Assembly (NCBI GenBank): GCA_903918375.1
Contig: CAIXED010000071.1
Location: 6,875-70,874, forward strand
Direction: 5' to 3'
Length of the DNA stretch: 64,000 nucleotides
Source: an uncultured Pseudomonadota bacterium
Lineage (GTDB): Bacteria > Pseudomonadota > Gammaproteobacteria > Methylococcales > Methylomonadaceae
Shown here: piece after piece, positions 1 to 64,000 of the stretch
How the letters are laid out: each line of letters begins with the position of its first letter
How positions within the stretch are numbered: position 1 is the stretch's first letter
Notes under the pieces: generated by a model
Told to the model about the DNA's origin: nothing
What the model saw: the letters and a program-made list of their open reading frames with translations, nothing else
The model's database searches: none
Made by a program: the position numbers and the translations under genes

Positions 1-2
1 GC

Positions 3-1031
3 GATTACCAACTTGAAGCGATCGATAACCGAATTTGGTTATTCTTGGACGAGCTTCAGGAGCTGGGCAGAATTGCCAAACTTGAGCAATTCCCAGCAGT
101 TGGCCGTGGTAAAGGCGTTAGGTTGGTTTTTGCCAGCCAAGACCCGGGCAGGTTGATTGATATTTACGGTCGAGACCTTTGGAACTCAATTTACGCGAGC
201 TGCGCCAACAAAATCGTTGGCAAATTGACGGGTGATAGTGCCGATTACTACTCAAAAATTGCTGGTAAAGCTGAATATAGTCGTAATTCAACAACAACGA
301 CCAAGTCTTTGACGACTCAAGGCGGTGGCTCAGCGGCGTATTCCAAACAAATTGATCGTCGGCAAGCGGTCCCTGCTCACCGATTCGGTTCGGACTGCGG
401 CAAGTTCCCTATTCCAAAATGGGGATTTTTGGGCGGAGCGATGGAAAAATACGAGATCCGCGCGTTTTTTCTAACCGGATTTGAGCATATTGGCTTGTTA
501 AGTTGGCCTATCACCGCGTGGCAAACCAGCGATCGCTCAAAAATACCGGCTGACTGGACACAGCCGGGTTATATCAGTCGATTACGCGCCAATCCAAACC
601 CAGCCAATCAAAATCAATCAGCCGCTACAGGTAGTGGTGGCCTGAATTTGACCGCCCAAAAAAATGAGAAAGTGCTGGTAGACGTGGTTCGCACTGAGCC
701 TGAGATTGATCCAGACGAAATCATTCAAATTCCAGAACATCGAGCGCGAGAGGAGCAAAAAAATGAAGAAGAAAAGGCTACTGAAAATGAAAACGACCAA
801 ATCCCCGAAAACTCAGACGACAAACTGACTGAAAGTGTTAACGAATCCGCCGCTGATGTGATGCTGGATGCTACTGATTTGGGAATCGATACGCATGGCG
901 TTGGCTTTATCATCGATGCCATTCAAAAACCCGCCGGTGGCAATGTTGAGATTGATATTTTTGGCCCTGCCGCGCCGATTAATCCGGTCGATGGTACCGA
1001 TAGCGACGAAGAACAAAGCCCCAAAATTTAG
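3..1031 (+). CDS. Type IV coupling protein (TraD/VirD4-like), C-terminal part; the 5-prime end lies outside the window
   Basis: The frame is open from nt 3 (DYQLEAIDNRIWLFLDELQELG, a Walker-B-like hhhhDE). It continues with GVRLVFASQDPGRLIDIYG and an acidic E/D/N-rich tail as in TraD-type T4CPs. It sits in a relaxase/T4SS context. Confidence 0.75.
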   Translation, partial: DYQLEAIDNRIWLFLDELQELGRIAKLEQFPAVGRGKGVRLVFASQDPGRLIDIYGRDLWNSIYASCANKIVGKLTGDSADYYSKIAGKAEYSRNSTTTTKSLTTQGGGSAAYSKQIDRRQAVPAHRFGSDCGKFPIPKWGFLGGAMEKYEIRAFFLTGFEHIGLLSWPITAWQTSDRSKIPADWTQPGYISRLRANPNPANQNQSAATGSGGLNLTAQKNEKVLVDVVRTEPEIDPDEIIQIPEHRAREEQKNEEEKATENENDQIPENSDDKLTESVNESAADVMLDATDLGIDTHGVGFIIDAIQKPAGGNVEIDIFGPAAPINPVDGTDSDEEQSPKI

Positions 1032-1041
1032 AGGATTAACG

Positions 1042-1305
1042 ATGGAATCAAACAGCACAAAATTGAAAAAAAACCACTGTCAATGCGGCGGCAAAATCCA
1101 GATCAAAAACAATCTTTTTGGTTGCGAAAATTGCCATGCCATTGTTTACCCTAAACTCTTGGGCCGCGATATTTCAGAGTCTGAAGCATTATCGCTGTTG
1201 GCCGGTGAAACGCTATTGCTGCATTTCACCTCAGCGACGGGTAAAGCGTTTGCGGCCAATGCGGCTATCAAAAACGGCAAAGTGACCGTGGAAATTCAAA
1301 AATAA
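1042..1305 (+). CDS. Stand-alone zinc-ribbon protein with a topoisomerase C-terminal-repeat-like segment (87 aa)
   Basis: ATG at 1042 is preceded by gaggattaac. It has a CxC...CxxC zinc ribbon (CQCGG...CENCH) followed by LLGRDISESEALSLLAGETLLLHFTSATGKAFAANAAIKNGKV, resembling the repeat at the C-terminus of plasmid-type Topo III. The longer ORF from 868 overlaps the T4CP tail and was not used. Confidence 0.5.
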   Translation: MESNSTKLKKNHCQCGGKIQIKNNLFGCENCHAIVYPKLLGRDISESEALSLLAGETLLLHFTSATGKAFAANAAIKNGKVTVEIQK

Positions 1306-1320
1306 TCAGCGAGGCACAAA

Positions 1321-3483
1321 ATGGACTCATCTATATTAGATACAGCAAAGTCAACCGATCGATCGATCGGTTTTATAAACGATATTTTTGGGTCCGGTTG
1401 GGAAAATGCTTTGACCGGTGGGACACCGGCTGGTGAATTCGGCAACGTGTTGATCGAAATGTTCTACAGCTTCAATGCCATTGTTTTGGCGGGGGTTGCT
1501 GTACTCTTGTTTTATGTCATTTCAGCGGGTGTGGTCGGCACGGCTCACGAAGGCGAGGCATTGGGCAAACGGTATTCAACCCTTTGGACACCAATCAGAT
1601 CGGCGTTAGCGATTAGCTTTTTGATGCCTTTGCCGTGGGTTAAATTGTCGTTACTTCAAGCGTTAGTCTTGAAATTTATCTTTTTTAGTATCAGCGGCGC
1701 TTCATATCTAGCTAGTCAAACTGTTGACATGATGGCTAAGCAAGGCGGAGCCATGACCTTGGCCGCTGCCCCGACAATCCAGGGCGAAGGGATTGCTGCC
1801 GAAATTTTGAAAAATTTAACTGTTCAAGAATATTTTTCACAACAAGAGCAAGTCGGCTTTCCAGGGGATGGTTTTGTAGAAACTAGCGGTGGTTCTGATA
1901 ATGAATCGTTGACAAAATCAATCATTTTTTCAGCCCCAAATTATGGCGTGCCTGGTGTTATTAATCGATCCGATATGGGATCAATTAGCGTCAGTTGCAC
2001 CCAAAACCAACAAAGTGTCTGCGATAGTGAAATCGCTCTAGTCAGACAATTAATCACAACACTGCGCCCTTTGGCGCGTGAGTTTGGCATGGCTCAGGAT
2101 GGTGAAAATTCATCGATTGGCTCATTATCCATTTATTACAATCAGGCCATTAAAGCCTATGCAACACAATCACAAATTGCGGCAACCAATGCGCTAGGCC
2201 TTATATCGGATCAAAAACAGGTTCAGCTCAGTAAATTCACTAACGCGATTAGCAATAATGGCTGGACCTGGTTGGGGGCTTATTATTCGGCCATGTTGCA
2301 GCAAAACGCCGCTGCACATGCCGCCACCGAATCCAGAGCTTCCGTCGCTAAACCCATGCGCTTAGATTTAGCGGGCAAAAATGCCGGCAAGGAATTTGAA
2401 GCGTCGATCACGCAATTAAAAACTTTCCTTGATACAGAACAAGCCGGATTAGAATCGCAAATTGCCAGTGCTGGTCAACCGAATGACGAAATGGGTATTG
2501 GCCGGTTAGCGAGCAGTTTTTTTGCTGATGCATTGATGAGTTCGTTCTGTGAAGCCTCATCTCAACAAGGCGCGGGTGATATTGTTGCAGGTGTTTTGTC
2601 AACCGGTGATCCTGTCTTAAATTTGCAGGAGCTAGGGCATAAACTCATTAATACCAGTTCGGTTTTGTTAACGGGGATGGGCGGGGCGATGATTGCAAAA
2701 TCAGCGGTCGATATTTTCCCGAGTGGCCGATTGGCGGGGATGGCTGCATCGATTTTAGGCGCTGATGATACAATGGGTAAATTGATCGGCATGGCAATGG
2801 CGTTGTTGGTACCTGTTGTATTAGCCCTAATGTTTGCCGGAATCTGTTTTGCCTACTATGTGCCTGCATTGCCGTTTATTATTTGGGTATCCGCTATTGT
2901 TGGCTGGTTAGTGTTAACGATGGAGATGATGGTTGCCGCGCCGATTTGGGCGGCGATGCATGCCATACCCGAAGGTGAAGGTATGGCCGGCCAGCACGGC
3001 AAACAGGGTTACATGATGTTCTTCGGCATTTTGTTTAGACCGGCTTTACATGTGATCGGTTTTTTCATGGCCTTTGCCATTGTCAATACTGTTGGGCATT
3101 TCATTGGTAATACCTACCAAACATTTACCGCTGTCACCAATGGCGATGCTGCGCCGTATGGCTTACCGGCTCAAGCGATTAGTTGGTTAGCAACCCTTGT
3201 CATTGGCGCCTCAATTGCGGTTGTGTCAATTCATAAAGTGTTTAATTTGATTACTTGGCTGCCGGACAACATTTTGCGCTGGGCGGGTGGCAATACGCCT
3301 TCATTAGGTCATGACGATAAATCCGGTGGGATGATTGTTGCGGCCATGAGTCAAACCCAACATAAAATCAGTGGTGGATTGTCAAAAGCGGTTGATGGGT
3401 TTTCAAAACCGTCATCATCTACTGGTACAGCATCATCTAAAGCTGAATCTAAAGCCGATATGCATACGTTGGGGGATATTTAA
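1321..3483 (+). CDS. DotA/TraY-like polytopic membrane protein of a type IVB-like conjugation system
   Basis: 720 aa with many hydrophobic segments. The N-terminal motif GTAHEGEALGKRYSTLWTPIRSALAISFLMP matches my recollection of the DotA/TraY signature (TAHEGExLGxxWSxxWxPxR). It lies between the T4CP and the relaxase. Confidence 0.55.
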   Translation: MDSSILDTAKSTDRSIGFINDIFGSGWENALTGGTPAGEFGNVLIEMFYSFNAIVLAGVAVLLFYVISAGVVGTAHEGEALGKRYSTLWTPIRSALAISFLMPLPWVKLSLLQALVLKFIFFSISGASYLASQTVDMMAKQGGAMTLAAAPTIQGEGIAAEILKNLTVQEYFSQQEQVGFPGDGFVETSGGSDNESLTKSIIFSAPNYGVPGVINRSDMGSISVSCTQNQQSVCDSEIALVRQLITTLRPLAREFGMAQDGENSSIGSLSIYYNQAIKAYATQSQIAATNALGLISDQKQVQLSKFTNAISNNGWTWLGAYYSAMLQQNAAAHAATESRASVAKPMRLDLAGKNAGKEFEASITQLKTFLDTEQAGLESQIASAGQPNDEMGIGRLASSFFADALMSSFCEASSQQGAGDIVAGVLSTGDPVLNLQELGHKLINTSSVLLTGMGGAMIAKSAVDIFPSGRLAGMAASILGADDTMGKLIGMAMALLVPVVLALMFAGICFAYYVPALPFIIWVSAIVGWLVLTMEMMVAAPIWAAMHAIPEGEGMAGQHGKQGYMMFFGILFRPALHVIGFFMAFAIVNTVGHFIGNTYQTFTAVTNGDAAPYGLPAQAISWLATLVIGASIAVVSIHKVFNLITWLPDNILRWAGGNTPSLGHDDKSGGMIVAAMSQTQHKISGGLSKAVDGFSKPSSSTGTASSKAESKADMHTLGDI

Positions 3484-6294
3484 ATGATGTCGCTCACCGC
3501 ATTTAAACCCGGCACAAGCGCTGCGGATATTGCTCAATATGTTGAAAATGGCGAGTTGGGGCCTAACAAGCGCGAAGATTACTACACTGAACACGGTCAA
3601 GCCGGCGGCACCTTATTGGGTTCAGGTTGGGACAAATACGGTTTAAGTGCCACCGATTACAGCGCTCAACGAATCCAAGCGGTTTTGGATGGATATGATC
3701 CTCAATCTGGTGAGCAACTGATTAAAGGCATGGTGGATATTGAAGGCAATTCCAAGCGCGTACCAGGCTATGATTTGACCTTTAGTGCCGATAAATCGGT
3801 ATCGGTGGTGTTTGCTGCTGGCGATGAAGCCACAAAACAAAAAATCATTGATGCTCAAAATCAAGCGGTTGCGAGAACCGTTCGATACATTGAGGAAAAC
3901 TCACTAACGGCCAACGTCGGTAAAGGCGGCAAAGATCGTTGTAAAAGCAAATTATTTGCTTCAGGGCATAATCACGCCACCTCACGCGCGGGTGATCCTG
4001 ATTTGCATACCCATGTTGTATTAGCCAATTTTGTACAACGCGAAGACGGCAAAATCATGTCATTAAATGCCCGCGATTTGATGAATCGTCAAAAAGAGTT
4101 TGGGGCGATTTATCGGGCTGAGTTGGCGAGACAAATGGCGACGATTGGCTTTACCGTTGAAAAACATGGCCACGAAAATGAGTTTATGCGGATTGCTGGC
4201 AGTCCTAAAGAAATCGAAAAATTTTATTCAAAACGGCGTACTGAAATTGAGGCGAGCGAAGAGCAAATCAAAGCGGCCATGGAAAAATACGGCGTATCAC
4301 GCGCCCGTGCCGCTGAATGGGTTGCGCTCGATACTCGGCACGACAAAGAGGCCATATCGATTGAGGATATTAAAAAGCAGTGGCATGAAGAATTAAAAGG
4401 GATGGGGTTTGATCAATCCCATATCGATCAACTGTTGCAGTCCAAATTGACGAATAAACCTGAAAAACCTGAAATTGATGCTAATGCGATTTTAGAAAAA
4501 GTGACGGCGATGAATTCGGTATTTAGCGAAAAAACCTTGCGCGAAACGTTTGTGAATCAAGCCGTTGGGGTTTTAAGTGTTGATGAAATCGAAACCCAGT
4601 ATCAGGGCCTTTTAAAAAGCCCCACGTTAATTAAATGCTACAGAACATCATTGGGTGAAGATGGTCAATTAGTGGTTAAAAACGCCTTTACCACGCAAAC
4701 AATGGTCGATTTAGATAATGCCATGATTGCTGAGGCTAAAGCCTTGAAATCCGCTACTACTCATGCGATTGATCGCGAATTAGTGACTAAACAGCGATTA
4801 GCGTATCAAGCCCGAAAAGGCTTTGAACTAACGGCTGATCAAATCGTTTCGCTTGAAATGGCAACGACACAATCCAATTTAACCATTATTGAAGGTCATG
4901 CGGGGACGGGCAAAACCACAGCCATTGAAGTGGCCGCGAATGCTTGGCGTGAAGCGGGTTTAAATGTGATTGGTTGTGCGCCATCCGGCAAAGCGGCGAA
5001 TGGTTTGTTAGAGGTTGGCATCGATAGTGTCACGATTGCAAAATTGCTATTGCAAAACAAAAGCTGGCAGGATGATCAAGGCGTTTGGCACCAACCGACC
5101 AAGCCATTGACGAGCCATGATGTGATTGTCATGGACGAGGCCGGCATGGTCGGCACGCGCGATATGAAAGCGGTATTGGAAGCCGCGCAAGCCGTTGGGG
5201 CTAAGGTCGTGCTGATGGGGGATCGCAAACAATTACAATCGGTGGCAGCAGGTGGGGCGTTACGGGCTTTAATTGAAAAAGTCGGTTTGGATTCGGCTTT
5301 AACGTCTGTTCAGCGCCAAAAAAACGACGATATTAAAAATGTTGTCGCAAACTCAAGAACCGGCGATATTGCTCAATCCTTGGATTTGCTGGATCGAAAA
5401 GGCGGATTGCATCTAGTTGACGATAAACAGGCTGGCGTTACTCAAGTGATCGATAGTTGGAAACGCCATTATGATCACAATTCACCGCGAGCGGCTGAAA
5501 CGTCGGTGATGTTAGCGAATACCAATATTGATGTTGAAAAACTGAATGGCTTTGCGAGGGCTTATTTGAAGCAGGTTGGCGCTTTGAAGGGCATTGGTTC
5601 TGAAATTGAAGTATCGGATCGCGATGGTATTAGTTTAGGCAAAAAGGAATTTTTAGCCAATGATCGCATTGTGTTTTTAAAAAATACGACCTTCGGCGAA
5701 GGCCAGCAAAAGCAATCCGTTAAAAACGGCCAAACCGGGCGAATTCTGGCGATTAACGGCACAGCGTTAAAAATTCAGTTAGATAATGGTCAGCATGTGG
5801 TGTGTGACATAACAACGTATAACAATCTATCGCATGCCTACGCGATTACTACGCACAAGAGCCAAGGGATTACGGTTGATCATGCCGCTATTCTGGGTGG
5901 TGGGTTTATGCAGAGTTTAAATCAAACCTATGTGCAGCTTAGTCGGGTTCGGCATGATGTTGATTTTGTGTTACCGAAAAACGAAATTGAGCGATTGATG
6001 GTTGCTGTTGAGCCGACAAAAAAAATGCATGAGTTGGCGGCAAAAATCGCTGAGAGTAAAGGCCATGACTTGGAATCACTGAATGCCATGAATTTCTTGG
6101 AAACTAGAAATTATCTCAACGAACATGCGGATTTTTCAATTAATGGCACACCTGAAACGAGCAAGGATCGGTGGCGGCGTGAAATCGGCGATTTGTTAGA
6201 TCGTATGGGGCAAACGGTTGAAAAGGAAAATACGTTTGATTATGTGATTGAGACAAAACAACAGGAAGAGCGGGTGATTGAGGTTTCAATGTAG
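3484..6294 (+). CDS. MOBF-family conjugative relaxase/helicase (TrwC/TraI type)
   Basis: The N-terminal relaxase has HNHATSRAGDPDLHTHVVLANF (3-His motif). The central P-loop is IIEGHAGTGKTT, followed by VIVMDEAGMV (Walker B). The C-terminal AYAITTHKSQGITVDH is a UvrD-like C motif. Confidence 0.85.
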   Translation: MMSLTAFKPGTSAADIAQYVENGELGPNKREDYYTEHGQAGGTLLGSGWDKYGLSATDYSAQRIQAVLDGYDPQSGEQLIKGMVDIEGNSKRVPGYDLTFSADKSVSVVFAAGDEATKQKIIDAQNQAVARTVRYIEENSLTANVGKGGKDRCKSKLFASGHNHATSRAGDPDLHTHVVLANFVQREDGKIMSLNARDLMNRQKEFGAIYRAELARQMATIGFTVEKHGHENEFMRIAGSPKEIEKFYSKRRTEIEASEEQIKAAMEKYGVSRARAAEWVALDTRHDKEAISIEDIKKQWHEELKGMGFDQSHIDQLLQSKLTNKPEKPEIDANAILEKVTAMNSVFSEKTLRETFVNQAVGVLSVDEIETQYQGLLKSPTLIKCYRTSLGEDGQLVVKNAFTTQTMVDLDNAMIAEAKALKSATTHAIDRELVTKQRLAYQARKGFELTADQIVSLEMATTQSNLTIIEGHAGTGKTTAIEVAANAWREAGLNVIGCAPSGKAANGLLEVGIDSVTIAKLLLQNKSWQDDQGVWHQPTKPLTSHDVIVMDEAGMVGTRDMKAVLEAAQAVGAKVVLMGDRKQLQSVAAGGALRALIEKVGLDSALTSVQRQKNDDIKNVVANSRTGDIAQSLDLLDRKGGLHLVDDKQAGVTQVIDSWKRHYDHNSPRAAETSVMLANTNIDVEKLNGFARAYLKQVGALKGIGSEIEVSDRDGISLGKKEFLANDRIVFLKNTTFGEGQQKQSVKNGQTGRILAINGTALKIQLDNGQHVVCDITTYNNLSHAYAITTHKSQGITVDHAAILGGGFMQSLNQTYVQLSRVRHDVDFVLPKNEIERLMVAVEPTKKMHELAAKIAESKGHDLESLNAMNFLETRNYLNEHADFSINGTPETSKDRWRREIGDLLDRMGQTVEKENTFDYVIETKQQEERVIEVSM

Positions 6295-6306
6295 AACAAT
6301 TCTTTT

Positions 6307-6972
6307 TCACTTAGGAAGGAATATTCCCTTAATGCAGTCAGCGTTTATTATTGAAAGTTGAATATGATTATGGGTGTTAAATCCCGCGCCAGGATATAGC
6401 GGTTTGCCTTCCCAAAAAACAGCTCTGACAGAATCGAATTCGATACCGTCATCTTTAGCGGCTTGAATTGCATAACGAATAACAGCACAATCAAGATATC
6501 GTTTTTTTAAATCAAAGTCGTTGTCATTAAATGCTGAATTTGTTGGTAGTACGTGGGACTCTTCACTTAATGTCTGTACCATCTCGTCATAGGCTTGTTT
6601 GGTGAAATCTAGCCATCTTTTATCGAGAAGATCTAAGCAACGACCTAAATCAATTACCGCACCTAAAACAAATGGCGTTGTAATTTTTGAATTAGGGCGT
6701 TTACTGTCTTGAATCGCATATTGTTTAGCACGCTCTAAGCTGTGTTCCCAAAAATAAACGCCGTCACCAAGCCAATCGTAGTCATTGTTGCTATGACGTA
6801 GGGTTTCGTTACCATTTAGAATTTTTTTGCCAATCGCTTCATCTAAACCGTGAAAGCCGAGAACATAAGAAGATCGTGAAGAGTACAACTTATTTTCCTT
6901 GGCGATGCTCAATGTCTTTTTGTATGGTTTCTGCAGAGAAAAACTTCTCGACATAGTGACCGTTGGTATCAA
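6307..6972 (-). CDS. Hypothetical protein with a PARP-like (H-Y-[E/Q]) ADP-ribosyltransferase-fold signature; start uncertain (TTG 6972, ATG 6954 or TTG 6888)
   Basis: It carries VLGFHG (H41), LGDGVYFWE (Y73, compare PARP GxGxYF) and C-terminal HNHIQLSII (Q205 where PARPs have E). It may be related to the DUF3990-type ART clan, but this was not verified. Confidence 0.45.
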   Translation of the reverse strand: MIPTVTMSRSFSLQKPYKKTLSIAKENKLYSSRSSYVLGFHGLDEAIGKKILNGNETLRHSNNDYDWLGDGVYFWEHSLERAKQYAIQDSKRPNSKITTPFVLGAVIDLGRCLDLLDKRWLDFTKQAYDEMVQTLSEESHVLPTNSAFNDNDFDLKKRYLDCAVIRYAIQAAKDDGIEFDSVRAVFWEGKPLYPGAGFNTHNHIQLSIINADCIKGIFLPK

Positions 6973-7066
6973 GAATTTTTGCTCTAATTAGTAGTGCATC
7001 CCTTTGTTGTTTGCTGCGCATATTGGTTTTTTGGTAAGTAGTTGTTTCAACAATAAGTGATTGCAT
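6890..7066 (-). CDS. Small ORF (58 aa) below the ORF-track cutoff, overlapping the annotated 5-prime end of the ART-like gene
   Basis: ATG at 7066 is preceded by aaGGGGGGAttt (a strong SD). Translation: MQSLIVETTTYQKTNMRSKQQRDALLIRAKILDTNGHYVEKFFSAETIQKDIEHRQGK. Its TAA (6892-6890) sits 1 nt before an in-frame TTG (6888) of the downstream gene, and an AAGGA lies 7 nt upstream of that TTG. Confidence 0.35.
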   Translation of the reverse strand: MQSLIVETTTYQKTNMRSKQQRDALLIRAKILDTNGHYVEKFFSAETIQKDIEHRQGK

Positions 7067-7099
7067 AAATCCCCCCTTGATTTTAATAGGGCAATTGTA

Positions 7100-7474
7100 T
7101 CAGATGGGTTTTCGTTTATTGGGTACATTTAAAAAATCATCCAAATTTCGATTGGAATTGATGATATTTTCTATCCAAAACGGTTTTCTGCCAATGCCTG
7201 ACCAGGTTTCGCCAGTTTCGGGGTTACGGTATTTAGCGCGATATTTTTTTACCCCGGGTTTTCGTCCTACTGTTTTTTTTGCGACTGTTTTTTGCAGAAC
7301 AACAGAGTAGCCAATACTATCCGCTTTTGTTCTCAGTTCCTCAACATTGGCGCTTTGGTCAGAGCGAATCCGCTTTAGCAATTCTATTTCTATCACAGCG
7401 AACACGCGCTTTAACTCGGGCGTATCTAAAAGCTTGAGTGCTTTAATTAATTCGTTAGTGTCTGTATCGCTCAT
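7100..7474 (-). CDS. H-NS family nucleoid-associated DNA-binding protein carried by the mobile element
   Basis: The C-terminal YRNPETGETWSGIGRKPFW matches the H-NS DNA-binding motif (TW[ST]G[RQ]GRxPxW). The N-terminus is a helical oligomerisation region. Confidence 0.8.
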   Translation of the reverse strand: MSDTDTNELIKALKLLDTPELKRVFAVIEIELLKRIRSDQSANVEELRTKADSIGYSVVLQKTVAKKTVGRKPGVKKYRAKYRNPETGETWSGIGRKPFWIENIINSNRNLDDFLNVPNKRKPI

Positions 7475-7539
7475 AGGGGCATTGATTTTTTAAACCAATA
7501 ATTGTACCCTTATTTTTTAATTAAAACAGGGTTTATTCG

Positions 7540-7749
7540 GTGATTGAAAAGAAAAAGCAAGCGGCCAAGGATGTTGTCAAGGCTCACGAGGCCCGAATGA
7601 AGGCCGATGGATACGATAGGGTTAAATTATTTTTGCAGCGTGATATTGTTGATTCAATCGACATTATCGCTAACGCAAAAGATTTGCCGCGTTACAAGCT
7701 GGTTAATGAGATTTTACAGCAATACATTGATGAGTTTACGGGGGACTGA
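7540..7749 (+). CDS. Small hypothetical protein, possibly ribbon-helix-helix (CopG/Arc-like)
   Basis: 69 aa with a GTG start, divergent from the H-NS gene. RVKLFLQRDIVDSIDIIANAKDLPRYKLVNEILQQYI has a strand-helix-helix pattern. There is no strong SD. Confidence 0.35.
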   Translation: MIEKKKQAAKDVVKAHEARMKADGYDRVKLFLQRDIVDSIDIIANAKDLPRYKLVNEILQQYIDEFTGD

Positions 7750-7976
7750 TATTAGGTGAGCCATGGCAATATTTAAAAGCCAATATTAGCCATCAGATAA
7801 GTTATCTAAGGTCATTTCTGTGAAAAAAACGGTGCTGGCCGCGCGAGACGCGAACAAAAGTAGTCATCTCACTATCAAAAAAATGATTATAGCGAGTCGC
7901 GAACAAGTCAAGGGTGCGCTGCGCCAGTTGGCTTCAAAGGGATTTTGAGGAACAGAGCAAGTTTTAGTTAGAAAAC

Positions 7977-7998
7977 AAGGGGCGAAAGCCCCTTTTTT
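7977..7998 (+). terminator. Intrinsic terminator hairpin (GNRA loop) with a T-run
   Basis: AAGGGGC-GAAA-GCCCCTT followed by TTTT. It lies about 230 nt downstream of the nearest same-strand stop codon (7749). Confidence 0.55.
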
Positions 7999-8333
7999 CT
8001 TGGCGGCTTTTGGGGGCGATAACTTAGCTCCAGCAAGCGCAACGCAGCTGGGCCTTTGGTCTTCCAGCATTGATGGCTTCAAAATTAAAAAAATATACCG
8101 CCGCTTTCCGGTGTTCACTATTTTGTTTGCGGCTAGGGCTGTGGCGGTTGATAGATATCAACCGCACCCTCAAAGACCGGTTTTTTCAATGTCCTCTGAG
8201 CCGCTATCGCCACTGCCGGTAAAGTACCGGCAATAACCTTCGGCAAAATTCAAATCAAAATCAACGTCCGAAGGACTCATTTTAATTCGTTTTTTTGTCT
8301 GGCATTCGGCAAATGTTGCGCTGCATTATTTTG

Positions 8334-8355
8334 AAGTGCGCCTTAAGTGCGCCTT
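8334..8355. repeat. Perfect tandem duplication of an 11-mer (AAGTGCGCCTT x2)
   Basis: Read directly: 8334-8344 and 8345-8355 are identical. It lies ~60 nt from the tRNA 3-prime end, in the noncoding junction. Confidence 0.9.
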
Positions 8356-8370
8356 GGAGAATTTTTAAGC

Positions 8371-8404
8371 ATAAAAAAAGGACTTCGATTTCTCGTAAGT
8401 CCTT
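8371..8404 (-). terminator. Intrinsic terminator downstream of the tRNA gene
   Basis: On the minus strand, AAGGACTT-(11 nt)-AAGTCCTT is followed by TTTTTAT, starting 8 nt after the tRNA CCA end. Confidence 0.6.
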
Positions 8405-8412
8405 GTTTTATT

Positions 8413-8489
8413 TGGTGGCGATACCGGGAATCGAACCTGGAACCTCGGGGTTATGAATCCCGCGCTCTAACCAGTTGAGCTATATCGCC
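8413..8489 (-). tRNA. tRNA with CAU anticodon (elongator Met or Ile2-lysidine type), CCA encoded
   Basis: The minus strand reads GGCGATA TA GCTC AACTGGTTA GAGC G CGGGA TTCATAA CCCCG AGGTT CCAGG TTCGATT CCCGG TATCGCC A CCA. The acceptor stem (7 bp) and D stem are perfect. The anticodon stem (31:39) and the T stem (51:63) each contain one A:C apposition. Confidence 0.85.
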
Positions 8490-8529
8490 TTGAATATCCG
8501 CACATTATAGTGAGTTTGAGGATAAGTTG

Positions 8530-9621
8530 TCAAACATTAAACCTGAAATGCATAACATCGCCATCTTGGACTTTGTATTCTTTACCTTCTAAACGCCATT
8601 TGCCGGCATCTTTAGCGCCTTGTTCGCCTTTGTAATTTACAAAATCTTCATAGGCGATAACTTCAGCGCGAATAAAACCTTTTTCAAAATCCGAGTGGAT
8701 TACGCCAGCGGATTGCGGAGCGGTAGCATTAACAGGAATAGTCCAAGCGCGAACTTCTTTAACGCCAGCGGTGAAATAAGTCGATAAATTCAATAACTCG
8801 TAGCCAGCACGAACCACACGATTTAGCCCTGGTTCTTCCAGTCCTAAATCCAGTAAAAATTCTTTTTTCTCGTCTTCGTCAAGTTGCACAATTTCAGCTT
8901 CAATTGCAGCGCAAACCGGTACCACTTTTGAGCCATCTTTATCAGCAAAGGCGCGAACTTTGTCGAGCATAGGATTTTGTTCAAAACCATCGTCTTGGAC
9001 ATTGGCAATATATAAGGTTGGTTTTAAGGTGATTAAGCATAAATCTTTAATCAATTTAACTTCATCTTCATCTAAGCCTAATGAACGAACAGGTTCGCCA
9101 ATGTTTAGATGCTCTAAAACTTTTTCCAATACTTGTTTTCTGGCTAGATCGTCTTTATTGCCGGATTTTGAGGCTTTGGCTGATTTTTGGATGGCTTTTT
9201 CTACCGATGCCATGTCAGCTAGGGCTAATTCGGTGTTGATCACTTCAATATCGTTAACGGGATCAACTTTGCCGGCAACGTGAATCACATTGTCATCTTC
9301 AAAGCAGCGTACTACGTGGACAATCGCATCCGTTTCGCGAATATTGCCTAAAAATTGGTTGCCCAAGCCTTCGCCTTTTGATGCGCCAGCGACTAAGCCT
9401 GCAATGTCAACGAATTCGATAGTGGTTGGCAGGATGCGTTCAGGTTTAACGATTTCAGCTAATTTATCCAAGCGTAAATCGGGAACTGGAACCACGCCAA
9501 CGTTGGGATCGATAGTGCAAAAAGGGTAGTTTTCGGCGGCGATGGTTGCTTTGGTAAGTGCGTTAAAAAGTGTTGATTTGCCAACATTGGGTAAGCCGAC
9601 GATTCCGCAGTAAAGAGCCAT
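8530..9621 (-). CDS. ychF: Redox-regulated ribosome-binding ATPase YchF
   Basis: N-terminal [18 protein letters not shown], length 363 aa, and the C-terminal TGS-like [11 protein letters not shown] end typical of YchF. Confidence 0.95.
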
Positions 9622-9739
9622 AATTTTAGAATGAGATTGGGTAAGGAAAGTCCCAAAGGACAGGGGGTTAGGTGGGCGGATTATACAGTGGGGGGCTTAA
9701 ATATCAACTTGCTAGGTATCTCTGATTGCTGGTTAATGG

Positions 9740-10153
9740 TTAATGGTTAATTTTGAGCTCAACGATTAAACGTCGATAGTCGTTGCGTGATAGCGAGTCC
9801 CTAAAAATCAGGCGAGTCAATGAGCGTTGTTGAATTTCAAAATGCAGTATCACCAGCCATTGACTGATGACGGTTGTGCTTAGGATGGTAATCGGTTGAA
9901 ACGGTTGATTATTAAATGCTGCCGACCATTGGTTTTTGTTGCTATAGCGCAGATAAAAATCCGATTGCGGTTGTTTGTACTGATAAACCCCGCTGGCGAT
10001 GACCAGTGTTGATAAAGCAATTTTCATCAGCAATGGTAAATTATTCAACCAGCAAGCCGCGAAGGCGATGCTATGTAATGTTTGCACCAAGATAAGTTGG
10101 TAACTTGATGCCTTAATTAACAAATTTAATGTTGGTGCTGAGTTTTTTGCCAT
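9740..10153 (-). CDS. YgfX (CptA)-like small inner-membrane protein
   Basis: 137 aa with two N-terminal TM segments and a C-terminal ...FRDSLSRNDYRRLIVELK resembling the YgfX tail. It is divergently adjacent to ygfZ, as in enterics. Confidence 0.5.
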   Translation of the reverse strand: MAKNSAPTLNLLIKASSYQLILVQTLHSIAFAACWLNNLPLLMKIALSTLVIASGVYQYKQPQSDFYLRYSNKNQWSAAFNNQPFQPITILSTTVISQWLVILHFEIQQRSLTRLIFRDSLSRNDYRRLIVELKINH

Positions 10154-10171
10154 GGTTTTGGTTCGCTGTGG

Positions 10172-11107
10172 TTGAGCGGCTATAATGGCCGACCTTATTG
10201 TTTATGGATTAGCGTTTTGGATTCTTCAATTAACTCTCGTATTTTTCACTTAAATTATCTGGCCGTTATCGAAGTGAGCGGTGCAGATAGTGCTAAGTTT
10301 TTGCAAGGTCAATTAACTTGTAATGTTAATGACTTATCCGATTCCCAAGCCAGTATTGCCGCGTTTTGTACGGCTAAAGGCCGCGTGATCAGTAGCTTAA
10401 TTATTATCAAAACCGCAGACGGTTTTTGTTTGCTGTTGCCCGCTAGTTTGCTGGAGAAGGTTTTAAAAAAACTGCAAATGTATGTTTTACGTTCGGCGGT
10501 TAAGTTGGTTGATCAACGTCAGCAATGGGCGGTTTATGGTTTGCAAACTCAACAGTCTGCAAATCCAGAGCAGTCGGCATTTTCTGTTAATCAAGCAGAT
10601 TTTATTACCATCAAATTGCCATCAGCATTATCGCGTTACTTGATGATTAAGCCGATTCAATCGCCAGTGACTGTCAATCAAACTTCTGATGACGCTTGGC
10701 GTTATCAAGATATTGTCGATGGCTTGCCTTGGTTTGAATTTGAGCAATCAGAACAATACACGCCGCAAATGTTAAACATCGATCAATTGGGCGGGATTAG
10801 CTTTACCAAAGGCTGTTATACCGGCCAAGAAATCGTTGCCAGAACTCATTATCTGGGAAAAGCCAAGCGTAGTTTATTCGCAGCACAAAGCAATCAATTG
10901 TTAGCTTTGCCTTGTGATGGTTGCTCGGTGTTTGATAGTCAAACCCAACAAACAGTCGGTCATGTCTTAACTGCTCAGCATTATCAGCAACAGACTTATT
11001 TATTAATTGTCTTGCAAGTAGCCGATGTTGATTCGCCAAGTTTGGTTTTAGATGACCAACAGCACTCTGTTATTACTCTTATTGCCAGTGAGTTAAACCA
11101 TGATTGA
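10172..11107 (+). CDS. ygfZ: Folate-binding Fe-S cluster repair/tRNA-modification protein YgfZ; start codon uncertain
   Basis: It has the signature KGCYTGQEIVARTHYLGK, an N-terminal GcvT-like fold and is ~300 aa. The ORF-track start is a TTG. Confidence 0.85.
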   Translation: MSGYNGRPYCLWISVLDSSINSRIFHLNYLAVIEVSGADSAKFLQGQLTCNVNDLSDSQASIAAFCTAKGRVISSLIIIKTADGFCLLLPASLLEKVLKKLQMYVLRSAVKLVDQRQQWAVYGLQTQQSANPEQSAFSVNQADFITIKLPSALSRYLMIKPIQSPVTVNQTSDDAWRYQDIVDGLPWFEFEQSEQYTPQMLNIDQLGGISFTKGCYTGQEIVARTHYLGKAKRSLFAAQSNQLLALPCDGCSVFDSQTQQTVGHVLTAQHYQQQTYLLIVLQVADVDSPSLVLDDQQHSVITLIASELNHD

Positions 11108-12074
11108 TTCATTAGCCGCTAGTCGTTTTCGCCGTTTAGGTACATTGACTATTTTTGCTGTGTATTTTGTGATTTTAGTCGGTGGTATTGTCCGCGCTTC
11201 GGGTGCAGGCATGGGCTGTCCAGATTGGCCAACTTGTTTTGGGCAATGGGTGCCACCGACCAGCGAAGCCGAGTTGCCAGCTAATTATCATGAAATTTAT
11301 GCGGCTCGGGGTTATCAAAATACTGAGTTTAATCCAGTCAAAACTTGGACTGAATACACCAATCGCTTAGTGGGCGTGACGATTGGCTTTTTGATTTTTT
11401 TAACCGCTTGGTCATCACGGATTTATCTAAAAGCCGATAAAGCGATTTTTTATTTAGCGGTTTCGGTGTTTTTATTGGTGGGATTTCAAGGTTGGCTCGG
11501 TTCGGCGGTGGTTGCTAGTAATTTGAAGCCTTTGATGATTACCCTGCATATGTTGCTGGCTTTGTTTATTGTCGCTTTGTTGATTTATGCGATAGCTCGC
11601 TCGCAAAAGCCTTTATTGCAAGCTGTTCACAGTGACTGGCTAACGCCGCGTTTTGACGTGGTCTTGAAAATCGCCATGTTGATGACTTTGTTGCAAGTAG
11701 TGATGGGGACGCAGGTGAGGGAAGCGGTGGATTTTATCGCTCATGAACATAGTTATATCGATCGTGAATACTGGCGCGATAGTTTTCCGATTATTTTTTA
11801 TGTGCATCGCTCGTTTTCTTCGTTGATTTTGTTTACCAATCTTTGGTTGGGCTGGAAAATTTATCAACAGGCGGAAAAAAACAATCTGTTGTTGCGGATG
11901 GCTTATGTGTTAGTTGGTTTGGTGGTGACAGCGATTTTGGCGGGGGTTAGTTTAGATAGGCTAGGATTTCCAGCGCTTGCCCAACCGATTCATCTGTTGA
12001 TGGCCAATTTAATTTTTGGCGCACAATTTTTTATCTTCATTTGCCGTCGCTATTCACTGAGTCAAGTCAGCTAA
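11100..12074 (+). CDS. ctaA: Heme A synthase (COX15/CtaA family)
   Basis: It has GAGMGCPDWPTCFGQW, multiple TM helices and conserved His-containing helices. Confidence 0.8.
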   Translation: MIDSLAASRFRRLGTLTIFAVYFVILVGGIVRASGAGMGCPDWPTCFGQWVPPTSEAELPANYHEIYAARGYQNTEFNPVKTWTEYTNRLVGVTIGFLIFLTAWSSRIYLKADKAIFYLAVSVFLLVGFQGWLGSAVVASNLKPLMITLHMLLALFIVALLIYAIARSQKPLLQAVHSDWLTPRFDVVLKIAMLMTLLQVVMGTQVREAVDFIAHEHSYIDREYWRDSFPIIFYVHRSFSSLILFTNLWLGWKIYQQAEKNNLLLRMAYVLVGLVVTAILAGVSLDRLGFPALAQPIHLLMANLIFGAQFFIFICRRYSLSQVS

Positions 12075-12186
12075 TTTACCGGATTTATCAATCAGTTAAG
12101 CAAGCTAGGGTCGAATTAAGCTACAATAGAGATTGTTGCTAGCCATTCGCGCTAGCTCATCTCTTTTTTATCTACAGGTATTACCC

Positions 12187-13926
12187 ATGTCCGACACCCC
12201 CGCCATCACGCCTTCTTTTAAAGATTTAGCACTGTCAGAACCGGTGTTAAAAGCTCTGGAAAGCGTCGGCTACGAAACTCCTTCGCCAATTCAGGCTCAA
12301 ATTATTCCTTTCGTGATGGCCGGTCGCGATGTATTAGGACAGGCTCAAACCGGCACTGGAAAAACTGCTGCGTTCGCATTACCCGTTTTATCAAATATCG
12401 ATGTTAAGCAAAAAGACCCGCAAGCATTGGTATTAGCACCAACTCGTGAGTTGGCGATTCAGGTGGCTGAAGCGTTTCAGCGTTATGCCTCACACATTAA
12501 AGGTTTCCATGTACTGCCTATTTATGGCGGTCAAGATTACACCACTCAGTTAAGACAGCTTAATCGCGGTGCTCATGTTGTCGTGGGTACGCCAGGTCGA
12601 GTGATGGATCATATGCGTCGCGGTACTTTGAAATTGGATCAGTTAAAAACCCTGATTCTCGATGAAGCCGACGAAATGTTGCGTATGGGTTTTATTGACG
12701 ATGTTGAATGGATTTTGGAACAAACGCCAGACACTCGCCAAACTGCATTATTCTCGGCGACTATGCCGACCGAAATTCGCAAAATTGCGCAAAAATATTT
12801 AAGCAATCCTGAACAAGTCACCATCAAAGTTAAAACTACTACTGCAGCGAATATTCGCCAGCGTTATTGGTTTGTCAGCGGTGTACACAAAATGGACGCG
12901 TTGACCCGCATTTTGGAAGCGGAAAACTTTGACGGCATGATTATTTTCGTTAGGACTAAAACTGCCACGATTGAAGTTGCCGAAAAGCTGGAAGCCCGCG
13001 GCTTCTCGGCTTCAGCGATTAATGGTGATATGTCGCAAGCCTTGCGTGAACGTGCTATCGAAAATCTAAAAAATGGTAAGTTAGATATTTTGATTGCGAC
13101 GGATGTTGCTGCGCGTGGTTTGGACGTTGATCGTATTACTCACGTTGTTAACTTCGATATTCCTTACGATACCGAATCTTATGTACACCGTATTGGTCGT
13201 ACTGGCCGTGCCGGTCGTACCGGTGATGCGATTTTGTTTGTTTCGCCACGCGAAAAACGTTTGTTAGCCAATATCGAGCAAGCCACCAAACAAAAAGTTG
13301 AAGAAATGCAATTGCCTTCAACCGAGTTCATCAACAACACGCGTATCAATAAATTTAAACAACGGATTACCGATACCTTAGCGGCAGAAGAATTAAGCTT
13401 TTATAGCCAGTTAATCAATCAGTATCAAGTTGAACACGATGTGCCTGCGCTGGATATTGCTGCAGCTTTAGCGAAATTGATGCAAGGTGATACTCCGTTA
13501 TTGTTAAAAGAGCCTAGCAAAAAGCCGCGTAAAGATAGTGATCGTGAACGTAGCGATGATAGTAGACGTGGCGGTGAAAGGGATCGTGGTCCAAAACGTG
13601 AAAAAGGTCGCGCATCATCGGTTGAAATGGAAATGTTCCGTATCGAAGTCGGACACAGTGATGGTGTAAAACCGGGTAATATCGTTGGTGCGATTGCTAA
13701 CGAAACCGGTATTGATGGCGATCACATTGCACGGATCAAAATTGAAGAAAACTACAGCACGGTTGAATTGCCAGCGGGTATGCCGAAAGACTTATTTCAA
13801 GCCTTGAAAAAAGTCCGTGTTGTCGGTAAGCCGCTGAATATTTCTAAATTTGATGCAAGCTTGGTTAAAAAAGATAAAACAAAAAAACGGATGAGTTCAA
13901 CATCGGTAAAGCGTAAAAAAGATTAA
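12187..13926 (+). CDS. deaD: DEAD-box ATP-dependent RNA helicase DeaD/CsdA
   Basis: It has the Q-motif region (FKDLALSEPVLKALESVGYETPSPIQ), AQTGTGKT, DEAD, SAT and HRIGRTGRAG, plus a basic C-terminal extension. ATG 12187 was chosen over the upstream ORF-track start. Confidence 0.9.
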   Translation: MSDTPAITPSFKDLALSEPVLKALESVGYETPSPIQAQIIPFVMAGRDVLGQAQTGTGKTAAFALPVLSNIDVKQKDPQALVLAPTRELAIQVAEAFQRYASHIKGFHVLPIYGGQDYTTQLRQLNRGAHVVVGTPGRVMDHMRRGTLKLDQLKTLILDEADEMLRMGFIDDVEWILEQTPDTRQTALFSATMPTEIRKIAQKYLSNPEQVTIKVKTTTAANIRQRYWFVSGVHKMDALTRILEAENFDGMIIFVRTKTATIEVAEKLEARGFSASAINGDMSQALRERAIENLKNGKLDILIATDVAARGLDVDRITHVVNFDIPYDTESYVHRIGRTGRAGRTGDAILFVSPREKRLLANIEQATKQKVEEMQLPSTEFINNTRINKFKQRITDTLAAEELSFYSQLINQYQVEHDVPALDIAAALAKLMQGDTPLLLKEPSKKPRKDSDRERSDDSRRGGERDRGPKREKGRASSVEMEMFRIEVGHSDGVKPGNIVGAIANETGIDGDHIARIKIEENYSTVELPAGMPKDLFQALKKVRVVGKPLNISKFDASLVKKDKTKKRMSSTSVKRKKD

Positions 13927-13936
13927 CTTTTAAAAA

Positions 13937-13964
13937 CAGGCGCTTCGGGTTATTGAAGCGCCTG
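13937..13964. terminator. Bidirectional hairpin between convergent deaD and rnfH
   Basis: CAGGCGCTTC-gggttatt-GAAGCGCCTG is a 10-bp perfect stem. Confidence 0.55.
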
Positions 13965-13971
13965 ATTGGTT

Positions 13972-14259
13972 TTAACGTTTGATTTTCGCTTTTTGTCGGC
14001 GAGCATCCATCGGATCTTTTTGAAGTGGGCGGTAAATTTCAACTCTATCGCCTGCATTCAAAATCTTATCCAACTCACAAAGCTGTCCAAAAATTCCCAC
14101 CTTGTTTTTTTGTAAATCGATTTCCGGCCATTGTTGCAAGATGCCTGATTCGATAATCGCTTGTTCAACTGTACTGCTATTAGCTATTTGCAAGCGCAAC
14201 ACAGTTTGTTGATTGGCTGTTGCATAAGCCACTTCAATCTCAATCAATTCAGCTGCCAT
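13972..14259 (-). CDS. rnfH: RnfH family ubiquitin-like protein
   Basis: 95 aa with IEVAYA...GDRVEIYRPL, the typical RnfH/YfjF pattern, coupled to the ratA homologue. Confidence 0.85.
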   Translation of the reverse strand: MAAELIEIEVAYATANQQTVLRLQIANSSTVEQAIIESGILQQWPEIDLQKNKVGIFGQLCELDKILNAGDRVEIYRPLQKDPMDARRQKAKIKR

Positions 14260-14686
14260 AAAGCGATTTTGCCCGTTGGGTAAATGAAGTGACCATGGTG
14301 TTGCAGATTTGGTTAAAAACTGGCCCGAATGCTAATGACGCCAAAGTACCGGCAATTTCAAATTCCAAATCTAGCGATATTTTGCTGGCATCTTCACGTA
14401 ACGGCATAAAAGTCCAAACCCCTTCCAACGAAGAAAAGGGGCCATCAAGCAAACTCATATAAATTTTGCCGCCGTTGTCGATGCGATTACGGGTAGCGAA
14501 TGATTTATGAAAACCGGCTTTAGCAATTTGAATTTCACCTTCAACAATGTCGCCTTCACGTTTCAATATCCGACTACCAGCGCACCAAGGTAAGAATTGA
14601 GGATAGGCTTCAATGTCATCAACAATGTCGAACATTTGTTGTGCTGAAAACTTAACCAAGGCGCTTTTTTGAACCACAGTCATCAT
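14249..14686 (-). CDS. ratA: RatA/Coq10-like SRPBCC (START-fold) protein
   Basis: 145 aa with the YPQFLPWC motif. It shows the conserved smpB-ratA-rnfH neighbourhood. Confidence 0.85.
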   Translation of the reverse strand: MMTVVQKSALVKFSAQQMFDIVDDIEAYPQFLPWCAGSRILKREGDIVEGEIQIAKAGFHKSFATRNRIDNGGKIYMSLLDGPFSSLEGVWTFMPLREDASKISLDLEFEIAGTLASLAFGPVFNQICNTMVTSFTQRAKSLYGS

Positions 14687-16044
14687 TAAAGCACTCCTAC
14701 AACGTGCAAGAACACTAGGAAAACTGCGCCAGGTGCAACGTATTTAATCAATAACTGCCACGCTTGAAAGCCTTGTTCAGGCAAAGCCAATTCTTGTTGA
14801 GCTTCTTTTTGACTTAAAACCCAACCGGCAAAAACCGCTAAACCTAAACCGCCCAACGGCAGCATTAAATTCGCGGTTAAGTAATCAAGCAATTCAAACA
14901 AGTTTTTACCGAATAGCTTGAAACCAGACCAAGCATTAAACGACAACACGACGCCCACACCCAATGCCCAGCAAGCCGAACCCGACCAAATGCAAGCTTG
15001 TTTTCTGTCGATGTTTTTATTTTCAATTAACCAAGCGACAGCGGGTTCTATTAATGAAATTGAAGAGGTGAGAGCGGCGAAAAACAACAAGATAAAAAAT
15101 AAGAAGCCAAACAACCAACCACCGGTCATGTGGCCGAATGCTAACGGTAGGGTTTGGAAAATTAAACCTGGCCCTGCGCTGGCTTCTAAATTATTGGCAA
15201 ATACTAATGGGAAAATAGCGATGCCAGCCAATAAGGCGACAAGGGTGTCGGCACCAGCGATGATAAACGTGGTTTTAGCGATAGAAACGTCTTTTGGTAA
15301 ATAAGAGCCATAAACCATAATCGCACCCATACCTAAGCTGAGGGTGAAAAATGCGTGCCCCATGGCGGTTAGTACTGCGCTACTGTTAATTTTGCTGAAA
15401 TCAGGATTGAATAAAAAGTGGATGCCTTGCTGATAAGCACCGGATGACATGGCGTAGGCAATCAATAAAAATAAAATCACAAATAAAGCAGGCATTAAAA
15501 AGCGCACGGTTTTCTCCAAACCGCCTTGAACACCGCGCATCACCACTTGCATGGTGATCACCATAAAAGCACTATGCCAGAAAATTTGCTGGATTGGGCT
15601 AGCCATTAAACCATCGAATAAGGATTTGATAGCGGTGGCGTCGGCACCGGAAAAACTGCCGAAAAAGCCTTTTGTGACGTAGGCCATAGACCAGCCAGCA
15701 ATAACGCTGTAATAAGCCAGAATTAAAAAGCCTGCGATGATGCCCATCCAGCCTAAATATTGCCAGCGAGGATCCGCTTTGGATTGGCTGGCTAGGGTTT
15801 GCATGGTGTCGATTGGGTTTTTTTGACCACGGCGTCCGAGCATGATTTCAGCAATCATAATCGGGATGCCTATCAATAAAACACAGATTAAATACACCAG
15901 CACAAAGGCACCACCGCCGTTTTCGCCAGTGATGTAGGGGAATTTCCAAATATTACCCAAGCCAACGGCTGACCCTGTTGCAGCCAGAATAAAGGCGAAG
16001 CGGGAAGACCACTGGCCGTGAATGGATGGGGTTTTATCGGTCAT
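14686..16044 (-). CDS. Sodium-dependent transporter, neurotransmitter:sodium symporter (SNF) family
   Basis: It has GLGNIWKFPYITGENGGGAF and ~11-12 TM segments. Confidence 0.9.
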   Translation of the reverse strand: MTDKTPSIHGQWSSRFAFILAATGSAVGLGNIWKFPYITGENGGGAFVLVYLICVLLIGIPIMIAEIMLGRRGQKNPIDTMQTLASQSKADPRWQYLGWMGIIAGFLILAYYSVIAGWSMAYVTKGFFGSFSGADATAIKSLFDGLMASPIQQIFWHSAFMVITMQVVMRGVQGGLEKTVRFLMPALFVILFLLIAYAMSSGAYQQGIHFLFNPDFSKINSSAVLTAMGHAFFTLSLGMGAIMVYGSYLPKDVSIAKTTFIIAGADTLVALLAGIAIFPLVFANNLEASAGPGLIFQTLPLAFGHMTGGWLFGFLFFILLFFAALTSSISLIEPAVAWLIENKNIDRKQACIWSGSACWALGVGVVLSFNAWSGFKLFGKNLFELLDYLTANLMLPLGGLGLAVFAGWVLSQKEAQQELALPEQGFQAWQLLIKYVAPGAVFLVFLHVVGVL

Positions 16045-16146
16045 GTCTTGAGCCTTATGTGTTTTTTAAGTCGTTATTTAGTGGGTGTACGGGTAAAATA
16101 TCAAAAATCACGTATTCAGTCAGTCTAAAAAAATCTTCAAGACCAC

Positions 16147-16632
16147 ATGGCATCGAAAAAATCCAGTAAAGCCAACAAAGCAGGCGATAACACCATTGCG
16201 GTTAATCGGCAGGCAACTCACGAATATTTCATCGAAGAACAATTTGAAGCTGGCCTAGTCTTAGAAGGCTGGGAAGTAAAGAGTTTGCGCGATGGACGGA
16301 TTCAATTAAAAGAAAGTTATGTCGATATTCGCCGTGGTGAAGCGTGGCTGTGTGGCGCACATATTTCAGCGTTGCTATCGGCTTCGACTCACGTTAATCC
16401 TGATGCAGTGCGTCGGAAAAAATTATTATTGCATCGCCGCGAATTGAGCAAATTGATTGGTTCGGTGGAACGTAAAGGTTTTACTTTAATCCCATTGTCG
16501 ATGTATTGGATTAAAGGTCGGGCTAAACTGAAAATTGGTTTGGCAAAAGGTAAAAAACTGCATGACAAACGCGCCACGGCTAAAGATAAAGATTGGCAGC
16601 GGGATAAAGCGCGGATTATGAAACATGCTTAA
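16147..16632 (+). CDS. smpB: SsrA-binding protein SmpB
   Basis: 161 aa with [32 protein letters not shown], the canonical SmpB sequence. Confidence 0.95.
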
Positions 16633-16679
16633 GGCATTTGGTTTTAGATATTTGATGGTCAGAATTTTGGAGTTAAACA

Positions 16680-17696
16680 ATGCGGGTTAAGGCGGTCGTG
16701 CTATTTTGTGGTTTTCTAATGGGCTGTTCGCCCACGCAGCCACAAACGCAAAAATTGGAAGGGATGGCTCAAGGTACGACCTATCACATTACTTATTGGT
16801 CAAATGAAGCAGTTGATAGCCAGGTTATTGATGCGGCAATCAAAACGACTTTCGAGGATATTGATAAAAATTTATCCAATTACCGTCCTGATTCAGTGAT
16901 CGAAACATTCAATGCCAATCAATCGACTAAAAGCCAAGAAGTAGGCAGCGAAATTATTGGGTTAGTCCGCTTAGCGCAATCGGTTCATCAATTAAGTAGC
17001 GGTTGTTTTGATTTAACCGTTAAACCCTTGTTTGACTTGTGGGGCTTTAAAGGCGAAGCATTAACCATTCCTAGCACTGAGGCTTTACAACAAACCCTAG
17101 CGCAAGTTGGCATGAATAAAATTGAAATAGTCGATGACAGCCATTTGCTGAAAACCCAAGCTGATGTGCGGGTTGATTTATCAGCTGTAGGGCAGGGCTA
17201 TACGGTTGGTAAAGTCAGTGAGGCTTTAGAGCAACATGGTATTACTAACTATCTGGTTGAAATTGGTGGTGAATTAAAAACCAATGGCCATAAGCCGGAT
17301 GGTCTAGCTTGGCGGGTGGCTGTTGAAAAACCGCTGCCTGGCGAACGTAAAATACATAAAGTGGTCACTATGCCGAAAGACGCACCGATGTCAGTGATGG
17401 CTTCGGGTACTTATCGTCATTACTATGAACAAAATGGCCAGCGTTACAGTCATATCCTAGACGCTCGCACAGGTAAGCCTGTGACGCATGATTTAGTTGC
17501 TGTGACAGTGCTACATGAAAATCCAGCGGTAGCCGATGCTTGGTCAACCACCTTAATGTGTTTAGGGCAACAAGATGGCATTAAGCTGGCTAATGCCGAA
17601 AAAATCAATGCGATTTTTATTCGTCAACGTGGCAGTGAGTTTTTAGAAACTCATAGCGAAGCATTAAATACGGCAACTAATCTAGCCATTCAATAA
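16680..17696 (+). CDS. apbE: FAD:protein FMN transferase (ApbE family lipoprotein)
   Basis: It has a lipobox-like LMGC, GTTYHITY, the DLSAVGQGYTVGK region and SGTYRHYYE..YSHILD. Confidence 0.85.
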   Translation: MRVKAVVLFCGFLMGCSPTQPQTQKLEGMAQGTTYHITYWSNEAVDSQVIDAAIKTTFEDIDKNLSNYRPDSVIETFNANQSTKSQEVGSEIIGLVRLAQSVHQLSSGCFDLTVKPLFDLWGFKGEALTIPSTEALQQTLAQVGMNKIEIVDDSHLLKTQADVRVDLSAVGQGYTVGKVSEALEQHGITNYLVEIGGELKTNGHKPDGLAWRVAVEKPLPGERKIHKVVTMPKDAPMSVMASGTYRHYYEQNGQRYSHILDARTGKPVTHDLVAVTVLHENPAVADAWSTTLMCLGQQDGIKLANAEKINAIFIRQRGSEFLETHSEALNTATNLAIQ

Positions 17697-17723
17697 ATTG
17701 ACAGACATTATTCGGGGAGAAAT

Positions 17724-18392
17724 ATGCTATTGGATTTAGGTGGAAACCTATTGTTTTCGGTTCATGGAGGCGGCGATGCCATTGTTGGAATCATCGACCT
17801 ATTAGGACATTTTTTGACTAGGGTCGAGCATTTGGCCAGTTTGTCACCTAAACAAGCATCGCTAGAAATATTGCCAGGCGTTGCAGCATTGCAAAATCTG
17901 CATCCGCTATTTGTGCATTTTCCAATTGTTTTGTTAACACTGTTTTTTGTGATTGATGTGTTAGCAACGCTGGGTAAAAACCCTGGTTTACATAAAGTGG
18001 CTGATTGGTTTTTATATCTGGGCACTGTATTTGCCGCCGTTACAATTGCGACCGGCCTAATTGCCGCATCTTCTGTAGCTCATGGTGATGATGTTCATGA
18101 AATTATGGAAACCCATGAACATTTAGGGATTACGATATTTGGTTTGGCAAGTGGTCTGTCAATTTGGCGGTTTTTCTTTAAATCTGCTTTGCAGGGTGCT
18201 GCTAATGCCGTGTTTTTGTTGCTTGCCGGTTTATTGTCGATTTTTATTCTGTTTGCTGCTGATTTAGGCGGCTTAATGGTTTACAAATACGGGGTTGCAG
18301 TCGAAGCGGTTGCTAGCGAACAATCTGAAATTAATGCCGCGCATGAACATGATCACAACCATGACGAAGCTGATGAAGCACATGCTGATTGA
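17724..18392 (+). CDS. Membrane protein (DUF2231-like) with a His-rich C-terminal tail; start uncertain
   Basis: It has four predicted TM helices, HPLFVHFPI near the first TM and a C-terminal HEHDHNHDEADEAHAD. Confidence 0.45.
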   Translation: MLLDLGGNLLFSVHGGGDAIVGIIDLLGHFLTRVEHLASLSPKQASLEILPGVAALQNLHPLFVHFPIVLLTLFFVIDVLATLGKNPGLHKVADWFLYLGTVFAAVTIATGLIAASSVAHGDDVHEIMETHEHLGITIFGLASGLSIWRFFFKSALQGAANAVFLLLAGLLSIFILFAADLGGLMVYKYGVAVEAVASEQSEINAAHEHDHNHDEADEAHAD

Positions 18393-18455
18393 TTGTCAGA
18401 AAAATATTTGAGCTTGCTGTGGTATCCTACGCGACTTTTTTTAAGGGACTAAACA

Positions 18456-19088
18456 ATGCGTACCCGCGTTAAAATTTGCGGCTTTACTCAGGTTGACGAT
18501 GCACTTGAAGCGGCATATTTGGGGGTTGATGCGATTGGTTTGGTGTTTTACCCCCCCAGCCCTCGCTATGTAAGCATTGAAACCGCAGCAAAAATAGCTA
18601 AAGCCTTGCCGGCTTTTGTTAGCGTGGTAGCTTTATTTGTGGATGCGGATAAAGCATTCATTGAGCAGGTTTTACAGCAGGTGCCGATTGATTGCTTGCA
18701 GTTTCATGGTGATGAGCAGCCGGAAGAATGTCGTTCGTTTAACAAGCCTTATATCAAGGCGGTACGGATGAAGCCGGAAACTAATGTAACCGAGTTAGTA
18801 CGTGATTTTCATGATACCTCGGCTTTGTTATTGGATGCGTATCATCCCAATTTACAAGGTGGTAGCGGTAGTGGGTTTGACTGGGATTTAATTCCACAAA
18901 ACTGTAAATTACCGATTATATTGGCCGGTGGCTTAGCGCCTGACAATGCAGAGCAAGCTGTTCGGCAAGTGAAACCCTATGCCTTAGATGTCAGCAGTGG
19001 TGTCGAAGCTGGCAAAGGTATTAAGGATGCAGCGAAAATGGCTGCCTTTATAAGAATAACTAATCAAGCGACAGAGAACTATGACTGA
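18456..19088 (+). CDS. trpF: Phosphoribosylanthranilate isomerase
   Basis: It starts with VKICGFT, has the ...LQFHGDE... and LAGGL motifs, and sits immediately upstream of trpB/trpA. Confidence 0.9.
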
Positions 19089-20283
19089 TAAATACGATAT
19101 GCCAGACGAACGAGGTCATTTTGGACCTTATGGTGGTATTTTTGTGGCAGAAACCTTGATGCCTGCCATTACAGAATTAAATGAGGCTTATCAACGTTAT
19201 ATGCACGATCCTGAGTTTATTGCTGAACTCGACGCGGATTTACAGCATTACGTTGGTCGTCCTTCGCCGCTTTATCATGCCGAGCGTTGGAGTCGTGAAT
19301 TAGGTGGTGCGCAGATTTATTTGAAGCGCGAAGACTTAAATCACACCGGTGCCCATAAAGTAAACAATACCGTAGGCCAAGCTTTATTAGCTAAGCGTAT
19401 GGGTAAAACCCGCATTATTGCTGAGACTGGCGCAGGTCAACATGGTGTGGCAACAGCGACGGTTGCAGCCAGATTAGGTTTGGAATGTGTGGTTTATATG
19501 GGCGCGGTTGACGTTGCTCGTCAAGCCTTGAACGTTTATCGGATGAAGTTGCTAGGCGCAACGGTAGTGCCGGTTGAATCAGGTTCTAAAACCTTAAAAG
19601 ATGCCTTAAATGAAGCTTTGCGCGATTGGGTAACCAATATCGACAATACTTTCTACATCATCGGTACTGTTGCAGGTCCTCATCCTTATCCTGCGATGGT
19701 GCGTGATTTCCAAGCGATTATTGGTCGCGAAGCTAGACAACAATGTTTGGATCAAGCTGGCAGATTGCCTGACGCTTTAGTCGCTTGCGTTGGTGGTGGC
19801 TCGAATGCGATTGGTTTGTTCTACCCATTTATTGAAGATAAATCAGTCGCTATGTACGGTGTCGAAGCAGCCGGTGATGGTATCGAAACCGGTCGTCACT
19901 CAGCACCGTTATCAGCGGGTCGTCCTGGCGTGTTGCACGGTAATAGAACTTATCTAATGGCTGATGATGATGGTGAAATCATCGAAACCCATTCAATTTC
20001 TGCTGGTTTAGATTACCCAGGTGTAGGTCCTGAACATGCTTGGTTGAAAGACACTGGCCGCGCTCAATATGTCAGTATTACTGATGATGAAGCGATGCAA
20101 GGTTTTCATGCCTTAACCAAAATGGAAGGCATTATTCCTGCTTTAGAATCCAGTCATGCAATGGCTTATGCGATGAAATTAGCGCCGACCATGCGTAAAG
20201 ATCAAATTATTATCGTCAACCTATCAGGACGCGGCGACAAAGATATGCACACTATTATGCAACGTGAGGGTTTAAGTCTATGA
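19081..20283 (+). CDS. trpB: Tryptophan synthase beta chain
   Basis: It has [24 protein letters not shown] (the PLP lysine) and GGGSNAIG. Confidence 0.97.
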
Positions 20284-21083
20284 GTCGCTTAGCCGCTAAA
20301 TTTGCCGAGTTAAAAACTTCTGGCCGTAAAGCCTTAATCCCTTTTATTACTGCTGGCGATCCGTATCCACAATTTACTGTGCCTTTGCTGCATGAAATGG
20401 TGGCAGCGGGTGCTGATGTGATTGAGTTGGGTGTTCCTTTTTCTGATCCTATGGCCGATGGCCCTGTGATTCAACGTGCCAGTGAACGCGCTTTAAGTCA
20501 ACGTACCGGTTTGAGAAAAGTGCTAACTATGGCGATGGAGTTCAGAAAAACCGATCAAACTACGCCATTGGTTTTAATGGGCTATTTGAATCCAATTGAA
20601 ATGATGGGTTATGAAGATTTTGCCAATGCAGCGCAACGTGCTGATGTGGATGGGGTCTTAACCGTTGATTTACCGCCCGAAGAATCAAAAGAATGCGTTG
20701 ATTTGCTACGTGAACGCGGCATTGATCAAATCTTTTTGTTAGCACCGAATACCACCGCTGAACGGATTCAGAAAATGGATGCCTATGGCAGTGGCTATTT
20801 GTATTATGTGTCTTTAAAAGGAGTCACTGGTGCAGGTAATATTGATACGGCTGATGTTGAGCAAAAATTACAGTTGATCCGTGAGAACACTAATATACCT
20901 GTCGGTGTTGGTTTCGGTGTAAAAGATGCTGAAACAGCGAAAACAGTTGCGAATATTGCTGATGGCGTTGTCGTTGGTAGTGCTTTAATCAGTAAAATTG
21001 AAGCTAATCTTGATAATCCTGAGCAGGCAAAAACAGAAATTATTGCCTTGTTAAAATCCATGCGCCAAGCAATGGATAGTTAA
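20280..21083 (+). CDS. trpA: Tryptophan synthase alpha chain
   Basis: It has [17 protein letters not shown], a YLYYVS..GVTG region and a 4-nt overlap with trpB. Confidence 0.95.
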
Positions 21084-21108
21084 GCTTTTATAGCGGAGTA
21101 GACAACGA

Positions 21109-22050
21109 ATGAGTTGGTTTGAAAAATTAGTCCCTTCAATCATTAAAACAGACAGTGCCGAGAAGCGTAATTCGGTACCACAAGGGCTATGGAATAAATG
21201 TCCAAGTTGTGACGCAATTTTGTTTAATGCTGAATTAGTAAAAAACAGCAGTGTTTGTCCAAAATGCGATCATCATTTGCGAATTACTGCCCGTACTCGT
21301 TTAGATTTGTTTCTGGATGAATCTGGCAGACAGGAAATCGGTGCCGGTTTAAAACCAGCCGATCCTTTAAAATTTAAAGACAGCAAACGTTATAAAGATC
21401 GTGTCAGCCAAGCGCAAAAACAAAGCAATGAAAACGATGCTTTAGTAGTCATGAAAGGCAGTTTACATGGTCGTGAGATTGTTGCTGCGGCCTTTGATTT
21501 CAGCTTTATGGGCGGTTCAATGGGTTCGGTTGTTGGTGAGCGTTTTGTGCGTGGCGTTAATGAAAGTTTGCGTTCAAATATACCATTCATCGTATTTACG
21601 GCTAGTGGTGGTGCTCGGATGCAAGAATCTTTGTATTCTTTGTTTCAAATGAGCAAAACCAGTGCCGCTTTAACCAAACTGGCGAACGCAGGTATTCCTT
21701 ATATTTCTTTTATGACCGACCCGACTATGGGTGGTGTATCGGCCAGTTTGGCAATGTTGGGCGACATCAATGTTGCCGAGCCGAACGCCTTGATTGGTTT
21801 TGCTGGGCCTCGGGTTATTGAGCAAACTGTACGTGAAAAATTGCCAGAAGGCTTTCAACGCAGTGAGTTTTTGCAAGAACACGGTGCGATTGACATGATT
21901 ATTGATCGTCGTGAAATGCGCGAAAAAATTGCCAGTATTTTGGCAATTTTGCATCCAGAAAAACCGTATTTTCAAAAAGCCGAGCCTGTTGTTGCTCAAC
22001 AAGAGCAAGAGATTGTTTTAGAAAGCTCAACAGAAGACTCTGAACAATAA
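21109..22050 (+). CDS. accD: Acetyl-CoA carboxylase carboxyltransferase subunit beta
   Basis: It has an N-terminal zinc ribbon (CPSC...CPKCDHH) and [10 protein letters not shown]. Confidence 0.95.
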
Positions 22051-22057
22051 AGGCACA

Positions 22058-23323
22058 ATGGCGCGTTTTGAATCGCTAGCCGCTTGGCTAAACTGGCAAG
22101 AGCAATTACATCCTAGACCGATTGATTTGGGTTTAGAGCGTATAGCCGAGGTTTACCAGCAGTTAAATCAAGGTCGACCTAAAATCACAACTATTACGGT
22201 TGCAGGGACTAACGGTAAAGGTTCCTGTGTTGCTTATTTAGAAGCGATTTATATAGCGCAAGGTTATCGGGTAGGGGCTTACACTTCTCCGCATATCTTG
22301 CGCTATAACGAACGGATTCGGATTAACGGTCAGCCAGTTGATGACGACACTATTTGCCAGTCTTTCGAGCGAATTGACAAGCTGCGTGGTGAAACCAGTC
22401 TGAGTTATTTTGAATTTAGTACCTTAGCGGGTCTGGATATTTTCGCCAATGCTAATCTGGATATTCAATTGCTTGAAGTGGGTTTAGGCGGGCGATTAGA
22501 CGCTGTCAATATCATTGATCCTGATGTCGCTTTAGTGACCACGATTGGATTAGATCATGTCGAATGGCTGGGTAACACCGAAGAAGCGATTGCAAAAGAA
22601 AAGGCGGGTATTTTCCGTACTGGCAAGCCTGCCATTGTTGGTGATCAGTTGACCCAGCAAGGTTTAATTGAAGTTGCAGAACAAAAACAAGCGAACTTAT
22701 TACAATTAGGTTCGTCATTTTGTTATGTAAAGCATACCGACAGTTGGGATTGGCTTAATGGTACTAATGATTTGCCTGATTTGCCGTTACCTGCGTTTAA
22801 AGGCGAGCACCAATACCGAAACGCGGCCGCGGTTTTGATGGCTGTGACTTGTTTACAATCGCTATTGCCGGTTGGTTTTCCAGCGATAGCACAAGGTTTG
22901 CAAACTGCCCAATTAAAAGGTCGTTTTCAATTGATACCGGGGTCGCCGTCAGTATTATTAGATGTTGGTCATAACCCGCAAGCCGTCCAAACTTTAATTG
23001 AGCATTTAAAAGCGCATTTTTCAACGGTCAAAATTCACGCGGTTTTTGCAATGATGAAGGATAAAGATATTGCAACGGTGATTGCGATGATCAAGCCTTA
23101 TGTCGCAGATTGGTACTTAGCACCATTAACTAACCCGCGTGCAGCCAGCCAAGAATTATTAACCAATTTTTTTCAACAACAAGACATAACAAACGTGTTT
23201 AGCGGGTACAGTGATTGTGCCGCTGCATTTAAAGCCGCGCAAAATGAAGCCCAAGCGGGTGATTTAATTTTAGTGTTTGGCTCCTTTTTTCTAGTGTCTG
23301 AATATTTAGCCAAATTTACCTAG
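22058..23323 (+). CDS. folC: Bifunctional folylpolyglutamate synthase/dihydrofolate synthase
   Basis: It has a VAGTNGKGS P-loop, a Mur-ligase-like layout and accD-folC synteny. Confidence 0.9.
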   Translation: MARFESLAAWLNWQEQLHPRPIDLGLERIAEVYQQLNQGRPKITTITVAGTNGKGSCVAYLEAIYIAQGYRVGAYTSPHILRYNERIRINGQPVDDDTICQSFERIDKLRGETSLSYFEFSTLAGLDIFANANLDIQLLEVGLGGRLDAVNIIDPDVALVTTIGLDHVEWLGNTEEAIAKEKAGIFRTGKPAIVGDQLTQQGLIEVAEQKQANLLQLGSSFCYVKHTDSWDWLNGTNDLPDLPLPAFKGEHQYRNAAAVLMAVTCLQSLLPVGFPAIAQGLQTAQLKGRFQLIPGSPSVLLDVGHNPQAVQTLIEHLKAHFSTVKIHAVFAMMKDKDIATVIAMIKPYVADWYLAPLTNPRAASQELLTNFFQQQDITNVFSGYSDCAAAFKAAQNEAQAGDLILVFGSFFLVSEYLAKFT

Positions 23324-23325
23324 AG

Positions 23326-24102
23326 GTGATGGAAGTGGATCAGGAATTGAAGCAACGTTTAATAGGTGCAGCGGTCATTACCGCATTGGCAGCGATTTTT
23401 GTGCCGATGTTATTTGATGATGCGGTGGATGAAACCGGTAAAAATGTTAATGAATTACAAATACCGGCAATGCCAGCGAAGGCTCAAGAAGTTGAGATTA
23501 TGCCATTGCCTGAAAAAGCCGAAGATGTCGCAACGGTGATTCCGGTTGAAAAATCGCCAAAACCAACCCAAAACAATGCATTTAACGAAGGTGAAGCTGA
23601 TGTTATTCAGCCGGTTCACCCAGCAAAAGTGCTTGGCGATACTCCTGTGACTAATCAGCGTCCAGTTAAAGTGGTTGAGCCGGATGCGGAAATGGCTCAA
23701 GTCGATCCAGATGGTGGATTACCAGAAGATGCGGAGTTAAAACCAGCCACTAAGCCTGGCAAACTACCAACCGCTACTGTCGCGCCAGTTAATCCAATCA
23801 CCAAACCTGTGCCAGTGACACCAGCAGTTGGCACAACACCAGCAAAACCTAATCTAGGCAACGAAGCCGCTACTCGCTGGTATTTGAATGCCGGTAGTTT
23901 TTCACAAAAAGCCAATGCCACTGCCTTGCAAGAAAGTCTTAAACAACAAGGTTTTGCAGCTACTATTAAAGAAGCTAATGGTGAAAAAGGCATTGTATAT
24001 AAAGTGAGAATCGGGCCGATGTTAGATAAAGCTAAAGCCCAAGCGGTTAAAAACAAACTGACGCAAATTAACGTCAATACTTTTGTCGCGCCTGAAGAAT
24101 AA
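23326..24102 (+). CDS. SPOR-domain cell-division protein (DedD-like)
   Basis: It has an N-terminal TM, a Pro/Ala/Val-rich linker and a C-terminal SPOR-like segment (WYLNAGSFSQKANA...YKVRIGP). It occupies the folC-dedD-cvpA-purF position. Confidence 0.6.
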   Translation: MMEVDQELKQRLIGAAVITALAAIFVPMLFDDAVDETGKNVNELQIPAMPAKAQEVEIMPLPEKAEDVATVIPVEKSPKPTQNNAFNEGEADVIQPVHPAKVLGDTPVTNQRPVKVVEPDAEMAQVDPDGGLPEDAELKPATKPGKLPTATVAPVNPITKPVPVTPAVGTTPAKPNLGNEAATRWYLNAGSFSQKANATALQESLKQQGFAATIKEANGEKGIVYKVRIGPMLDKAKAQAVKNKLTQINVNTFVAPEE

Positions 24103-24133
24103 TGGCTATAGCCCGCTAAGCTAAGCGCATAGG

Positions 24134-24652
24134 ATGCAAGCCTTTTTAGCAACGGCCAACTGGATTTGGGTCGATTATGTGATAGCCGTTTTGCTGGGTT
24201 TACCGGCTTTACGCGGTTTGTTTCGTGGCTTGCTTAAAGAGTTATTTGCTTTAGGTGCTTGGTTGTTGGCGATTGTGATTGGCTTGCAATATAACGCTGA
24301 AGTGGCGTTCTTATTGCAAAATAACATTGCTAATCCAATCACCAGAATTGCCTCGGCTTTTGGTATTTTAGTGGCGATCACTTTGTTGTTTGCGGCACTG
24401 ATTAATTTTTTGCTCAGTGAATTGATTTACAAGTCTGGCCTTGGCTTGCTCAATCGATTATTAGGCTTTGGCTTTGGTTTTATTAAAGGTAGTGTGTTGG
24501 TGCTTATTCTGATTTTTTTGGCAGGATTAAGTACGATTCCAGAAGATCCTTGGTGGAAACAATCGTTATTGATTCCACCATTTCAAGCTTTAGCCATGTG
24601 GCTAAAAGAGTACATCCCGTCAAATCTGGCGGGTTATATCAATTTTCGTTAA
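24134..24652 (+). CDS. cvpA: Colicin V production membrane protein CvpA
   Basis: 172 aa with four TM segments, immediately upstream of purF. Confidence 0.85.
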   Translation: MQAFLATANWIWVDYVIAVLLGLPALRGLFRGLLKELFALGAWLLAIVIGLQYNAEVAFLLQNNIANPITRIASAFGILVAITLLFAALINFLLSELIYKSGLGLLNRLLGFGFGFIKGSVLVLILIFLAGLSTIPEDPWWKQSLLIPPFQALAMWLKEYIPSNLAGYINFR

Positions 24653-24667
24653 TTTTTTGAGACTGCT

Positions 24668-26176
24668 ATGTGTGGTATTGCTGCGATTGTGTCCAATCAA
24701 AATGTCAATCAGGATCTTTATGATGCTTTGACAGTGCTTCAACACCGAGGCCAGGACGCTGCGGGTATCGTGACCTGTGAAGGTTCACGGTTACATTTAC
24801 GTAAAGATAATGGTTTGGCGCGTGACGTGTTTTCTAATAGTCAAATGCTAAAATTAAAAGGCAATATGGGTATCGCCCATGTCCGTTATCCAACAGCGGG
24901 CTGCACCAGCTCTGCCGAAGCCCAACCTTTTTACGTCAACTCGCCATTTGGTTTGACCTTGGCGCATAACGGTAACTTGACCAACACTGAAGAATTAAAA
25001 ATTCAGGTGTTTGAAGATGACCAACGTCATATCAATACCGACTCTGATTCTGAAGTATTACTGAATGTATTTGCTCACGAATTGCAACAAGCAGGGCGCT
25101 TAACACTGACTGTCGATGATGTCTTTCAAGCAGTAACCGCAGTGCATAAACGATGCCGTGGCGCTTACGCTGTAGTGATTATGATTGCCGGTTTTGGGGT
25201 TTTAGGTTTTAGAGATCCGCACGGGATTCGGCCGATTGTTTATGGCGAACGCAAAACCGAAGAAGGCACCACTGATTACATGTTGGCCTCAGAAAGCGTC
25301 GCTTTAGACGTTTTAGATTTTCAATTGATTAGAGATATTGCGCCTGGTGAAGCGGTATTTATCGAAGCTAACGGCACACTACATACCAAACAATGTGCTG
25401 AGCAAATCGACCATTGCCCTTGTATTTTTGAATACGTCTATTTTGCCCGACCAGATTCAATTATCGACAATATTTCAGTTTATAAAGCGCGGATGCGGAT
25501 GGGTAAAAAATTGGCCGATAAAATCCGTCGCGAATGGCCAGATCACGATATTGATGTGGTGATTCCGATTCCAGATACCAGCCGCACCGCAGCCTCACAA
25601 ATGGCACATGAATTGGGCGTTAAGTTCCGCGAAGGTTTCATGAAAAACCGCTACATCGGTCGGACTTTTATTATGCCCGGTCAAAAAATGCGCAAAAAGT
25701 CGGTTAAGCAAAAGCTCAATGCGATTTCATTAGAATTTAAAGATAAAAACGTTTTATTGGTTGATGACTCGGTTGTGCGTGGTACTACTTCAGAGCAAAT
25801 TATCCAAATGGCCAGAGATGCCGGTGCGAAAAAGGTTTATTTCGCTTCTGCTGCGCCACCAGTGCGTTACCCTAACGTTTACGGCATTGATATGCCGGCA
25901 GCCCATGAATTGATTGCTCATGGTAGAACCGAGCAGGAAGTTTGTGAAGCGATTGGTGCCGACAAACTGATTTATCAAGAAATTGGCGATTTAATTGACG
26001 CCGTGAATACCGGTAATCACAACATCAGTCATTTTGATACCTCGTGTTTCACTCACGAATATATCACTGGCGATATTGACGATGCTTATTTGGCGCGGAT
26101 TGAAGCTTTGCGCAATGATGGCGCTCAAGAGCAACGCAAAGTCGATACTGATTTGATTGAAGCCCAAGGCGCATAA
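24668..26176 (+). CDS. purF: Amidophosphoribosyltransferase
   Basis: It starts with MCGI (the N-terminal Cys nucleophile), and has HRGQDAAGI and a PRPP-binding [13 protein letters not shown]. Confidence 0.95.
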
Positions 26177-26189
26177 AAACGGAACGAAT

Positions 26190-27374
26190 ATGAGCGAAGA
26201 TTTAGATTGGCAAGATTATGCGATTGAAACCCAAGCGATAAGAGTAGGGCATAAGCGCACGCCAGAAGACGAACATAGCATTCCAATTTTTGCTACTTCT
26301 AGCTATGTATTTGAGAGTGCAGAACAAGCGTCTCTGCGTTTTACCGGTAAGCAGCCAGGCAATATTTATTCACGCTTTACCAATCCAACCGTGAGCGCCT
26401 TCCAAGATCGTTTAGCGTTAATGGAGCAAGGCGAGCGTTGCTTAGCATTTGCTTCTGGTATGGCGGCAATTATGGCGGTCGGCATGGCTTTGTTAAAGTC
26501 TGGCGATCATGTGGTTTGTTCGCGCAGTGTGTTTGGTAATACGCTATTAACTTTCCAAACTTATTTTGGCAAATTTGGCGTTACCACTGATTTTGTCAAG
26601 CTCACTGATTTAGCTGCTTGGGAAGCGGCGATAAAACCGAATACCCGTTTTCTGTTTTTAGAAACGCCATCTAATCCCTTGATCGAAATTGGTGACATTG
26701 CCGCGATAGCCGAGATTGCTCATCGTCATGGTTGTTTGCTGGTGGTTGATAATGTTTTCTGTACTCCGGTATTACAAAAGCCATTAACGCTGGGTGCTGA
26801 TTTGGTGGTTCACTCGACGACTAAATACATTGATGGCCAAGGCCGTTGTGTTGGTGGTGCGGTAGTCGGTAGCGAAGCGATTATTGAAAAAGACCTTTAC
26901 CCTTATTTACGGACTGGCGGCGCGACTATGAGCCCATTCAATGCTTGGGTATTTTTGGCTGGTTTAGAAACTTTAGCTTTGCGAATGAAAGCCCATTGCG
27001 ACAATGCTTTTGAATTGGCGAAATGGCTGGAGCAACAACCGAATGTTGAAAAAGTCCATTACCCCGGTTTAGCTTCTCATGCTCAACACGAACTGGCCAA
27101 ACGTCAGCAAAGCCATTTTGGTGGGGTAGTCAGTTTTGAATTACGCGGTGGTAAAGAGCAAGCTTGGAAATTAATTGATTCCACTAAGATGTTATCAATC
27201 ACCGCCAACTTAGGTGATGTGAAAACCACGATTACGCATCCAGCCACCACCACTCATGGTCGATTGACGCCTGAACTGCGCGCAGAAGCGGGAATTAAAG
27301 ACAGTTTGGTGAGAATTTCGGTTGGTTTGGAAAATATCGAAGACATTAAAAACGATTTGTTGAATGGGCTTTGA
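26190..27374 (+). CDS. metZ: O-succinylhomoserine sulfhydrylase (Cys/Met-metabolism PLP enzyme)
   Basis: It has an STTKYIDGQG PLP-lysine motif and purF-metZ synteny as in pseudomonads. ATG 26190 was chosen because the upstream ORF-track start overlaps the purF end. Confidence 0.85.
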   Translation: MSEDLDWQDYAIETQAIRVGHKRTPEDEHSIPIFATSSYVFESAEQASLRFTGKQPGNIYSRFTNPTVSAFQDRLALMEQGERCLAFASGMAAIMAVGMALLKSGDHVVCSRSVFGNTLLTFQTYFGKFGVTTDFVKLTDLAAWEAAIKPNTRFLFLETPSNPLIEIGDIAAIAEIAHRHGCLLVVDNVFCTPVLQKPLTLGADLVVHSTTKYIDGQGRCVGGAVVGSEAIIEKDLYPYLRTGGATMSPFNAWVFLAGLETLALRMKAHCDNAFELAKWLEQQPNVEKVHYPGLASHAQHELAKRQQSHFGGVVSFELRGGKEQAWKLIDSTKMLSITANLGDVKTTITHPATTTHGRLTPELRAEAGIKDSLVRISVGLENIEDIKNDLLNGL

Positions 27375-27485
27375 GTGTCAATTTGAAGTTAATCGCTAAA
27401 AATTCCAATGCCATCGGTATTGAGTGAGTTTTTAGTTGTTTATAGAAGGTTTCGCGTTGCGAGGCTTATTTAGATGTCGGTTTCA

Positions 27486-27741
27486 CGAAAAACATCCCTG
27501 TTTTTCGCCCTAACGGGTAAATGCCAATCGGCTATCCTGCCGATTGGTCGCACCGACAGGCGAGTTACTTTCTTTTGCATGGCCAAAAGAAAGTAACCAA
27601 AGAAAAGGCCACCCGACCGCCGCTTTTATCCTGCGCTCCGAAGCGTTTACTAGGGGTTGGCAAAATGGGCTTCCTGCCCCTTTGCCAACTTGCCGCATCC
27701 ATGCGGCAACCCTAACGGGCTACTCCCAGTAAACGCTTCGG
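27486..27741. repeat. Dense cluster of six perfect inverted repeats (structured intergenic element; function unknown)
   Basis: Stems read directly: 27486-94/27499-507 (9 bp), 27524-32/27539-47 (9 bp), 27564-77/27584-97 (14 bp), 27656-64/27681-89 (9 bp) and 27690-98/27701-09 (9 bp). An outer stem 27638-51/27728-41 (14 bp) encloses the last two. CCCTAACGGG occurs twice (27508 and 27710). Confidence 0.85.
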
Positions 27742-27800
27742 TGCTCGGCGCGGCAGAACGGGAAAACAATCACCTACTGCGTAACATCAGTTAAACAAAA

Positions 27801-29006
27801 ATGAAGCTGAAAAAACTGAGTATTGGAATAAGTCTAGCCATCGCTTTGGCGCAACCTTGTATGGCTGCACCGAAAGCCAAACCCGCGCCTTCTGCACCGG
27901 CAGTTGCCGCCAAGCAAGTGGTTAAAATTGCTTATTTCACCCAACAACAAAACCCGCCAGCCGCTTTATCAAATCTTGATCCGTTCATTGTTGATAAAGG
28001 CGTGATTGGCGCTGAATTAGCGATTAGCGATAACAACACCACCGGCCAATTCACTGGTCAGCAATATATCCTGCAAAAAATTGTCGTACCAGTCGATGGC
28101 GATGTGGTTCAGGCATTTAATCAGCAAATAGCCGCTGATGTCGGTTTGGTGGTGCTGAATCTCAATTCAGAGCAAATGTTGAAAGTCGCTGATTTAGCCA
28201 GCGCGCAGCAAAAATTGTTGTTCGATGCAGCCACCAGCGATGATGAAAATCGCAACGGCCAATGTCGTCATGGCGTACTACATATCTTGCCTAGCCGAGC
28301 GATGCGAGCCGATGCCTTAGCGCAATATATGCTGAAAAAACGCTGGCAAAAATGGTTTTTGGTGGTCGGTCAAACTCAAGAAGATCAATTGTTTGCTGCT
28401 GCAATTAAACGTGCGGCTAAACGCTTTAATCTAAAAATTGTTGCCGAGAAAAATTGGACCAACGATTTTGATGCTCGCCGCACCGCGCAAGCCGATGTAC
28501 CGGTGTTTACCCAAGGTGAAGATTATGATGTATTGGTGGTGGCGGATGAACAAGGCTTGTTCGGCGAATATTTCGATTACCGAACTTGGAGTCCGCGTCC
28601 AGTAATTGGTACCCAAGGCTTAATTGCCACGGCATGGCATCCAAGTCATGAGCAATGGGGCGCAGTGCAGTTACAAAATCGATTTAAAGACCAAGCCGGT
28701 CGTTGGATGCAAGAAGTCGATTACGGGGCTTATTTAGCGGTACGAGCGATTGGTGAAGCCAGTGTTCGCAGTAAATCCAATCAAGTCCCCGCGATTCGGG
28801 ATTATCTGTTTTCCAGTCATTTTGCCTTGCAAGGCTATAAAGGGATGCCGCTATCGTTCCGAGCTTGGGATGGTCAGCTACGGCAACCGGTTTTATTGGC
28901 CGCGCCACGTTCTTTAGTCGCGGTTGCACCGATTGAAGGTTTCTTACATCCAAAATCGGAATTAGATACTTTGGGTTACGATCAACCAGAAACCAGCTGC
29001 AAATAA
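27801..29006 (+). CDS. Periplasmic substrate-binding protein (Leu/Ile/Val-binding-like; possibly the PQQ-alcohol-dehydrogenase-system type)
   Basis: It has a signal peptide (MKLKKLSIGISLAIALAQPCMAAP), is ~400 aa and has a type I periplasmic binding layout. The subfamily is guessed from memory. Confidence 0.5.
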   Translation: MKLKKLSIGISLAIALAQPCMAAPKAKPAPSAPAVAAKQVVKIAYFTQQQNPPAALSNLDPFIVDKGVIGAELAISDNNTTGQFTGQQYILQKIVVPVDGDVVQAFNQQIAADVGLVVLNLNSEQMLKVADLASAQQKLLFDAATSDDENRNGQCRHGVLHILPSRAMRADALAQYMLKKRWQKWFLVVGQTQEDQLFAAAIKRAAKRFNLKIVAEKNWTNDFDARRTAQADVPVFTQGEDYDVLVVADEQGLFGEYFDYRTWSPRPVIGTQGLIATAWHPSHEQWGAVQLQNRFKDQAGRWMQEVDYGAYLAVRAIGEASVRSKSNQVPAIRDYLFSSHFALQGYKGMPLSFRAWDGQLRQPVLLAAPRSLVAVAPIEGFLHPKSELDTLGYDQPETSCK

Positions 29007-29011
29007 AGCCT

Positions 29012-30070
29012 TTAAAACACGCTTGGTAATCCTGGAATCCCTAGGGTTTGTATATGGTTAGCATTGCTGCCTTCTTGATAGGCCAGCAATTTGCCGTCAT
29101 GTTGCCAAAGCCTAAATGCCAAGGCTTGTGACAAAACCCGAATCGGATAATCACGCGGTAGTTCTTGTAGATAAGGTTGCATGGTCACAAAATCGGTGGC
29201 TCCGTATTGTTTCATGATGAAAGCCAAGCCACCGTTACGCGGGCCAATGTTGTAAGCCAGTAAACCCAGATACAAGTCGTTGTGCATTTCGCTGAGATAA
29301 AACTTTAATGTCGCTGCGGCAATAAAAGCATTATGACGGGTATCGGTTAGCGATAATTTACTGACAGCTAAACGCAGTCTGGCTTGTTCCATAATCGATT
29401 TTGGGACAGCGGTAATTTGAAATAAACCGTGGCCACCATCATGGCTGTCGCGCGGTAAAAAAGATGATTCGGTGGCGGCTAGGCCGCACAATAACTCTGG
29501 ATCGAGCTGATAAGCTTTCGCAGCTTCATTAATAATGGCGTAGTAGGGATTAGCTCTTAGAATAATGGTTTGCAATTGTTCGGCATCGTGGCGTCGATAG
29601 GCTGCATAAACTTGGTGTGCTAGCGTTTCGCTCCGTACTTGCTGTTTGCCGCCGACTAAACTGCGTAACTGTTTAAAAGTCGCTAAATAGTCGGTTTGAC
29701 TGGCCAATCTTGCTGAGCCTGCCGCCAATCCGATCGCGAGTAAGCTAGGTAAAATCCAAGCGAATTCAATTAAACGTTTTCGTATTTGACTCCATAGCAA
29801 CAAACCCAATGCAGCAACCACGACTAAACCGACAATCCCAGCAGCGAAAGGTAATAAATTGGTATAAAAATCCGAGCCGGAAAATTGTTGAGCAAAGTAA
29901 CCCAAGGCCAGCAAAGTGCCAATAGCTGCGGTGACAGTCAGACTCAAAAACTCTAAAACCGTAAACCACAGCCGAGTTTGATTGAGTTTGTTTTTACGTT
30001 TGCGAACTTTGGGTTTTGATTGACGACGAGGACGGGGCTTTTTGGCAATTGTTTGCCGAGTTCGGCTCAT
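29012..30070 (-). CDS. Membrane-anchored lytic transglycosylase (SLT domain) protein
   Basis: It has a basic N-terminus, TM segments, and an SLT-like AATESSF ... GLFQIT ... AYNIGP. Confidence 0.7.
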   Translation of the reverse strand: MSRTRQTIAKKPRPRRQSKPKVRKRKNKLNQTRLWFTVLEFLSLTVTAAIGTLLALGYFAQQFSGSDFYTNLLPFAAGIVGLVVVAALGLLLWSQIRKRLIEFAWILPSLLAIGLAAGSARLASQTDYLATFKQLRSLVGGKQQVRSETLAHQVYAAYRRHDAEQLQTIILRANPYYAIINEAAKAYQLDPELLCGLAATESSFLPRDSHDGGHGLFQITAVPKSIMEQARLRLAVSKLSLTDTRHNAFIAAATLKFYLSEMHNDLYLGLLAYNIGPRNGGLAFIMKQYGATDFVTMQPYLQELPRDYPIRVLSQALAFRLWQHDGKLLAYQEGSNANHIQTLGIPGLPSVF

Positions 30071-30254
30071 AAATCACGAAAGGTTAGGCTGAAATTAGGC
30101 CTAGTTTATCCTGATTTTGCGCTATTTAACTTAAAGCCGAGTTGACGATAGCCGAGGCGATGGTATATTCCTATTCCTGTTGAAAGATGTTGTTAAGCAT
30201 CATTCATGTCGCCAAGCTGAAAATTATAATAATAACGGGGTGTGAAAGGCCTAA

Positions 30255-31778
30255 TTGGCCTTGAGTTACTCTAAAATGCCCTTGGGCATGTTTACAACAT
30301 CTAATAGATCAAGGATTATTCGTATGCAACCGCAAGATTATTTGCCGTTTTTTCAAGACCTGTTCATTCAAACTTATCAATCTACCCTCGAAAATCCAGT
30401 GTATGCCGCGTGTTTATCGGTGGCGGTATGGTTGCTGACAGCGATTTTTTACAGCATCAGAATTGGATTTTTAAATGGTCGAAACAAACGAGCAATCAAA
30501 ACCATTGCCGATATTAAGCAAGCTTTGACTGCAGCGGAGCAACAAGTCCAGCAAGCTCAAGACGAAATGCAAGCTCAACAGCAACAACTTGAGCAAAGCA
30601 CACAAAGCAATACCGAATTGAAAGAGCAATTAAAAGATATCGCCAGCCAATTAAGCTCCGCGATTCAAACTTTAGCCGCTAATCCCGATTTAGGTCAGCA
30701 AGGTTTGTCAGTTGGCCAAGGTTTATCAGCAGAAGCCTTGTTCCAGCGTTTTAATGCCGCTAATCAACAAATTTGTGAGCACTTGTTAGCGCAGCGCCAA
30801 AAACAAGCTGATTTAGAAGCCGATTTGCAAGCAGAGGCTGGTAAATTGGCTGACAAAGATCAACAAATTCAAACTATGCAGATCCGTCTTGATGCTCAAA
30901 GCCAGCAATTAGGTAATTTGACTTTAAGCATTGAAGATTTCAAACAGCAATTGAACCAACAACAGCAAGATGCTCAATTAAATGTTGCTCAGATCCAAAC
31001 TCAACATCAAGCCGAATTGTCAGCTTTGAGACAACAGTTACAACAAGCAAAACTGCAAGTGCCAGCGCCAGTTGTCGTCGAGCCGCCTAAGCCTGTCGTT
31101 CCGCCAGTGCCGGTTGCGCCTGTTACAGTTCAAGCCGTAACGCCAGCACCACTGATAGAAGTGAAACCATTGATTGCCGAGATTAAACCTGCGCCTGTCG
31201 TTTCAGAACCGGTTGTTACTGTCGCTCCACCTGCGGCTCCGGTAGAAAAAACAGTGCCTGTGCAAGCTAAGGCTCAGCCAGAAGCCAGCAAGCCTAAAGC
31301 TAAAGGCATGTTTGCCAGCGCCTTAAGCAGCTTTTCTAAGTTGGACAAAAAATTAGCAGGAGAGCCAACTCCGGTAGCTGAAGTTGAAACCGTTGCTACA
31401 AAACCAGTCAGCATTCCTGAGCCACAGCCGGTAGTTGAGAAGCCGATTGAGCCAGTGGTTGAGGCTGTTAAACCTGAACCGGTCGTTGTTGCCACCGAAA
31501 CCAAACCAAAAGCCAAGCCTGCAGTAGCAGCGAAAAAAGCCGACGGCAAAAGCAAAGGCTTTTTTGCCAAGGCGATGAACACCTTTGCTTCGATGGATCA
31601 AAAATTGGGTGGTACACCGAATGAAGGGGTTCAACCATTGGAAGAAGAAACTCCAGTGCTTGAAGCACAAGTTGTTGTTGAGGAAGCGCAAGCGCCAGTT
31701 GAGCCTGTCATTGCCGCAGCTCCGCAGCCTCAATCGGCAGCTAAAAAAGGTCTGTTCGGTAAGTTCAAGCGTAAATAA
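30255..31778 (+). CDS. Membrane-anchored coiled-coil / Pro-Val-Ala-rich protein of unknown function; start uncertain (alternative ATG at 30324, MQPQD...)
   Basis: It has one N-terminal TM, a Q-rich coiled coil and a PV-rich region, with three copies of a K-G-[FLM]-F-[AG]-K/S amphipathic motif. Confidence 0.5.
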   Translation: MALSYSKMPLGMFTTSNRSRIIRMQPQDYLPFFQDLFIQTYQSTLENPVYAACLSVAVWLLTAIFYSIRIGFLNGRNKRAIKTIADIKQALTAAEQQVQQAQDEMQAQQQQLEQSTQSNTELKEQLKDIASQLSSAIQTLAANPDLGQQGLSVGQGLSAEALFQRFNAANQQICEHLLAQRQKQADLEADLQAEAGKLADKDQQIQTMQIRLDAQSQQLGNLTLSIEDFKQQLNQQQQDAQLNVAQIQTQHQAELSALRQQLQQAKLQVPAPVVVEPPKPVVPPVPVAPVTVQAVTPAPLIEVKPLIAEIKPAPVVSEPVVTVAPPAAPVEKTVPVQAKAQPEASKPKAKGMFASALSSFSKLDKKLAGEPTPVAEVETVATKPVSIPEPQPVVEKPIEPVVEAVKPEPVVVATETKPKAKPAVAAKKADGKSKGFFAKAMNTFASMDQKLGGTPNEGVQPLEEETPVLEAQVVVEEAQAPVEPVIAAAPQPQSAAKKGLFGKFKRK

Positions 31779-31796
31779 AGCCCAATCAAGCCTTAT

Positions 31797-31873
31797 GGAT
31801 TTTCATTAAGTGCTGCTAAATGGTTGTAGTATTGGGAAATTCAAGACTTGGTTGGGGACATGATTGTCTTGTT
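31797..31873. repeat. Direct repeat copy A (upstream of rpn)
   Basis: GGATTTTCATTAAGTGCTGCTAAATGGTTG ... TTGGTTGGGGACATGATTGTCTTGTT. It matches copy B at 32995-33050 apart from a 21-nt insertion and a few substitutions. Confidence 0.85.
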
Positions 31874-31935
31874 ATGGCCACTTGCTCTGAGATGGTATCA
31901 AAAGGCCTTGAATAATTGCAGGCTATAATCAAAAC

Positions 31936-32922
31936 ATGAGTCAAGATCACGACAGCAGTTACAAATTTCTTTTTTCGAATCCAGAATTAGTTCGGGATTT
32001 GATCATGGGTTTTATTCCTGATGAATGGTTGCATAGCCTTGACTACACCACATTAGAGAAGGTGCCAGGCCATTACGTCAGCGAAGATTTTCAGCAACGG
32101 GAAGATGATATTGTCTGGCGAGTGAAAATCGGTGGTGATTGGTTGTATCTGTATTTGTTGCTGGAGTTTCAAAGCGGCGTCGACAAGTACATGGCGCTGC
32201 GGATGATGGTTTACATTGGTTTGCTGTATCAAGACCTGATTAAGCGCGGCGATGTGTTACCCGACGGGCGTTTGCCACCGATTTTGCCGATCGTTTTATA
32301 CAACGGCCAACCACGCTGGACTGCAGTTACCGACGTTTCGGAGTTAATTCCCGCCGTTCCCGGACTGGTTGAACAATTCAAACCCAAGCTGAAATATCTA
32401 TTGATTGATGAAAATGCTTACAGCGATGCAGAGTTGGCATCAGTCAATAATTTGGTGGCCGCCGTGTTTAGGCTGGAACACCCTGCTAATCCGCAAACCA
32501 TCAGTGAGTTATTAAGCGCATTGAATGACTGGCTGAGCGACAGGCCTGACTTACGACGCATGTTTGCCTTGTGGATACGGGCGACATTGATGAGAAAACC
32601 GGAGTACGGTATCGTGCTTCCCCAAGTAGATGATTTGCAGGAGATAAACGTTATGCTGGCACAACGACTAGAAGATTGGGCGCGTGGTTATCGAGCGGAA
32701 GGTCGGCAAGAAGGTCGACAAGAAGGCCGACAAGAAGGACTTCAAAAAGGTCGACAAGAAGGTGAGTTACTGGCGTTACAACGTTTGCTGTCACGGCGTT
32801 TTGGTGTAATTCCAGTGGATGTGACGGAAAGGATTTCAAAAGCGGCTTTGCCAGACATTGAGCTCTGGTTAGATCGGGTGATTGAGGCAAAACAATTGGC
32901 GGATGTATTTAACGATTCTTAA
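31936..32922 (+). CDS. Rpn family recombination-promoting nuclease / putative transposase (YhgA-like PD-(D/E)XK) with a DUF4351-like C-terminus
   Basis: The N-terminus is HDSSYKFLFSNPELVRDLI...DIVWRV...LYLLLEFQS. The C-terminus has EGRQEGRQEGRQEGLQKGRQEGE repeats followed by LLSRRFG.... Confidence 0.85.
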   Translation: MSQDHDSSYKFLFSNPELVRDLIMGFIPDEWLHSLDYTTLEKVPGHYVSEDFQQREDDIVWRVKIGGDWLYLYLLLEFQSGVDKYMALRMMVYIGLLYQDLIKRGDVLPDGRLPPILPIVLYNGQPRWTAVTDVSELIPAVPGLVEQFKPKLKYLLIDENAYSDAELASVNNLVAAVFRLEHPANPQTISELLSALNDWLSDRPDLRRMFALWIRATLMRKPEYGIVLPQVDDLQEINVMLAQRLEDWARGYRAEGRQEGRQEGRQEGLQKGRQEGELLALQRLLSRRFGVIPVDVTERISKAALPDIELWLDRVIEAKQLADVFNDS

Positions 32923-32994
32923 GTTTTACTAAGATTTTATTTTTGATCATCTCAGTTAAACGATAAAGGGCCAACCGGTCAGCAGTTGTCTTCT

Positions 32995-33050
32995 GGGTTT
33001 TCATTAAGTGCTAGCAAATGGTTGGTTGGGGGTGGCATGATTGTCTTGTT
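32995..33050. repeat. Direct repeat copy B (downstream of rpn)
   Basis: GGGTTTTCATTAAGTGCTAGCAAATGGTTGGTTGGGGGTGGCATGATTGTCTTGTT; see copy A. Confidence 0.85.
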
Positions 33051-33059
33051 GCGACCCAT

Positions 33060-33071
33060 TCCTGACGTCCA
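33060..33071. repeat. 12-bp direct repeat TCCTGACGTCCA, left copy, at the edge of the GC-rich cassette
   Basis: It is an exact match to 35570-35581 and contains the palindrome GACGTC. Confidence 0.9.
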
Positions 33072-33111
33072 AACCAAGACTGTTCCAATGACGGCCACCA
33101 AATTCGAGCCG

Positions 33112-35514
33112 TCATTCGCTATCGGCGACGTATTCGCACTTTGCAAAGGCTGTTCCGAGAACCGCCTGAATTGCGGGAATCAATTGATCTTTCTCAACTC
33201 GAGTAGCCCATTCGGACTGCTCAGGGATGTTACGTGCCTGGACCGTTCGAAGCGCAATTAAGACGCGTTGGAGCAATGGCAAAGACCTCGTTTCGATTGC
33301 CGCATTCACCCAATTATCGGCATGTGTCCACGAACGCGACAGCAAGTCGGCCATGGTCAGAGTGATAGGCTCTATGGGGCCTTGATCCTGACAGAGGACG
33401 CGGCCGAATTCGCCAATGTCGTGCTCTAAGTGGCCCAGTCCCTCCTCATTAGCCCGCATCAACGGGAACGGACACTGGCCGATCTGAAAAAGTAACCAAG
33501 CATCCATTCGTTGGCTGTCGTCGTCAACGACGGCGGTCGGCAGGCGCGCCAACTGTCCAAGGATCATCCATGGCGTTGTATTTGCATACATCCGCGATCG
33601 CTCAGCACCAAGGTCGACTGCCTCACCACGGACCTCGCCATAGCGGTCTGAGAGCCATGCCTTGCCGTCTTCGATCTTGAGGTAAATGACCTGACCGTCC
33701 CGTGTCGCCAAGCAGATCAGTGCCCGTTCCACGAGCTCTTCTTCAGGCTTGATCGAAAGCAGACCATCAATGATTCCGGAGTTGAATCCACCGGTCATGT
33801 CCGCGATGTTCCGGATCGCCTGGGCGCCCACGATGTCGCCGAGGTAAACTCCGGAAAGCTTCTGTCCCAGCCAAACGCCAGCGTCGTGTGGGTCAGCATT
33901 CGCCTGGCGTTCGAGTTCGGCGCCGGCGACGTCGGCTAGTTCAACGAGAAACGCGGCGGGAACGGTTGGCACAACGATGTCCTCGCCACAGGCGTGACGA
34001 TACACCCGCACCCAGCCTCCGCTTTTCAAATCGATCAGTGCATCTCGGGCTTCAGGCGAAAGAGCATCCTGCCGAATGACGAAGCCATTGGATGCAGCTA
34101 AGGCAAGTTCGGCTCGGCCAGCGTTCGTATCGGCTAGAGCGTCGCGAGCTAGCAGGCGGTAACCGCGTAAGAGAATTGCCTGCCCGGCATGAGCCTCGCG
34201 CGCAAAATCGACCAGATCGATGCCAAGCGCTGACGGCAGCAGCACTTCGCAGGACGGATCATCAAAGCGGGGATCGCGTGCGATCTTATCGTAGATGGTG
34301 CGCAGCACCCAGGGTGCGCGATAGTCTTCTGCATATTCTGATCCTTTGACAAAGGCGATTTTGTTATGCCGCAGGACTTGTTGCGCAGCCTGGAACTCCT
34401 CCAATCCAAGCGGGCCCAGTTCAATACCAGAGGCGTGCGTACCCAATCCCGTCAAAGTGCGCCCGTTGGGCGCCTTTATGAGACCTTCAGGTCGATCGGT
34501 AGTGATGATGACACGCAGATTCGTACCAGGGCCTATGCCTGCTAACTCCTCCAGATCCGCGGCCATAGAGGTGCCCGGATCGACGCTATCAATCGCTACG
34601 ACCAGAACCGGACCGGTCGAACCAGTCGACATCCGTCGGAGCCATTGGCGTGCATTGTTGGCCGAAAGGTTCCACTCGAGTTCGGCGGTGAATAGATTGG
34701 CCAACGACTGGAAAAGGCCTGGGCCTAAGCCACGCAGCATCAGCACGGCCAGTTCGTCGCTCTTGCTTGTCCTCAGAGCCAGTTCACGCAGGAGACTGGA
34801 CTTTCCCGTTGCTGGCGCACCTTCGACGATGGTGAAGGTTGGTCCATCCAGCAGAGTTTTGATCGCCCTGATCGTATCCAGCCGAGGGAATAACAGGTTG
34901 CTGGCGAACGGGCGGTTCGCCGCGCCGGGTTCGTTGGTCATCTCTTGCAGCAGCTTAGTTGTACTTGTGCGCACGATAGGCACCCAGACACCCGTTTCGC
35001 GCCCCATCAATGCCTCGATTGCCCACCGCATGTCGGCCGCGGCAATCTTGGCCGCGTTGGTGAGCAGACGCGCCACGGCGCCAGAGGCGTCGTCATCACC
35101 AGTCCATGCTTGGCCGGTGTTGGAGTCGTAAACTCGGGTTTCGCTGCCGTTTGTAACGACGACAAGAGGCGGCCGCGGTGTGAGTTGGTTGGCATAGCTC
35201 TGGGCCTGCTCGTAATCGTCGCGGGTGAGTGTCAGATCTTCGCGCTTTAATTCCAGCACTGCCAACGGGCGCTCATTGTGGAAAATCAGGATGTCGGCGC
35301 GACCGCTCTTTGTCCACTGGGCCGCACTGTCGAACTCGTGTGTAGCATGGCCGAGCCGCACAGTAAAGCGGCGCTGCTCAACTAATTGGTCACGCGGTAT
35401 GTTGGGAAACGCAATATTGAGAGCCGTAGCCAGTCGGCTTTCAAGTTCGGCTTCAGGGCGAACATCCAAGGCTGATTGTGGGGCTTCGTTATTTTTCTGT
35501 TGAGATTGGTCCAT
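33112..35514 (-). CDS. PD-(D/E)XK (HsdR_N/Mrr-like) nuclease domain fused to a STAND/NACHT-like P-loop NTPase and an unassigned ~450-aa C-terminal region
   Basis: It has GRADILIF...PLAVLELKRE...VVVTNGSETRVYD (D74, E88, K90), Walker A GAPATGKS (nt 34798-34821), Walker B VLVVAIDSVD, then RVIITTDRP. Codon composition is clearly GC-richer than the neighbours, and stop-free antisense ORFs are present. Confidence 0.6.
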   Translation of the reverse strand: MDQSQQKNNEAPQSALDVRPEAELESRLATALNIAFPNIPRDQLVEQRRFTVRLGHATHEFDSAAQWTKSGRADILIFHNERPLAVLELKREDLTLTRDDYEQAQSYANQLTPRPPLVVVTNGSETRVYDSNTGQAWTGDDDASGAVARLLTNAAKIAAADMRWAIEALMGRETGVWVPIVRTSTTKLLQEMTNEPGAANRPFASNLLFPRLDTIRAIKTLLDGPTFTIVEGAPATGKSSLLRELALRTSKSDELAVLMLRGLGPGLFQSLANLFTAELEWNLSANNARQWLRRMSTGSTGPVLVVAIDSVDPGTSMAADLEELAGIGPGTNLRVIITTDRPEGLIKAPNGRTLTGLGTHASGIELGPLGLEEFQAAQQVLRHNKIAFVKGSEYAEDYRAPWVLRTIYDKIARDPRFDDPSCEVLLPSALGIDLVDFAREAHAGQAILLRGYRLLARDALADTNAGRAELALAASNGFVIRQDALSPEARDALIDLKSGGWVRVYRHACGEDIVVPTVPAAFLVELADVAGAELERQANADPHDAGVWLGQKLSGVYLGDIVGAQAIRNIADMTGGFNSGIIDGLLSIKPEEELVERALICLATRDGQVIYLKIEDGKAWLSDRYGEVRGEAVDLGAERSRMYANTTPWMILGQLARLPTAVVDDDSQRMDAWLLFQIGQCPFPLMRANEEGLGHLEHDIGEFGRVLCQDQGPIEPITLTMADLLSRSWTHADNWVNAAIETRSLPLLQRVLIALRTVQARNIPEQSEWATRVEKDQLIPAIQAVLGTAFAKCEYVADSE

Positions 35515-35569
35515 GTATTTAGTGCTAAAAGCTATTTATTTGTTCGATCAATATGATGAGCGGGAATGC

Positions 35570-35581
35570 TCCTGACGTCCA
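35570..35581. repeat. 12-bp direct repeat TCCTGACGTCCA, right copy
   Basis: It is an exact match to 33060-33071 and lies 55 nt upstream of the start codon of the 800-aa gene. Confidence 0.9.
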
Positions 35582-35771
35582 GCGTCTCACTTTCAGGTGG
35601 AGCTGACCTTCGAGCGACCGCTTCAAACACTGTATGGATGACCGAAGATGGCCGTTAACAAGCATTCCGGTTAACCAACTTTTCACCAAACGGTGCAAAC
35701 TAAAAACAGTCGGCGTTGTGATTTCCACCCTTAGAATGCAAATAGCCGGTGTTTTAAACTATGTGCCTCTT

Positions 35772-36617
35772 TCACTTAGTATTTCGTGCCGCTAAGCGTG
35801 GAATATCGCTACTGATAAATAAAGCCGGATCGACGGCTTCCTTGTTTAAATAAACAATCCAATGTAAATGTGGGCCAGTCACTCGACCAGTCGCCCCGAC
35901 ACTGCCCAAGCGTTGACCTTGATAGATTTGCTGGCCATTGTGGACATCAATTTGGGTCATGTGTAGATAAACACTAATCAAACCCTGACCGTGATCTAAA
36001 AACACGGTATTGCCATTAAAGAAAAAACTCCCTGTGCCAATCACCTTGCCAGAAGCAGGGGCCATAATCGGGGTGCCAGCAACAGCGGCAATGTCTAAAC
36101 CGTTATGCGGTTGGCGTGGGACGTTATTAAAAAAGCGTTTCAAGCCAAATAAGCTGCTTAAACGACCATCAACCGGTGCCGTGAAATGAGTATCAGCAGG
36201 GCGTTGGCTCCAAGTGCTTTTAATCTGCTCCATACTGATTTTTTCCGACTCAATCCGTCTCAAGTCTTCCGGTGTCATTTCATCAACCATGCGTTTGTTT
36301 TCGATAGTTAAACGCTGTTCTGGATAATGTTTATCCAACACCATAAACGAGATTTCGCCATTGCCAGCACTGGATTCGACCATCAGCTTTTGTAAGCCCG
36401 GTGTCGCTGCTAATGGAATCCCAACCAACGCTAGCCATTGACCATTACGCTCGGTGACTAGAACGCGATTGCGATTGAAATAGGCGTTGGGGGCAGGGGA
36501 GCGACTGTCACCAAGGTTAATTTCGGCAACCCCACCTGGCACGGTTAAATTTTGTGGATAAGGATCGGCTTGGCTGAGCAGAGGAAATAAGCTCAGTAGT
36601 AGCAGTTTTTTAATCAT
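35772..36617 (-). CDS. M23 family metallopeptidase (LytM-type)
   Basis: It has a signal peptide, HNGLDIAA, and GATGRVTGPHLHW (the HxH motif). Confidence 0.85.
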   Translation of the reverse strand: MIKKLLLLSLFPLLSQADPYPQNLTVPGGVAEINLGDSRSPAPNAYFNRNRVLVTERNGQWLALVGIPLAATPGLQKLMVESSAGNGEISFMVLDKHYPEQRLTIENKRMVDEMTPEDLRRIESEKISMEQIKSTWSQRPADTHFTAPVDGRLSSLFGLKRFFNNVPRQPHNGLDIAAVAGTPIMAPASGKVIGTGSFFFNGNTVFLDHGQGLISVYLHMTQIDVHNGQQIYQGQRLGSVGATGRVTGPHLHWIVYLNKEAVDPALFISSDIPRLAARNTK

Positions 36618-37947
36618 GAATAATCTCTTTAACTTCGCTCAATACTTGGCCTTGAGCAAAACGAGTCAGCATCAAGTCGTTAATTGATAATTGTTGGCTG
36701 GATTTAATAATCTGTTGATTGTCTTGACGTTGGCTGATGGCGTAGCCGCGTTCCAAAGTTGCTAATGGACTGACTGCGTGTAAAGTCTGGCTGATAGCGG
36801 CTTGTCGAGTTTTTAAACGACTTATTTTCAGCTCAATTGAGCGTTCCAGCCGCTGCTGTAAATAGCTTAATTGCTGTTGATGGCTGTTGATTTGTTGGCT
36901 GGGTTGCCATTGTTTGAGTTGGTGATGACCAATCGCCAATTGTTGCTGACAGTCGCGCAATTTGTGTTGTATCGCTTGATTGATGCGTTGTTCAAATTCA
37001 TCTAAACGCTGGGCATTGCGCTGTAGTTTTTGGCCGGGATGTTGCTGTTGTAAGGCTTTATCTAGCCAAGCTAACTGTTGTTGGTGTTGTAATAAGCGGC
37101 GTTGGATTAATTGGCTTAACTGTTTTTCAAGCGCATCAAACGCATTCAGCCATGCTTCTTGGTGGGGAACCGCATGTTCGGCAGCGGCAGATGGCGTGGC
37201 CGCACGTAAATCAGCCACAAAGTCGGCGATGGTGACATCGACTTCGTGGCCGACCGCAGAAATCACCGGAATCTCGCTGGCGGCAATTGCTCTGGCGACA
37301 ATTTCTTCATTAAACGCCCATAAATCCTCTAAGGAGCCGCCACCCCGCGCCAAAATGATCACATCGACTTGCTTGTGTTGATTGGCAGTCGCCAACGCTT
37401 GAGTAATTTCAAATTTGGCGGTTTCTCCTTGAACAGCCACCGGATAAATCAACACCGGAATCGCCGGAAAACGACGTTTGAGCACCGTCAAAATATCATG
37501 TATCGCCGCGCCAGTCGCTGATGTAATCACGCCAATTTGTTTGGGAATTAAGGGTAGGGCTTGTTTGCGTTGTTGATCGAACAAGCCTTCTTGCAGTAAT
37601 TTGGCTTTGAGTTTTTCAAACGCTAAACGTAAAGCGCCATCACCGGCTTCTTCGAGATGATCCACGACTAATTGATAATCACCTCGCGGTTCGTACAAAC
37701 TGACTTGTGCGGTGGCAATGACTTGATTGCCATTGCTGGGTTTAAAGCGTAAACGTTGCTGTTGGCCTTTAAACATCGCACAGCGAATTTGTGCTTGCGA
37801 GTCTTTTAAAGTGAAGTAAATATGGCCGGAAGCGGGGATACTGAGATTGGAGATTTCGCCAGCCACCTGCACATTTAAAAAGTGCGTGGCCAATAAGCGT
37901 TTGGCTTCGCGATTAAGCTGGGAAACGCTGTAAACAGTGTCTTGCAT
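36610..37947 (-). CDS. xseA: Exodeoxyribonuclease VII large subunit
   Basis: It has an N-terminal OB-fold (VSQLNREAKRLLATHF..V.V.GEISN), the RGGGSLEDLWAFNEE motif and a C-terminal coiled coil. Confidence 0.9.
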   Translation of the reverse strand: MQDTVYSVSQLNREAKRLLATHFLNVQVAGEISNLSIPASGHIYFTLKDSQAQIRCAMFKGQQQRLRFKPSNGNQVIATAQVSLYEPRGDYQLVVDHLEEAGDGALRLAFEKLKAKLLQEGLFDQQRKQALPLIPKQIGVITSATGAAIHDILTVLKRRFPAIPVLIYPVAVQGETAKFEITQALATANQHKQVDVIILARGGGSLEDLWAFNEEIVARAIAASEIPVISAVGHEVDVTIADFVADLRAATPSAAAEHAVPHQEAWLNAFDALEKQLSQLIQRRLLQHQQQLAWLDKALQQQHPGQKLQRNAQRLDEFEQRINQAIQHKLRDCQQQLAIGHHQLKQWQPSQQINSHQQQLSYLQQRLERSIELKISRLKTRQAAISQTLHAVSPLATLERGYAISQRQDNQQIIKSSQQLSINDLMLTRFAQGQVLSEVKEIIHD

Positions 37948-37975
37948 AATGAGTGTTTACAGCGTTTTGTCGCAA

Positions 37976-40475
<2,500 letters not shown>

Positions 40476-40544
40476 TTTGTTGTGTCCTAATCGCAGAAAA
40501 CGCCCCGACCACGGAGCGTTTGCTTAATACGATGAAAGATGAGC

Positions 40545-41399
40545 TTATTTCTGGTTTTTAAAATATTTGAAGAAATCCGAATTCGGTTCCAACACCATGA
40601 TGTTGCCTGATTTGCCCAAGCTTTGCTTGTAAGCAATCATGCTGCGATAGAAGGCGTAAAAATCACTGTCATCGCCAAAGGTTTTAGCAGATATTTCTGC
40701 CGCTTTAGCATCGCCTTCACCGCGTAAAATTTCAGAATCGCGATAGGCATTGGCTAAAATGATTTCGCGTTGTTTGTCGGCATCAGCACGAATCCGTTCT
40801 GCCGCTTCTGAACCTTGTGAACGAAACTCGCGAGCTACTCGAGCACGTTCAGCTTCCATTCGTTGATAAACCGAAGAACTGACTTCGCTTGGTAAATCAA
40901 TGCGTTTAACTTGAACGTCAACAATCGTGATACCTAATTTGGCCGCATGAGGCGAAACATTGGTGATTAAAGCTTCACGAATCGCACTACGATCAGTGGA
41001 TACCAGTTGTTTAATTTCACGTTTGCTAAATTCGCTACGGAATGAATCTTTAATGATTTGATCCAAACGAATATTGGCTTGATTAACATCACCAGCAACC
41101 GTGGTGTAAAAAGTTTTAACATCGCCAATTCGCCATTTGACGAATGAATCAACGATTACGTTTTTCTTTTCAGCAGTTAAAAAGCGTTCAGGGGTCGAAT
41201 CCATGGTTAGGATACGTGAATCAAACTTTTTGACATTGTTGAGGAAAGGGATTTTGAAATGCAAACCTGGTTGAAAATCTGCACCAACAATCTCACCGAG
41301 TTGGAATTTGATGACGCGTTCAGTTTCGCCAACGGTAAAAACCGACGTCGAAATCACCACAACCAATGCGCCCAGTGTCACTAATATCTTGTTTCCCAT
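40545..41399 (-). CDS. hflC: FtsH protease modulator HflC
   Basis: It has an SPFH/band-7 domain and an N-terminal TM, and follows hflK. Confidence 0.9.
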   Translation of the reverse strand: MGNKILVTLGALVVVISTSVFTVGETERVIKFQLGEIVGADFQPGLHFKIPFLNNVKKFDSRILTMDSTPERFLTAEKKNVIVDSFVKWRIGDVKTFYTTVAGDVNQANIRLDQIIKDSFRSEFSKREIKQLVSTDRSAIREALITNVSPHAAKLGITIVDVQVKRIDLPSEVSSSVYQRMEAERARVAREFRSQGSEAAERIRADADKQREIILANAYRDSEILRGEGDAKAAEISAKTFGDDSDFYAFYRSMIAYKQSLGKSGNIMVLEPNSDFFKYFKNQK

Positions 41400-41400
41400 C

Positions 41401-42594
41401 TTAGCGTCCTCTCACATCGCGTTCACGGCTGGTTGCGCGTGAATCGGCTTTGGTTTCTTTTACCGGTGGCGTCGAAACGGGGGCAACCGGTTCGTGGCTA
41501 GGCGCGGCAGGTAAAGCTTCTGCTGCTTTGGCGTTAAGTTTGTCCAGCGGCAAATACATGACGTTATTACCACCTTTTACATCAACCAAAACATTGTTGG
41601 TATGATCAAGCACCGATTCCATTGCTTCGATATACATCCGTTGCTTGGTAACCGCAGGGGCTTTTTTGTATTCGGTTAGCAATTGTGCAAAACGACTGGA
41701 ATCACCATTGGTTTGAGCAATGACTTTTTCTTTATAAGCTTCGGCTTCTTGAACAATTCGAGAAGCGGCGCCGCGTGATTTTGGTACTACGTCGTTTGAA
41801 TAAGCTTCAGCTTCGTTAATTAAGCGTTGTTTATCTTCACGGGCTTTAATCGCATCTTCAAACGAGCCTTGCACTTGCTCAGGTGGCTGAGCATCTTGCA
41901 AATTAACGCTGGTGATTAGAATGCCGGTTTTGTAAGCATCCATCACTGATTGAATTTCAGCTTTAATCGCGGCAACGATTTCGGTACGACCTTCGGTTAA
42001 AACAAAATCCATATCGCTACGACCAATCACGCCGCGTTCGACGCTTTCGGTAACTTGTTTTAAGGTCGAGGCAGGATCTAAAACATTAAAGGCGTAATCT
42101 TTAGCGTCTTTAACTTGATATTGAACGGCTAAGCGAACATCAACGATGTTTTCATCACGGGTCAACATCATCGCTTCTTTTGGCACAGACCCCATGCCTT
42201 GACCGCCACCGGAACGATAACCAACTTCGATAAAGCGTTGTTGCTCAACGTTGATAACTTGGACTTGATCAATCGGAGTTGGGAGGTGCCAGTTTAAGCC
42301 TGGTTGGGTGGTGTTGACATAAGCACCGAGTCGAGTCACCACGCCGCGAGTACCTTCATCGACAGTGTAAAAACCACTCAAGCTCCATAATACTGCGGCA
42401 CCTGCTACTACCAAGCCAAGACCTTTAGCAGAAGAACCGTTGTTTTGAGAGTTGTTATCAGAACCGCCGCCAAAAATGCCGCCTAATTTTTCTTGTAAAG
42501 AACGCATTACCTCGTCCAAATCAGGAGGGGTGTTGGGTTCATTACGACCACTCCAAGGGTCTTTTTTGTCTCCGCCAGGCTCATTCCAAGACAT
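41401..42594 (-). CDS. hflK: FtsH protease modulator HflK
   Basis: It starts with MSWNEPGG, typical of HflK, and has an SPFH domain. Confidence 0.9.
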   Translation of the reverse strand: MSWNEPGGDKKDPWSGRNEPNTPPDLDEVMRSLQEKLGGIFGGGSDNNSQNNGSSAKGLGLVVAGAAVLWSLSGFYTVDEGTRGVVTRLGAYVNTTQPGLNWHLPTPIDQVQVINVEQQRFIEVGYRSGGGQGMGSVPKEAMMLTRDENIVDVRLAVQYQVKDAKDYAFNVLDPASTLKQVTESVERGVIGRSDMDFVLTEGRTEIVAAIKAEIQSVMDAYKTGILITSVNLQDAQPPEQVQGSFEDAIKAREDKQRLINEAEAYSNDVVPKSRGAASRIVQEAEAYKEKVIAQTNGDSSRFAQLLTEYKKAPAVTKQRMYIEAMESVLDHTNNVLVDVKGGNNVMYLPLDKLNAKAAEALPAAPSHEPVAPVSTPPVKETKADSRATSRERDVRGR

Positions 42595-42779
42595 ACAGGG
42601 TTACTCCAAAATGGATTTGAAAACGCTATTTAGTCGCTAAAAACGACTTTTGGTCATCGCGTTCGGCTGTGTAAGTTTGCAAACTGCAAAATTAGACAGG
42701 TCGAAAAACCGCTTATTCTACCGTAAATTAACTAATGCCGAGCAAATAACTGGGTATTTGGGGCTACGACAAATCATGA

Positions 42780-44045
42780 TTATTCGACTGCTTCGGTTTT
42801 AATATCTTTCAACAAGCCAAGGTATTTTTGGTCGATTTCCAAAGTTAATTGGCAATTGCCGTGATCGTCGATGATTTCGTCGATAATTCGTACAAAAGCA
42901 AACCATTTACTTTTCATGCCCATTTGACTGGCCGGTAGGTAACATTTGCGAATCACTTTGCTACTGGCGAACAATTGGCCTAAAGCCTGTTGTAATAACT
43001 CACAGCCTAAACCTTGTTGTGCCGAAATCCAAACTGCTACCGGTTTACCATCGCCATCATAATCAATATGAGGGTTGACGCTATCGAGCAGGTCGATTTT
43101 GTTAAATACTTTTAACTGTGGGATTTTGCCGGCGTCAATATCATCCAGAACTTGATTGACGTGGAAAATGGTTTCTTCTCGATCTTCTGCTGCCGCGTCA
43201 ATCACATGCAGTAATAAATCCGCCTCGCTGGCTTCTTGTAAGGTTGAGCGAAAGGCTGCGACTAATTCATGTGGCAAATGGCGGATAAAGCCAACCGTGT
43301 CAGCCAAAATAATTTCACTGCCATTGTTAAGCGGCAATTGCCGTAAAGTCGGGTCTAAAGTCGCAAATAATTGATCGGCGGCATAAATATCAGCGCCGGT
43401 TAAGCTATTAAATAATGTCGATTTACCGGCATTGGTATAACCAACTAATGAAACTGCAGGAATTTCGGCTTTTTTGCGCTTGCTACGACCTTGGTGGCGT
43501 TGTTTTTGGACTTTGTCTAAACGCTGTTGAATTTGTTTGATGCGAACCGCAAGCAATCGGCGGTCGGTTTCCAGCTGAGTTTCACCCGGGCCGCGCATCC
43601 CAATCCCGCCTTTTTGACGTTCTAAATGGGTCCAACCGCGAATCAAGCGGGTTGATAAATGTTTTAACTGCGCCAATTCAACCTGCAATTTACCTTCAAA
43701 AGTTTGTGCGCGTTGGGCGAAAATATCCAGAATCAGGCCGTTTCTATCAACGACTCGCACCTCAAGGGCTTTTTCTAAATTACGCTCTTGGCTAGGTGAT
43801 AGTGGGTGATTGACGATGACAATATCGGCTTGCTGTTCCTGAATCGCGAATTTGATTTCTTCGAGTTTGCCAGTGCCGACAAAGTATTTGGGATCAGGTC
43901 GATGACGACTGCCTGTGATGACATGAATCGGTTGAGCACCGGCTGATTTGGTGAGTTCTTTCAGTTCGTCAAGATCTTCTTGACCGATTTGCAAAGTCAG
44001 GTGAACGAGAATGGCTCGCTCACCTGCATCGGGGCGTTCAAACAA
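42780..44045 (-). CDS. hflX: GTPase HflX
   Basis: It has an HflX N-domain and G-domain motifs GYTNAGKST and DTVGF, in hfq-hflX synteny. Confidence 0.92.
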   Translation of the reverse strand: MFERPDAGERAILVHLTLQIGQEDLDELKELTKSAGAQPIHVITGSRHRPDPKYFVGTGKLEEIKFAIQEQQADIVIVNHPLSPSQERNLEKALEVRVVDRNGLILDIFAQRAQTFEGKLQVELAQLKHLSTRLIRGWTHLERQKGGIGMRGPGETQLETDRRLLAVRIKQIQQRLDKVQKQRHQGRSKRKKAEIPAVSLVGYTNAGKSTLFNSLTGADIYAADQLFATLDPTLRQLPLNNGSEIILADTVGFIRHLPHELVAAFRSTLQEASEADLLLHVIDAAAEDREETIFHVNQVLDDIDAGKIPQLKVFNKIDLLDSVNPHIDYDGDGKPVAVWISAQQGLGCELLQQALGQLFASSKVIRKCYLPASQMGMKSKWFAFVRIIDEIIDDHGNCQLTLEIDQKYLGLLKDIKTEAVE

Positions 44046-44055
44046 AAGCTACCCC

Positions 44056-44301
44056 TTAATTACCGTCAGTCGTTGTGTCTGGTTCGCGGCTTAAATTGAC
44101 GTTTTTACCCGGAACGATAGTGGAGATGGCGTGTTTATAAACCATTTGATTAACTGTGTTTTTCAGCATCACTACATATTGATCAAAAGAATCGACTCGA
44201 CCTTGTAGTTTTATACCGTTAACCAAAAAGATTGATACAGGTGTGTGCTCTTTTCTGAGCGCATTCAAAAAATTATCCTGTAAATTTTGGGCTTTTGACA
44301 T
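44056..44301 (-). CDS. hfq: RNA chaperone Hfq
   Basis: [50 protein letters not shown] 44301 is preceded by AAGGAGA. The upstream extension in the ORF track was not used. Confidence 0.95.
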
Positions 44302-44444
44302 CCGATTCTCCTTATTATTGTTTGGCTGCACTTATACATTACCCGCTATATCCCTGTAATTCAACATTTAGGATTGATGCGGTTTTAAACTGATTCAGAA
44401 TTTGGGACTGTAATTCTGTATTTCAAGTTCAATTTGAATGTTTA

Positions 44445-44477
44445 AAGTGTTGTGCTTTTGAAAACAGCACAACACTT
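44445..44477 (-). terminator. Hairpin downstream of ettA (12-bp perfect stem, weak T-run)
   Basis: AAGTGTTGTGCT-(9 nt)-AGCACAACACTT. Confidence 0.4.
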
Positions 44478-44491
44478 CAATTCAGGCTAAA

Positions 44492-46156
44492 TTAGCTGAT
44501 TTTTTTGTACTTGATGCGATGTGGTGTATCGGCATCAATCCCTAAGCGACGATGACGGTCAGCTTCATAATCGGCATAGTTGCCTTCAAACCAGACCACT
44601 TCACTATCCCCTTCAAACGCCAGAATATGGGTGGCGATACGGTCTAAGAACCAACGATCATGCGAAATCACCACCGCGCAACCTGGGAAAGCCAACAAAG
44701 CTTCTTCCAAGGCGCGTAAGGTTTCAACGTCAAGGTCGTTGGTTGGTTCGTCAAGTAACAACAAGTTGCCACCGCTTTTTAGCAGCTTGGCTAAATGGAC
44801 ACGATTACGTTCACCGCCCGATAACTCGCCAATCCGTTTTTGTTGGTCACCGCCTTTAAAATTAAAGCGACCAACGTAAGCGCGAGAAGGGGTTTCGTAT
44901 TTGCCAACTGTAATCACATCTAAACCATCAGAAATTTCTTCCCAAACGGTTTTTTTGTCATCCATGTCATCACGCAACTGATCCACATACGACAATTGCA
45001 CGGTTTGACCAATAGTAATCTCGCCGCCATCCGGTTTTTCAAAGCCAGCCATCATGCGGAACAGGGTGGTTTTACCGGCACCGTTAGGACCGATAATGCC
45101 AACAATGCCGCCCGGTGGTAATTTGAAGCTCAGATCGTTAATCAATAAACGGTCGCCAAAGCCTTTACTGATGTTGTTCGCATCAATCACCACGTCGCCA
45201 AGGCGAGGTCCGGGTGGAATATAGATTTCTTGGGTTTCATTACGTTTTTGAACATCAACCGATGATAATTCTTCAAAACGTGCCAAACGCGATTTGCTTT
45301 TGGCATGGCGGCCTTTCGGATTGGAACGCACCCACTCCAACTCGGCTTGCATGGCTTTTTGGCGAGAGGTTTCTTGTTTTTCTTCCAATGCCAATCGTTT
45401 TTCTTTTTGCTCTAACCAAGAAGAATAATTACCTTCCCAAGGAATCCCCATGCCGCGATCAAGCTCTAAAATCCAGCCAGCCACGTTATCAAGGAAGTAA
45501 CGATCATGGGTTACCGCAACCACGGTGCCAGTGTAGTCGTGCAGGAAGCGTTCCAACCATGCCACCGATTCAGCGTCTAAATGGTTAGTCGGTTCGTCAA
45601 GCAATAGCATGTCGGGTTTAGACAGCAATAAACGGCATAAAGCCACACGGCGTTTTTCACCACCGGATAACTTAGTCACGTCGGCATCCCAATCCGGTAA
45701 ACGCAAAGCATCGGCAGCGATTTCTAAAGTACGGTCTAAATTGTGACCGTCGCAAGCGTTGATAATGTCTTCTAAGCGCGCTTGTTCAGCAGCTAAGGCA
45801 TCAAAATCAGCATCCGGCAAAGCGTATGCGGCATAGACTTCATCTAATTTGGTTAGGGCTTCTTTGATACCGGCAACCGCTTCTTCAATGTTGCCACGCA
45901 CGGTTTTGTTTGGATCAAGCTGAGGTTCTTGTGACAGATAACCGATATTGATGCCTTTTAGCGGCACCGCTTCGCCTTCGATTTCTTTATCAATCCCCGC
46001 CATAATCCGCAGCAAAGTTGATTTACCTGAACCGTTTAAACCCAATACGCCAATTTTTGCGCCGGGAAAAAACGATAGCGAAATGTCTTTAAGGATGTGT
46101 TTTTTGGGCGGTACGATTTTACCGACCCTGTGCATGGAGAAAATATATTGCGCCAT
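44492..46156 (-). CDS. ettA: Energy-dependent translational throttle protein EttA (ABC-F ATPase)
   Basis: MAQYIFSMHRVGKIVPPKKHILKDISLSFFPGAKIGVLGLNGSGKSTLL matches the EttA N-terminus. It has two ABC cassettes. ATG 46156 was chosen. Confidence 0.93.
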   Translation of the reverse strand: MAQYIFSMHRVGKIVPPKKHILKDISLSFFPGAKIGVLGLNGSGKSTLLRIMAGIDKEIEGEAVPLKGINIGYLSQEPQLDPNKTVRGNIEEAVAGIKEALTKLDEVYAAYALPDADFDALAAEQARLEDIINACDGHNLDRTLEIAADALRLPDWDADVTKLSGGEKRRVALCRLLLSKPDMLLLDEPTNHLDAESVAWLERFLHDYTGTVVAVTHDRYFLDNVAGWILELDRGMGIPWEGNYSSWLEQKEKRLALEEKQETSRQKAMQAELEWVRSNPKGRHAKSKSRLARFEELSSVDVQKRNETQEIYIPPGPRLGDVVIDANNISKGFGDRLLINDLSFKLPPGGIVGIIGPNGAGKTTLFRMMAGFEKPDGGEITIGQTVQLSYVDQLRDDMDDKKTVWEEISDGLDVITVGKYETPSRAYVGRFNFKGGDQQKRIGELSGGERNRVHLAKLLKSGGNLLLLDEPTNDLDVETLRALEEALLAFPGCAVVISHDRWFLDRIATHILAFEGDSEVVWFEGNYADYEADRHRRLGIDADTPHRIKYKKIS

Positions 46157-46226
46157 TTGGATTGCTGCTAAAAAATCAAAAATGGCATTATACCGTGGCA
46201 ATCGGGATTTTTAAGGGGCTTTATCT

Positions 46227-46898
46227 GTGAACGGCAATAGTGACGCGGTTTTTATTGATATTCATTGTCATCATTCATCTAATCAGGCCGCTTTAGCCTT
46301 GATCAGTTTTGATGTCAGCGAGTTTGATCAGCAGTTAGCTGAAAAACAGTTTTACAGTCTGGGTTTACATCCGTGGTTTATTGAACAGCAAGATTGGCAG
46401 GCCGAATTGCAAGCCATGGTTAATCATCGCAATTTGCTGGCCATTGGCGAGTGTGGCTTAGATAAAGCGATCAGCACACCATTAGCCGAACAACTAACTG
46501 TATTTGAACAACAAATCCAACTGGCTAAACAATGGAACAAGCCCTTAATCATCCATTGTGTTCGGGCTTTTAATGAGTTAATTCAGCTCAAACAAGCCAA
46601 TCCTGATCTAAAAGCCTGGATTATTCACGGCTACAACGCCAAACCGCCAATGGCGCAACAACTCATCAAACACGGTTTTTACTTATCACTCGGCAAAGCC
46701 TTGTTAACTGAAAATAGCAATGCCCAACAAAGCTTGTTATCGCTACCATTGGAGCGTTTATTTTTAGAAACCGACGCCGCCAACGATATAAGCATTAGCG
46801 CTATCTACGCTGCTGCGGCTAAAATTGTCGAAATCGATGTTTCGACATTAAAACTACAAATCTTGGCTAATTTTCAAAGAGTATTTCTGCATGACTGA
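46227..46898 (+). CDS. TatD family metal-dependent hydrolase
   Basis: It has DIHCHH, GECGLD and a ...ETD motif; the start is GTG. Confidence 0.8.
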   Translation: MNGNSDAVFIDIHCHHSSNQAALALISFDVSEFDQQLAEKQFYSLGLHPWFIEQQDWQAELQAMVNHRNLLAIGECGLDKAISTPLAEQLTVFEQQIQLAKQWNKPLIIHCVRAFNELIQLKQANPDLKAWIIHGYNAKPPMAQQLIKHGFYLSLGKALLTENSNAQQSLLSLPLERLFLETDAANDISISAIYAAAAKIVEIDVSTLKLQILANFQRVFLHD

Positions 46899-47631
46899 TT
46901 TAAGCTGGTTATCTCGTACCGAACTGTTAGTCGGTAAAGCTAAACTCGACAAACTACAAAACTCGCATGTTTTGGTGGTGGGGATGGGCGGTGTTGGCTC
47001 GTTTGCGGCTGAGTTTATTTGTCGTGCTGGGGTAGGGCAGATGACGATAGTTGATGGTGATGTGGTCGATCCCAGCAATCGCAACCGCCAATTACCGGCT
47101 TTAGCAACCACCCACGGCCAATCAAAAGCCGATGTGATGGGGGCTAGATTGCTGTCGATTAACCCCGATTTAAAACTGCATATTCGCCACGAATTCATTA
47201 CCCCCGACACCGCCGCCGATTTACTCAGTCAACATTATGATTACGTCGTCGATGCCATTGACAGCTTAACCCCCAAAATTCATTTAATCCGCGCTGCTAA
47301 AACCCGCAAAATGAAAATCATCAGCTCAATGGGCGCGGGCGGTAAGTTAGATCCAACCCAATTAAAAGTGGTGGATATTTCTAAAACCTATAACTGTCCT
47401 TTTGCCCAATTTATTCGCCAGCGTTTGCGTAAACAGGGGATTAGTCGCGGCTTAAAAGTGGTGTTTTCACCCGAAGTAGTGGTTAAGGAATCATTGATGT
47501 ACACCGATGGTAGCAATTACAAAAAATCCGCTTACGGCACCGTGTCCTACTTGCCAGCGGCATTTGGCGGTGTTTGTTCATCAGTTGTGATTCGGCATTT
47601 AATCGCTGAAGTCGATAAACAACAAAATTAA
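46891..47631 (+). CDS. tcdA: tRNA threonylcarbamoyladenosine dehydratase (ThiF/E1-like)
   Basis: It has VVGMGGVGSFAAEFICRAGVGQMTIVDGDVVDPSNRNRQ. Confidence 0.85.
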   Translation: MTDLSWLSRTELLVGKAKLDKLQNSHVLVVGMGGVGSFAAEFICRAGVGQMTIVDGDVVDPSNRNRQLPALATTHGQSKADVMGARLLSINPDLKLHIRHEFITPDTAADLLSQHYDYVVDAIDSLTPKIHLIRAAKTRKMKIISSMGAGGKLDPTQLKVVDISKTYNCPFAQFIRQRLRKQGISRGLKVVFSPEVVVKESLMYTDGSNYKKSAYGTVSYLPAAFGGVCSSVVIRHLIAEVDKQQN

Positions 47632-47635
47632 GCCT

Positions 47636-48022
47636 ATGTCAGAAATTATTTTGCAAAAAAGCAGTCGCTTACAAGCGATGCGCGCTGCGGCAATGGGGGC
47701 TCAGCCAGAAGTGGCACCTGTAAAACTAGCACCAAAGCCAGCGGATCATGACAAAAAATTCAGTCCCGAATTATTACTGGCTCGGCAATTAATTGATCAG
47801 CGCTTAGCCGAACTATTAGCAAACTTGCCCGTCGGTAAGCAGCAAGGCTTATTTAAAATTCGTTTTGGCATGACGCCTGAACAAATCAAACAGCTGACGC
47901 TAAAACAAATCTTCAGCAAACTGGCGATTAATCCAGCCCAAATCAAGCAATTAAGCACAAACCCTCAGTCGATTTGGGAACTGAATTATAATGGCGAGCA
48001 ATCCACTCATTCAGCTGACTAA
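47636..48022 (+). CDS. Hypothetical protein
   Basis: A 128-aa ORF in operon position after tcdA, with no recognised motif. Confidence 0.4.
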   Translation: MSEIILQKSSRLQAMRAAAMGAQPEVAPVKLAPKPADHDKKFSPELLLARQLIDQRLAELLANLPVGKQQGLFKIRFGMTPEQIKQLTLKQIFSKLAINPAQIKQLSTNPQSIWELNYNGEQSTHSAD

Positions 48023-48049
48023 TAACTGTCAGCCTTTTTATCAAAAATC

Positions 48050-48970
48050 ATGCATTACACATTAGAACCCAACCAAGATTATCGCGACCAAAGCCTACGC
48101 CAAGACGCCGAACTTTCTTCAGCCGAACTTCAAGCCGATGCCGCCAAACATTACGATGATTGCTATCGCGATTATTTAGTCGCTTGGTGTAACCGCGATA
48201 ACTTAGCCCTGCATTACGGCTATTGGGATCAAGCCACGCCTTACAATCAACACCAAGCCTTGCTCAACAAAAACCAAATTTTGTACGAAAAAGCCGGTAT
48301 TAAAGCGACAGATAAAGTCTTGGATGCAGGTTGTGGTATCGGTGGTAGCACGATCTGGATGGCAAAAAATCACGGCAATACCGTCACAGGTATCACCATC
48401 AGCGCTCAACAAGCTCAATATGCCGCCCAACATGCTCAACGTCATGGTGTTAGTGAATTGGTGAATTTTGAAGTTGCCGATTTTTGCGCGACACCGTTTG
48501 CTGATGAATCGTTTGATGTGGTTTGGGCGCTAGAAAGCTCATGCCATGCCTTAAACAAAGGCGATTTTCTCCGTGAAGCATTTCGGGTCTTGCGTAAAGG
48601 TGGACGCTTAGTAGTTTGTGATGGTTTTGTCCTGCAACGCCAATTCGACCAACGCCAATGGCAAGCAGTAGTCACTTGCTTGAACGGTTGGGCGGTGCCT
48701 AATTTATGCGGTCGCGATGAGTTTTTTCACTTATTGCAACAACAAGGTTTTAACAACGCCCAATGCCACGACATTACAGCGCAAACCCTGCCATCGGCTG
48801 ATTACATGTACAAAGTCGCTAAACGCTTGCAGCCGGTACAAAAAATTAGTCAATGGCTAGGTTTAAGAACCAAAGCTCAAACCGCAAATTACTTGGTGGG
48901 ATTAGCTCAGCATGTGTTATTTAGCGAAAAACTCACCGAATATTGTATTTTTACAGCGGAAAAGAACTGA
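48050..48970 (+). CDS. Class I SAM-dependent methyltransferase
   Basis: It has VLDAGCGIGGSTIWMA (motif I) and ...LRKGGRLVVCD (the post-II/III region). Confidence 0.75.
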   Translation: MHYTLEPNQDYRDQSLRQDAELSSAELQADAAKHYDDCYRDYLVAWCNRDNLALHYGYWDQATPYNQHQALLNKNQILYEKAGIKATDKVLDAGCGIGGSTIWMAKNHGNTVTGITISAQQAQYAAQHAQRHGVSELVNFEVADFCATPFADESFDVVWALESSCHALNKGDFLREAFRVLRKGGRLVVCDGFVLQRQFDQRQWQAVVTCLNGWAVPNLCGRDEFFHLLQQQGFNNAQCHDITAQTLPSADYMYKVAKRLQPVQKISQWLGLRTKAQTANYLVGLAQHVLFSEKLTEYCIFTAEKN

Positions 48971-48980
48971 TCGTCTTCCT

Positions 48981-49358
48981 ATGAAATTGTCTTTAATTAA
49001 ATCGATAGTACTTGTTTTGCCATTTAGCTTTTTGTTGGGCTGTGCTTCTGCGCCGGTTAATAGCGGTCACGACAGTTTTGCTGATTATGCTGAGTCGGTA
49101 TTTCGGCGCCAAAATCAATTAAGTAGTCGGTTGATGATGTTGAATGACGATGCTGATGAAGATAATGACGTGTTTGATGTCGCTGATCAGGAAATGCGTG
49201 ACGCCTGTCATTTACTAAATGAATATGCGGAACGAGAAATTAGCGGTGAAAGTATGGGGTGGCGGTTTAAATCTAAGGTTCAGGATAGTATTGAAGGGTG
49301 TGATAAGAGCGTGCAGCGGATGGAAGTTTTGTTTGAAAATAGTGTCAAAGCGCATTAA
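48981..49358 (+). CDS. Putative lipoprotein
   Basis: MKLSLIKSIVLVLPFSFLLGCASAP carries a lipobox. ATG 48981 was chosen over the upstream ORF-track start. Confidence 0.6.
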   Translation: MKLSLIKSIVLVLPFSFLLGCASAPVNSGHDSFADYAESVFRRQNQLSSRLMMLNDDADEDNDVFDVADQEMRDACHLLNEYAEREISGESMGWRFKSKVQDSIEGCDKSVQRMEVLFENSVKAH

Positions 49359-49536
49359 TCAAGATTTACCGTCCCTATGTTCCCTACACTGGTTACTAAC
49401 CAGTGCAAATTCGGTTGCAGGTGAGCAGTCGAGCTATGAATGGAATTAATCTCTTGCCCCGTCCTTCGACAATAGGACGAAGGGCAAGGGGGATTCCAAA
49501 CTGACCTATGGTTCTAAACAGTCTCTGAGCATCTTG

Positions 49537-49562
49537 AAAAATCCAGATTAGGCTGGATTTTT
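49537..49562. terminator. Bidirectional terminator overlapping the mfd stop codon
   Basis: AAAAATCCAG-attagg-CTGGATTTTT has A/T runs on both sides. Confidence 0.5.
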
Positions 49563-52500
49563 TAGTGTTAGTCGCAACAGCACTTTCTCCAAAAACGCCA
49601 CCTTCTGTTCCATATCCTCAAAATTTTGGGTAAACCTTAATTTATCTGCGCCATCAAATTTATAAACCTGCGCTTGGGTTTGAATCATCATAATCAATTC
49701 ACCGGTATCAATTTGCGGGGTTGAGGTAAAGATAATCCGGCCACCGGTTGCATGGGCTTCGAGTTTTTTAATACCTAAATGCGCGGCTTGTTGTTTTAAC
49801 TCGGTGACTGCAAACAGGGCTTTGGTTTGATCCGGCAATAAACCAAAACGGTCTATCATTTCGACTTTTAAGGCTCGTAAATCATCACTGGTTTCAGCGC
49901 TGGCGATGCGTTTGTACAACACCAAACGAGCGTGAATATCCGGCAGGTAATCTTCGGGAATCAAAGTAGCGGTTTGCAAATCGACTTCTGGGCCGTAATC
50001 AAACGGTGCATCGAGTTCTGGCTGTTTGCCAGATTGCAAAGCTTTTACCGCGCGTTCCAGCAATTCGGTGTACATGGTGAAGCCGATTTCCTGAATTTGA
50101 CCGCTTTGATCATCGCCCAGCAATTCACCGGCGCCACGAATTTCCATGTCATGTGATGACAACATAAAGCCTGCACCCAATTCGCCAGAGCTTTCAAACG
50201 CTTCTAAACGCTTAATCGCATCTTTCGACATCAAAGATTTAGGCGGCACCACGCAATAAGCATAAGCGCGATGATGCGAACGTCCGACACGACCGCGTAG
50301 CTGATGCAACTGCGCCAAGCCTAATTTGTCGGCACGATTGATGATGATGGTATTGGCGGTCGGTACGTCGATACCGCTTTCGATAATCGTGGTGCTGATT
50401 AAGACATTGAAACGCTGGTGATAAAAATCCAGCATGATTTGTTCCAGCTCGCGTTCAGCCATTTGTCCGTGAGCGATTTGCACTCGCGCTTCTGGCACCA
50501 AAGCTTCTAGCTCGCGGGCCATTTTATCCATGCCTTTAACATCGTTATGCAGGAAAAACACCTGGCCACCGCGTTTAATTTCCCGCTGGCAAGCTTCCTG
50601 AATTTGCGAATCTATCCACTCGGTAATGAAGGTTTTAATCGCATGACGATTCGGCGGCGGGGTGGCGATAATCGAAATATCGCGTAGTCCAGACATCGCC
50701 ATGTTTAAAGTGCGCGGAATCGGGGTGGCGGTTAAAGTCAGCAAATCCAGCTCGTGACGCAGTTTTTTGAAATGCTCTTTTTGCGCCACGCCAAACCGAT
50801 GTTCCTCGTCGATAATCACTAAACCCAGCGCTTTATATTCCATGTCTTTGGACAGCAATTTGTGAGTGCCGATTACCACATCGACTTTACCAGCGGCTAA
50901 ATCGTCGTTAATCGCTTTTTGCTGTTTCGGCGTTACAAACCGCGACATCACTTCAATCCGAATTGGCCAATCGGCAAAACGGTCACGGAAGTTTTGATAA
51001 TGTTGTTGGGCGAGGAGGGTAGTGGGCACCAAAACAGCCACTTGTTTGCCGCTTTGCACGGCGATAAATGCCGCCCGCATCGCGACTTCGGTTTTACCAA
51101 AGCCGACATCGCCGCAAACCACGCGATCCATCGGCTGCGGATTAGCCATGTCATGGATAATCGCTTCGATAGCGCTGGCTTGGTCTGGGGTTTCTTCAAA
51201 TGGAAACGCGGCGGCAAAGGCGTTGTATTCGGTGTTTTCGACATTAAAGGCAAAGCCCTGACGCGCCGCACGCTTGGCGTGAATGTCCAGCAATTCAGCG
51301 GCCACATCCCGCGCCCGTTCCATGGCTTTTTTCTTGGCCTTGCTCCATTGCTCGGTGCCTAATTTGTGCAGCGGTGCATTTTCAGCGCTGATGCCGCTGT
51401 AGCGACCGATTAAATGCAAGGATGAAACCGGCACATACAGCTTGTCGTTGTTGGCGTATTCCAGCATCAAAAATTCAGCTTCAAAACCACCGACATTGAG
51501 AGTCTGTAAACCTAAATAACGGCCAACACCGTGTTCTTGATGCACCACTGGCGAGCCGATAGTTAGCTCGTTAAGGTTGTTGAAAATGTTTTCTAATTCA
51601 CGCGCAGCCGATTTGCGGCGACGGCGACGTTGCTGGACTTTTTCGCCATTTAACTGGCTTTCGGTAATGATGGCTAACGGCGGCTTGTCTAGCCATAAAC
51701 CGTGATCCAGCGGTGCAACCACGATAGATAATTTGTCATCGGAAGCTAAAAACTCCGGCCAATTTTGAACTTGTTTAGGCTTGATCTTGACCGCTTTCAG
51801 TTTTTCTAAAATCCCTTCACGATGGCCGGCGGTTTCAGCGATTAACAGGATTTTGCCATCGGCAGTTTCGATAAACTGGCGTAGCTTTTGTGCGGGTTCT
51901 TTTAAGCGGTTATCAATGGCGATTTCCGGTAAGGCTTGGCATTGAAACGGAAAACCGAGCTCGGCTTGGTTGTCCAACACAATCTGAGCAAATTTCTGGC
52001 TGTCTGCTAACAAATCATCAGCGCTCAAAAATAATTGAGTTGGCGGCAATAACGGTCTATCGACGGCGTATTTGCGTTGTTGATAACGCTGTTCGGCTTC
52101 GTCATAAAAGCGCTGGGCGGTGTCGGCAAAATCGCTAGGCACCACAAACACGGCATTTTTCGGCAAATAAGCGAATAAGGATTCGGTTTTATCAACGAAT
52201 AACGGCAGGTAATACTCAATCCCTGCTGGTGCGATGTGTTTGGAAACGTCTAAATACAGCGTGTTTTTCGGTGAAGATTCGGGGAATTGTTCGCGAAACG
52301 CTTGGCGAAAATGCTTGATAGCCTCGTCGGTAAATGGGAATTCACGGGCTGGGAATAGCTCGAATTTATCCATTTTTTGCTGTGACATTTGGCTGTCGGG
52401 GTCGAAGCTGCGAATTGATTCAACTTCATCATCAAACAACTCAATCCGATACGGTTGCTTACTGCCCATTGGGAACAGGTCGATAATCGAGCCGCGCACC

Positions 52501-53000
52501 GCAAATTCACCGTGTTGATAGACTTGCGAAACACATTGATAACCGACCGCTTCCAGTTTGAGGCGGCTCAGTTCCAAGTTCAAAGTGCCACCGACTTCAA
52601 TCACGAAACTATGCGCCAAAATATGTTCGCGGGGTGCTAAGCGGTGCATCAAGGTGGCAACCGAAACAATCAAGGCACCGCGTTTGGTGTCGGGGAGCAG
52701 GGCAAGGGTGCGTAGGCGTTCGGAAATGATTTCCGGTAGCGGTGAAAACACGTCATACGGCAAGGTTTCCCAGTCGGGAAAATGCAAAATCGGTAGGCTA
52801 TTATTCAAGAAAAAGCCTAATTCATGTTCCAAACGCAACGCGGTTTGGGTGTCGGAGGTGACAATCACCCATAAGCGTTGTTGTTGAGCAATCGCGGTGG
52901 CTAAAGCTAAGGAATCACCGCAGCCATTCAAACCGCTCCAAAACAGAGGTTGATCGGGGCTAACAGCCAATGCTGATTCAGGAATAAGCGATAAAGACAT
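49548..53000 (-). CDS. mfd: Transcription-repair coupling factor
   Basis: 1150 aa with a UvrB-homology N-terminus, CarD-like region, GDVGFGKTEVA, DEEHRFG and a TRG motif region. Confidence 0.97.
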   Translation of the reverse strand: MSLSLIPESALAVSPDQPLFWSGLNGCGDSLALATAIAQQQRLWVIVTSDTQTALRLEHELGFFLNNSLPILHFPDWETLPYDVFSPLPEIISERLRTLALLPDTKRGALIVSVATLMHRLAPREHILAHSFVIEVGGTLNLELSRLKLEAVGYQCVSQVYQHGEFAVRGSIIDLFPMGSKQPYRIELFDDEVESIRSFDPDSQMSQQKMDKFELFPAREFPFTDEAIKHFRQAFREQFPESSPKNTLYLDVSKHIAPAGIEYYLPLFVDKTESLFAYLPKNAVFVVPSDFADTAQRFYDEAEQRYQQRKYAVDRPLLPPTQLFLSADDLLADSQKFAQIVLDNQAELGFPFQCQALPEIAIDNRLKEPAQKLRQFIETADGKILLIAETAGHREGILEKLKAVKIKPKQVQNWPEFLASDDKLSIVVAPLDHGLWLDKPPLAIITESQLNGEKVQQRRRRRKSAARELENIFNNLNELTIGSPVVHQEHGVGRYLGLQTLNVGGFEAEFLMLEYANNDKLYVPVSSLHLIGRYSGISAENAPLHKLGTEQWSKAKKKAMERARDVAAELLDIHAKRAARQGFAFNVENTEYNAFAAAFPFEETPDQASAIEAIIHDMANPQPMDRVVCGDVGFGKTEVAMRAAFIAVQSGKQVAVLVPTTLLAQQHYQNFRDRFADWPIRIEVMSRFVTPKQQKAINDDLAAGKVDVVIGTHKLLSKDMEYKALGLVIIDEEHRFGVAQKEHFKKLRHELDLLTLTATPIPRTLNMAMSGLRDISIIATPPPNRHAIKTFITEWIDSQIQEACQREIKRGGQVFFLHNDVKGMDKMARELEALVPEARVQIAHGQMAERELEQIMLDFYHQRFNVLISTTIIESGIDVPTANTIIINRADKLGLAQLHQLRGRVGRSHHRAYAYCVVPPKSLMSKDAIKRLEAFESSGELGAGFMLSSHDMEIRGAGELLGDDQSGQIQEIGFTMYTELLERAVKALQSGKQPELDAPFDYGPEVDLQTATLIPEDYLPDIHARLVLYKRIASAETSDDLRALKVEMIDRFGLLPDQTKALFAVTELKQQAAHLGIKKLEAHATGGRIIFTSTPQIDTGELIMMIQTQAQVYKFDGADKLRFTQNFEDMEQKVAFLEKVLLRLTLKNPA

Positions 53001-53344
53001 GGTGTTTGGATTAAATGACAGATGGCGAGATTATAACCATGTTAAGTAACCGATGTGACGCAGCCCGTAGGCATTCCAGCGTGAAGAAGGCATAAATCGA
53101 CATAAACAGAGGGTTGTTTGACACAATTAGCCGTACGAAGAATTAGTTGCAACAACAAAATCGAAAAGCCTAAACCGTTCTAGCTTAGGTTTGCTTATCT
53201 CTAACGTCATAACCTCCAGACATATACCGTCATCTAGCTTATTGCGGTAACATTAGCGCATTTTGTCATTTCCCCAACAACTGAACATGCATTTGATCGC
53301 ATCAGCTGAAACAAACGCTGCCTCGCTAAATAAGGGACTAAATT

Positions 53345-55750
53345 ATGGACAAGCTTAGCCTTAGCGAACGCGATATTTGCACAAAATTCATCACCCCAGC
53401 CATTCAAAAAGCCGGCTGGCAACAACATCAGTTCCGTGAAGAAGTAAATCTCACTGACGGTCGTGTCATGGTGCGAGGTAAACTCGCAGCACGCATCAAA
53501 AACCCAGAGGCAAAAGGCGGTCCCAAACGTGCCGATTTCGTACTCTATGCAAGGCCCAACCACCCTATCGCAGTAGTTGAAGCCAAACAGGCCAAGTTTT
53601 CTATTGGTCATGGTATGCAACAGGCCTTGGCCTATGCCGAAATGCTAGATACACCGTTTGCCATCAGCAGCAACGGCGATGGCTTTCTTCTGCACGACCG
53701 AACCGGTCTCACTCAACCAGTAGAACGTGAGCTACCACTCAACGAATTCCCTGCTTTGGATGAGCTTTGGCCGCTGTACCAGCAATGGAAAGGGCTGGCC
53801 GCACCCGAAGCTGTCAAACTCATTGAACAGCCTTTCCATACTGATGGCAGCGGCAAAGAACCCCGCTATTACCAACGCGTGGCAATCAATCGCGCTATAG
53901 AAGCAGTCGCAAAGGGCCAACAACGTGTACTGCTGGTTATGGCCACTGGCACCGGTAAAACCTACACCGCTTTTCAGATTATTTGGCGACTGTGGAAAGC
54001 CAAATCCAAGAAGCGCATCCTGTTTCTGGCTGATCGCAATATTCTGGTTGACCAAACTATGCAGCAAGACTTCGCACCGTTTGGCGAAGTAATGCACAAG
54101 GTCAGCAATCGCGAAGTTAAGAAAAACTACGAAATTTACCTAGCGCTCTACCAAGCAGTCACAGGCAAAGAAGAATGGAAGCAAATTTATCGCCAATTTC
54201 CAGCTGACTTCTTTGATCTAGTCGTGATTGACGAATGCCACCGAGGCAGCGCCGCGGAAGACTCCGCTTGGCGTGAAGTGCTTGGCTATTTCACCAGCGC
54301 AACCCATTTAGGACTTACCGCTACCCCTAAGGAAACAAAAGAAATTAGCAACAGTAACTACTTTGGCGAACCGATTTACACCTATTCGCTCAAGCAGGGC
54401 ATCGAAGATGGTTTTCTTGCGCCTTACAAAGTGATCCGCATAGCCACCGATGTAGATGCAGTAGGCTACACCCCAGAAAAAGGTAAGGTCGATAAACTCG
54501 GCCAAGCGGTTGAGCAACGTCACTACAACACCAAAGATTTCGACCGTAATCTGGTACTGGAAAAACGCACCAAACTGGTTGCCAGCAAAGTATGGGAATA
54601 CCTTAAGGCCACTGATCCGATGGCGAAAACCATCGTCTTTTGCGACGATCAAGATCACGCCGAACGTATGCGCCAAGAACTGGTGAAGCTGATTCCAGCT
54701 GCAGCCAATAACCGCCGCTACGTGATGCGCATCACTGGCGACGACAACGAAGGCAAAGCACAACTGTCGTACTTCATTGATAACGATGAACCTTATCCGG
54801 TGATTGCGACTACCTCCAAACTTCTGACCACTGGCGTCGATGCCAAAACCTGCAAGCTCATCGTACTGGATCAGAACATCAACTCAATGACCGAGTTCAA
54901 ACAAATCATTGGCCGAGGCACACGCCTGCGTGAGGATTATCAGAAACTGTACTTCACCATCATGGACTTTAAAGGCGCTACACGACTGTTCGCCGATGCC
55001 GATTTCGATGGCGAGCCGGTCGTAATATACGAGCCAAAACCCGATGAACCGGTCGTTCCCCCAGACACCAATCCAGAGGATATCCTTGAACCCACGCCAC
55101 CACCTTACGGCTCTAGCACCACGGGTAGCAATGACACCGACGCTGAAGGTCGCACTAAATACGTCATCGACGACGTCAACGTGCAAGTGGCTGTCGAGCG
55201 CTCTCAATACCTTGATGCCGACGGTAAACTGATGACCGAAGACTACCGAGTCTTGCTCAAAGACGACATCAAGAAAACTTTACAGACCGAATTCGGCAGC
55301 CTCACCGACTTTCTGCGTCGCTGGAACAATGCCGAACGCAAACAAGCGGTACTAGAGCAATTGGCTGAACATGGCGTAGCTCTGGACATCCTACAGCAGG
55401 CAGTAAGCAACGGCAGCGAGTTAGATGCTTTTGATCTGGTTGCTCACGTTGCCTTCGATCAAAAACCACTGACCCGCCGCGAACGCGCCAATCAAGTGAA
55501 AAAGCGCGATGTGTTCGGTAAATACGGTGAACAAGCCCGTGCTGTGCTGGAGGCTCTACTCGAGAAATTTGCCGACCACGGTGTGCAAGACATTGAAGAC
55601 GCTAGAGTGCTGGAACTGCCGCCTTTTGATCAATTCGGCAGCAAAACCCAAATCCGTCGCGGCATTTTTGGCAGTGTCGAGCAATATAGCCAAGCCATAC
55701 AAGAACTCGAACAAGCGCTTTATGACCCATCTTTACAAAAACAAGCCTAA
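53345..55750 (+). CDS. hsdR: Type I restriction enzyme R subunit (EcoEI/COG4096-like)
   Basis: It has an N-terminal nuclease core (ADFVLY...IAVVEAKQ...AISSNGDG), helicase motifs (ATGTGKT, DECHRG, LGLTATP, QIIGRGTR) and a C-terminal helical domain. Confidence 0.9.
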   Translation: MDKLSLSERDICTKFITPAIQKAGWQQHQFREEVNLTDGRVMVRGKLAARIKNPEAKGGPKRADFVLYARPNHPIAVVEAKQAKFSIGHGMQQALAYAEMLDTPFAISSNGDGFLLHDRTGLTQPVERELPLNEFPALDELWPLYQQWKGLAAPEAVKLIEQPFHTDGSGKEPRYYQRVAINRAIEAVAKGQQRVLLVMATGTGKTYTAFQIIWRLWKAKSKKRILFLADRNILVDQTMQQDFAPFGEVMHKVSNREVKKNYEIYLALYQAVTGKEEWKQIYRQFPADFFDLVVIDECHRGSAAEDSAWREVLGYFTSATHLGLTATPKETKEISNSNYFGEPIYTYSLKQGIEDGFLAPYKVIRIATDVDAVGYTPEKGKVDKLGQAVEQRHYNTKDFDRNLVLEKRTKLVASKVWEYLKATDPMAKTIVFCDDQDHAERMRQELVKLIPAAANNRRYVMRITGDDNEGKAQLSYFIDNDEPYPVIATTSKLLTTGVDAKTCKLIVLDQNINSMTEFKQIIGRGTRLREDYQKLYFTIMDFKGATRLFADADFDGEPVVIYEPKPDEPVVPPDTNPEDILEPTPPPYGSSTTGSNDTDAEGRTKYVIDDVNVQVAVERSQYLDADGKLMTEDYRVLLKDDIKKTLQTEFGSLTDFLRRWNNAERKQAVLEQLAEHGVALDILQQAVSNGSELDAFDLVAHVAFDQKPLTRRERANQVKKRDVFGKYGEQARAVLEALLEKFADHGVQDIEDARVLELPPFDQFGSKTQIRRGIFGSVEQYSQAIQELEQALYDPSLQKQA

Positions 55751-55786
55751 ACCATGCGCCTGTTTACAAAATAAGAGCAATACACA

Positions 55787-57564
55787 ATGAATCTCAGCAG
55801 TACCATCAAATCCATCCAAGACATCATGCGTAAAGACGACGGCGTTGACGGCGATGCCCAGCGTCTCGGCCAGCTCACTTGGATGTTATTCCTAAAAGTG
55901 TTCGACCAGCGCGAAGAAGAATGGGAAGACGACAATTCCAGCTATCAATCGCCTTTGCCAAATTATTTACGTTGGCGTAACTGGGCTGCCTATATCGCTG
56001 ACGCGGATGGCAAGAAAAAACCGCAAATTGCCGCCAGCGAAGTGATTGGTTTTGTTAACAACGACTTATTCCCCGCACTCAAAGAACTCAATGCCAACCG
56101 AAGCCCACAACACAAAGTAATCCGTGGCGTTTTTGAAGATGCCAACAACTACATGAAGTCGGGTACTCAATTACTAGCGGTCATCGAAAAGCTAGAAGAC
56201 GCCATCAACTTTCACGACTTTAAAACCCGCGCCAGCCTAGGCGACGTTTACGAACAAATGCTCAACGACCTACGTGGAGCAGGCAATGCAGGCGAGTTCT
56301 ACACCCCACGCGCCATTACTGCCTTCATGGCAGACCGCGTTAATCCACGCTTAGACAAACGCGAAACGGTGATGGACCCTGCCTGCGGCACTGGCGGCTT
56401 CTTAACTGCCGCTATCGACCACTTTCGCAACCAGCTCACCACCAAATCCAACGCTGACGACAAACGAGCCATTGAAGAGCTAATCCACGGCATCGAAAAA
56501 AAACAGCTACCACATCTGCTATGCACCACCAACATGCTGCTACATGGCATCGACGTACCCAGCCAGATCGAACACAAAAACACGCTGGGCATTGGTTGGA
56601 ACGAATGGAGTTCTAACAAAAAGATCGATTGCATCATCACCAACCCGCCATTTGGCGGCTACGAAGACGATGGCGTGGGTAGCGATTACCCAGCCGACCT
56701 ACGCACCCGCGAAACCGCCGACATGTTCATGGCGCTGATCATCAAAAATTGCTAAAGGAAAATGGTCGTGCTGCGGTGGTATTGCCGGATGGCTTTTTGT
56801 TTGGCGACGGCATCAAAGGCACCTTGAAAAAACTACTGTTGCGCGATTGCAAGCTACATACCATTATCCGCCTACCCAAAGGCGTATTTGCACCGTACAC
56901 CACCATCAAAACCAACCTGTTGTTTTTCACAAAAGGCAATCTGGCAGACGACGGCACCGAGCATTTTCATACCGATAGCATTTGGTTCTACGAGCATCCT
57001 TATCCAAGCGGTTATAAGAGCTATTCCAAAACCAAACCCATCCGCCTCGAAGAATTCAAGCCCGAGCAGGAATGGTGGGGCACCGAGATCAATGATTTCG
57101 CCGACCGCGTGGAAAACCAATTTGCTTGGAAAGTCGATTTCAAAACCAAGCGCGAACAGGCCGAAGCCGCCGCCGCACCACACTGGCAACGCGCCGAAGC
57201 CCTTAACAACCAAGCCGCTAAACTAGAGGGCGAAGCAAGCGAGTTGCGTAAAAGTCTAGTCGGCACCACCGACACCGCTTACCGCGAAAAAATCGATGCC
57301 CAGATTACCGATCTCCGCGCCCAAGCCGAACCGTTGCGCTTGCAAGCCCGCGATGCCCAAGCGGCTGGCGACCGAATTTATTGGCCAATCTTCAATCTCG
57401 ACATCAAAAATCCCAATACCCCAGAAGAAGAAAGCCACGATCCAGATTTATTACTAGAGAAATATAAAAAACTAATCGGCGAGATAGAGGAAACCGAAAA
57501 CCAGTTGAAAAACGAACTGGCTGCCGCCTTAGCGCATCATTTCACAACCGAGAATCTCAAATGA
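55787..57564 (+). pseudogene. hsdM: Type I R-M DNA methyltransferase subunit HsdM, interrupted by a 1-nt frameshift in an A5 run (56744-56748)
   Basis: The two ORFs (55787-56755 and 56749-57564) are the N- and C-terminal parts of one HsdM (HsdM_N, GEFYTPR, ITNPPFGG, then GRAAVVLPDGFLFG...TNLLFFTKG). Adding one A gives the continuous reading LIIKKLLKENGRAAVV. Confidence 0.75.
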
Positions 57565-58625
57565 GCAGCAGCCAGCCAACGCCAGAAAATCCGCAATTAC
57601 TCGGCGACATCCGCCTGTTAATCGACGCCAGCCGCAGCACACTCACCGCTACCGTTAACAGTGCCTTAACTCAACTATACTGGCACATCGGCCAACGCAT
57701 TCGTAGCGAAGTGCTTAACAACCAACGCGCTGAGTATGGCGAGCAAATTGTCCTGATGCTGGCTAACCAATTACAAGCCGACTATGGACGCGGCTTTTCC
57801 GCTAAAAGCTTGCGCCACATGTTGCGTTTTGCTGAATGCTATCCCGACCATCAAATTGTCTCGACACTGTCGAGACAATTGTCTTGGAGTCATTTTTTAG
57901 AACTCATCTATCTCAAAGATTCGTTGCAACGCGACTTCTACACCCAAATGAGCGCTCAGGAAGGCTGGAGTGTGCGGCGTTTACGTGAACGTAAAGATAC
58001 CCTGTTATTCGAGCGCACTGCCTTGTCCCAGCAACCAGAGGCATTACTGGCCGACGAACTAACGGCATTGCGAGAAACCGGCGAGCTAATCCCTGCGCTG
58101 GTACTCAAAGACCCTTACCTACTCGATTTTCTGCAACTCAACGACCGCTATCTGGAAAAAGACCTAGAAGACGCCATTCTGCGTGAACTCGAAAACTTCC
58201 TGCTAGAACTTGGCGCTGGCTTTAGCTTTGTCGCTCGCCAAAAGCGGTTGCAAATCGACAACGACGATTTCTACATAGACCTATTGTTTTACAACCGCCG
58301 CCTAAAACGCTTGGTAGCGATTGATTTAAAACTGGGCGACTTCAAAGCTGCCGACAAAGGCCAGATGGAGCTGTATTTACGCTGGCTGGCTAAACATGAG
58401 CAAGAACCCGGCGAAGCCGCACCGCTGGGAATTATCTTGTGCAGTGGCAAAAAACAGGAACAAATCGAGTTACTAGAACTCGACGCCAGCGGCATCCACG
58501 TTGCTGAATATCTCACCGAGCTACCGCCCAAAGCCCTGCTGCAACAAAAACTCCACGAAGCCATTATCCAATCACGGCAACGGCTGGATAATCGTAGCGT
58601 TGACCAAAACGGCGAGGTAGCCTGA
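57561..58625 (+). CDS. YhcG/DUF1016-family PD-(D/E)XK nuclease-domain protein embedded in the R-M operon
   Basis: It has an N-terminal DUF1016-like helical region (LYWHIGQRI...YGEQIV..LA..L) and a C-terminal core (FYIDLLFYNRRLKRLVAIDLKLG). An ATGA overlap joins it to hsdM and a TGATG overlap joins it to hsdS. Confidence 0.8.
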   Translation: MSSSQPTPENPQLLGDIRLLIDASRSTLTATVNSALTQLYWHIGQRIRSEVLNNQRAEYGEQIVLMLANQLQADYGRGFSAKSLRHMLRFAECYPDHQIVSTLSRQLSWSHFLELIYLKDSLQRDFYTQMSAQEGWSVRRLRERKDTLLFERTALSQQPEALLADELTALRETGELIPALVLKDPYLLDFLQLNDRYLEKDLEDAILRELENFLLELGAGFSFVARQKRLQIDNDDFYIDLLFYNRRLKRLVAIDLKLGDFKAADKGQMELYLRWLAKHEQEPGEAAPLGIILCSGKKQEQIELLELDASGIHVAEYLTELPPKALLQQKLHEAIIQSRQRLDNRSVDQNGEVA

Positions 58626-60343
58626 TGGACGCACAACAGTTTTTGGCGGAGTTTGGGCATATTGCGAATGCGCCGGGGGGCATAGCGAAGTTGCGACTAT
58701 TGGTTTTACAGTTTGCAATACAAGGTCGGCTAATTAGCTCACTTACAACAATCGAATCATCCGATGCGTTGTTGGCAGAAATTCGGACAATAAAGTCCAA
58801 ACTCATTTCAGATAAAAAGCTTTCACGGGAAAAACCATTTCCTAAAATTTCTAGGTCAGAAATTAATGCTGAGATTCCTCCACACTGGAATTTGATTCGA
58901 TTAGGCGAATTATGGCATTTACTGTCTGGACGTGATCTCGAACCAAGTCAGTATAACGAGTCAAAAAATGGTATTCCCTATATTACCGGTGCCAGCAACA
59001 TTGAAAAGGGTGCAATCAATATAAACCGATGGACAGCATCCCCTTTGGTCGTATCAATACATGGAGATTTACTAATTACATGCAAAGGTACAATTGGAAA
59101 AACAGCATTCAATAATATTGGCGAGGCACATATAGCGCGTCAAATTATGGCGATACGAAATTTTTCTGGAAAATTGCATACGGGGTTTCTCAAAATTTGG
59201 CTGGATGGATTTGTTAACCAATTAGCAAGTAAATCAAAAAGTATGATTCCAGGTTTCTCAAGGGATGATCTTATCCTAGCTATTTATCCCGTACCTCCAG
59301 CAGAAGAACAAGCCCGCATCGTCGCCAAAGTTGATGAACTAATGGCCTTGTGCGACAAACTGGAAACGCAGCAGCAAGCCCGCCGCAAACTGCAAAACAA
59401 CCTGCGCAAGTCCACCCTGCAAGCCGTCGCCAGCGCCACCAGCCCACACGAACTACAAAGCAGCTGGGCGCGCTTAGCTGACAACTTTGGTAGGCTGTTT
59501 TATGCACCGGAGGATGTAGCTGACATAAGAAATATGATCACCGAACTTACAATTCTTGGGGCGCTTGATGCGTTGAGCGAACCAACCGATGTCACAACCG
59601 TGGATGTCTATTTAGCAGAATTAGCTGGCAAAAAGTCGGGCAAAAAATTTGCTAAAACCATAAAACCGAAAGAGGCAATTTCTTTGCCTAATGGATGGCG
59701 ATGGGTTCTCTTGGAGGAACTATTGGTTTCTTCCGAATCAGGATGGAGCCCAAAATGTGACTCAGAACCTCGGTACAACGGAGAGTGGGGTGTACTAAAG
59801 GTTAGCTCGGTGACATGGGGTGTTTTTAAACCGGAAGAAAATAAGCGTTTGCCTCCATCGCTTGAACCTCGCCCCTACTGTGAAGTGAAGCCTGGCGACT
59901 TCATGCTATCGCGCGCCAATACTGCAGATCTTGTTGCACGTAGCGTTATCGCTCCAGATAACTGCCCCGAAAAATTATTGATGAGCGATAAAATCGTTCG
60001 ACTCCATTTTCTGGATGACAAACTCAAAGCTTGGGTAAATTTGGTTAACAATTCAGATTTAGCTCGTGAATATTACAAATCAAAAGCAACGGGTACTAGC
60101 GATTCAATGCGAAATGTTTCGCGTCAAGTTATTCATGAGCTCCCCATACCTCTTCCCTCTATGGCTACACAGAAGAGATTATTGAGTACCTTTAGCCTTT
60201 TAATGAAGTTTTGTGATGAACTGGAACGACAAGCGGCATCACGTAGGAAATTAAGTGTTCAATTTTCAACGACAGCGGTATCTAGCATTACTGACATAGA
60301 CACCGAACAAAAAGACGATCCCATGAAAGCCCCGCAAACCTAA
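58625..60343 (+). CDS. hsdS: Type I R-M specificity subunit HsdS (two target-recognition domains)
   Basis: It has two TRD-like halves, each followed by a conserved helical spacer (EEQARIVAKVDELMALCDKLE and TQKRLLSTFSLLMKFCDELE). Confidence 0.85.
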   Translation: MDAQQFLAEFGHIANAPGGIAKLRLLVLQFAIQGRLISSLTTIESSDALLAEIRTIKSKLISDKKLSREKPFPKISRSEINAEIPPHWNLIRLGELWHLLSGRDLEPSQYNESKNGIPYITGASNIEKGAININRWTASPLVVSIHGDLLITCKGTIGKTAFNNIGEAHIARQIMAIRNFSGKLHTGFLKIWLDGFVNQLASKSKSMIPGFSRDDLILAIYPVPPAEEQARIVAKVDELMALCDKLETQQQARRKLQNNLRKSTLQAVASATSPHELQSSWARLADNFGRLFYAPEDVADIRNMITELTILGALDALSEPTDVTTVDVYLAELAGKKSGKKFAKTIKPKEAISLPNGWRWVLLEELLVSSESGWSPKCDSEPRYNGEWGVLKVSSVTWGVFKPEENKRLPPSLEPRPYCEVKPGDFMLSRANTADLVARSVIAPDNCPEKLLMSDKIVRLHFLDDKLKAWVNLVNNSDLAREYYKSKATGTSDSMRNVSRQVIHELPIPLPSMATQKRLLSTFSLLMKFCDELERQAASRRKLSVQFSTTAVSSITDIDTEQKDDPMKAPQT

Positions 60344-60623
60344 TTGATTGCCCCGCTAGGCTTAGGCAAAGTGGTTGAATGAAGCGGAGGCACTGACGGA
60401 GCAACTCAAAAATGCGCCTGACGACAAGGCTCGAATCGATTTGGCCTTCGCTCACAGAAAACTATGGCGTGGCAGACGGGATAAGCGCGAGACCCACTGC
60501 GCAACATCAGTCATTTAAGTGATCTCGCAGATGAATGGACTTGGCAAATTGCCATTAGCGCAGACAGTAACGGCTGACAGGGTTACTATACACAGCAATT
60601 TTTTCTACCCCCACAATTCACCG

Positions 60624-61988
60624 ATGATGCTTTCTCACATTCTGCCTAAAGCCGAAATCTCGATTCGGGAAAATCTCAAATGGCTCTACATTCTCAGAAA
60701 CCTGATGCTGTTTACCGTGATGGTGACGGTGTTTGTGGTGGTGAAAATGATGAATGTGACGCTGCCGGAAAATCAATTATGGCTGGGGATTTTCGCGATT
60801 TCGATTCTCAATCTTTACACTTGGTTGCGGCTTCGCACCAAAGAAGAAGTCACCGAACACGAGATTTTCTCGCAAATCTGTATGGATGTTTTGGTGCTGG
60901 CCTATATGCTGTACCTCACTGGCGGTGCATCGAATCCGATTATTTGGGTGTTTTTGCTGCCGTTAATTGTCACCGCGATTATGCTGCCGCAAGCCTATGC
61001 GTGGAATATGGTGATTATTACTTCCAGTATTTACACCATGTTGATTACTTACAACATCCCTTTGCCAGCGATTGAGCCGCACATGATGCATGGCGATATG
61101 GCGCATATGACGCCGGATATGATGGAACAAATGCACTTGATTGCCGACCGTCGCTATTTCAATCTGCATATTTTCGGGATGTGGTTTGGTTTTGTGTTTA
61201 GTGCTGGCTTGGTGGCTTTTTTCGTCGTTGCCTTAGCGAAAACTTTAAAAGAGCGCGAGCGCAATTTGGCCGATGCTAGAGAAAGTGCCTTGCGGGATGA
61301 ACGAGTAGTTTCGTTAGGGACTCTGGCCGCTAGTGCCGCGCATGATATGGGGACGCCCTTAGGCACTATTGCGATTTTGGCGCATGAAATGATTGATGAT
61401 TTGCCGGTGAATCGTTTTCCAGAGCTACATGAAAAATTAGTCATCGTTCAACAGCAAATTGATCGCTGTAAACAAGCTTTATCGGTGATGTCGGCTTCGG
61501 CAGGTGAAATGCGCGCTGAATCAGGTAAGGTGATGTTGGTGAGTGAATATATTGATGAAGTGCTCAATCAATGGCGGACGCATAAAGCCGCGACCAAGCT
61601 AAAACTGTTTATCGAGCCTAAGGTCAATATGTCGGCACAGATTATTGCCGAGCGCACCGTGACCCATTCGGTTATTAATATTCTTAACAACGCCGCCGAA
61701 GCCACTCAAGCAGAGCAGGGGATAGAGTTTCATATCAATTGGGATGACGAATTGTTGAATCTGAAAATAAGGGATTTTGGCCCCGGCTTACCGACTGAGT
61801 TTTTGGACTTTGCTGGACACCAGCCAGTGAAAAGTAGCAAACAAGGCATGGGGGTGGGCTTGTTCTTAACCTATACCACCATCAAGCGCTTAGGCGGTAA
61901 AATACAATTCAGCAATCTCGATACTGGCGGTGCCTGTGTAGAAATCGAGTTGCCGCTATTAACAACTATGGAGAGTATTAATGACTGA
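60624..61988 (+). CDS. regB: RegB/PrrB/ActS-type redox-responsive sensor histidine kinase; start uncertain (ORF open from 60519)
   Basis: It has six TM-like segments, an H-box (LGTLAASAAHDMGTPL) and N/G boxes (INILNNAAEA, GMGVGLFL). It is paired with a RegA-type regulator. Confidence 0.7.
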   Translation: MMLSHILPKAEISIRENLKWLYILRNLMLFTVMVTVFVVVKMMNVTLPENQLWLGIFAISILNLYTWLRLRTKEEVTEHEIFSQICMDVLVLAYMLYLTGGASNPIIWVFLLPLIVTAIMLPQAYAWNMVIITSSIYTMLITYNIPLPAIEPHMMHGDMAHMTPDMMEQMHLIADRRYFNLHIFGMWFGFVFSAGLVAFFVVALAKTLKERERNLADARESALRDERVVSLGTLAASAAHDMGTPLGTIAILAHEMIDDLPVNRFPELHEKLVIVQQQIDRCKQALSVMSASAGEMRAESGKVMLVSEYIDEVLNQWRTHKAATKLKLFIEPKVNMSAQIIAERTVTHSVINILNNAAEATQAEQGIEFHINWDDELLNLKIRDFGPGLPTEFLDFAGHQPVKSSKQGMGVGLFLTYTTIKRLGGKIQFSNLDTGGACVEIELPLLTTMESIND

Positions 61989-62529
61989 ATTATCCACGGA
62001 CAAGCCTAATTTATTATTAGTTGACGACGACGTCACCTTTTGTTCGGTGCTAAAACCGGCTTTAGAAAAACGCAATTTTCAGGTAACGGTTGCCAATGAC
62101 ATTAGCAGCGCCATCGAATTAGCTGAAAAAATCGACCCTGAATATGCAGTGATTGATTTACGAATTGGTCATGAATCGGGATTAGAAATGGTGAAAACCT
62201 TAATCGAGCTGGATTCTAATACCCAAATCGTCATGCTGACTGGTTTTGCCAGCATCGCCACCGCGGTAGAAGCGATTAAATTGGGCGCAATTCATTACCT
62301 GACTAAACCCGCCAACGCTGATGAAATTGTCAGTGCTTTATACAAAAACGAAGGCGATACCACGGTCTCTATCAGCGATAGTCCACTCTCGGTCAAACGC
62401 TTGGAATGGGAGCATCTGCAAAAAGTCTTGATGCAACATGACGGTAATATCTCCGCTGCCGCCCGCGCCTTGAACATGCACCGCCGCACTCTGCAACGCA
62501 AGCTGGAAAAACGTCCGGTTAACAATTAA
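61981..62529 (+). CDS. regA: RegA/PrrA/ActR-type response regulator (REC + Fis-type HTH)
   Basis: It has LLLVDDD, an aspartate pocket and a C-terminal GNISAAARALNMHRRTLQRKLEKRP. Confidence 0.85.
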   Translation: MTELSTDKPNLLLVDDDVTFCSVLKPALEKRNFQVTVANDISSAIELAEKIDPEYAVIDLRIGHESGLEMVKTLIELDSNTQIVMLTGFASIATAVEAIKLGAIHYLTKPANADEIVSALYKNEGDTTVSISDSPLSVKRLEWEHLQKVLMQHDGNISAAARALNMHRRTLQRKLEKRPVNN

Positions 62530-62576
62530 TCCACGATAGCGATTAGCCAATCGCCATCACATCAAACAGGTGAACA

Positions 62577-63440
62577 ATGATTAGAAGCATGACCGCTTTT
62601 GCCGATGGCGAAATCGCAGTAGAAAACTTAACCATCCTTTGCGAACTGCGCTCGGTCAATCACCGTTACAGCGATGTCAGCGTCAAATTGCCAGAGCGTT
62701 TACGCTTTGTTGAAGCCGATGTTCGTCGCCTGATTGCCGACAAACTTAAACGCGGCAAAATCGAATGTGGCCTAAGTTATAAAAAACAACAAGGTAGCCA
62801 AAGCTTCGCTTTTAACAGCGAGGCGGTCGAAAAACTGCTCGCCGCTACCGCTAGTATTGAAGCCAAAATGAGCAATCCTCAAGCTTTTTCAGCGTTGGAG
62901 GTTTTAGCGTTTCCTGGCGTACAACAAGAAACCGAAGCCGACAAAGAAGCCTTGCGTGAAAAAATCATCACTTTGCTCAATAACACCTTGGACAAAATGC
63001 TGGAAACTCGCGCTAGAGAAGGCGCCCAATTGTCGCTACTCATCGCTGAACGCTGCGAAAAAATCAAGCAACTGGTCGCCGCGGCTCATAAGCGTATGCC
63101 AGAGGTGTTAAGCAATATCCGCAGCAAACTGCATTCGCGAGTAGTGGAAATGGTTGCCGAACCGAATTTTGATCGTTTGGAACAAGAGTTGGTGTTGCTG
63201 GCGCAGAAATTGGATGTTGATGAAGAATTGGATCGATTAGAAACCCATGTCACCGAAGTATTACGGGCTTTAAAACAACCTGAACCCACCGGTCGCCGAT
63301 TGGATTTCTTAATGCAGGAAATGAACCGCGAAGCGAACACTTTGGGATCTAAATCTGCCGATAGAGAAATGACCCAGATTTCGATTGATTTGAAAGTGTT
63401 GATTGAGCAGATGCGGGAGCAAATCCAGAACATTGAATAA
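62577..63440 (+). CDS. yicC: YicC family stress-induced protein (endoribonuclease YicC/YloC)
   Basis: It has MIRSMTAFA..., SVNHRY and a C-terminal EMNREANTLGSKS motif. Confidence 0.9.
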   Translation: MIRSMTAFADGEIAVENLTILCELRSVNHRYSDVSVKLPERLRFVEADVRRLIADKLKRGKIECGLSYKKQQGSQSFAFNSEAVEKLLAATASIEAKMSNPQAFSALEVLAFPGVQQETEADKEALREKIITLLNNTLDKMLETRAREGAQLSLLIAERCEKIKQLVAAAHKRMPEVLSNIRSKLHSRVVEMVAEPNFDRLEQELVLLAQKLDVDEELDRLETHVTEVLRALKQPEPTGRRLDFLMQEMNREANTLGSKSADREMTQISIDLKVLIEQMREQIQNIE

Positions 63441-63495
63441 CGTTCCAGACCTCGTGTTAAACTTTTCGTCAAATTAAAAGCAAGGATTTAACAAT

Positions 63496-63759
63496 ATGGC
63501 GACCATCACATTTGACACCCATAAATTTATTAGCACGCTAATTGAGGCAGGCTTTGAGGCAAAGCAGGCCGAAGCCGTTTCAGAAGCGTTTAAAGTGGCG
63601 CAAACAGATACTGATGTCGCTTCAAAACAGGATATAGAAAGCTTGCGGCAAGATATGAAGGTCAGCATGTCTGAGTTAAAAGTAGAGTTAATTAAGTGGG
63701 TCACTGGTGCATTAATTGCACAAGCCGCACTGATTGCTACTTTGGTTAAGTTGCTTTGA
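63496..63759 (+). CDS. DUF1640/CCDC90-like small coiled-coil membrane-anchored protein
   Basis: 87 aa with FDTHKFISTLIEAGFEAKQAEAVSEAF..., a coiled coil and a C-terminal TM. Confidence 0.55.
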   Translation: MATITFDTHKFISTLIEAGFEAKQAEAVSEAFKVAQTDTDVASKQDIESLRQDMKVSMSELKVELIKWVTGALIAQAALIATLVKLL

Positions 63760-63830
63760 TAAGAAATTGTGATTACGCAAGCCCATCGTTCAGCTAGTGG
63801 TTTTTGGATTGCAACCTAAGTCAATTACGG

Positions 63831-63855
63831 ACCCGTCTTGATGACGGGTTTTTTA
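63831..63855 (+). terminator. Intrinsic terminator
   Basis: ACCCGTC-ttgat-GACGGGT followed by TTTTTT. Confidence 0.7.
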
Positions 63856-64000
63856 TGTCTGTTTTTTCCAATCATTCCTCGTAAGTGTTGAAAACAAAGC
63901 GCAAATTTTAAAAATTAATAATGAACCTCTTCACCCTAGACAACCTACTCCCTTACTGGTCCGCCCCTCATCTCCAAGCTAACGCGATGATTTTAATCAA

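Follow-up and report, generated by a model that had tools for sequence, protein, structure and literature searches.

A variable cargo slot beside an rpn gene holds an imported nuclease-STAND gene in a Methylomonas-like methanotroph

Background

In Acinetobacter, pdif modules are modules that lie between short recombination sites. Defence islands and integration hotspots hold variable content, part of it defence genes, between conserved core genes. Avs proteins are usually 1,000-2,000 aa long. Avs3 and Avs4 (PDB 8dgf) carry an N-terminal PD-(D/E)xK or Mrr-like nuclease, and the 800-aa protein analysed here has the same nuclease/STAND/C-terminal layout. STAND NTPases have been the subject of a survey (PMC13581612). 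Rpn genes have been described as a defence of the toxin-antitoxin type; their loci are reported to lack terminal inverted repeats (TIR) and target-site duplications (TSD), and overexpression of Rpn promotes RecA-independent DNA acquisition (PMC10400941, PMC5350276). For RpnS, variation of a four-amino-acid repeat has been described (PMC10400941).

Here we analyse a locus on a chromosome of the Methylomonas lineage, in a host that is a Methylomonas-like methanotroph; "the window" denotes the whole stretch of DNA analysed (64,000 nt). As with integron cassettes and pdif modules, discrete cargo units are exchanged at this locus between constant short sequences. An integron integrase is among the alternative occupants of the slot, and a ~20-nt motif may be repeated in inverted orientation on its two sides, as in pdif modules and integrons, with weak support in the case of the repeat R1' described below. 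Unlike integrons, the slot has no attC structure and no G|TTRRRY crossover and, unlike in pdif modules, its motif bears no resemblance to dif. Like hotspots, the locus shows variable, partly defence content between conserved genes, with empty and occupied alleles in one population. Unlike hotspots, the slot is tiny (0.8-2.6 kb), its breakpoints are identical across unrelated cargos, and there is no integrase, tRNA or mobile-element scaffold; nor is defence the content of every cargo, that of L095 being a TetR-dehydrogenase operon. Like the reported rpn loci, the insert described here is without TIR or TSD, and the duplicated region upstream of its rpn gene fits the tandem duplications reported for such loci, whereas a nucleotide-precise cargo slot right after the rpn-flanking repeat is new relative to both reports (PMC10400941, PMC5350276).

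Results

Comparison with the empty sites of relatives delimits an insert of 3,960 bp (31791-35750). Three relatives (L009, L019, L039) are empty at this place: GCACAAA is all that lies between positions 31790 and 35751, and the resulting sequence, placed between two convergent core genes, is a perfect terminator hairpin. In the window, the insert splits the left arm of this bidirectional terminator, which lies between a convergent 507-aa gene and an M23 peptidase gene, and alignment with the empty sites identifies a remnant of the ancestral right arm of the hairpin, GTTTTAAACTATGTGCCT, at 35751-35768; at this remnant, ~22 nt are lost in L010 and L095. The 3.96-kb islet was gained inside a terminator between convergent core genes. 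In the islet, rpn, flanked by a direct repeat of ~90 nt (R1 and R1'), is followed by the 800-aa gene and then by a constant right arm of 102 nt (35649-35750), which is common to all occupied strains regardless of cargo (alignments of L010 and L095; the X5-X12 contigs resume at 35649) and whose inner end reads, in reverse complement, CTTGTTAACGGCCA. Outer terminal inverted repeats of the insert are not supported (outer 40 nt, P = 0.31), and the idea that the right arm in its entirety is R1 in inverted form was rejected (P = 0.03). There is no transposase in the insert. The 800-aa gene has rpn on one side and the M23 peptidase gene on the other. Scans of the region against Rfam and for promoters and terminators yielded nothing informative.

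Both copies of the imperfect direct repeat were found by repeat search on the + strand: R1, the left copy, upstream of rpn (31792-31886), and R1', downstream of it (32990-33058). Comparison of the two gave z = 10.5, and there are only these two copies in the window. R1 ends in CTTGTTATGGCCA (31868-31880), and in strain X10 the homology breaks at 31879, within R1; R1' ends in CTTGTTGCGACCCA, where the constant left flank of the cargo slot stops. The rpn gene (31936-32922, + strand) encodes a Rpn/YhgA-like PD-(D/E)XK recombination-promoting nuclease which, judged by its sequence, is a divergent member of the Rpn family: its N-terminal PD-(D/E)XK domain matches PF04754 (Transposase_31; E = 1.7e-28, 100 bits vs. 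a cutoff of 21), a DUF4351 domain is also detected, and the NCBIfam model TIGR01784 scores 39.3 bits, under its cutoff of 52.1. With a GC content of 0.47, rpn is host-like. A 12-nt tandem repeat in its coding sequence, found in the same way (32686-32762, + strand), encodes (EGRQ)n and varies in copy number among strains, X5 being without 24 nt at 32728, a variation that matches the one described for RpnS (PMC10400941). The variable slot starts exactly where R1', the repeat downstream of rpn, stops.

In at least 7-8 other lake strains, the segment 33058-35648 (2,591 bp, cargo on the - strand) alone is replaced by unrelated cargo, with nucleotide-identical boundaries; it has zero coverage in X5-X18, with both flanks covered. 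Divergence on the left sets in after 33057 in X5, X6, X10, X12, X13 and X18, after 33058 in X11, and after 33064 (X11, X15-17) or 33067 (X7-9). On the right, L010 and L095 diverge at 35649, precisely where the X5-X12 contigs resume. Sister-strain joints run from 33057 or 33067 to 35649 with 844 nt (X7-9) or 2,194 nt (X6/X12) of other sequence between, the X5/X18 cargo is different again, and two further cargo types occur in X11/X15-17. The cargo of L010/X10 is an integron integrase gene (TIGR02249, E = 1e-48), which is frameshifted, and that of L095 is a tight 4-gene operon comprising TetR, an 86-aa ORF, a dehydrogenase (SDR) and a RicinB-like gene. Content varies among sister strains, with both flanks fixed to the nucleotide; these flanks are 88-97% identical between strains, and empty and occupied alleles were found together in one lake sample. 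Three different cargos start with ATTCCTG, two of them with ATTCCTGACG, which argues that the cargo-end sequence is not random; four other cargos start differently. None of 18 runs showed an empty slot, in which 33057 would be followed at once by 35649; the sister-strain evidence consists of Logan contigs, which hide rare variants. No recombinase gene is present in the window.

A motif of ~20 nt, CTTGTT…CCA, noticed post hoc, occurs at three breakpoints, namely where R1 ends, where R1' ends and, inverted, at the inner end of the right arm; the breaks come after ...GTTGCGACCC and ...GTTAACGGCCA, 7-8 nt past GTT. The anchored 24-nt comparison of R1 with the inverted right arm gave P = 0.003. Comparison of the module-adjacent flanks of the window and of the two other contexts described below (L005, L091) gave P = 6e-4, or 0.008 when the L005-L091 pair is left out. 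There are 9 loose matches to the motif in 64 kb, of which 3 end at the three breakpoints. R1' and the right arm did not differ significantly from chance as inverted repeats (7/19 matches, P = 0.2; P = 0.09 with a gap allowed), and in an unbiased window scan with the L005 and L091 flanks the best matches were not at the breakpoints. Taken together, the presence of the motif at the three breakpoints is moderately supported.

The slot of the window holds a 2.6-kb module recently acquired from a high-GC donor, which consists of a 137-nt leader and the 800-aa gene (33112-35514, - strand). The leader (35515-35651, - strand; GC 0.467), AT-richer and presumed to represent the promoter and 5'UTR, is 93% identical in L005-8 and ~85% identical in L091; among family members at <=75% identity its conservation is lost. 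Across the module, L005-8 match 33117-35651 at 90.6% nucleotide identity and L091 matches 33124-35658 at 84.9%; L005-L008 are one sequence and were therefore counted as one context. The window and these two unrelated contexts have the 5' end of the module in common, which lies 67 nt past the right-hand 12-mer discussed below. At the other end, folding and sequence indicate a hairpin with a 9-bp stem (AATGACGGC/GCCGTCATT; 33083-33111, - strand) directly after the stop codon and without a T-run, which is not common to L005 or L091, where homology ends at 33117 and 33124, respectively. The 3' tail of the cargo, left 12-mer included, showed no significant homology to the sequence that follows the gene in L005, L091, L083, L084, L092 and L093 (for the 3' terminus, P = 0.21 in L005 and P = 0.03 in L091).

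Pfam, alignment and a structure model concur in assigning to the 800-aa protein a HsdR_N-type nuclease and a STAND NTPase. The PD-(D/E)xK nuclease spans ~aa 20-135 (PF04313, E = 2.9e-10; also PF13588, HSDR_N) and the STAND NTPase ~aa 210-500, with weak AAA_16 and AAA_22 matches; D74, E88 and K90 in the nuclease, G232, G237 and K238 in Walker A, and D309 are invariant. With the AF2 model (pLDDT 83.8), Foldseek retrieved Apaf-1, CED-4, Cdc6, SAMD9, Avs4 and NLRC4 at E-values of 1e-7 to 1e-5, and the probability was 1.0 for these and for NOD2. The C-terminal domain (aa 500-800) is a confidently modelled mixed alpha/beta fold of ~300 aa (pLDDT 77), for which there was no PDB match (best E = 0.54). 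Among PADLOC models there was no Avs match, only weak single-domain matches to MTase and mad8, and NCBIfam gave no match. The family is present in Pseudomonas, Burkholderia, Dickeya, Vibrio, Aeromonas, Shewanella and ~4% of complete E. coli genomes. Horizontal transfer spreads it widely, and defence islands and ICEs often contain it; neighbourhoods of homologues are ICE/integrase islands with MmeI RM, retron-like RT, DndB and BrxC-like/TerB/helicase genes. Some homologues have a HU-like gene beside them, and a NAP-effector system of the PANGU type was considered and rejected, that work covering YejK-like NAPs and not HU-like genes; no HU-like NAP neighbour is present in the window.

Like Avs, the 800-aa protein is the product of one gene, which resides in defence islands, ICEs and integrase islands; it differs in being shorter (800 aa), in its HsdR_N-type nuclease and in a C-terminal domain that is mixed alpha/beta instead of TPR-like repeats. 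With HsdR, the name given to it in public annotation, it has the N-terminal HSDR_N domain in common and shows a weak match to the 3h1t R subunit. Unlike HsdR, it has no SF2 helicase/translocase (ResIII/DEAD, Helicase_C), no adjacent hsdM or hsdS, and an ATPase of the STAND type; it is not a type I restriction subunit. The protein is probably an anti-phage nuclease, an Avs-like antiviral STAND, a function read from architecture and context, since no PADLOC or NCBIfam model matches it and its C-terminal domain has no structural relative.

The earlier note had described the interval between the 12-mers as GC-richer than both flanks, and the GC content is indeed 0.57-0.60 inside vs. 0.42-0.48 in the flanks. 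The coding sequence has a GC of 0.577 and a GC3 of 0.615, compared with ~0.46 and 0.38-0.44 for host genes; its GC agrees with that of family members from hosts with 60-69% GC and is foreign to the present host. The antisense ORF at 34346-35131 (261 aa) is, as that note also stated, the longest nested antisense ORF of the window, the runner-up being 151 aa. This frame is open in GC-rich homologues only (73 aa in a low-GC E. coli homologue), which identifies it as a by-product of composition and rules it out as a gene. Equally correct were the statements that the interval contains no integrase or transposase and that it amounts to a GC-rich single-gene cassette. The cassette was acquired horizontally; close relatives are without it, sister strains have other cargo in its place, and copies with 85-91% nucleotide identity exist in unrelated contexts. 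Its coordinates came close to those of the real unit, 33058-35648, and were off by 2 nt on the left and 67 nt on the right.

The repeat that gave rise to these coordinates, TCCTGACGTCCA, is present exactly as it had been described: two identical copies on the + strand, at 33060-33071, 40 nt past the stop codon (33112-33114) of the 800-aa minus-strand ORF, and at 35570-35581, 55 nt before its start (35514). No further exact copy and no copy with one mismatch was found in the window (shuffled expectation, 0.10). The 12-mer includes the palindrome GACGTC. A chance match framing the compositional jump had been called unlikely. The unusual point is that both copies stand in the gene's own intergenic flanks, for which the expectation is ~0.01 per 64-kb window; yet exact 12-mer repeats as such are not rare, with 282 direct-repeat pairs in the window (172 in Markov simulations) and 52 pairs spaced 500-5000 nt (24 in simulations), and a gene-framing pair, nominally rare per window, is expected in roughly one case per 5-Mb genome.

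The cargo contains both 12-mers, the left one at its very 3' end and the right one 67 nt within its 5' end. The left copy is partly within the ATTCCTG / ATTCCTGACG stretch common to two other cargos, which also contain its first 5-8 nt; nothing that follows the gene in L005 or L091 matches it significantly. The right copy, inside the leader, is kept at the equivalent place in L005-8 as their sole copy, whereas the L091 leader carries TGGACATTGGGG there, with 5/12 positions changed. As both sides of the right copy are colinear in all three contexts (window, L005-8 and L091), it is internal and marks no junction. In the window, the flanks of the two copies have no similarity beyond 12 nt, and no joint between the 12-mers was seen, at the contig level, in the carrier populations X1-X4. 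A family-wide role of the 12-mer or leader as a motif was rejected, both being absent upstream of members at <=75% identity.

The proposal of the earlier note that the 12-mer bounds the cassette is contradicted by these observations. The module occurs in two unrelated contexts, neither with a second 12-mer, so that relatives have the gene without the repeats or with other boundaries; and the empty sites of L009, L019 and L039, where a single copy might have been sought, miss all of 31791-35750 and hold no 12-mer. We infer that the 12-mer is neither a target-site duplication nor an att core. The pair is most likely a coincidence, a conclusion still short of proof in view of the framing (~0.01 per window) and of the position of the left copy at the very end of the cargo.

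Discussion

The reading that we favour and consider likely is that of an islet with a cargo slot, which in this strain holds an imported Avs-like module and whose unit ends are not the 12-mers. The C-terminal domain of the protein would sense a phage cue, oligomerisation would be driven by the STAND NTPase, and DNA cleavage by the N-terminal PD-(D/E)xK nuclease would abort the infection. Turnover of cargo at the fixed breakpoints could take place either by site-specific recombination at the ~20-nt CTTGTT-N-CCA sequence or by repeated homologous replacement through the conserved flanks.

That no special site is involved, i.e. that cargos spread by homologous recombination in the flanks (rpn/R1' on one side, the 102-nt arm and the M23 gene on the other) from one ancestral junction, appears possible, if open to doubt. 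It accords with the 88-97% identity of the flanks between strains, with the coexistence of empty and occupied alleles in one lake sample and with the moderate level of statistical support for the breakpoint motif. It leaves unexplained, however, how each of at least 7-8 unrelated cargos first entered between the same two nucleotides; moreover, the 5' end of the module lies beside a similar ~20-nt sequence in two unrelated contexts, and a third breakpoint is found at the equivalent position of R1.

A more far-reaching proposal, which we put forward tentatively and think unlikely, is that the rpn-adjacent slot represents a new kind of site-specific cassette exchange, in which self-contained modules of 0.8-2.6 kb are swapped between CTTGTT-N(3-5)-CCA sites by a recombinase acting in trans. 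Possible candidates for this recombinase are the neighbouring Rpn and a tyrosine recombinase such as that of L010; among the swapped modules would be defence genes equipped with promoters of their own, and even an integrase of the integron type, and the same module would land beside a similar site in unrelated bacteria. Mobilisation of the cargo by Rpn is speculation.

Coincidence of the 12-mers, the reading preferred above, has to be weighed against a function of the 12-mer as a motif, for instance with GACGTC as a protein-binding site, that regulates the gene or the movement of cargo from the 3' terminus and the leader. The leader copy is exact in L005-8 despite ~9% nucleotide divergence of the module, the ATTCCTG and ATTCCTGACG starts recur among cargos, and the framing is nominally rare. 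Given that 5/12 positions of the leader copy are changed in L091, that the 3'-terminus alignments to the regions downstream in L005 and L091 are not significant (P = 0.21 and 0.03), that four other cargos start differently and that no promoter or operator signal was detected, we consider such a function improbable.

It is more doubtful still, and in our view very improbable, that the locus is or was a chromosomal integron with the 800-aa gene as one of its gene cassettes. L010/X10 carries an integron integrase exactly in the slot, and variable single units with co-oriented genes stand between constant sequences. But tblastn found no intI in the window; folding of R1, R1' and the 3' flank gave no attC structure (z about 0; single-stranded DNA folds of 32975-33115 and 31785-31925, both strands, gave z-scores of -0.4 to +0.8 and no long hairpin); the breakpoints fall 7-8 nt after GTT and not at G|TTRRRY; and the module has its own 137-nt leader and no conserved 3' site. 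Furthermore, the L095 cargo is a tight 4-gene operon, and in L010 it is the 3' end of intI, not attI, that abuts the boundary.

Finally, the 12-mer pair as the target-site duplication or att core of a 2.5-kb cassette (33072-35569) moved by a recombinase in trans, for which an uninterrupted empty target would read ...GACCCAT-TCCTGACGTCCA-GCGTCTCAC..., can hardly be upheld: the 12-mer is exact, has only two copies and frames the ORF (~0.01 framings expected per window), and the variable segment has its left edge at the left copy, but the right copy is internal, with homology to L005-8 and L091 running 67-86 nt further, in every sister strain the end of the variable segment is at 35648 rather than 35581, the 12-mer is present once in L005-8 and absent in L091, X1-X4 show no joint between copies at the contig level, and there is no flanking similarity beyond 12 nt. 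As terminal inverted repeats, the cargo termini match at 7/13 positions only.

Conclusions

An exact repeat framing a foreign gene can mislead as a sign of mobility, and it is population and comparative data that locate the real unit. The compact nuclease-STAND family is widespread and uncharacterised, being missed by defence-system models and annotated as a restriction-enzyme fragment; its gene is a ready candidate for phage-defence testing. The rpn-adjacent slot, with at least 7-8 cargos in lake populations, offers a tractable natural system for the study of the exchange of solitary defence genes and of a possible role of Rpn. The site-specific exchange system, if true, would account for the movement of solitary defence genes that bring no mobility genes with them.

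The insert and its empty site

For the genes flanking the locus (hflKC, hisZ, purA, xseA, an M23 peptidase gene and an SLT transglycosylase gene), the closest relatives are found in Methylomonas and other Methylococcales. In three relatives with ~88-91% nucleotide identity (loci L009, L019 and L039), position 31790 is joined directly to 35751, and thus, the window carries a 3,960-bp insert (31791-35750), which takes the place of 7 nt of the left arm of a hairpin. At the empty site, this perfect hairpin (GGCACAAAGTTT/AAACTTTGTGCC) forms the intergenic region between the convergent 507-aa gene and M23 gene, and is evidently a bidirectional terminator. The insert consists of rpn and the 800-aa gene together, rather than the 800-aa gene alone, and no convincing terminal inverted repeats were detected in its outer 40 nt (P = 0.31). 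A remnant of the terminator right arm is kept in the window (35751-35768), whereas L010 and L095, sister loci with other cargo, are short of ~22 nt there; thus, the outer junction has eroded differently among occupied strains. In the metagenome run X6, a joint of 31649 to 35772 represents an empty-site allele that occurs in one lake sample with occupied alleles carrying different cargo, i.e. the islet is polymorphic inside a single natural population. The 507-aa ORF to the left of the insert (30255-31778) encodes a Pro/Ala/Val-rich coiled-coil protein; part of it is duplicated internally (31167-31202 vs. 31452-31487), and no Pfam family scores above threshold.

A variable cargo slot

When the locus was compared with contigs from 14 additional metagenome runs of lake and freshwater origin, sister strains were found to retain rpn and the R1' repeat up to position 33057 (33058, 33064 or 33067 in some) and to resume exactly at 35649; in the assembled loci L010 and L095, this right boundary, directly after ...GCTTGTTAACGGCCA, is nucleotide-exact. 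Because the DNA between these constant boundaries is unrelated from cargo to cargo, 33058-35648 can be called a cargo slot, for which at least 7-8 occupants other than that of the window were counted. These include an 844-nt cargo in X7-9, a 2,194-nt cargo in X6/X12, a different sequence in X5/X18, two further types in X11 and X15-17, and the end of an integron integrase in X10. The slot of L095 holds genes for TetR, a short-chain dehydrogenase and a RicinB-like protein along with an 86-aa ORF, and that of L010 holds a frameshifted intI (TIGR02249, E = 1e-48). This integron-type integrase (L010 9063-9490, from a sister Methylomonas strain, and run X10) has one frameshift and its 3' end toward the M23 gene; the L010 contig ends within intI, and attI and any cassettes would lie beyond its end.

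The 800-aa gene of the window (33112-35514, minus strand) was also found beside Fic, HipA and FlhD genes (88% amino acid and 90.6% nucleotide identity; L005-L008, which are one sequence and were counted as one unrelated context), and in a third context, L091 (81% and 84.9%, respectively). In both, homology starts at the right boundary of the slot (35651 and 35658, respectively), and the shared module comprises a 137-nt leader and the ORF, through to the stop codon. An earlier note had described a GC-rich single-gene cassette bounded by a perfect 12-mer direct repeat (33060-35581); a foreign single-gene unit is indeed present in a variable slot, but the 12-mer is not its boundary, and the slot spans 33058-35648.

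The 12-mer pair

The window contains two exact copies of the 12-mer TCCTGACGTCCA and no more, at the positions given in that note (33060-33071 and 35570-35581) and both on the plus strand. They lie 40 nt past the stop and 55 nt ahead of the start of the 800-aa ORF, and one-mismatch copies are absent from the 64-kb window. Exact 12-mer direct repeats are, per se, common: there are 282 such pairs in the window, 52 of them at a spacing of 500-5000 nt, compared to ~172 and ~24, respectively, expected from Markov simulation. Pairs with both copies intergenic number only 4, of which 3 are at the insert locus, and two of these three are part of a genuine longer repeat, R1/R1'. An exact 12-mer on both sides of a gene, within the intergenic flanks of that gene, is expected ~0.01 times per window. 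Such framing is nominally rare in one window, but this rate equals ~1 case per 5-Mb genome, and framing statistics by themselves cannot decide whether the pair exceeds chance.

The right copy is located inside the 137-nt leader, 67 nt from the end of the leader. In L005-L008, the 12-mer is present at the same leader position as the sole copy, and in L091, it is replaced by TGGACATTGGGG. The left copy begins 2 nt inside the left end of the cargo, within a 48-nt tail that is not common to L005 or L091, and its first 5-8 nt are also found in two other cargos. Given that the right copy is internal to the travelling leader, single in L005-L008 and replaced in L091, the suggested role of the 12-mer as the boundary signal of the cassette has to be abandoned. 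The identity of the two copies is most probably a coincidence; that they represent a functional short motif appears improbable. A target-site duplication or att core is ruled out by the leader position of the right copy, the state of L005-L008 and L091, and the absence of any contig joining the two copies in the carrier populations (X1-X4).

The compositional jump described previously is clear, with a GC content of 0.57-0.60 inside the interval vs. 0.42-0.48 in the flanks. The 800-aa CDS has a GC content of 0.577 and a GC3 of 0.615 (~0.46 and 0.38-0.44, respectively, in neighbouring host genes); the GC content of the gene matches that of its flanks in high-GC hosts and is foreign in the window. 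As noted, none of the nested antisense ORFs in the window is longer than that of 261 aa. GC-rich homologues alone keep this frame open, and in the low-GC homologue of E. coli it is reduced to 73 aa, so that the ORF is a by-product of composition. Nested antisense ORFs also occur in two further large ORFs, one of 801 aa (53345-55750) and one of 1,150 aa (49548-53000).

The rpn gene and the R1/R1' repeat

The rpn gene (31936-32922, plus strand) has a host-like GC content, encodes a Transposase_31 domain and is flanked by the ~90-nt imperfect direct repeat R1/R1' (31792-31886 and 32990-33063; 76-86% identity, z = 10.5), which is not a dispersed repeat and lacks an attC-like fold. In X10, X5, X6 and X7, the stretch 31879-31924 (rpn promoter region) is also swapped for other sequence. 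Inside rpn, an (EGRQ)n tandem repeat with a 12-nt unit (32686-32762) varies in copy number among strains (X5 lacks 24 nt, i.e. two repeats, and X10 contigs break within the repeat), just as reported for the antitoxin region, RpnS, of the Rpn toxin-antitoxin defence genes, which contains strain-variable four-amino-acid repeats (PMC10400941). Given that rpn loci are reported to have variable ends, no TIRs/TSDs and arrays formed by tandem duplication (PMC10400941), R1' may be the leftover upstream region of a second tandem rpn copy. In runs X1-X4, a 31-nt contig over rpn (32393-32423) has ~2x the depth of its neighbours, suggesting that the community holds a further rpn copy, or a further strain, with this word.

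The 800-aa protein and its family

In Pfam searches, the 800-aa protein matched only an HsdR_N-type PD-(D/E)xK domain (aa 58-136), apart from weak P-loop matches, and neither PADLOC nor NCBIfam gave a family match. Among 42 homologues, D74, E88 and K90 of the nuclease and G232, G237, K238 and D309 of the Walker A and B motifs are invariant. AlphaFold2 gave a confident model (pLDDT 83.8), whose Foldseek matches in the PDB are all STAND NTPases (Apaf-1, CED-4, Cdc6/ORC, SAMD9, NLRC4, NOD2 and NB-ARC, as well as the bacterial antiviral Avs4; E 1e-7 to 1e-5); a separate model of the last 300 residues at the C terminus (pLDDT 77) matched none of the solved structures. The family extends through Proteobacteria and beyond (50-88% identity), in ICEs, integrase-bounded islands and defence islands, with neighbours including MmeI RM, retron-like RT, DndB, YhcG and TerB_N/BrxC-like/DEAD genes. 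From domain, model and neighbourhood, the protein is predicted to be a compact Avs-like sensor-nuclease acting in abortive infection, and would belong to the antiviral-STAND kind as a new member that has no name yet and has no match among the Avs models of PADLOC.

In three high-GC contexts (L083 6388-6893, L084 6388-6893 and L093 963-1643), an HU-like (PF00216) gene and a 77-83-aa ORF are located directly 5' of the homologue, suggestive of a three-gene system there; both are absent next to the copies in the window, L005 and E. coli. In P. aeruginosa, a DUF5623 gene precedes the homologue. In E. coli, where 236 of 5,426 complete genomes carry a homologue, it adjoins a cluster of TerB_N, BrxC/BrxD-like ATPase and DEAD helicase genes (L085-L088). 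It is split by an IS3 element in the O26:H11 strain 11368 (NC_013361.1), truncation to 175-569 aa affects many proteins of its 90% cluster, and it is often a pseudogene.

Cargo exchange

Breakpoints fall at three places: where R1 ends (31879, seen in X10), where R1' ends (33057) and, in inverted orientation, at 35649, the inner edge of the right arm, the constant insert DNA at 35649-35750. Each is preceded by CTTGTT-N(3-5)-CCA, a motif noticed post hoc. R1 resembles the inverted right arm (anchored 24-nt comparison, P = 0.003), and the window shares with L005 and L091 a similar stretch of ~20 nt beside the module 5' end (P = 6e-4; 0.008 without the L005-L091 pair). The motif fails a whole-window scan, is absent beside distant family members, and the likeness of R1' to the right arm is not significant. 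Site-specific exchange of cargo at CTTGTT-N(3-5)-CCA is, accordingly, a tentative hypothesis to which we assign a rather low probability; alternatively, cargo could be replaced homologously via the conserved flanks. Rpn overexpression boosts RecA-independent DNA acquisition, and RpnA cleavage has little sequence specificity (PMC5350276), so that Rpn would be a possible helper in cargo exchange but not evidently a site-specific enzyme. Another candidate is the integron integrase seen as one of the cargos, but attC, attI and G|TTRRRY features are all absent. The slot is an exchange hotspot, unusually small and precise.

Follow-up and report, generated by a model that had tools for sequence, protein, structure and literature searches.

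Switches of the STAND type, operated by ATP, are the kind used by innate-immune receptors of animals, plants and bacteria. Among the bacterial systems, Avs3 and Avs4 carry N-terminal nucleases of the Mrr/Cap4 type (Gao et al. 2022, PMC10028730; PDB 8dgf). The order of a PD-(D/E)XK-class nuclease, a STAND NTPase and a C-terminal sensor, putative in the latter case, is common to these proteins and to the product of a gene located in the window, that is, the whole 64-kb stretch of DNA analyzed here; the effector-NTPase-sensor layout is also common to this product and to bNACHT proteins (Kibby et al. 2023, PMC10294775). Pfam and Foldseek searches bore out this order, which the initial annotation had proposed. 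A further search with residues 201-800 retrieved 374 clusters, in which nearly all full-length matches are ~770-830 aa long and have the module from about residue 190 onward. The architecture is therefore fixed across these clusters, with effector swapping absent, unlike in Avs and bNACHT proteins. On balance, the window protein is probably a stand-alone, horizontally acquired protein of Avs/NLR type that is directed against phages or mobile elements and acts as a trigger-activated, ATP-dependent nuclease, and we regard it as a good candidate for a new immune system encoded by a single gene.

The annotated open reading frame (33112-35514, minus strand) proved to be real and complete, running from an ATG through 800 codons to a stop, and upon translation every motif quoted for it was recovered at the residues given, that is, D74...E88-x-K90, GAPATGKS (232-239), VLVVAIDSVD (303-312) and RVIITTDRP (334-342). 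AlphaFold modeled the full-length protein with a pLDDT of 83.2 and a pTM of 0.77, and all domains described below lie on the minus strand. The N-terminal one (residues 20-140; 35095-35457) is a PD-(D/E)XK nuclease of the HsdR-N type, as evidenced by both Pfam and alignment to the genuine HsdR encoded in the window (53345-55750). HSDR_N matched with E=2.9e-10 (40.8 bits vs a cutoff of 25.1), and HSDR_N_2 likewise surpassed its gathering score (PF04313 and PF13588 both pass thresholds). The suggested likeness of the D...ExK...NG layout to that of the window HsdR thus held upon alignment, with 28% identity and E=0.001 over this block. Within the domain, the catalytic core D74...E88-L-K90 (DILIFHNERPLAVLELK; 35245-35295) does not vary in either of two family samples, of 46 and 51 members. 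Invariant in the 51 is also the QxxxY motif (Q103 and Y107; 35194-35208), a signature of RecB/HsdR-type nucleases that aligns to QALAY of the window HsdR and that we presume to be important for cleavage, as in EcoR124I HsdR.

Conservation of the catalytic residues, on which the annotation had made its reading depend, was evident throughout the family: D74, E88 and K90, together with Q103, Y107, R211 and G237, are invariant in the 51 members, down to 26% identity, and G232, K238 and D309 are conserved in at least 90% of them. The nuclease is indeed the most conserved and slowest-evolving domain (mean pairwise identity of 42%), whereas the winged-helix and C-terminal beta regions evolve fastest. 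Its homology to HsdR explains the RefSeq label of the protein, restriction-enzyme domain protein; an NCBIfam search of the window protein returned only noise. A helical linker follows (residues 141-205; 34900-35094), part of which, residues 151-165, was modeled at low confidence (pLDDT < 50).

The central part begins with a P-loop nucleotide-binding domain (residues 206-368; 34411-34899), delimited by DSSP strand order at a pLDDT of ~90 and bearing the invariant Arg of LFPR211 upstream of the Walker A motif. The latter (GAPATGKS; 34798-34821) includes the invariant G237 and the at least 90% conserved G232 and K238. Walker B (VLVVAIDSVD; 34579-34608) has the family consensus hhhhDGVE, which we take to resemble the extended DGhDE motif of NACHT proteins, with D309 invariant in close members. 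In the sensor-1-like strand RVIITTDRP (34489-34515; model strand 333-338), conservation reaches at least 90% at T338 and D340. All three elements, the two Walker motifs and the sensor-1 strand, are therefore present in the family, as GAPATGKS, hhhhD309 and TTDR. A helical domain (residues 369-420; 34255-34410) opens with an LGLEEF motif and has E373 invariant, and precedes a putative winged-helix domain with a beta hairpin (residues 421-517; 33964-34254), which is among the most variable parts of the protein (25% identity) and was assigned from secondary structure and from the STAND/ORC fold matches. In the model, this succession of nucleotide-binding, helical and winged-helix domains fits the STAND secondary-structure plan. 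Consequently, the ~450 aa initially reported as unrecognized (350-800) shrink considerably: residues 350-517 correspond to the helical and winged-helix domains of a STAND/ORC-type module, and ~283 aa (518-800) stay unplaced.

Foldseek comparison of the model returned CED-4, Apaf-1, Avs4, NLRC4, NOD2, SAMD9 and Avs5 as best matches (E 1e-6 to 1e-4, probability 1.0). ORC/Cdc6 folds reached E-values equal to those of STAND folds, although among the best 50 matches STAND proteins (~38) outnumbered ORC and other AAA+ proteins (~12) and gave longer alignments. We therefore assign residues ~206-517, on the strength of the model, to the STAND-ATPase or ORC/Cdc6 class of folds, between which the fold does not discriminate because ORC/Cdc6 scores equally well. 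Pfam profiles across 46 members revealed AAA_22 in all 46, AAA_16 in 33, nSTAND5 in 31 (best E 2.3e-4) and nSTAND3 in 17, all of them weak and all of STAND/ORC type; in the window protein, the scores of nSTAND5, nSTAND3 and AAA_16 lie under the gathering cutoffs. On the other hand, Pfam NACHT gave no match to the window protein at E≤1, neither NACHT nor NB-ARC figured among the matches listed for the 46 members (25 of 33 families), and the PADLOC NLR-like models were unmatched by the 51 members. Of the STAND/NACHT-like assignment, the STAND-type fold is thus upheld by structure, whereas NACHT is not by profile. PDB sequence searches with either the protein or the family profile retrieved nothing real.

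The C-terminal module (residues 518-800; 33115-33963), which a separate model (pLDDT 82) resolves into helical, beta-rich and helical portions, would act as the trigger sensor. It is strongly acidic, with a net charge of −18 (family median −13), and charge calculated by domain revealed no basic domain anywhere in the protein. Comparison of the C-terminal model with PDB structures (best E = 0.46) and with viral structures (BFVD) gave no significant match, and weak PH/FERM-F3-like matches were rejected for their low probability. TPR, WD40 and LRR repeat families are all absent from this region, which forms a compact helical/beta/helical module instead; in being compact and devoid of repeats it is unlike classic STAND sensors.

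The locus itself provides direct evidence of acquisition. In a close relative (L053), the empty site aligns to window positions 27784-31790 and 35751-36639 with 89-91% identity and ~7 nt in between, and the genes flanking it are 93-98% identical. The window differs by a 3,960-bp insertion (31791-35750) that splits the terminator hairpin separating two core genes of convergent orientation and contains only the 800-aa gene and, convergent with it, an Rpn (YhgA-like, Transposase_31) nuclease gene at 31936-32922 on the plus strand. The Rpn neighbor had been annotated as such, and its Transposase_31 match (Pfam E=1.7e-28, accompanied by DUF4351) substantiates it; the literature describes the Rpn family as an anti-phage toxin-antitoxin system (PMC10327210). 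The cassette-like boundaries proposed initially hence correspond to a discrete insertion, albeit one larger than the gene, since it holds both genes together. Foreign composition was equally evident, with a GC content of 0.55-0.65 inside the gene vs ~0.44 in its surroundings (+13 points). No integrase or transposase gene, terminal repeats or cognate methyltransferase gene were found in the insertion. This pair of empty and filled sites captures a putative two-gene defense islet, Rpn plus the 800-aa gene, entering the terminator between core genes without a recombinase of its own.

A 153-nt upstream region (35515-35667, minus strand), presumably comprising the promoter and 5′ UTR, travels with the gene: its DNA is 90.6% identical to that of loci L049-L051, found in a different genomic context, and similarity to these ends at position 35667 on one side and with the stop codon on the other. 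Scans for sigma-70 consensus sequences and terminators found none. An exact 12-mer, TCCTGACGTCCA, occurs only twice in the 64-kb window, at 33060-33071 and, within the conserved upstream region, at 35570-35581 (both on the plus strand), thereby bracketing the gene. This direct repeat was rejected as a cassette or att boundary because DNA homology to L049-L051 runs 86 nt past the upstream copy and the downstream copy is missing there.

The gene is also patchily distributed. It was found in 236 of 5,426 complete E. coli genomes (4.3%), in a tRNA-Arg integrase island, and at only 34 loci among ~186,000 species genomes; these loci, several of which are pseudogenized, are scattered over Alpha-, Beta- and Gammaproteobacteria as well as Acidobacteria. 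The family further resides on conjugative Ti plasmids, whereas no homolog was found in phage genomes. Together with the empty site in the relative, this spread speaks against a conserved core gene, a possibility that the initial annotation had singled out for checking. The gene is horizontally acquired and accessory.

It also usually lives in defense islands. Pooled neighbors of the family matched 235 PADLOC families, compared with 3 in a same-size control (E≤1e-10), a contrast inflated by redundant restriction-modification (RM) models in PADLOC but in line with the suggested enrichment in defense genes. The E. coli homolog adjoins a TerB/BrxD-like/DEAD cluster, that of P. aeruginosa is accompanied by reverse transcriptase, DndB and toxin-antitoxin genes, and the one on pTi15955 has as neighbors AbiE, a TIR protein, a zeta toxin and an ABC-3C system. 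Elsewhere, one homolog adjoins an MmeI-type RM gene and another Fic and HipA, and further neighbors in the family include Avs4, Shango and type I/III RM genes.

From this combination of domains and surroundings we infer an immune function, the kind of trigger, oligomerization and an abortive outcome. In the mechanism we propose, the STAND-like ATP switch (residues ~206-517) would hold the N-terminal nuclease (20-140) inactive until a trigger derived from the invader is engaged by the acidic C-terminal module (518-800) together with the variable surface of the winged-helix domain. This trigger would most likely be a protein, either basic or DNA-binding, rather than DNA itself. Trigger and ATP would then promote oligomerization, bringing the nuclease domains together, and the active nuclease would cut DNA without sequence specificity and halt infection, probably at a cost to the cell. 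A bolder version, which we put forward tentatively and consider possible though rather doubtful, is that residues 518-800 constitute a new pattern-recognition domain that mimics DNA and so lures a conserved phage protein of basic or DNA-binding nature, and that the family forms a compact, unrecognized bacterial NLR-like branch with a fixed HsdR-type nuclease effector. If so, a DNA-mimic-sensor family would be present in E. coli, P. aeruginosa, B. pseudomallei, V. parahaemolyticus and Ti plasmids.

The equal scores of ORC/Cdc6 folds, the fact that the most consistent Pfam match is to AAA_22, a family of ORC/TniB type, the restriction-type nuclease with its QxxxY motif and the corresponding RefSeq name would all suit a restriction-like, ATP-dependent enzyme with foreign DNA itself as its signal, either type IV-like or by ORC/Cdc6-like loading. 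In such an enzyme, the winged-helix domain would bind DNA, ATP would control assembly and the HsdR-type nuclease would cut, with no protein trigger involved; the lack of a cognate methyltransferase in the insertion is what a modification-dependent enzyme would be expected to show. We nevertheless deem direct DNA sensing fairly unlikely, given the family-wide acidity of the C-terminal 283 residues, the want of any basic domain, of a helicase/translocase domain or of a recognizable modified-base reader, and the prevalence and greater length of STAND alignments among the best 50 Foldseek matches. A housekeeping ATPase-nuclease of DNA repair, replication or transposition, for instance a TnsA-like nuclease joined to a TniB/TnsC-like ATPase, is exceedingly improbable. 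AAA_22 does include TniB-type ATPases, PD-(D/E)XK nucleases occur in Tn7 TnsA and TniQ genes lie near two homologs, but the presence/absence polymorphism, that is, absence from a near-identical relative and from all but 4.3% of E. coli genomes, largely refutes a housekeeping role, to which the foreign composition adds. Similarly, the TnsA-TnsC-like transposition reading was rejected because there is no transposase, there are no terminal repeats and TnsC/MuB are not among the fold matches.

Whether the protein works alone bears on a further reading, according to which it belongs, as a single subunit, to a multi-gene system whose normal partner (DUF5623, or the 212-aa and TIGR02391 proteins of other clades) senses the invader or provides antitoxin control, the window copy being an inactive, deregulated or decaying orphan. 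A DUF5623 gene is indeed usual in the closest clade to the window gene, lying 13 nt upstream in 7 loci (partners 75-95% identical), a 305-aa ORF starts 1-7 nt downstream of the homolog in L014, L015 and L039, of the genes flanking the pTi15955 homolog one is 9 nt away and the other overlaps by 4 nt, and in E. coli a 338-aa gene, with no Pfam domain and unrelated to DUF5623, is kept upstream in two different island layouts. The pseudogenized homologs would suit this reading as well. Given these arrangements, the lone window copy may lack something needed, and they narrow the single-gene claim, which applies here and to the nearest relatives and not to other clades with tightly coupled partners. 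Yet, each clade has partners unrelated to those of the others and no partner extends to the whole family; the nearest relatives, 88% and 73% identical, likewise stand without a partner in their different contexts, sharing only the gene and the 153 nt upstream; and the window gene is intact, with all its catalytic residues, and 100% identical on 13 contigs. A multi-gene subunit is accordingly, in our judgment, decidedly unlikely. The gene might alternatively serve the mobile element rather than the host, as an addiction or exclusion module or as a nuclease for competition between elements, for example against plasmids or rival islands, in which case its siting in defense islands would reflect cargo hitch-hiking. 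Its location is always an island, an integrative element or a conjugative plasmid and never a phage genome, and genes for integrases, TniQ, ParB-like proteins and toxin-antitoxin systems lie close by. This is nonetheless a distinctly improbable explanation: the insertion in the window carries only Rpn and the gene with no element backbone, the family has no conserved antitoxin-like partner, and anti-plasmid activity would still be defense by the same mechanism.

The preferred reading, a stand-alone nuclease-armed STAND receptor, does not coincide with any named defense family, as the initial annotation had anticipated: in a PADLOC v2 search, the window protein matched no Avs, bNACHT or other model, and of the 51 members a single one touched Avs2 at noise level (E 0.002-0.007), with none matching other STAND defense models. 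Literature searches retrieved neither a paper nor an experiment on the family. Within the portion of the DefensePredictor tables covered, it was not seen among the validated systems, and other HsdR-N proteins, of 883 and 825 aa, are listed as predicted novel defense genes. The proteins of the END-nuclease preprint were set aside as unrelated, being fusions of a PLD nuclease and an inactive EndoIII domain. If validated, the protein would represent a STAND immune receptor that is armed with a nuclease, compact at 800 aa and equipped with a sensor domain lacking any known structural relative, and hence a new solution for trigger recognition beside the TPR sensors of Avs and the LRR/WD40 sensors of eukaryotic NLRs. 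Although small, the family includes members from bacteria of clinical and agricultural importance and from Ti plasmids, and it is directly testable since E. coli carries a natural homolog, WP_000839828.

Comparison with known systems places the protein at a different distance from each. With the R subunit of type I restriction enzymes (HsdR) it shares a homologous N-terminal domain, with D...ExK...QxxxY...NG in both, but it has neither the SF2 helicase/translocase motor nor HsdM/HsdS partners, and the remainder is unrelated: ResIII, Helicase_C and hsdM/hsdS are absent from the 800-aa protein and the 3,960-bp insertion and present with the true HsdR of the window, and TIGR00348 scored 13 bits vs a cutoff of 285. 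The ORC/Cdc6 AAA+ initiators have in common with it the P-loop, lid and winged-helix core and a conserved Arg ahead of Walker A; by contrast, the window gene is accessory, mobile and fused to a nuclease, includes an extra 283-aa acidic module and has no replication role or context. Resemblance to bNACHT lies in the DG-h-(D/E) Walker B motif, the hhhTT-R-P strand and the NLRC4 and NOD2 fold matches, against which stand the negative NACHT and NLR-like profile results described above. Avs5 (AVAST type 5, SIR2-STAND; PDB 9nc9) is likewise a short STAND protein (~770-800 aa) with a small C-terminus and a matching fold, and with its chains of ~768 residues it limits to Avs1-4 the earlier statement that the window protein is shorter than typical Avs; its effector is nonetheless SIR2 instead of a nuclease, there is no profile match, and filaments are known for Avs5 only. 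Avs proteins such as Avs3 and Avs4 measure ~1,500-1,700 aa, so the window protein is about half as long, and they sense through TPR-like repeats, whereas the latter bears a compact acidic alpha/beta module without structural match; its nuclease type (HsdR-N), the absence of a PADLOC Avs match and the lack of effector diversity in the family also set it apart. Avs4 is nevertheless a close likeness, for both are single polypeptides found in defense islands, and the Avs4 structure aligns with the model over 806-842 columns.

Translation of window positions 33112..35514 (-) yielded an uninterrupted ORF of 800 codons with an ATG start, and every motif quoted in the initial annotation lies at its assigned residues, namely D74...E88-L-K90, GAPATGKS (232-239), VLVVAIDSVD (303-312), and RVIITTDRP (334-342). 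The N-terminus of the protein matches Pfam HSDR_N (E=2.9e-10, 40.8 bits, gathering score 25.1) and scores above threshold with HSDR_N_2 (35.4, gathering score 25). It further aligns over the D...ExK...QxxxY...NG block, at 28% identity (E=0.001), with the type I HsdR of the window (53345-55750), which carries ResIII, Helicase_C, and EcoEI_R_C domains. Profiles and alignment back the D...ExK...NG layout previously noticed in both proteins and, as judged from sequence, establish the domain as a true PD-(D/E)XK nuclease of the HsdR-N type. The foreign composition ascribed to the gene was likewise borne out by its GC content of 0.55-0.65, as compared with ~0.44 in the flanks. The type I RM locus (53345-60343) encodes an intact HsdR of 801 aa, and its hsdM consists of two ORFs that overlap (55787-56755 and 56749-57564) and cover separate parts of the N6_Mtase profile (positions 4-148 and 173-297), as would result from a frameshift; hsdM and hsdS (58625-60343) are separated by a YhcG/DUF1016 PD-(D/E)XK gene (57561-58625).

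A first search recovered full-length homologues, 50-88% identical to the target, from Dickeya, Pseudomonas, Burkholderia, Ralstonia, Shewanella, Aeromonas, Vibrio, E. coli, Sphingomonas, Mesorhizobium, and Acidobacteria, and the protein can be assigned to a tight family. An HMMER search of 1.84 billion cluster representatives with residues 201-800 retrieved only 374 clusters, nearly all full-length matches being ~770-830 aa long with the matched module starting from ~residue 190, which indicates a fixed predicted architecture with no sign of other N-terminal effectors. In a 51-member alignment reaching down to 26% identity, D74, E88, K90, Q103, Y107, R211, G237, and E373 are invariant, and conservation reaches 90% or more at G232, K238, and D309. 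Invariance of the catalytic residues D74, E88, and K90, a check proposed at the outset, together with conservation of the Walker residues, indicates that the predicted nuclease and nucleotide-binding sites are under purifying selection across the family. Q103 and Y107 form the QxxxY motif, a signature of RecB/HsdR nucleases needed for cleavage in EcoR124I. The nuclease is the slowest-evolving domain (42% mean pairwise identity), and the winged-helix domain and C-terminal module are the fastest (25%).

As anticipated, the protein falls outside the named defence families: in PADLOC v2, the target and 51 diverse members matched RM-type models only, through nuclease-domain similarity, a single hit of one member to the Avs2 model (E of 0.002-0.007) being noise. 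NCBIfam and PDB sequence searches returned no match, and literature searches, based on the E. coli accessions and on the terms DUF5623, "HsdR-like", and "HsdR N-terminal domain", yielded no publication about the family. In the available part of the DefensePredictor paper, the family is absent from the validated systems, and other HsdR-N proteins are predicted as novel defence genes.

An AlphaFold2 model built from a 46-sequence alignment (mean pLDDT 83.2, pTM 0.77) provided, from its secondary structure, a domain plan comprising the nuclease (residues 20-140), a helical linker (141-205), a P-loop nucleotide-binding domain (206-368), a helical domain (369-420), a winged-helix-like domain with a beta hairpin (421-517), and a helical, beta-rich, helical module (518-800). 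Foldseek returned 115 PDB matches at E<=0.001, led by CED-4, Drosophila ORC/Cdc6, Apaf-1, Avs4, NLRC4, SAMD9, NOD2, a STAND-TPR protein, and the Avs5 filament, with 806-842 aligned columns for the Avs4-portal structure 8dgf; by our count, the top 50 include ~38 STAND proteins and ~12 ORC, Cdc6, RFC, or proteasome AAA+ structures. By this list, the "STAND-like" half of the original STAND/NACHT-like assignment is supported at fold level. The NACHT half is not demonstrable by profile: Pfam matches in the 46 members are to generic relatives (AAA_22 in 46/46, AAA_16 in 33, nSTAND5 in 31, nSTAND3 in 17), and NACHT and NB-ARC are absent among the matches listed. The Walker B consensus of the family, hhhhDGVE, and its hhhTTDRP strand recall NACHT motifs. 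The model also redraws the ~450-aa region (350-800) originally left unrecognized, since residues 350-517 are the remainder of the STAND/ORC module and the unplaced part shrinks to ~283 aa.

Modelled separately (residues 517-800; pLDDT 82.1, pTM 0.76), the C-terminal module matched nothing significantly in the PDB (best E = 0.46) or in predicted structures of viral proteins. It is strongly acidic family-wide (pI ~5), with a net charge of -18 in the target and a family median of -13. Residues 679-710 (window 33385-33480) carry a conserved motif, GQCPFPL.R....G..H.EHD.....G.VLC, in the least confident stretch of this model; C681, H698, and C708 are (nearly) invariant in the close clade and mere majority residues family-wide, and the motif could be a metal or ligand site.

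The pattern scan of ~186,000 species-representative genomes identified 34 loci, dispersed among Alpha-, Beta-, and Gammaproteobacteria and Acidobacteria, and no homologue was found in phage genomes. Truncated or frameshifted copies in species representatives (L023, L029, L037, L038, L040, and L045) are in keeping with a costly accessory gene that often decays. In E. coli, the gene occurs in 236 of 5,426 complete genomes (4.3%), always on the chromosome and nearly always at least 99% identical, within an integrase-bearing island at tRNA-Arg, where it adjoins a T5orf172 gene and a TerB-N, BrxD-like ATPase, and DEAD-helicase cluster. At loci L006-L010 and L048, this cluster consists of three genes encoding a TerB-N/TerB-C protein, a BrxC/D-like ATPase, and a DEAD helicase (L007 2035-7859). 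The P. aeruginosa homologue resides in an integrase-bounded island with a reverse transcriptase and HTH gene, Gp49/HTH toxin-antitoxin genes, RadC, DndB and a methyltransferase, and YhcG. One of the nearest relatives of the target adjoins Fic and HipA genes, and another an MmeI-type IIG restriction-modification gene and two integrases. The 29%-identical member of pTi15955 neighbours a zeta toxin, AbiEi/AbiEii, an ABC-three-component system, and a TIR protein; positions 4329-16292 of this octopine-type Ti plasmid (L097) form a dense defence cluster.

Enrichment near known defence genes, another of the checks initially suggested, was evident from 133 pooled ORFs located no more than 5 kb from homologues (roughly half the 267 ORFs of this kind at 31 independent loci), which matched 235 PADLOC families at E<=1e-10 versus 3 for 133 ORFs around the core M23 gene in other bacteria run through the same pipeline, a contrast inflated by redundant RM models yet unambiguous in direction. 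The matches include a full Avs4, Shango SngB/SngC, type I, II, and III methyltransferases, and an Argonaute-associated REase, and Pfam added AIPR, BrxC/D, DUF4917, integrases, and TniQ. The Avs4 in question (1,725 aa, PADLOC E=9.6e-110; L026:1841-7018, a Lysobacteraceae MAG) lies ~3 kb upstream of the family homologue, placing two STAND-type nuclease systems side by side.

All contigs encoding an identical protein share the gene context of the window. In L053, a metagenomic contig of a close relative, the flanking M23 peptidase (95% identical), SLT (93%), and periplasmic binding protein (98%) genes are retained and the M23 gene directly abuts that of a coiled-coil protein. DNA alignment with this empty site delimits an insertion of 3,960 bp (31791-35750) that replaces ~7 nt of what in L053 is a terminator hairpin separating two core genes in convergent orientation and contains the target, the gene of an Rpn protein (YhgA-like, Transposase_31), and no other gene, be it an integrase or a transposase. 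The locus is a recent, tiny two-gene insertion; cassette-like boundaries had been rightly suspected, although the cassette is shared with Rpn, whose gene is indeed convergent with the target across a 189-nt spacer. Rpn proteins have been published as toxins that act against phages and whose antitoxins are intragenic (PMC10327210). At the DNA level, the closest homologue loci, L049-L051 (protein 88% identical, in another genomic context), resemble the window over 35667..33117 (90.6%), exactly the target gene plus 153 nt upstream, which defines the moving unit. Direct repeats of ~75-95 nt (31792-31886 and 32990-63; 76-86% identical) flank the Rpn gene (31936-32922), the left one beginning exactly at the insertion boundary (31791), and five 12-nt tandem repeats (32686-32762) encode (E)GRQ units near the C-terminal region of Rpn. 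These features suggest that Rpn joined the target gene in a duplication or recombination event of its own. The exact 12-mer TCCTGACGTCCA, built around a palindromic GACGTC core, has just two copies in the 64-kb window, bracketing the target gene 41 nt past its stop (33060-33071) and 56 nt before its start (35570-35581). It was rejected as boundary of the shared unit, as similarity reaches 35667 and L049-L051 lack the locus-specific downstream copy, the upstream one lying in a promoter-proximal region conserved there too; the 12-mer may represent an operator or a scar of microhomology.

Across the homologue loci, no neighbouring gene is conserved throughout the family. In seven loci of the closest clade (L011:8672-9988, L014-L017, L019, and L026), a gene 13 nt upstream encodes a ~438-aa protein with a C-terminal DUF5623 domain, for which no literature was found, 75-95% identical among Pseudomonas, Burkholderia, Lysobacteraceae, Acidovorax, and Natronospirillum; the window lacks this gene. 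Elsewhere, a 305-aa ORF follows the homologue by 1-7 nt (three loci), genes for a 212-aa and a TIGR02391 protein flank the Ti-plasmid member, and in E. coli a domain-less 338-aa gene always directly precedes the homologue, across two layouts of the island. None of these partners accompanies the window copy or the relatives that are 88% and 73% identical to it, which indicates that the core gene is autonomous in several contexts; in others, accessory modulation by partners is likely. The proposed stand-alone gene thus holds here and in both relatives, but not in clades with coupled partners.

On balance, we somewhat favour the target as a candidate Avs-like single-chain immune receptor. A resting nucleotide-bound monomer would hold the nuclease away from partner nucleases until an invader-derived trigger docks on the variable winged-helix and acidic C-terminal surface; ATP-dependent oligomerisation would then bring the HsdR-type nuclease domains together, leading to DNA degradation and abortive infection. 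The strongly negative charge of the tail favours a trigger that is basic or binds DNA, if a protein, or else some other cationic ligand. The same charge speaks against the main rival, direct DNA sensing like a type IV restriction enzyme or ORC/Cdc6-like loading on DNA, which we deem unlikely. Less probable still is that the protein depends on the other subunits of a multi-gene system and is an orphan in the window, and we give a selfish exclusion or addiction function for a mobile element the same low weight. The empty site in L053 and the low E. coli prevalence all but exclude a role in housekeeping or transposition.

Together, these data support the initial interpretation in part: the nuclease effector, STAND-like switch, sensor-like tail, foreign origin, defence context, and unnamed status stay in place, the 450-aa estimate and the size comparison are corrected, and the NACHT label is not demonstrable. 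The target is plausibly a putative, readily testable form of nuclease-armed STAND immunity and, although described as shorter than typical Avs proteins, it is similar in size to Avs5.
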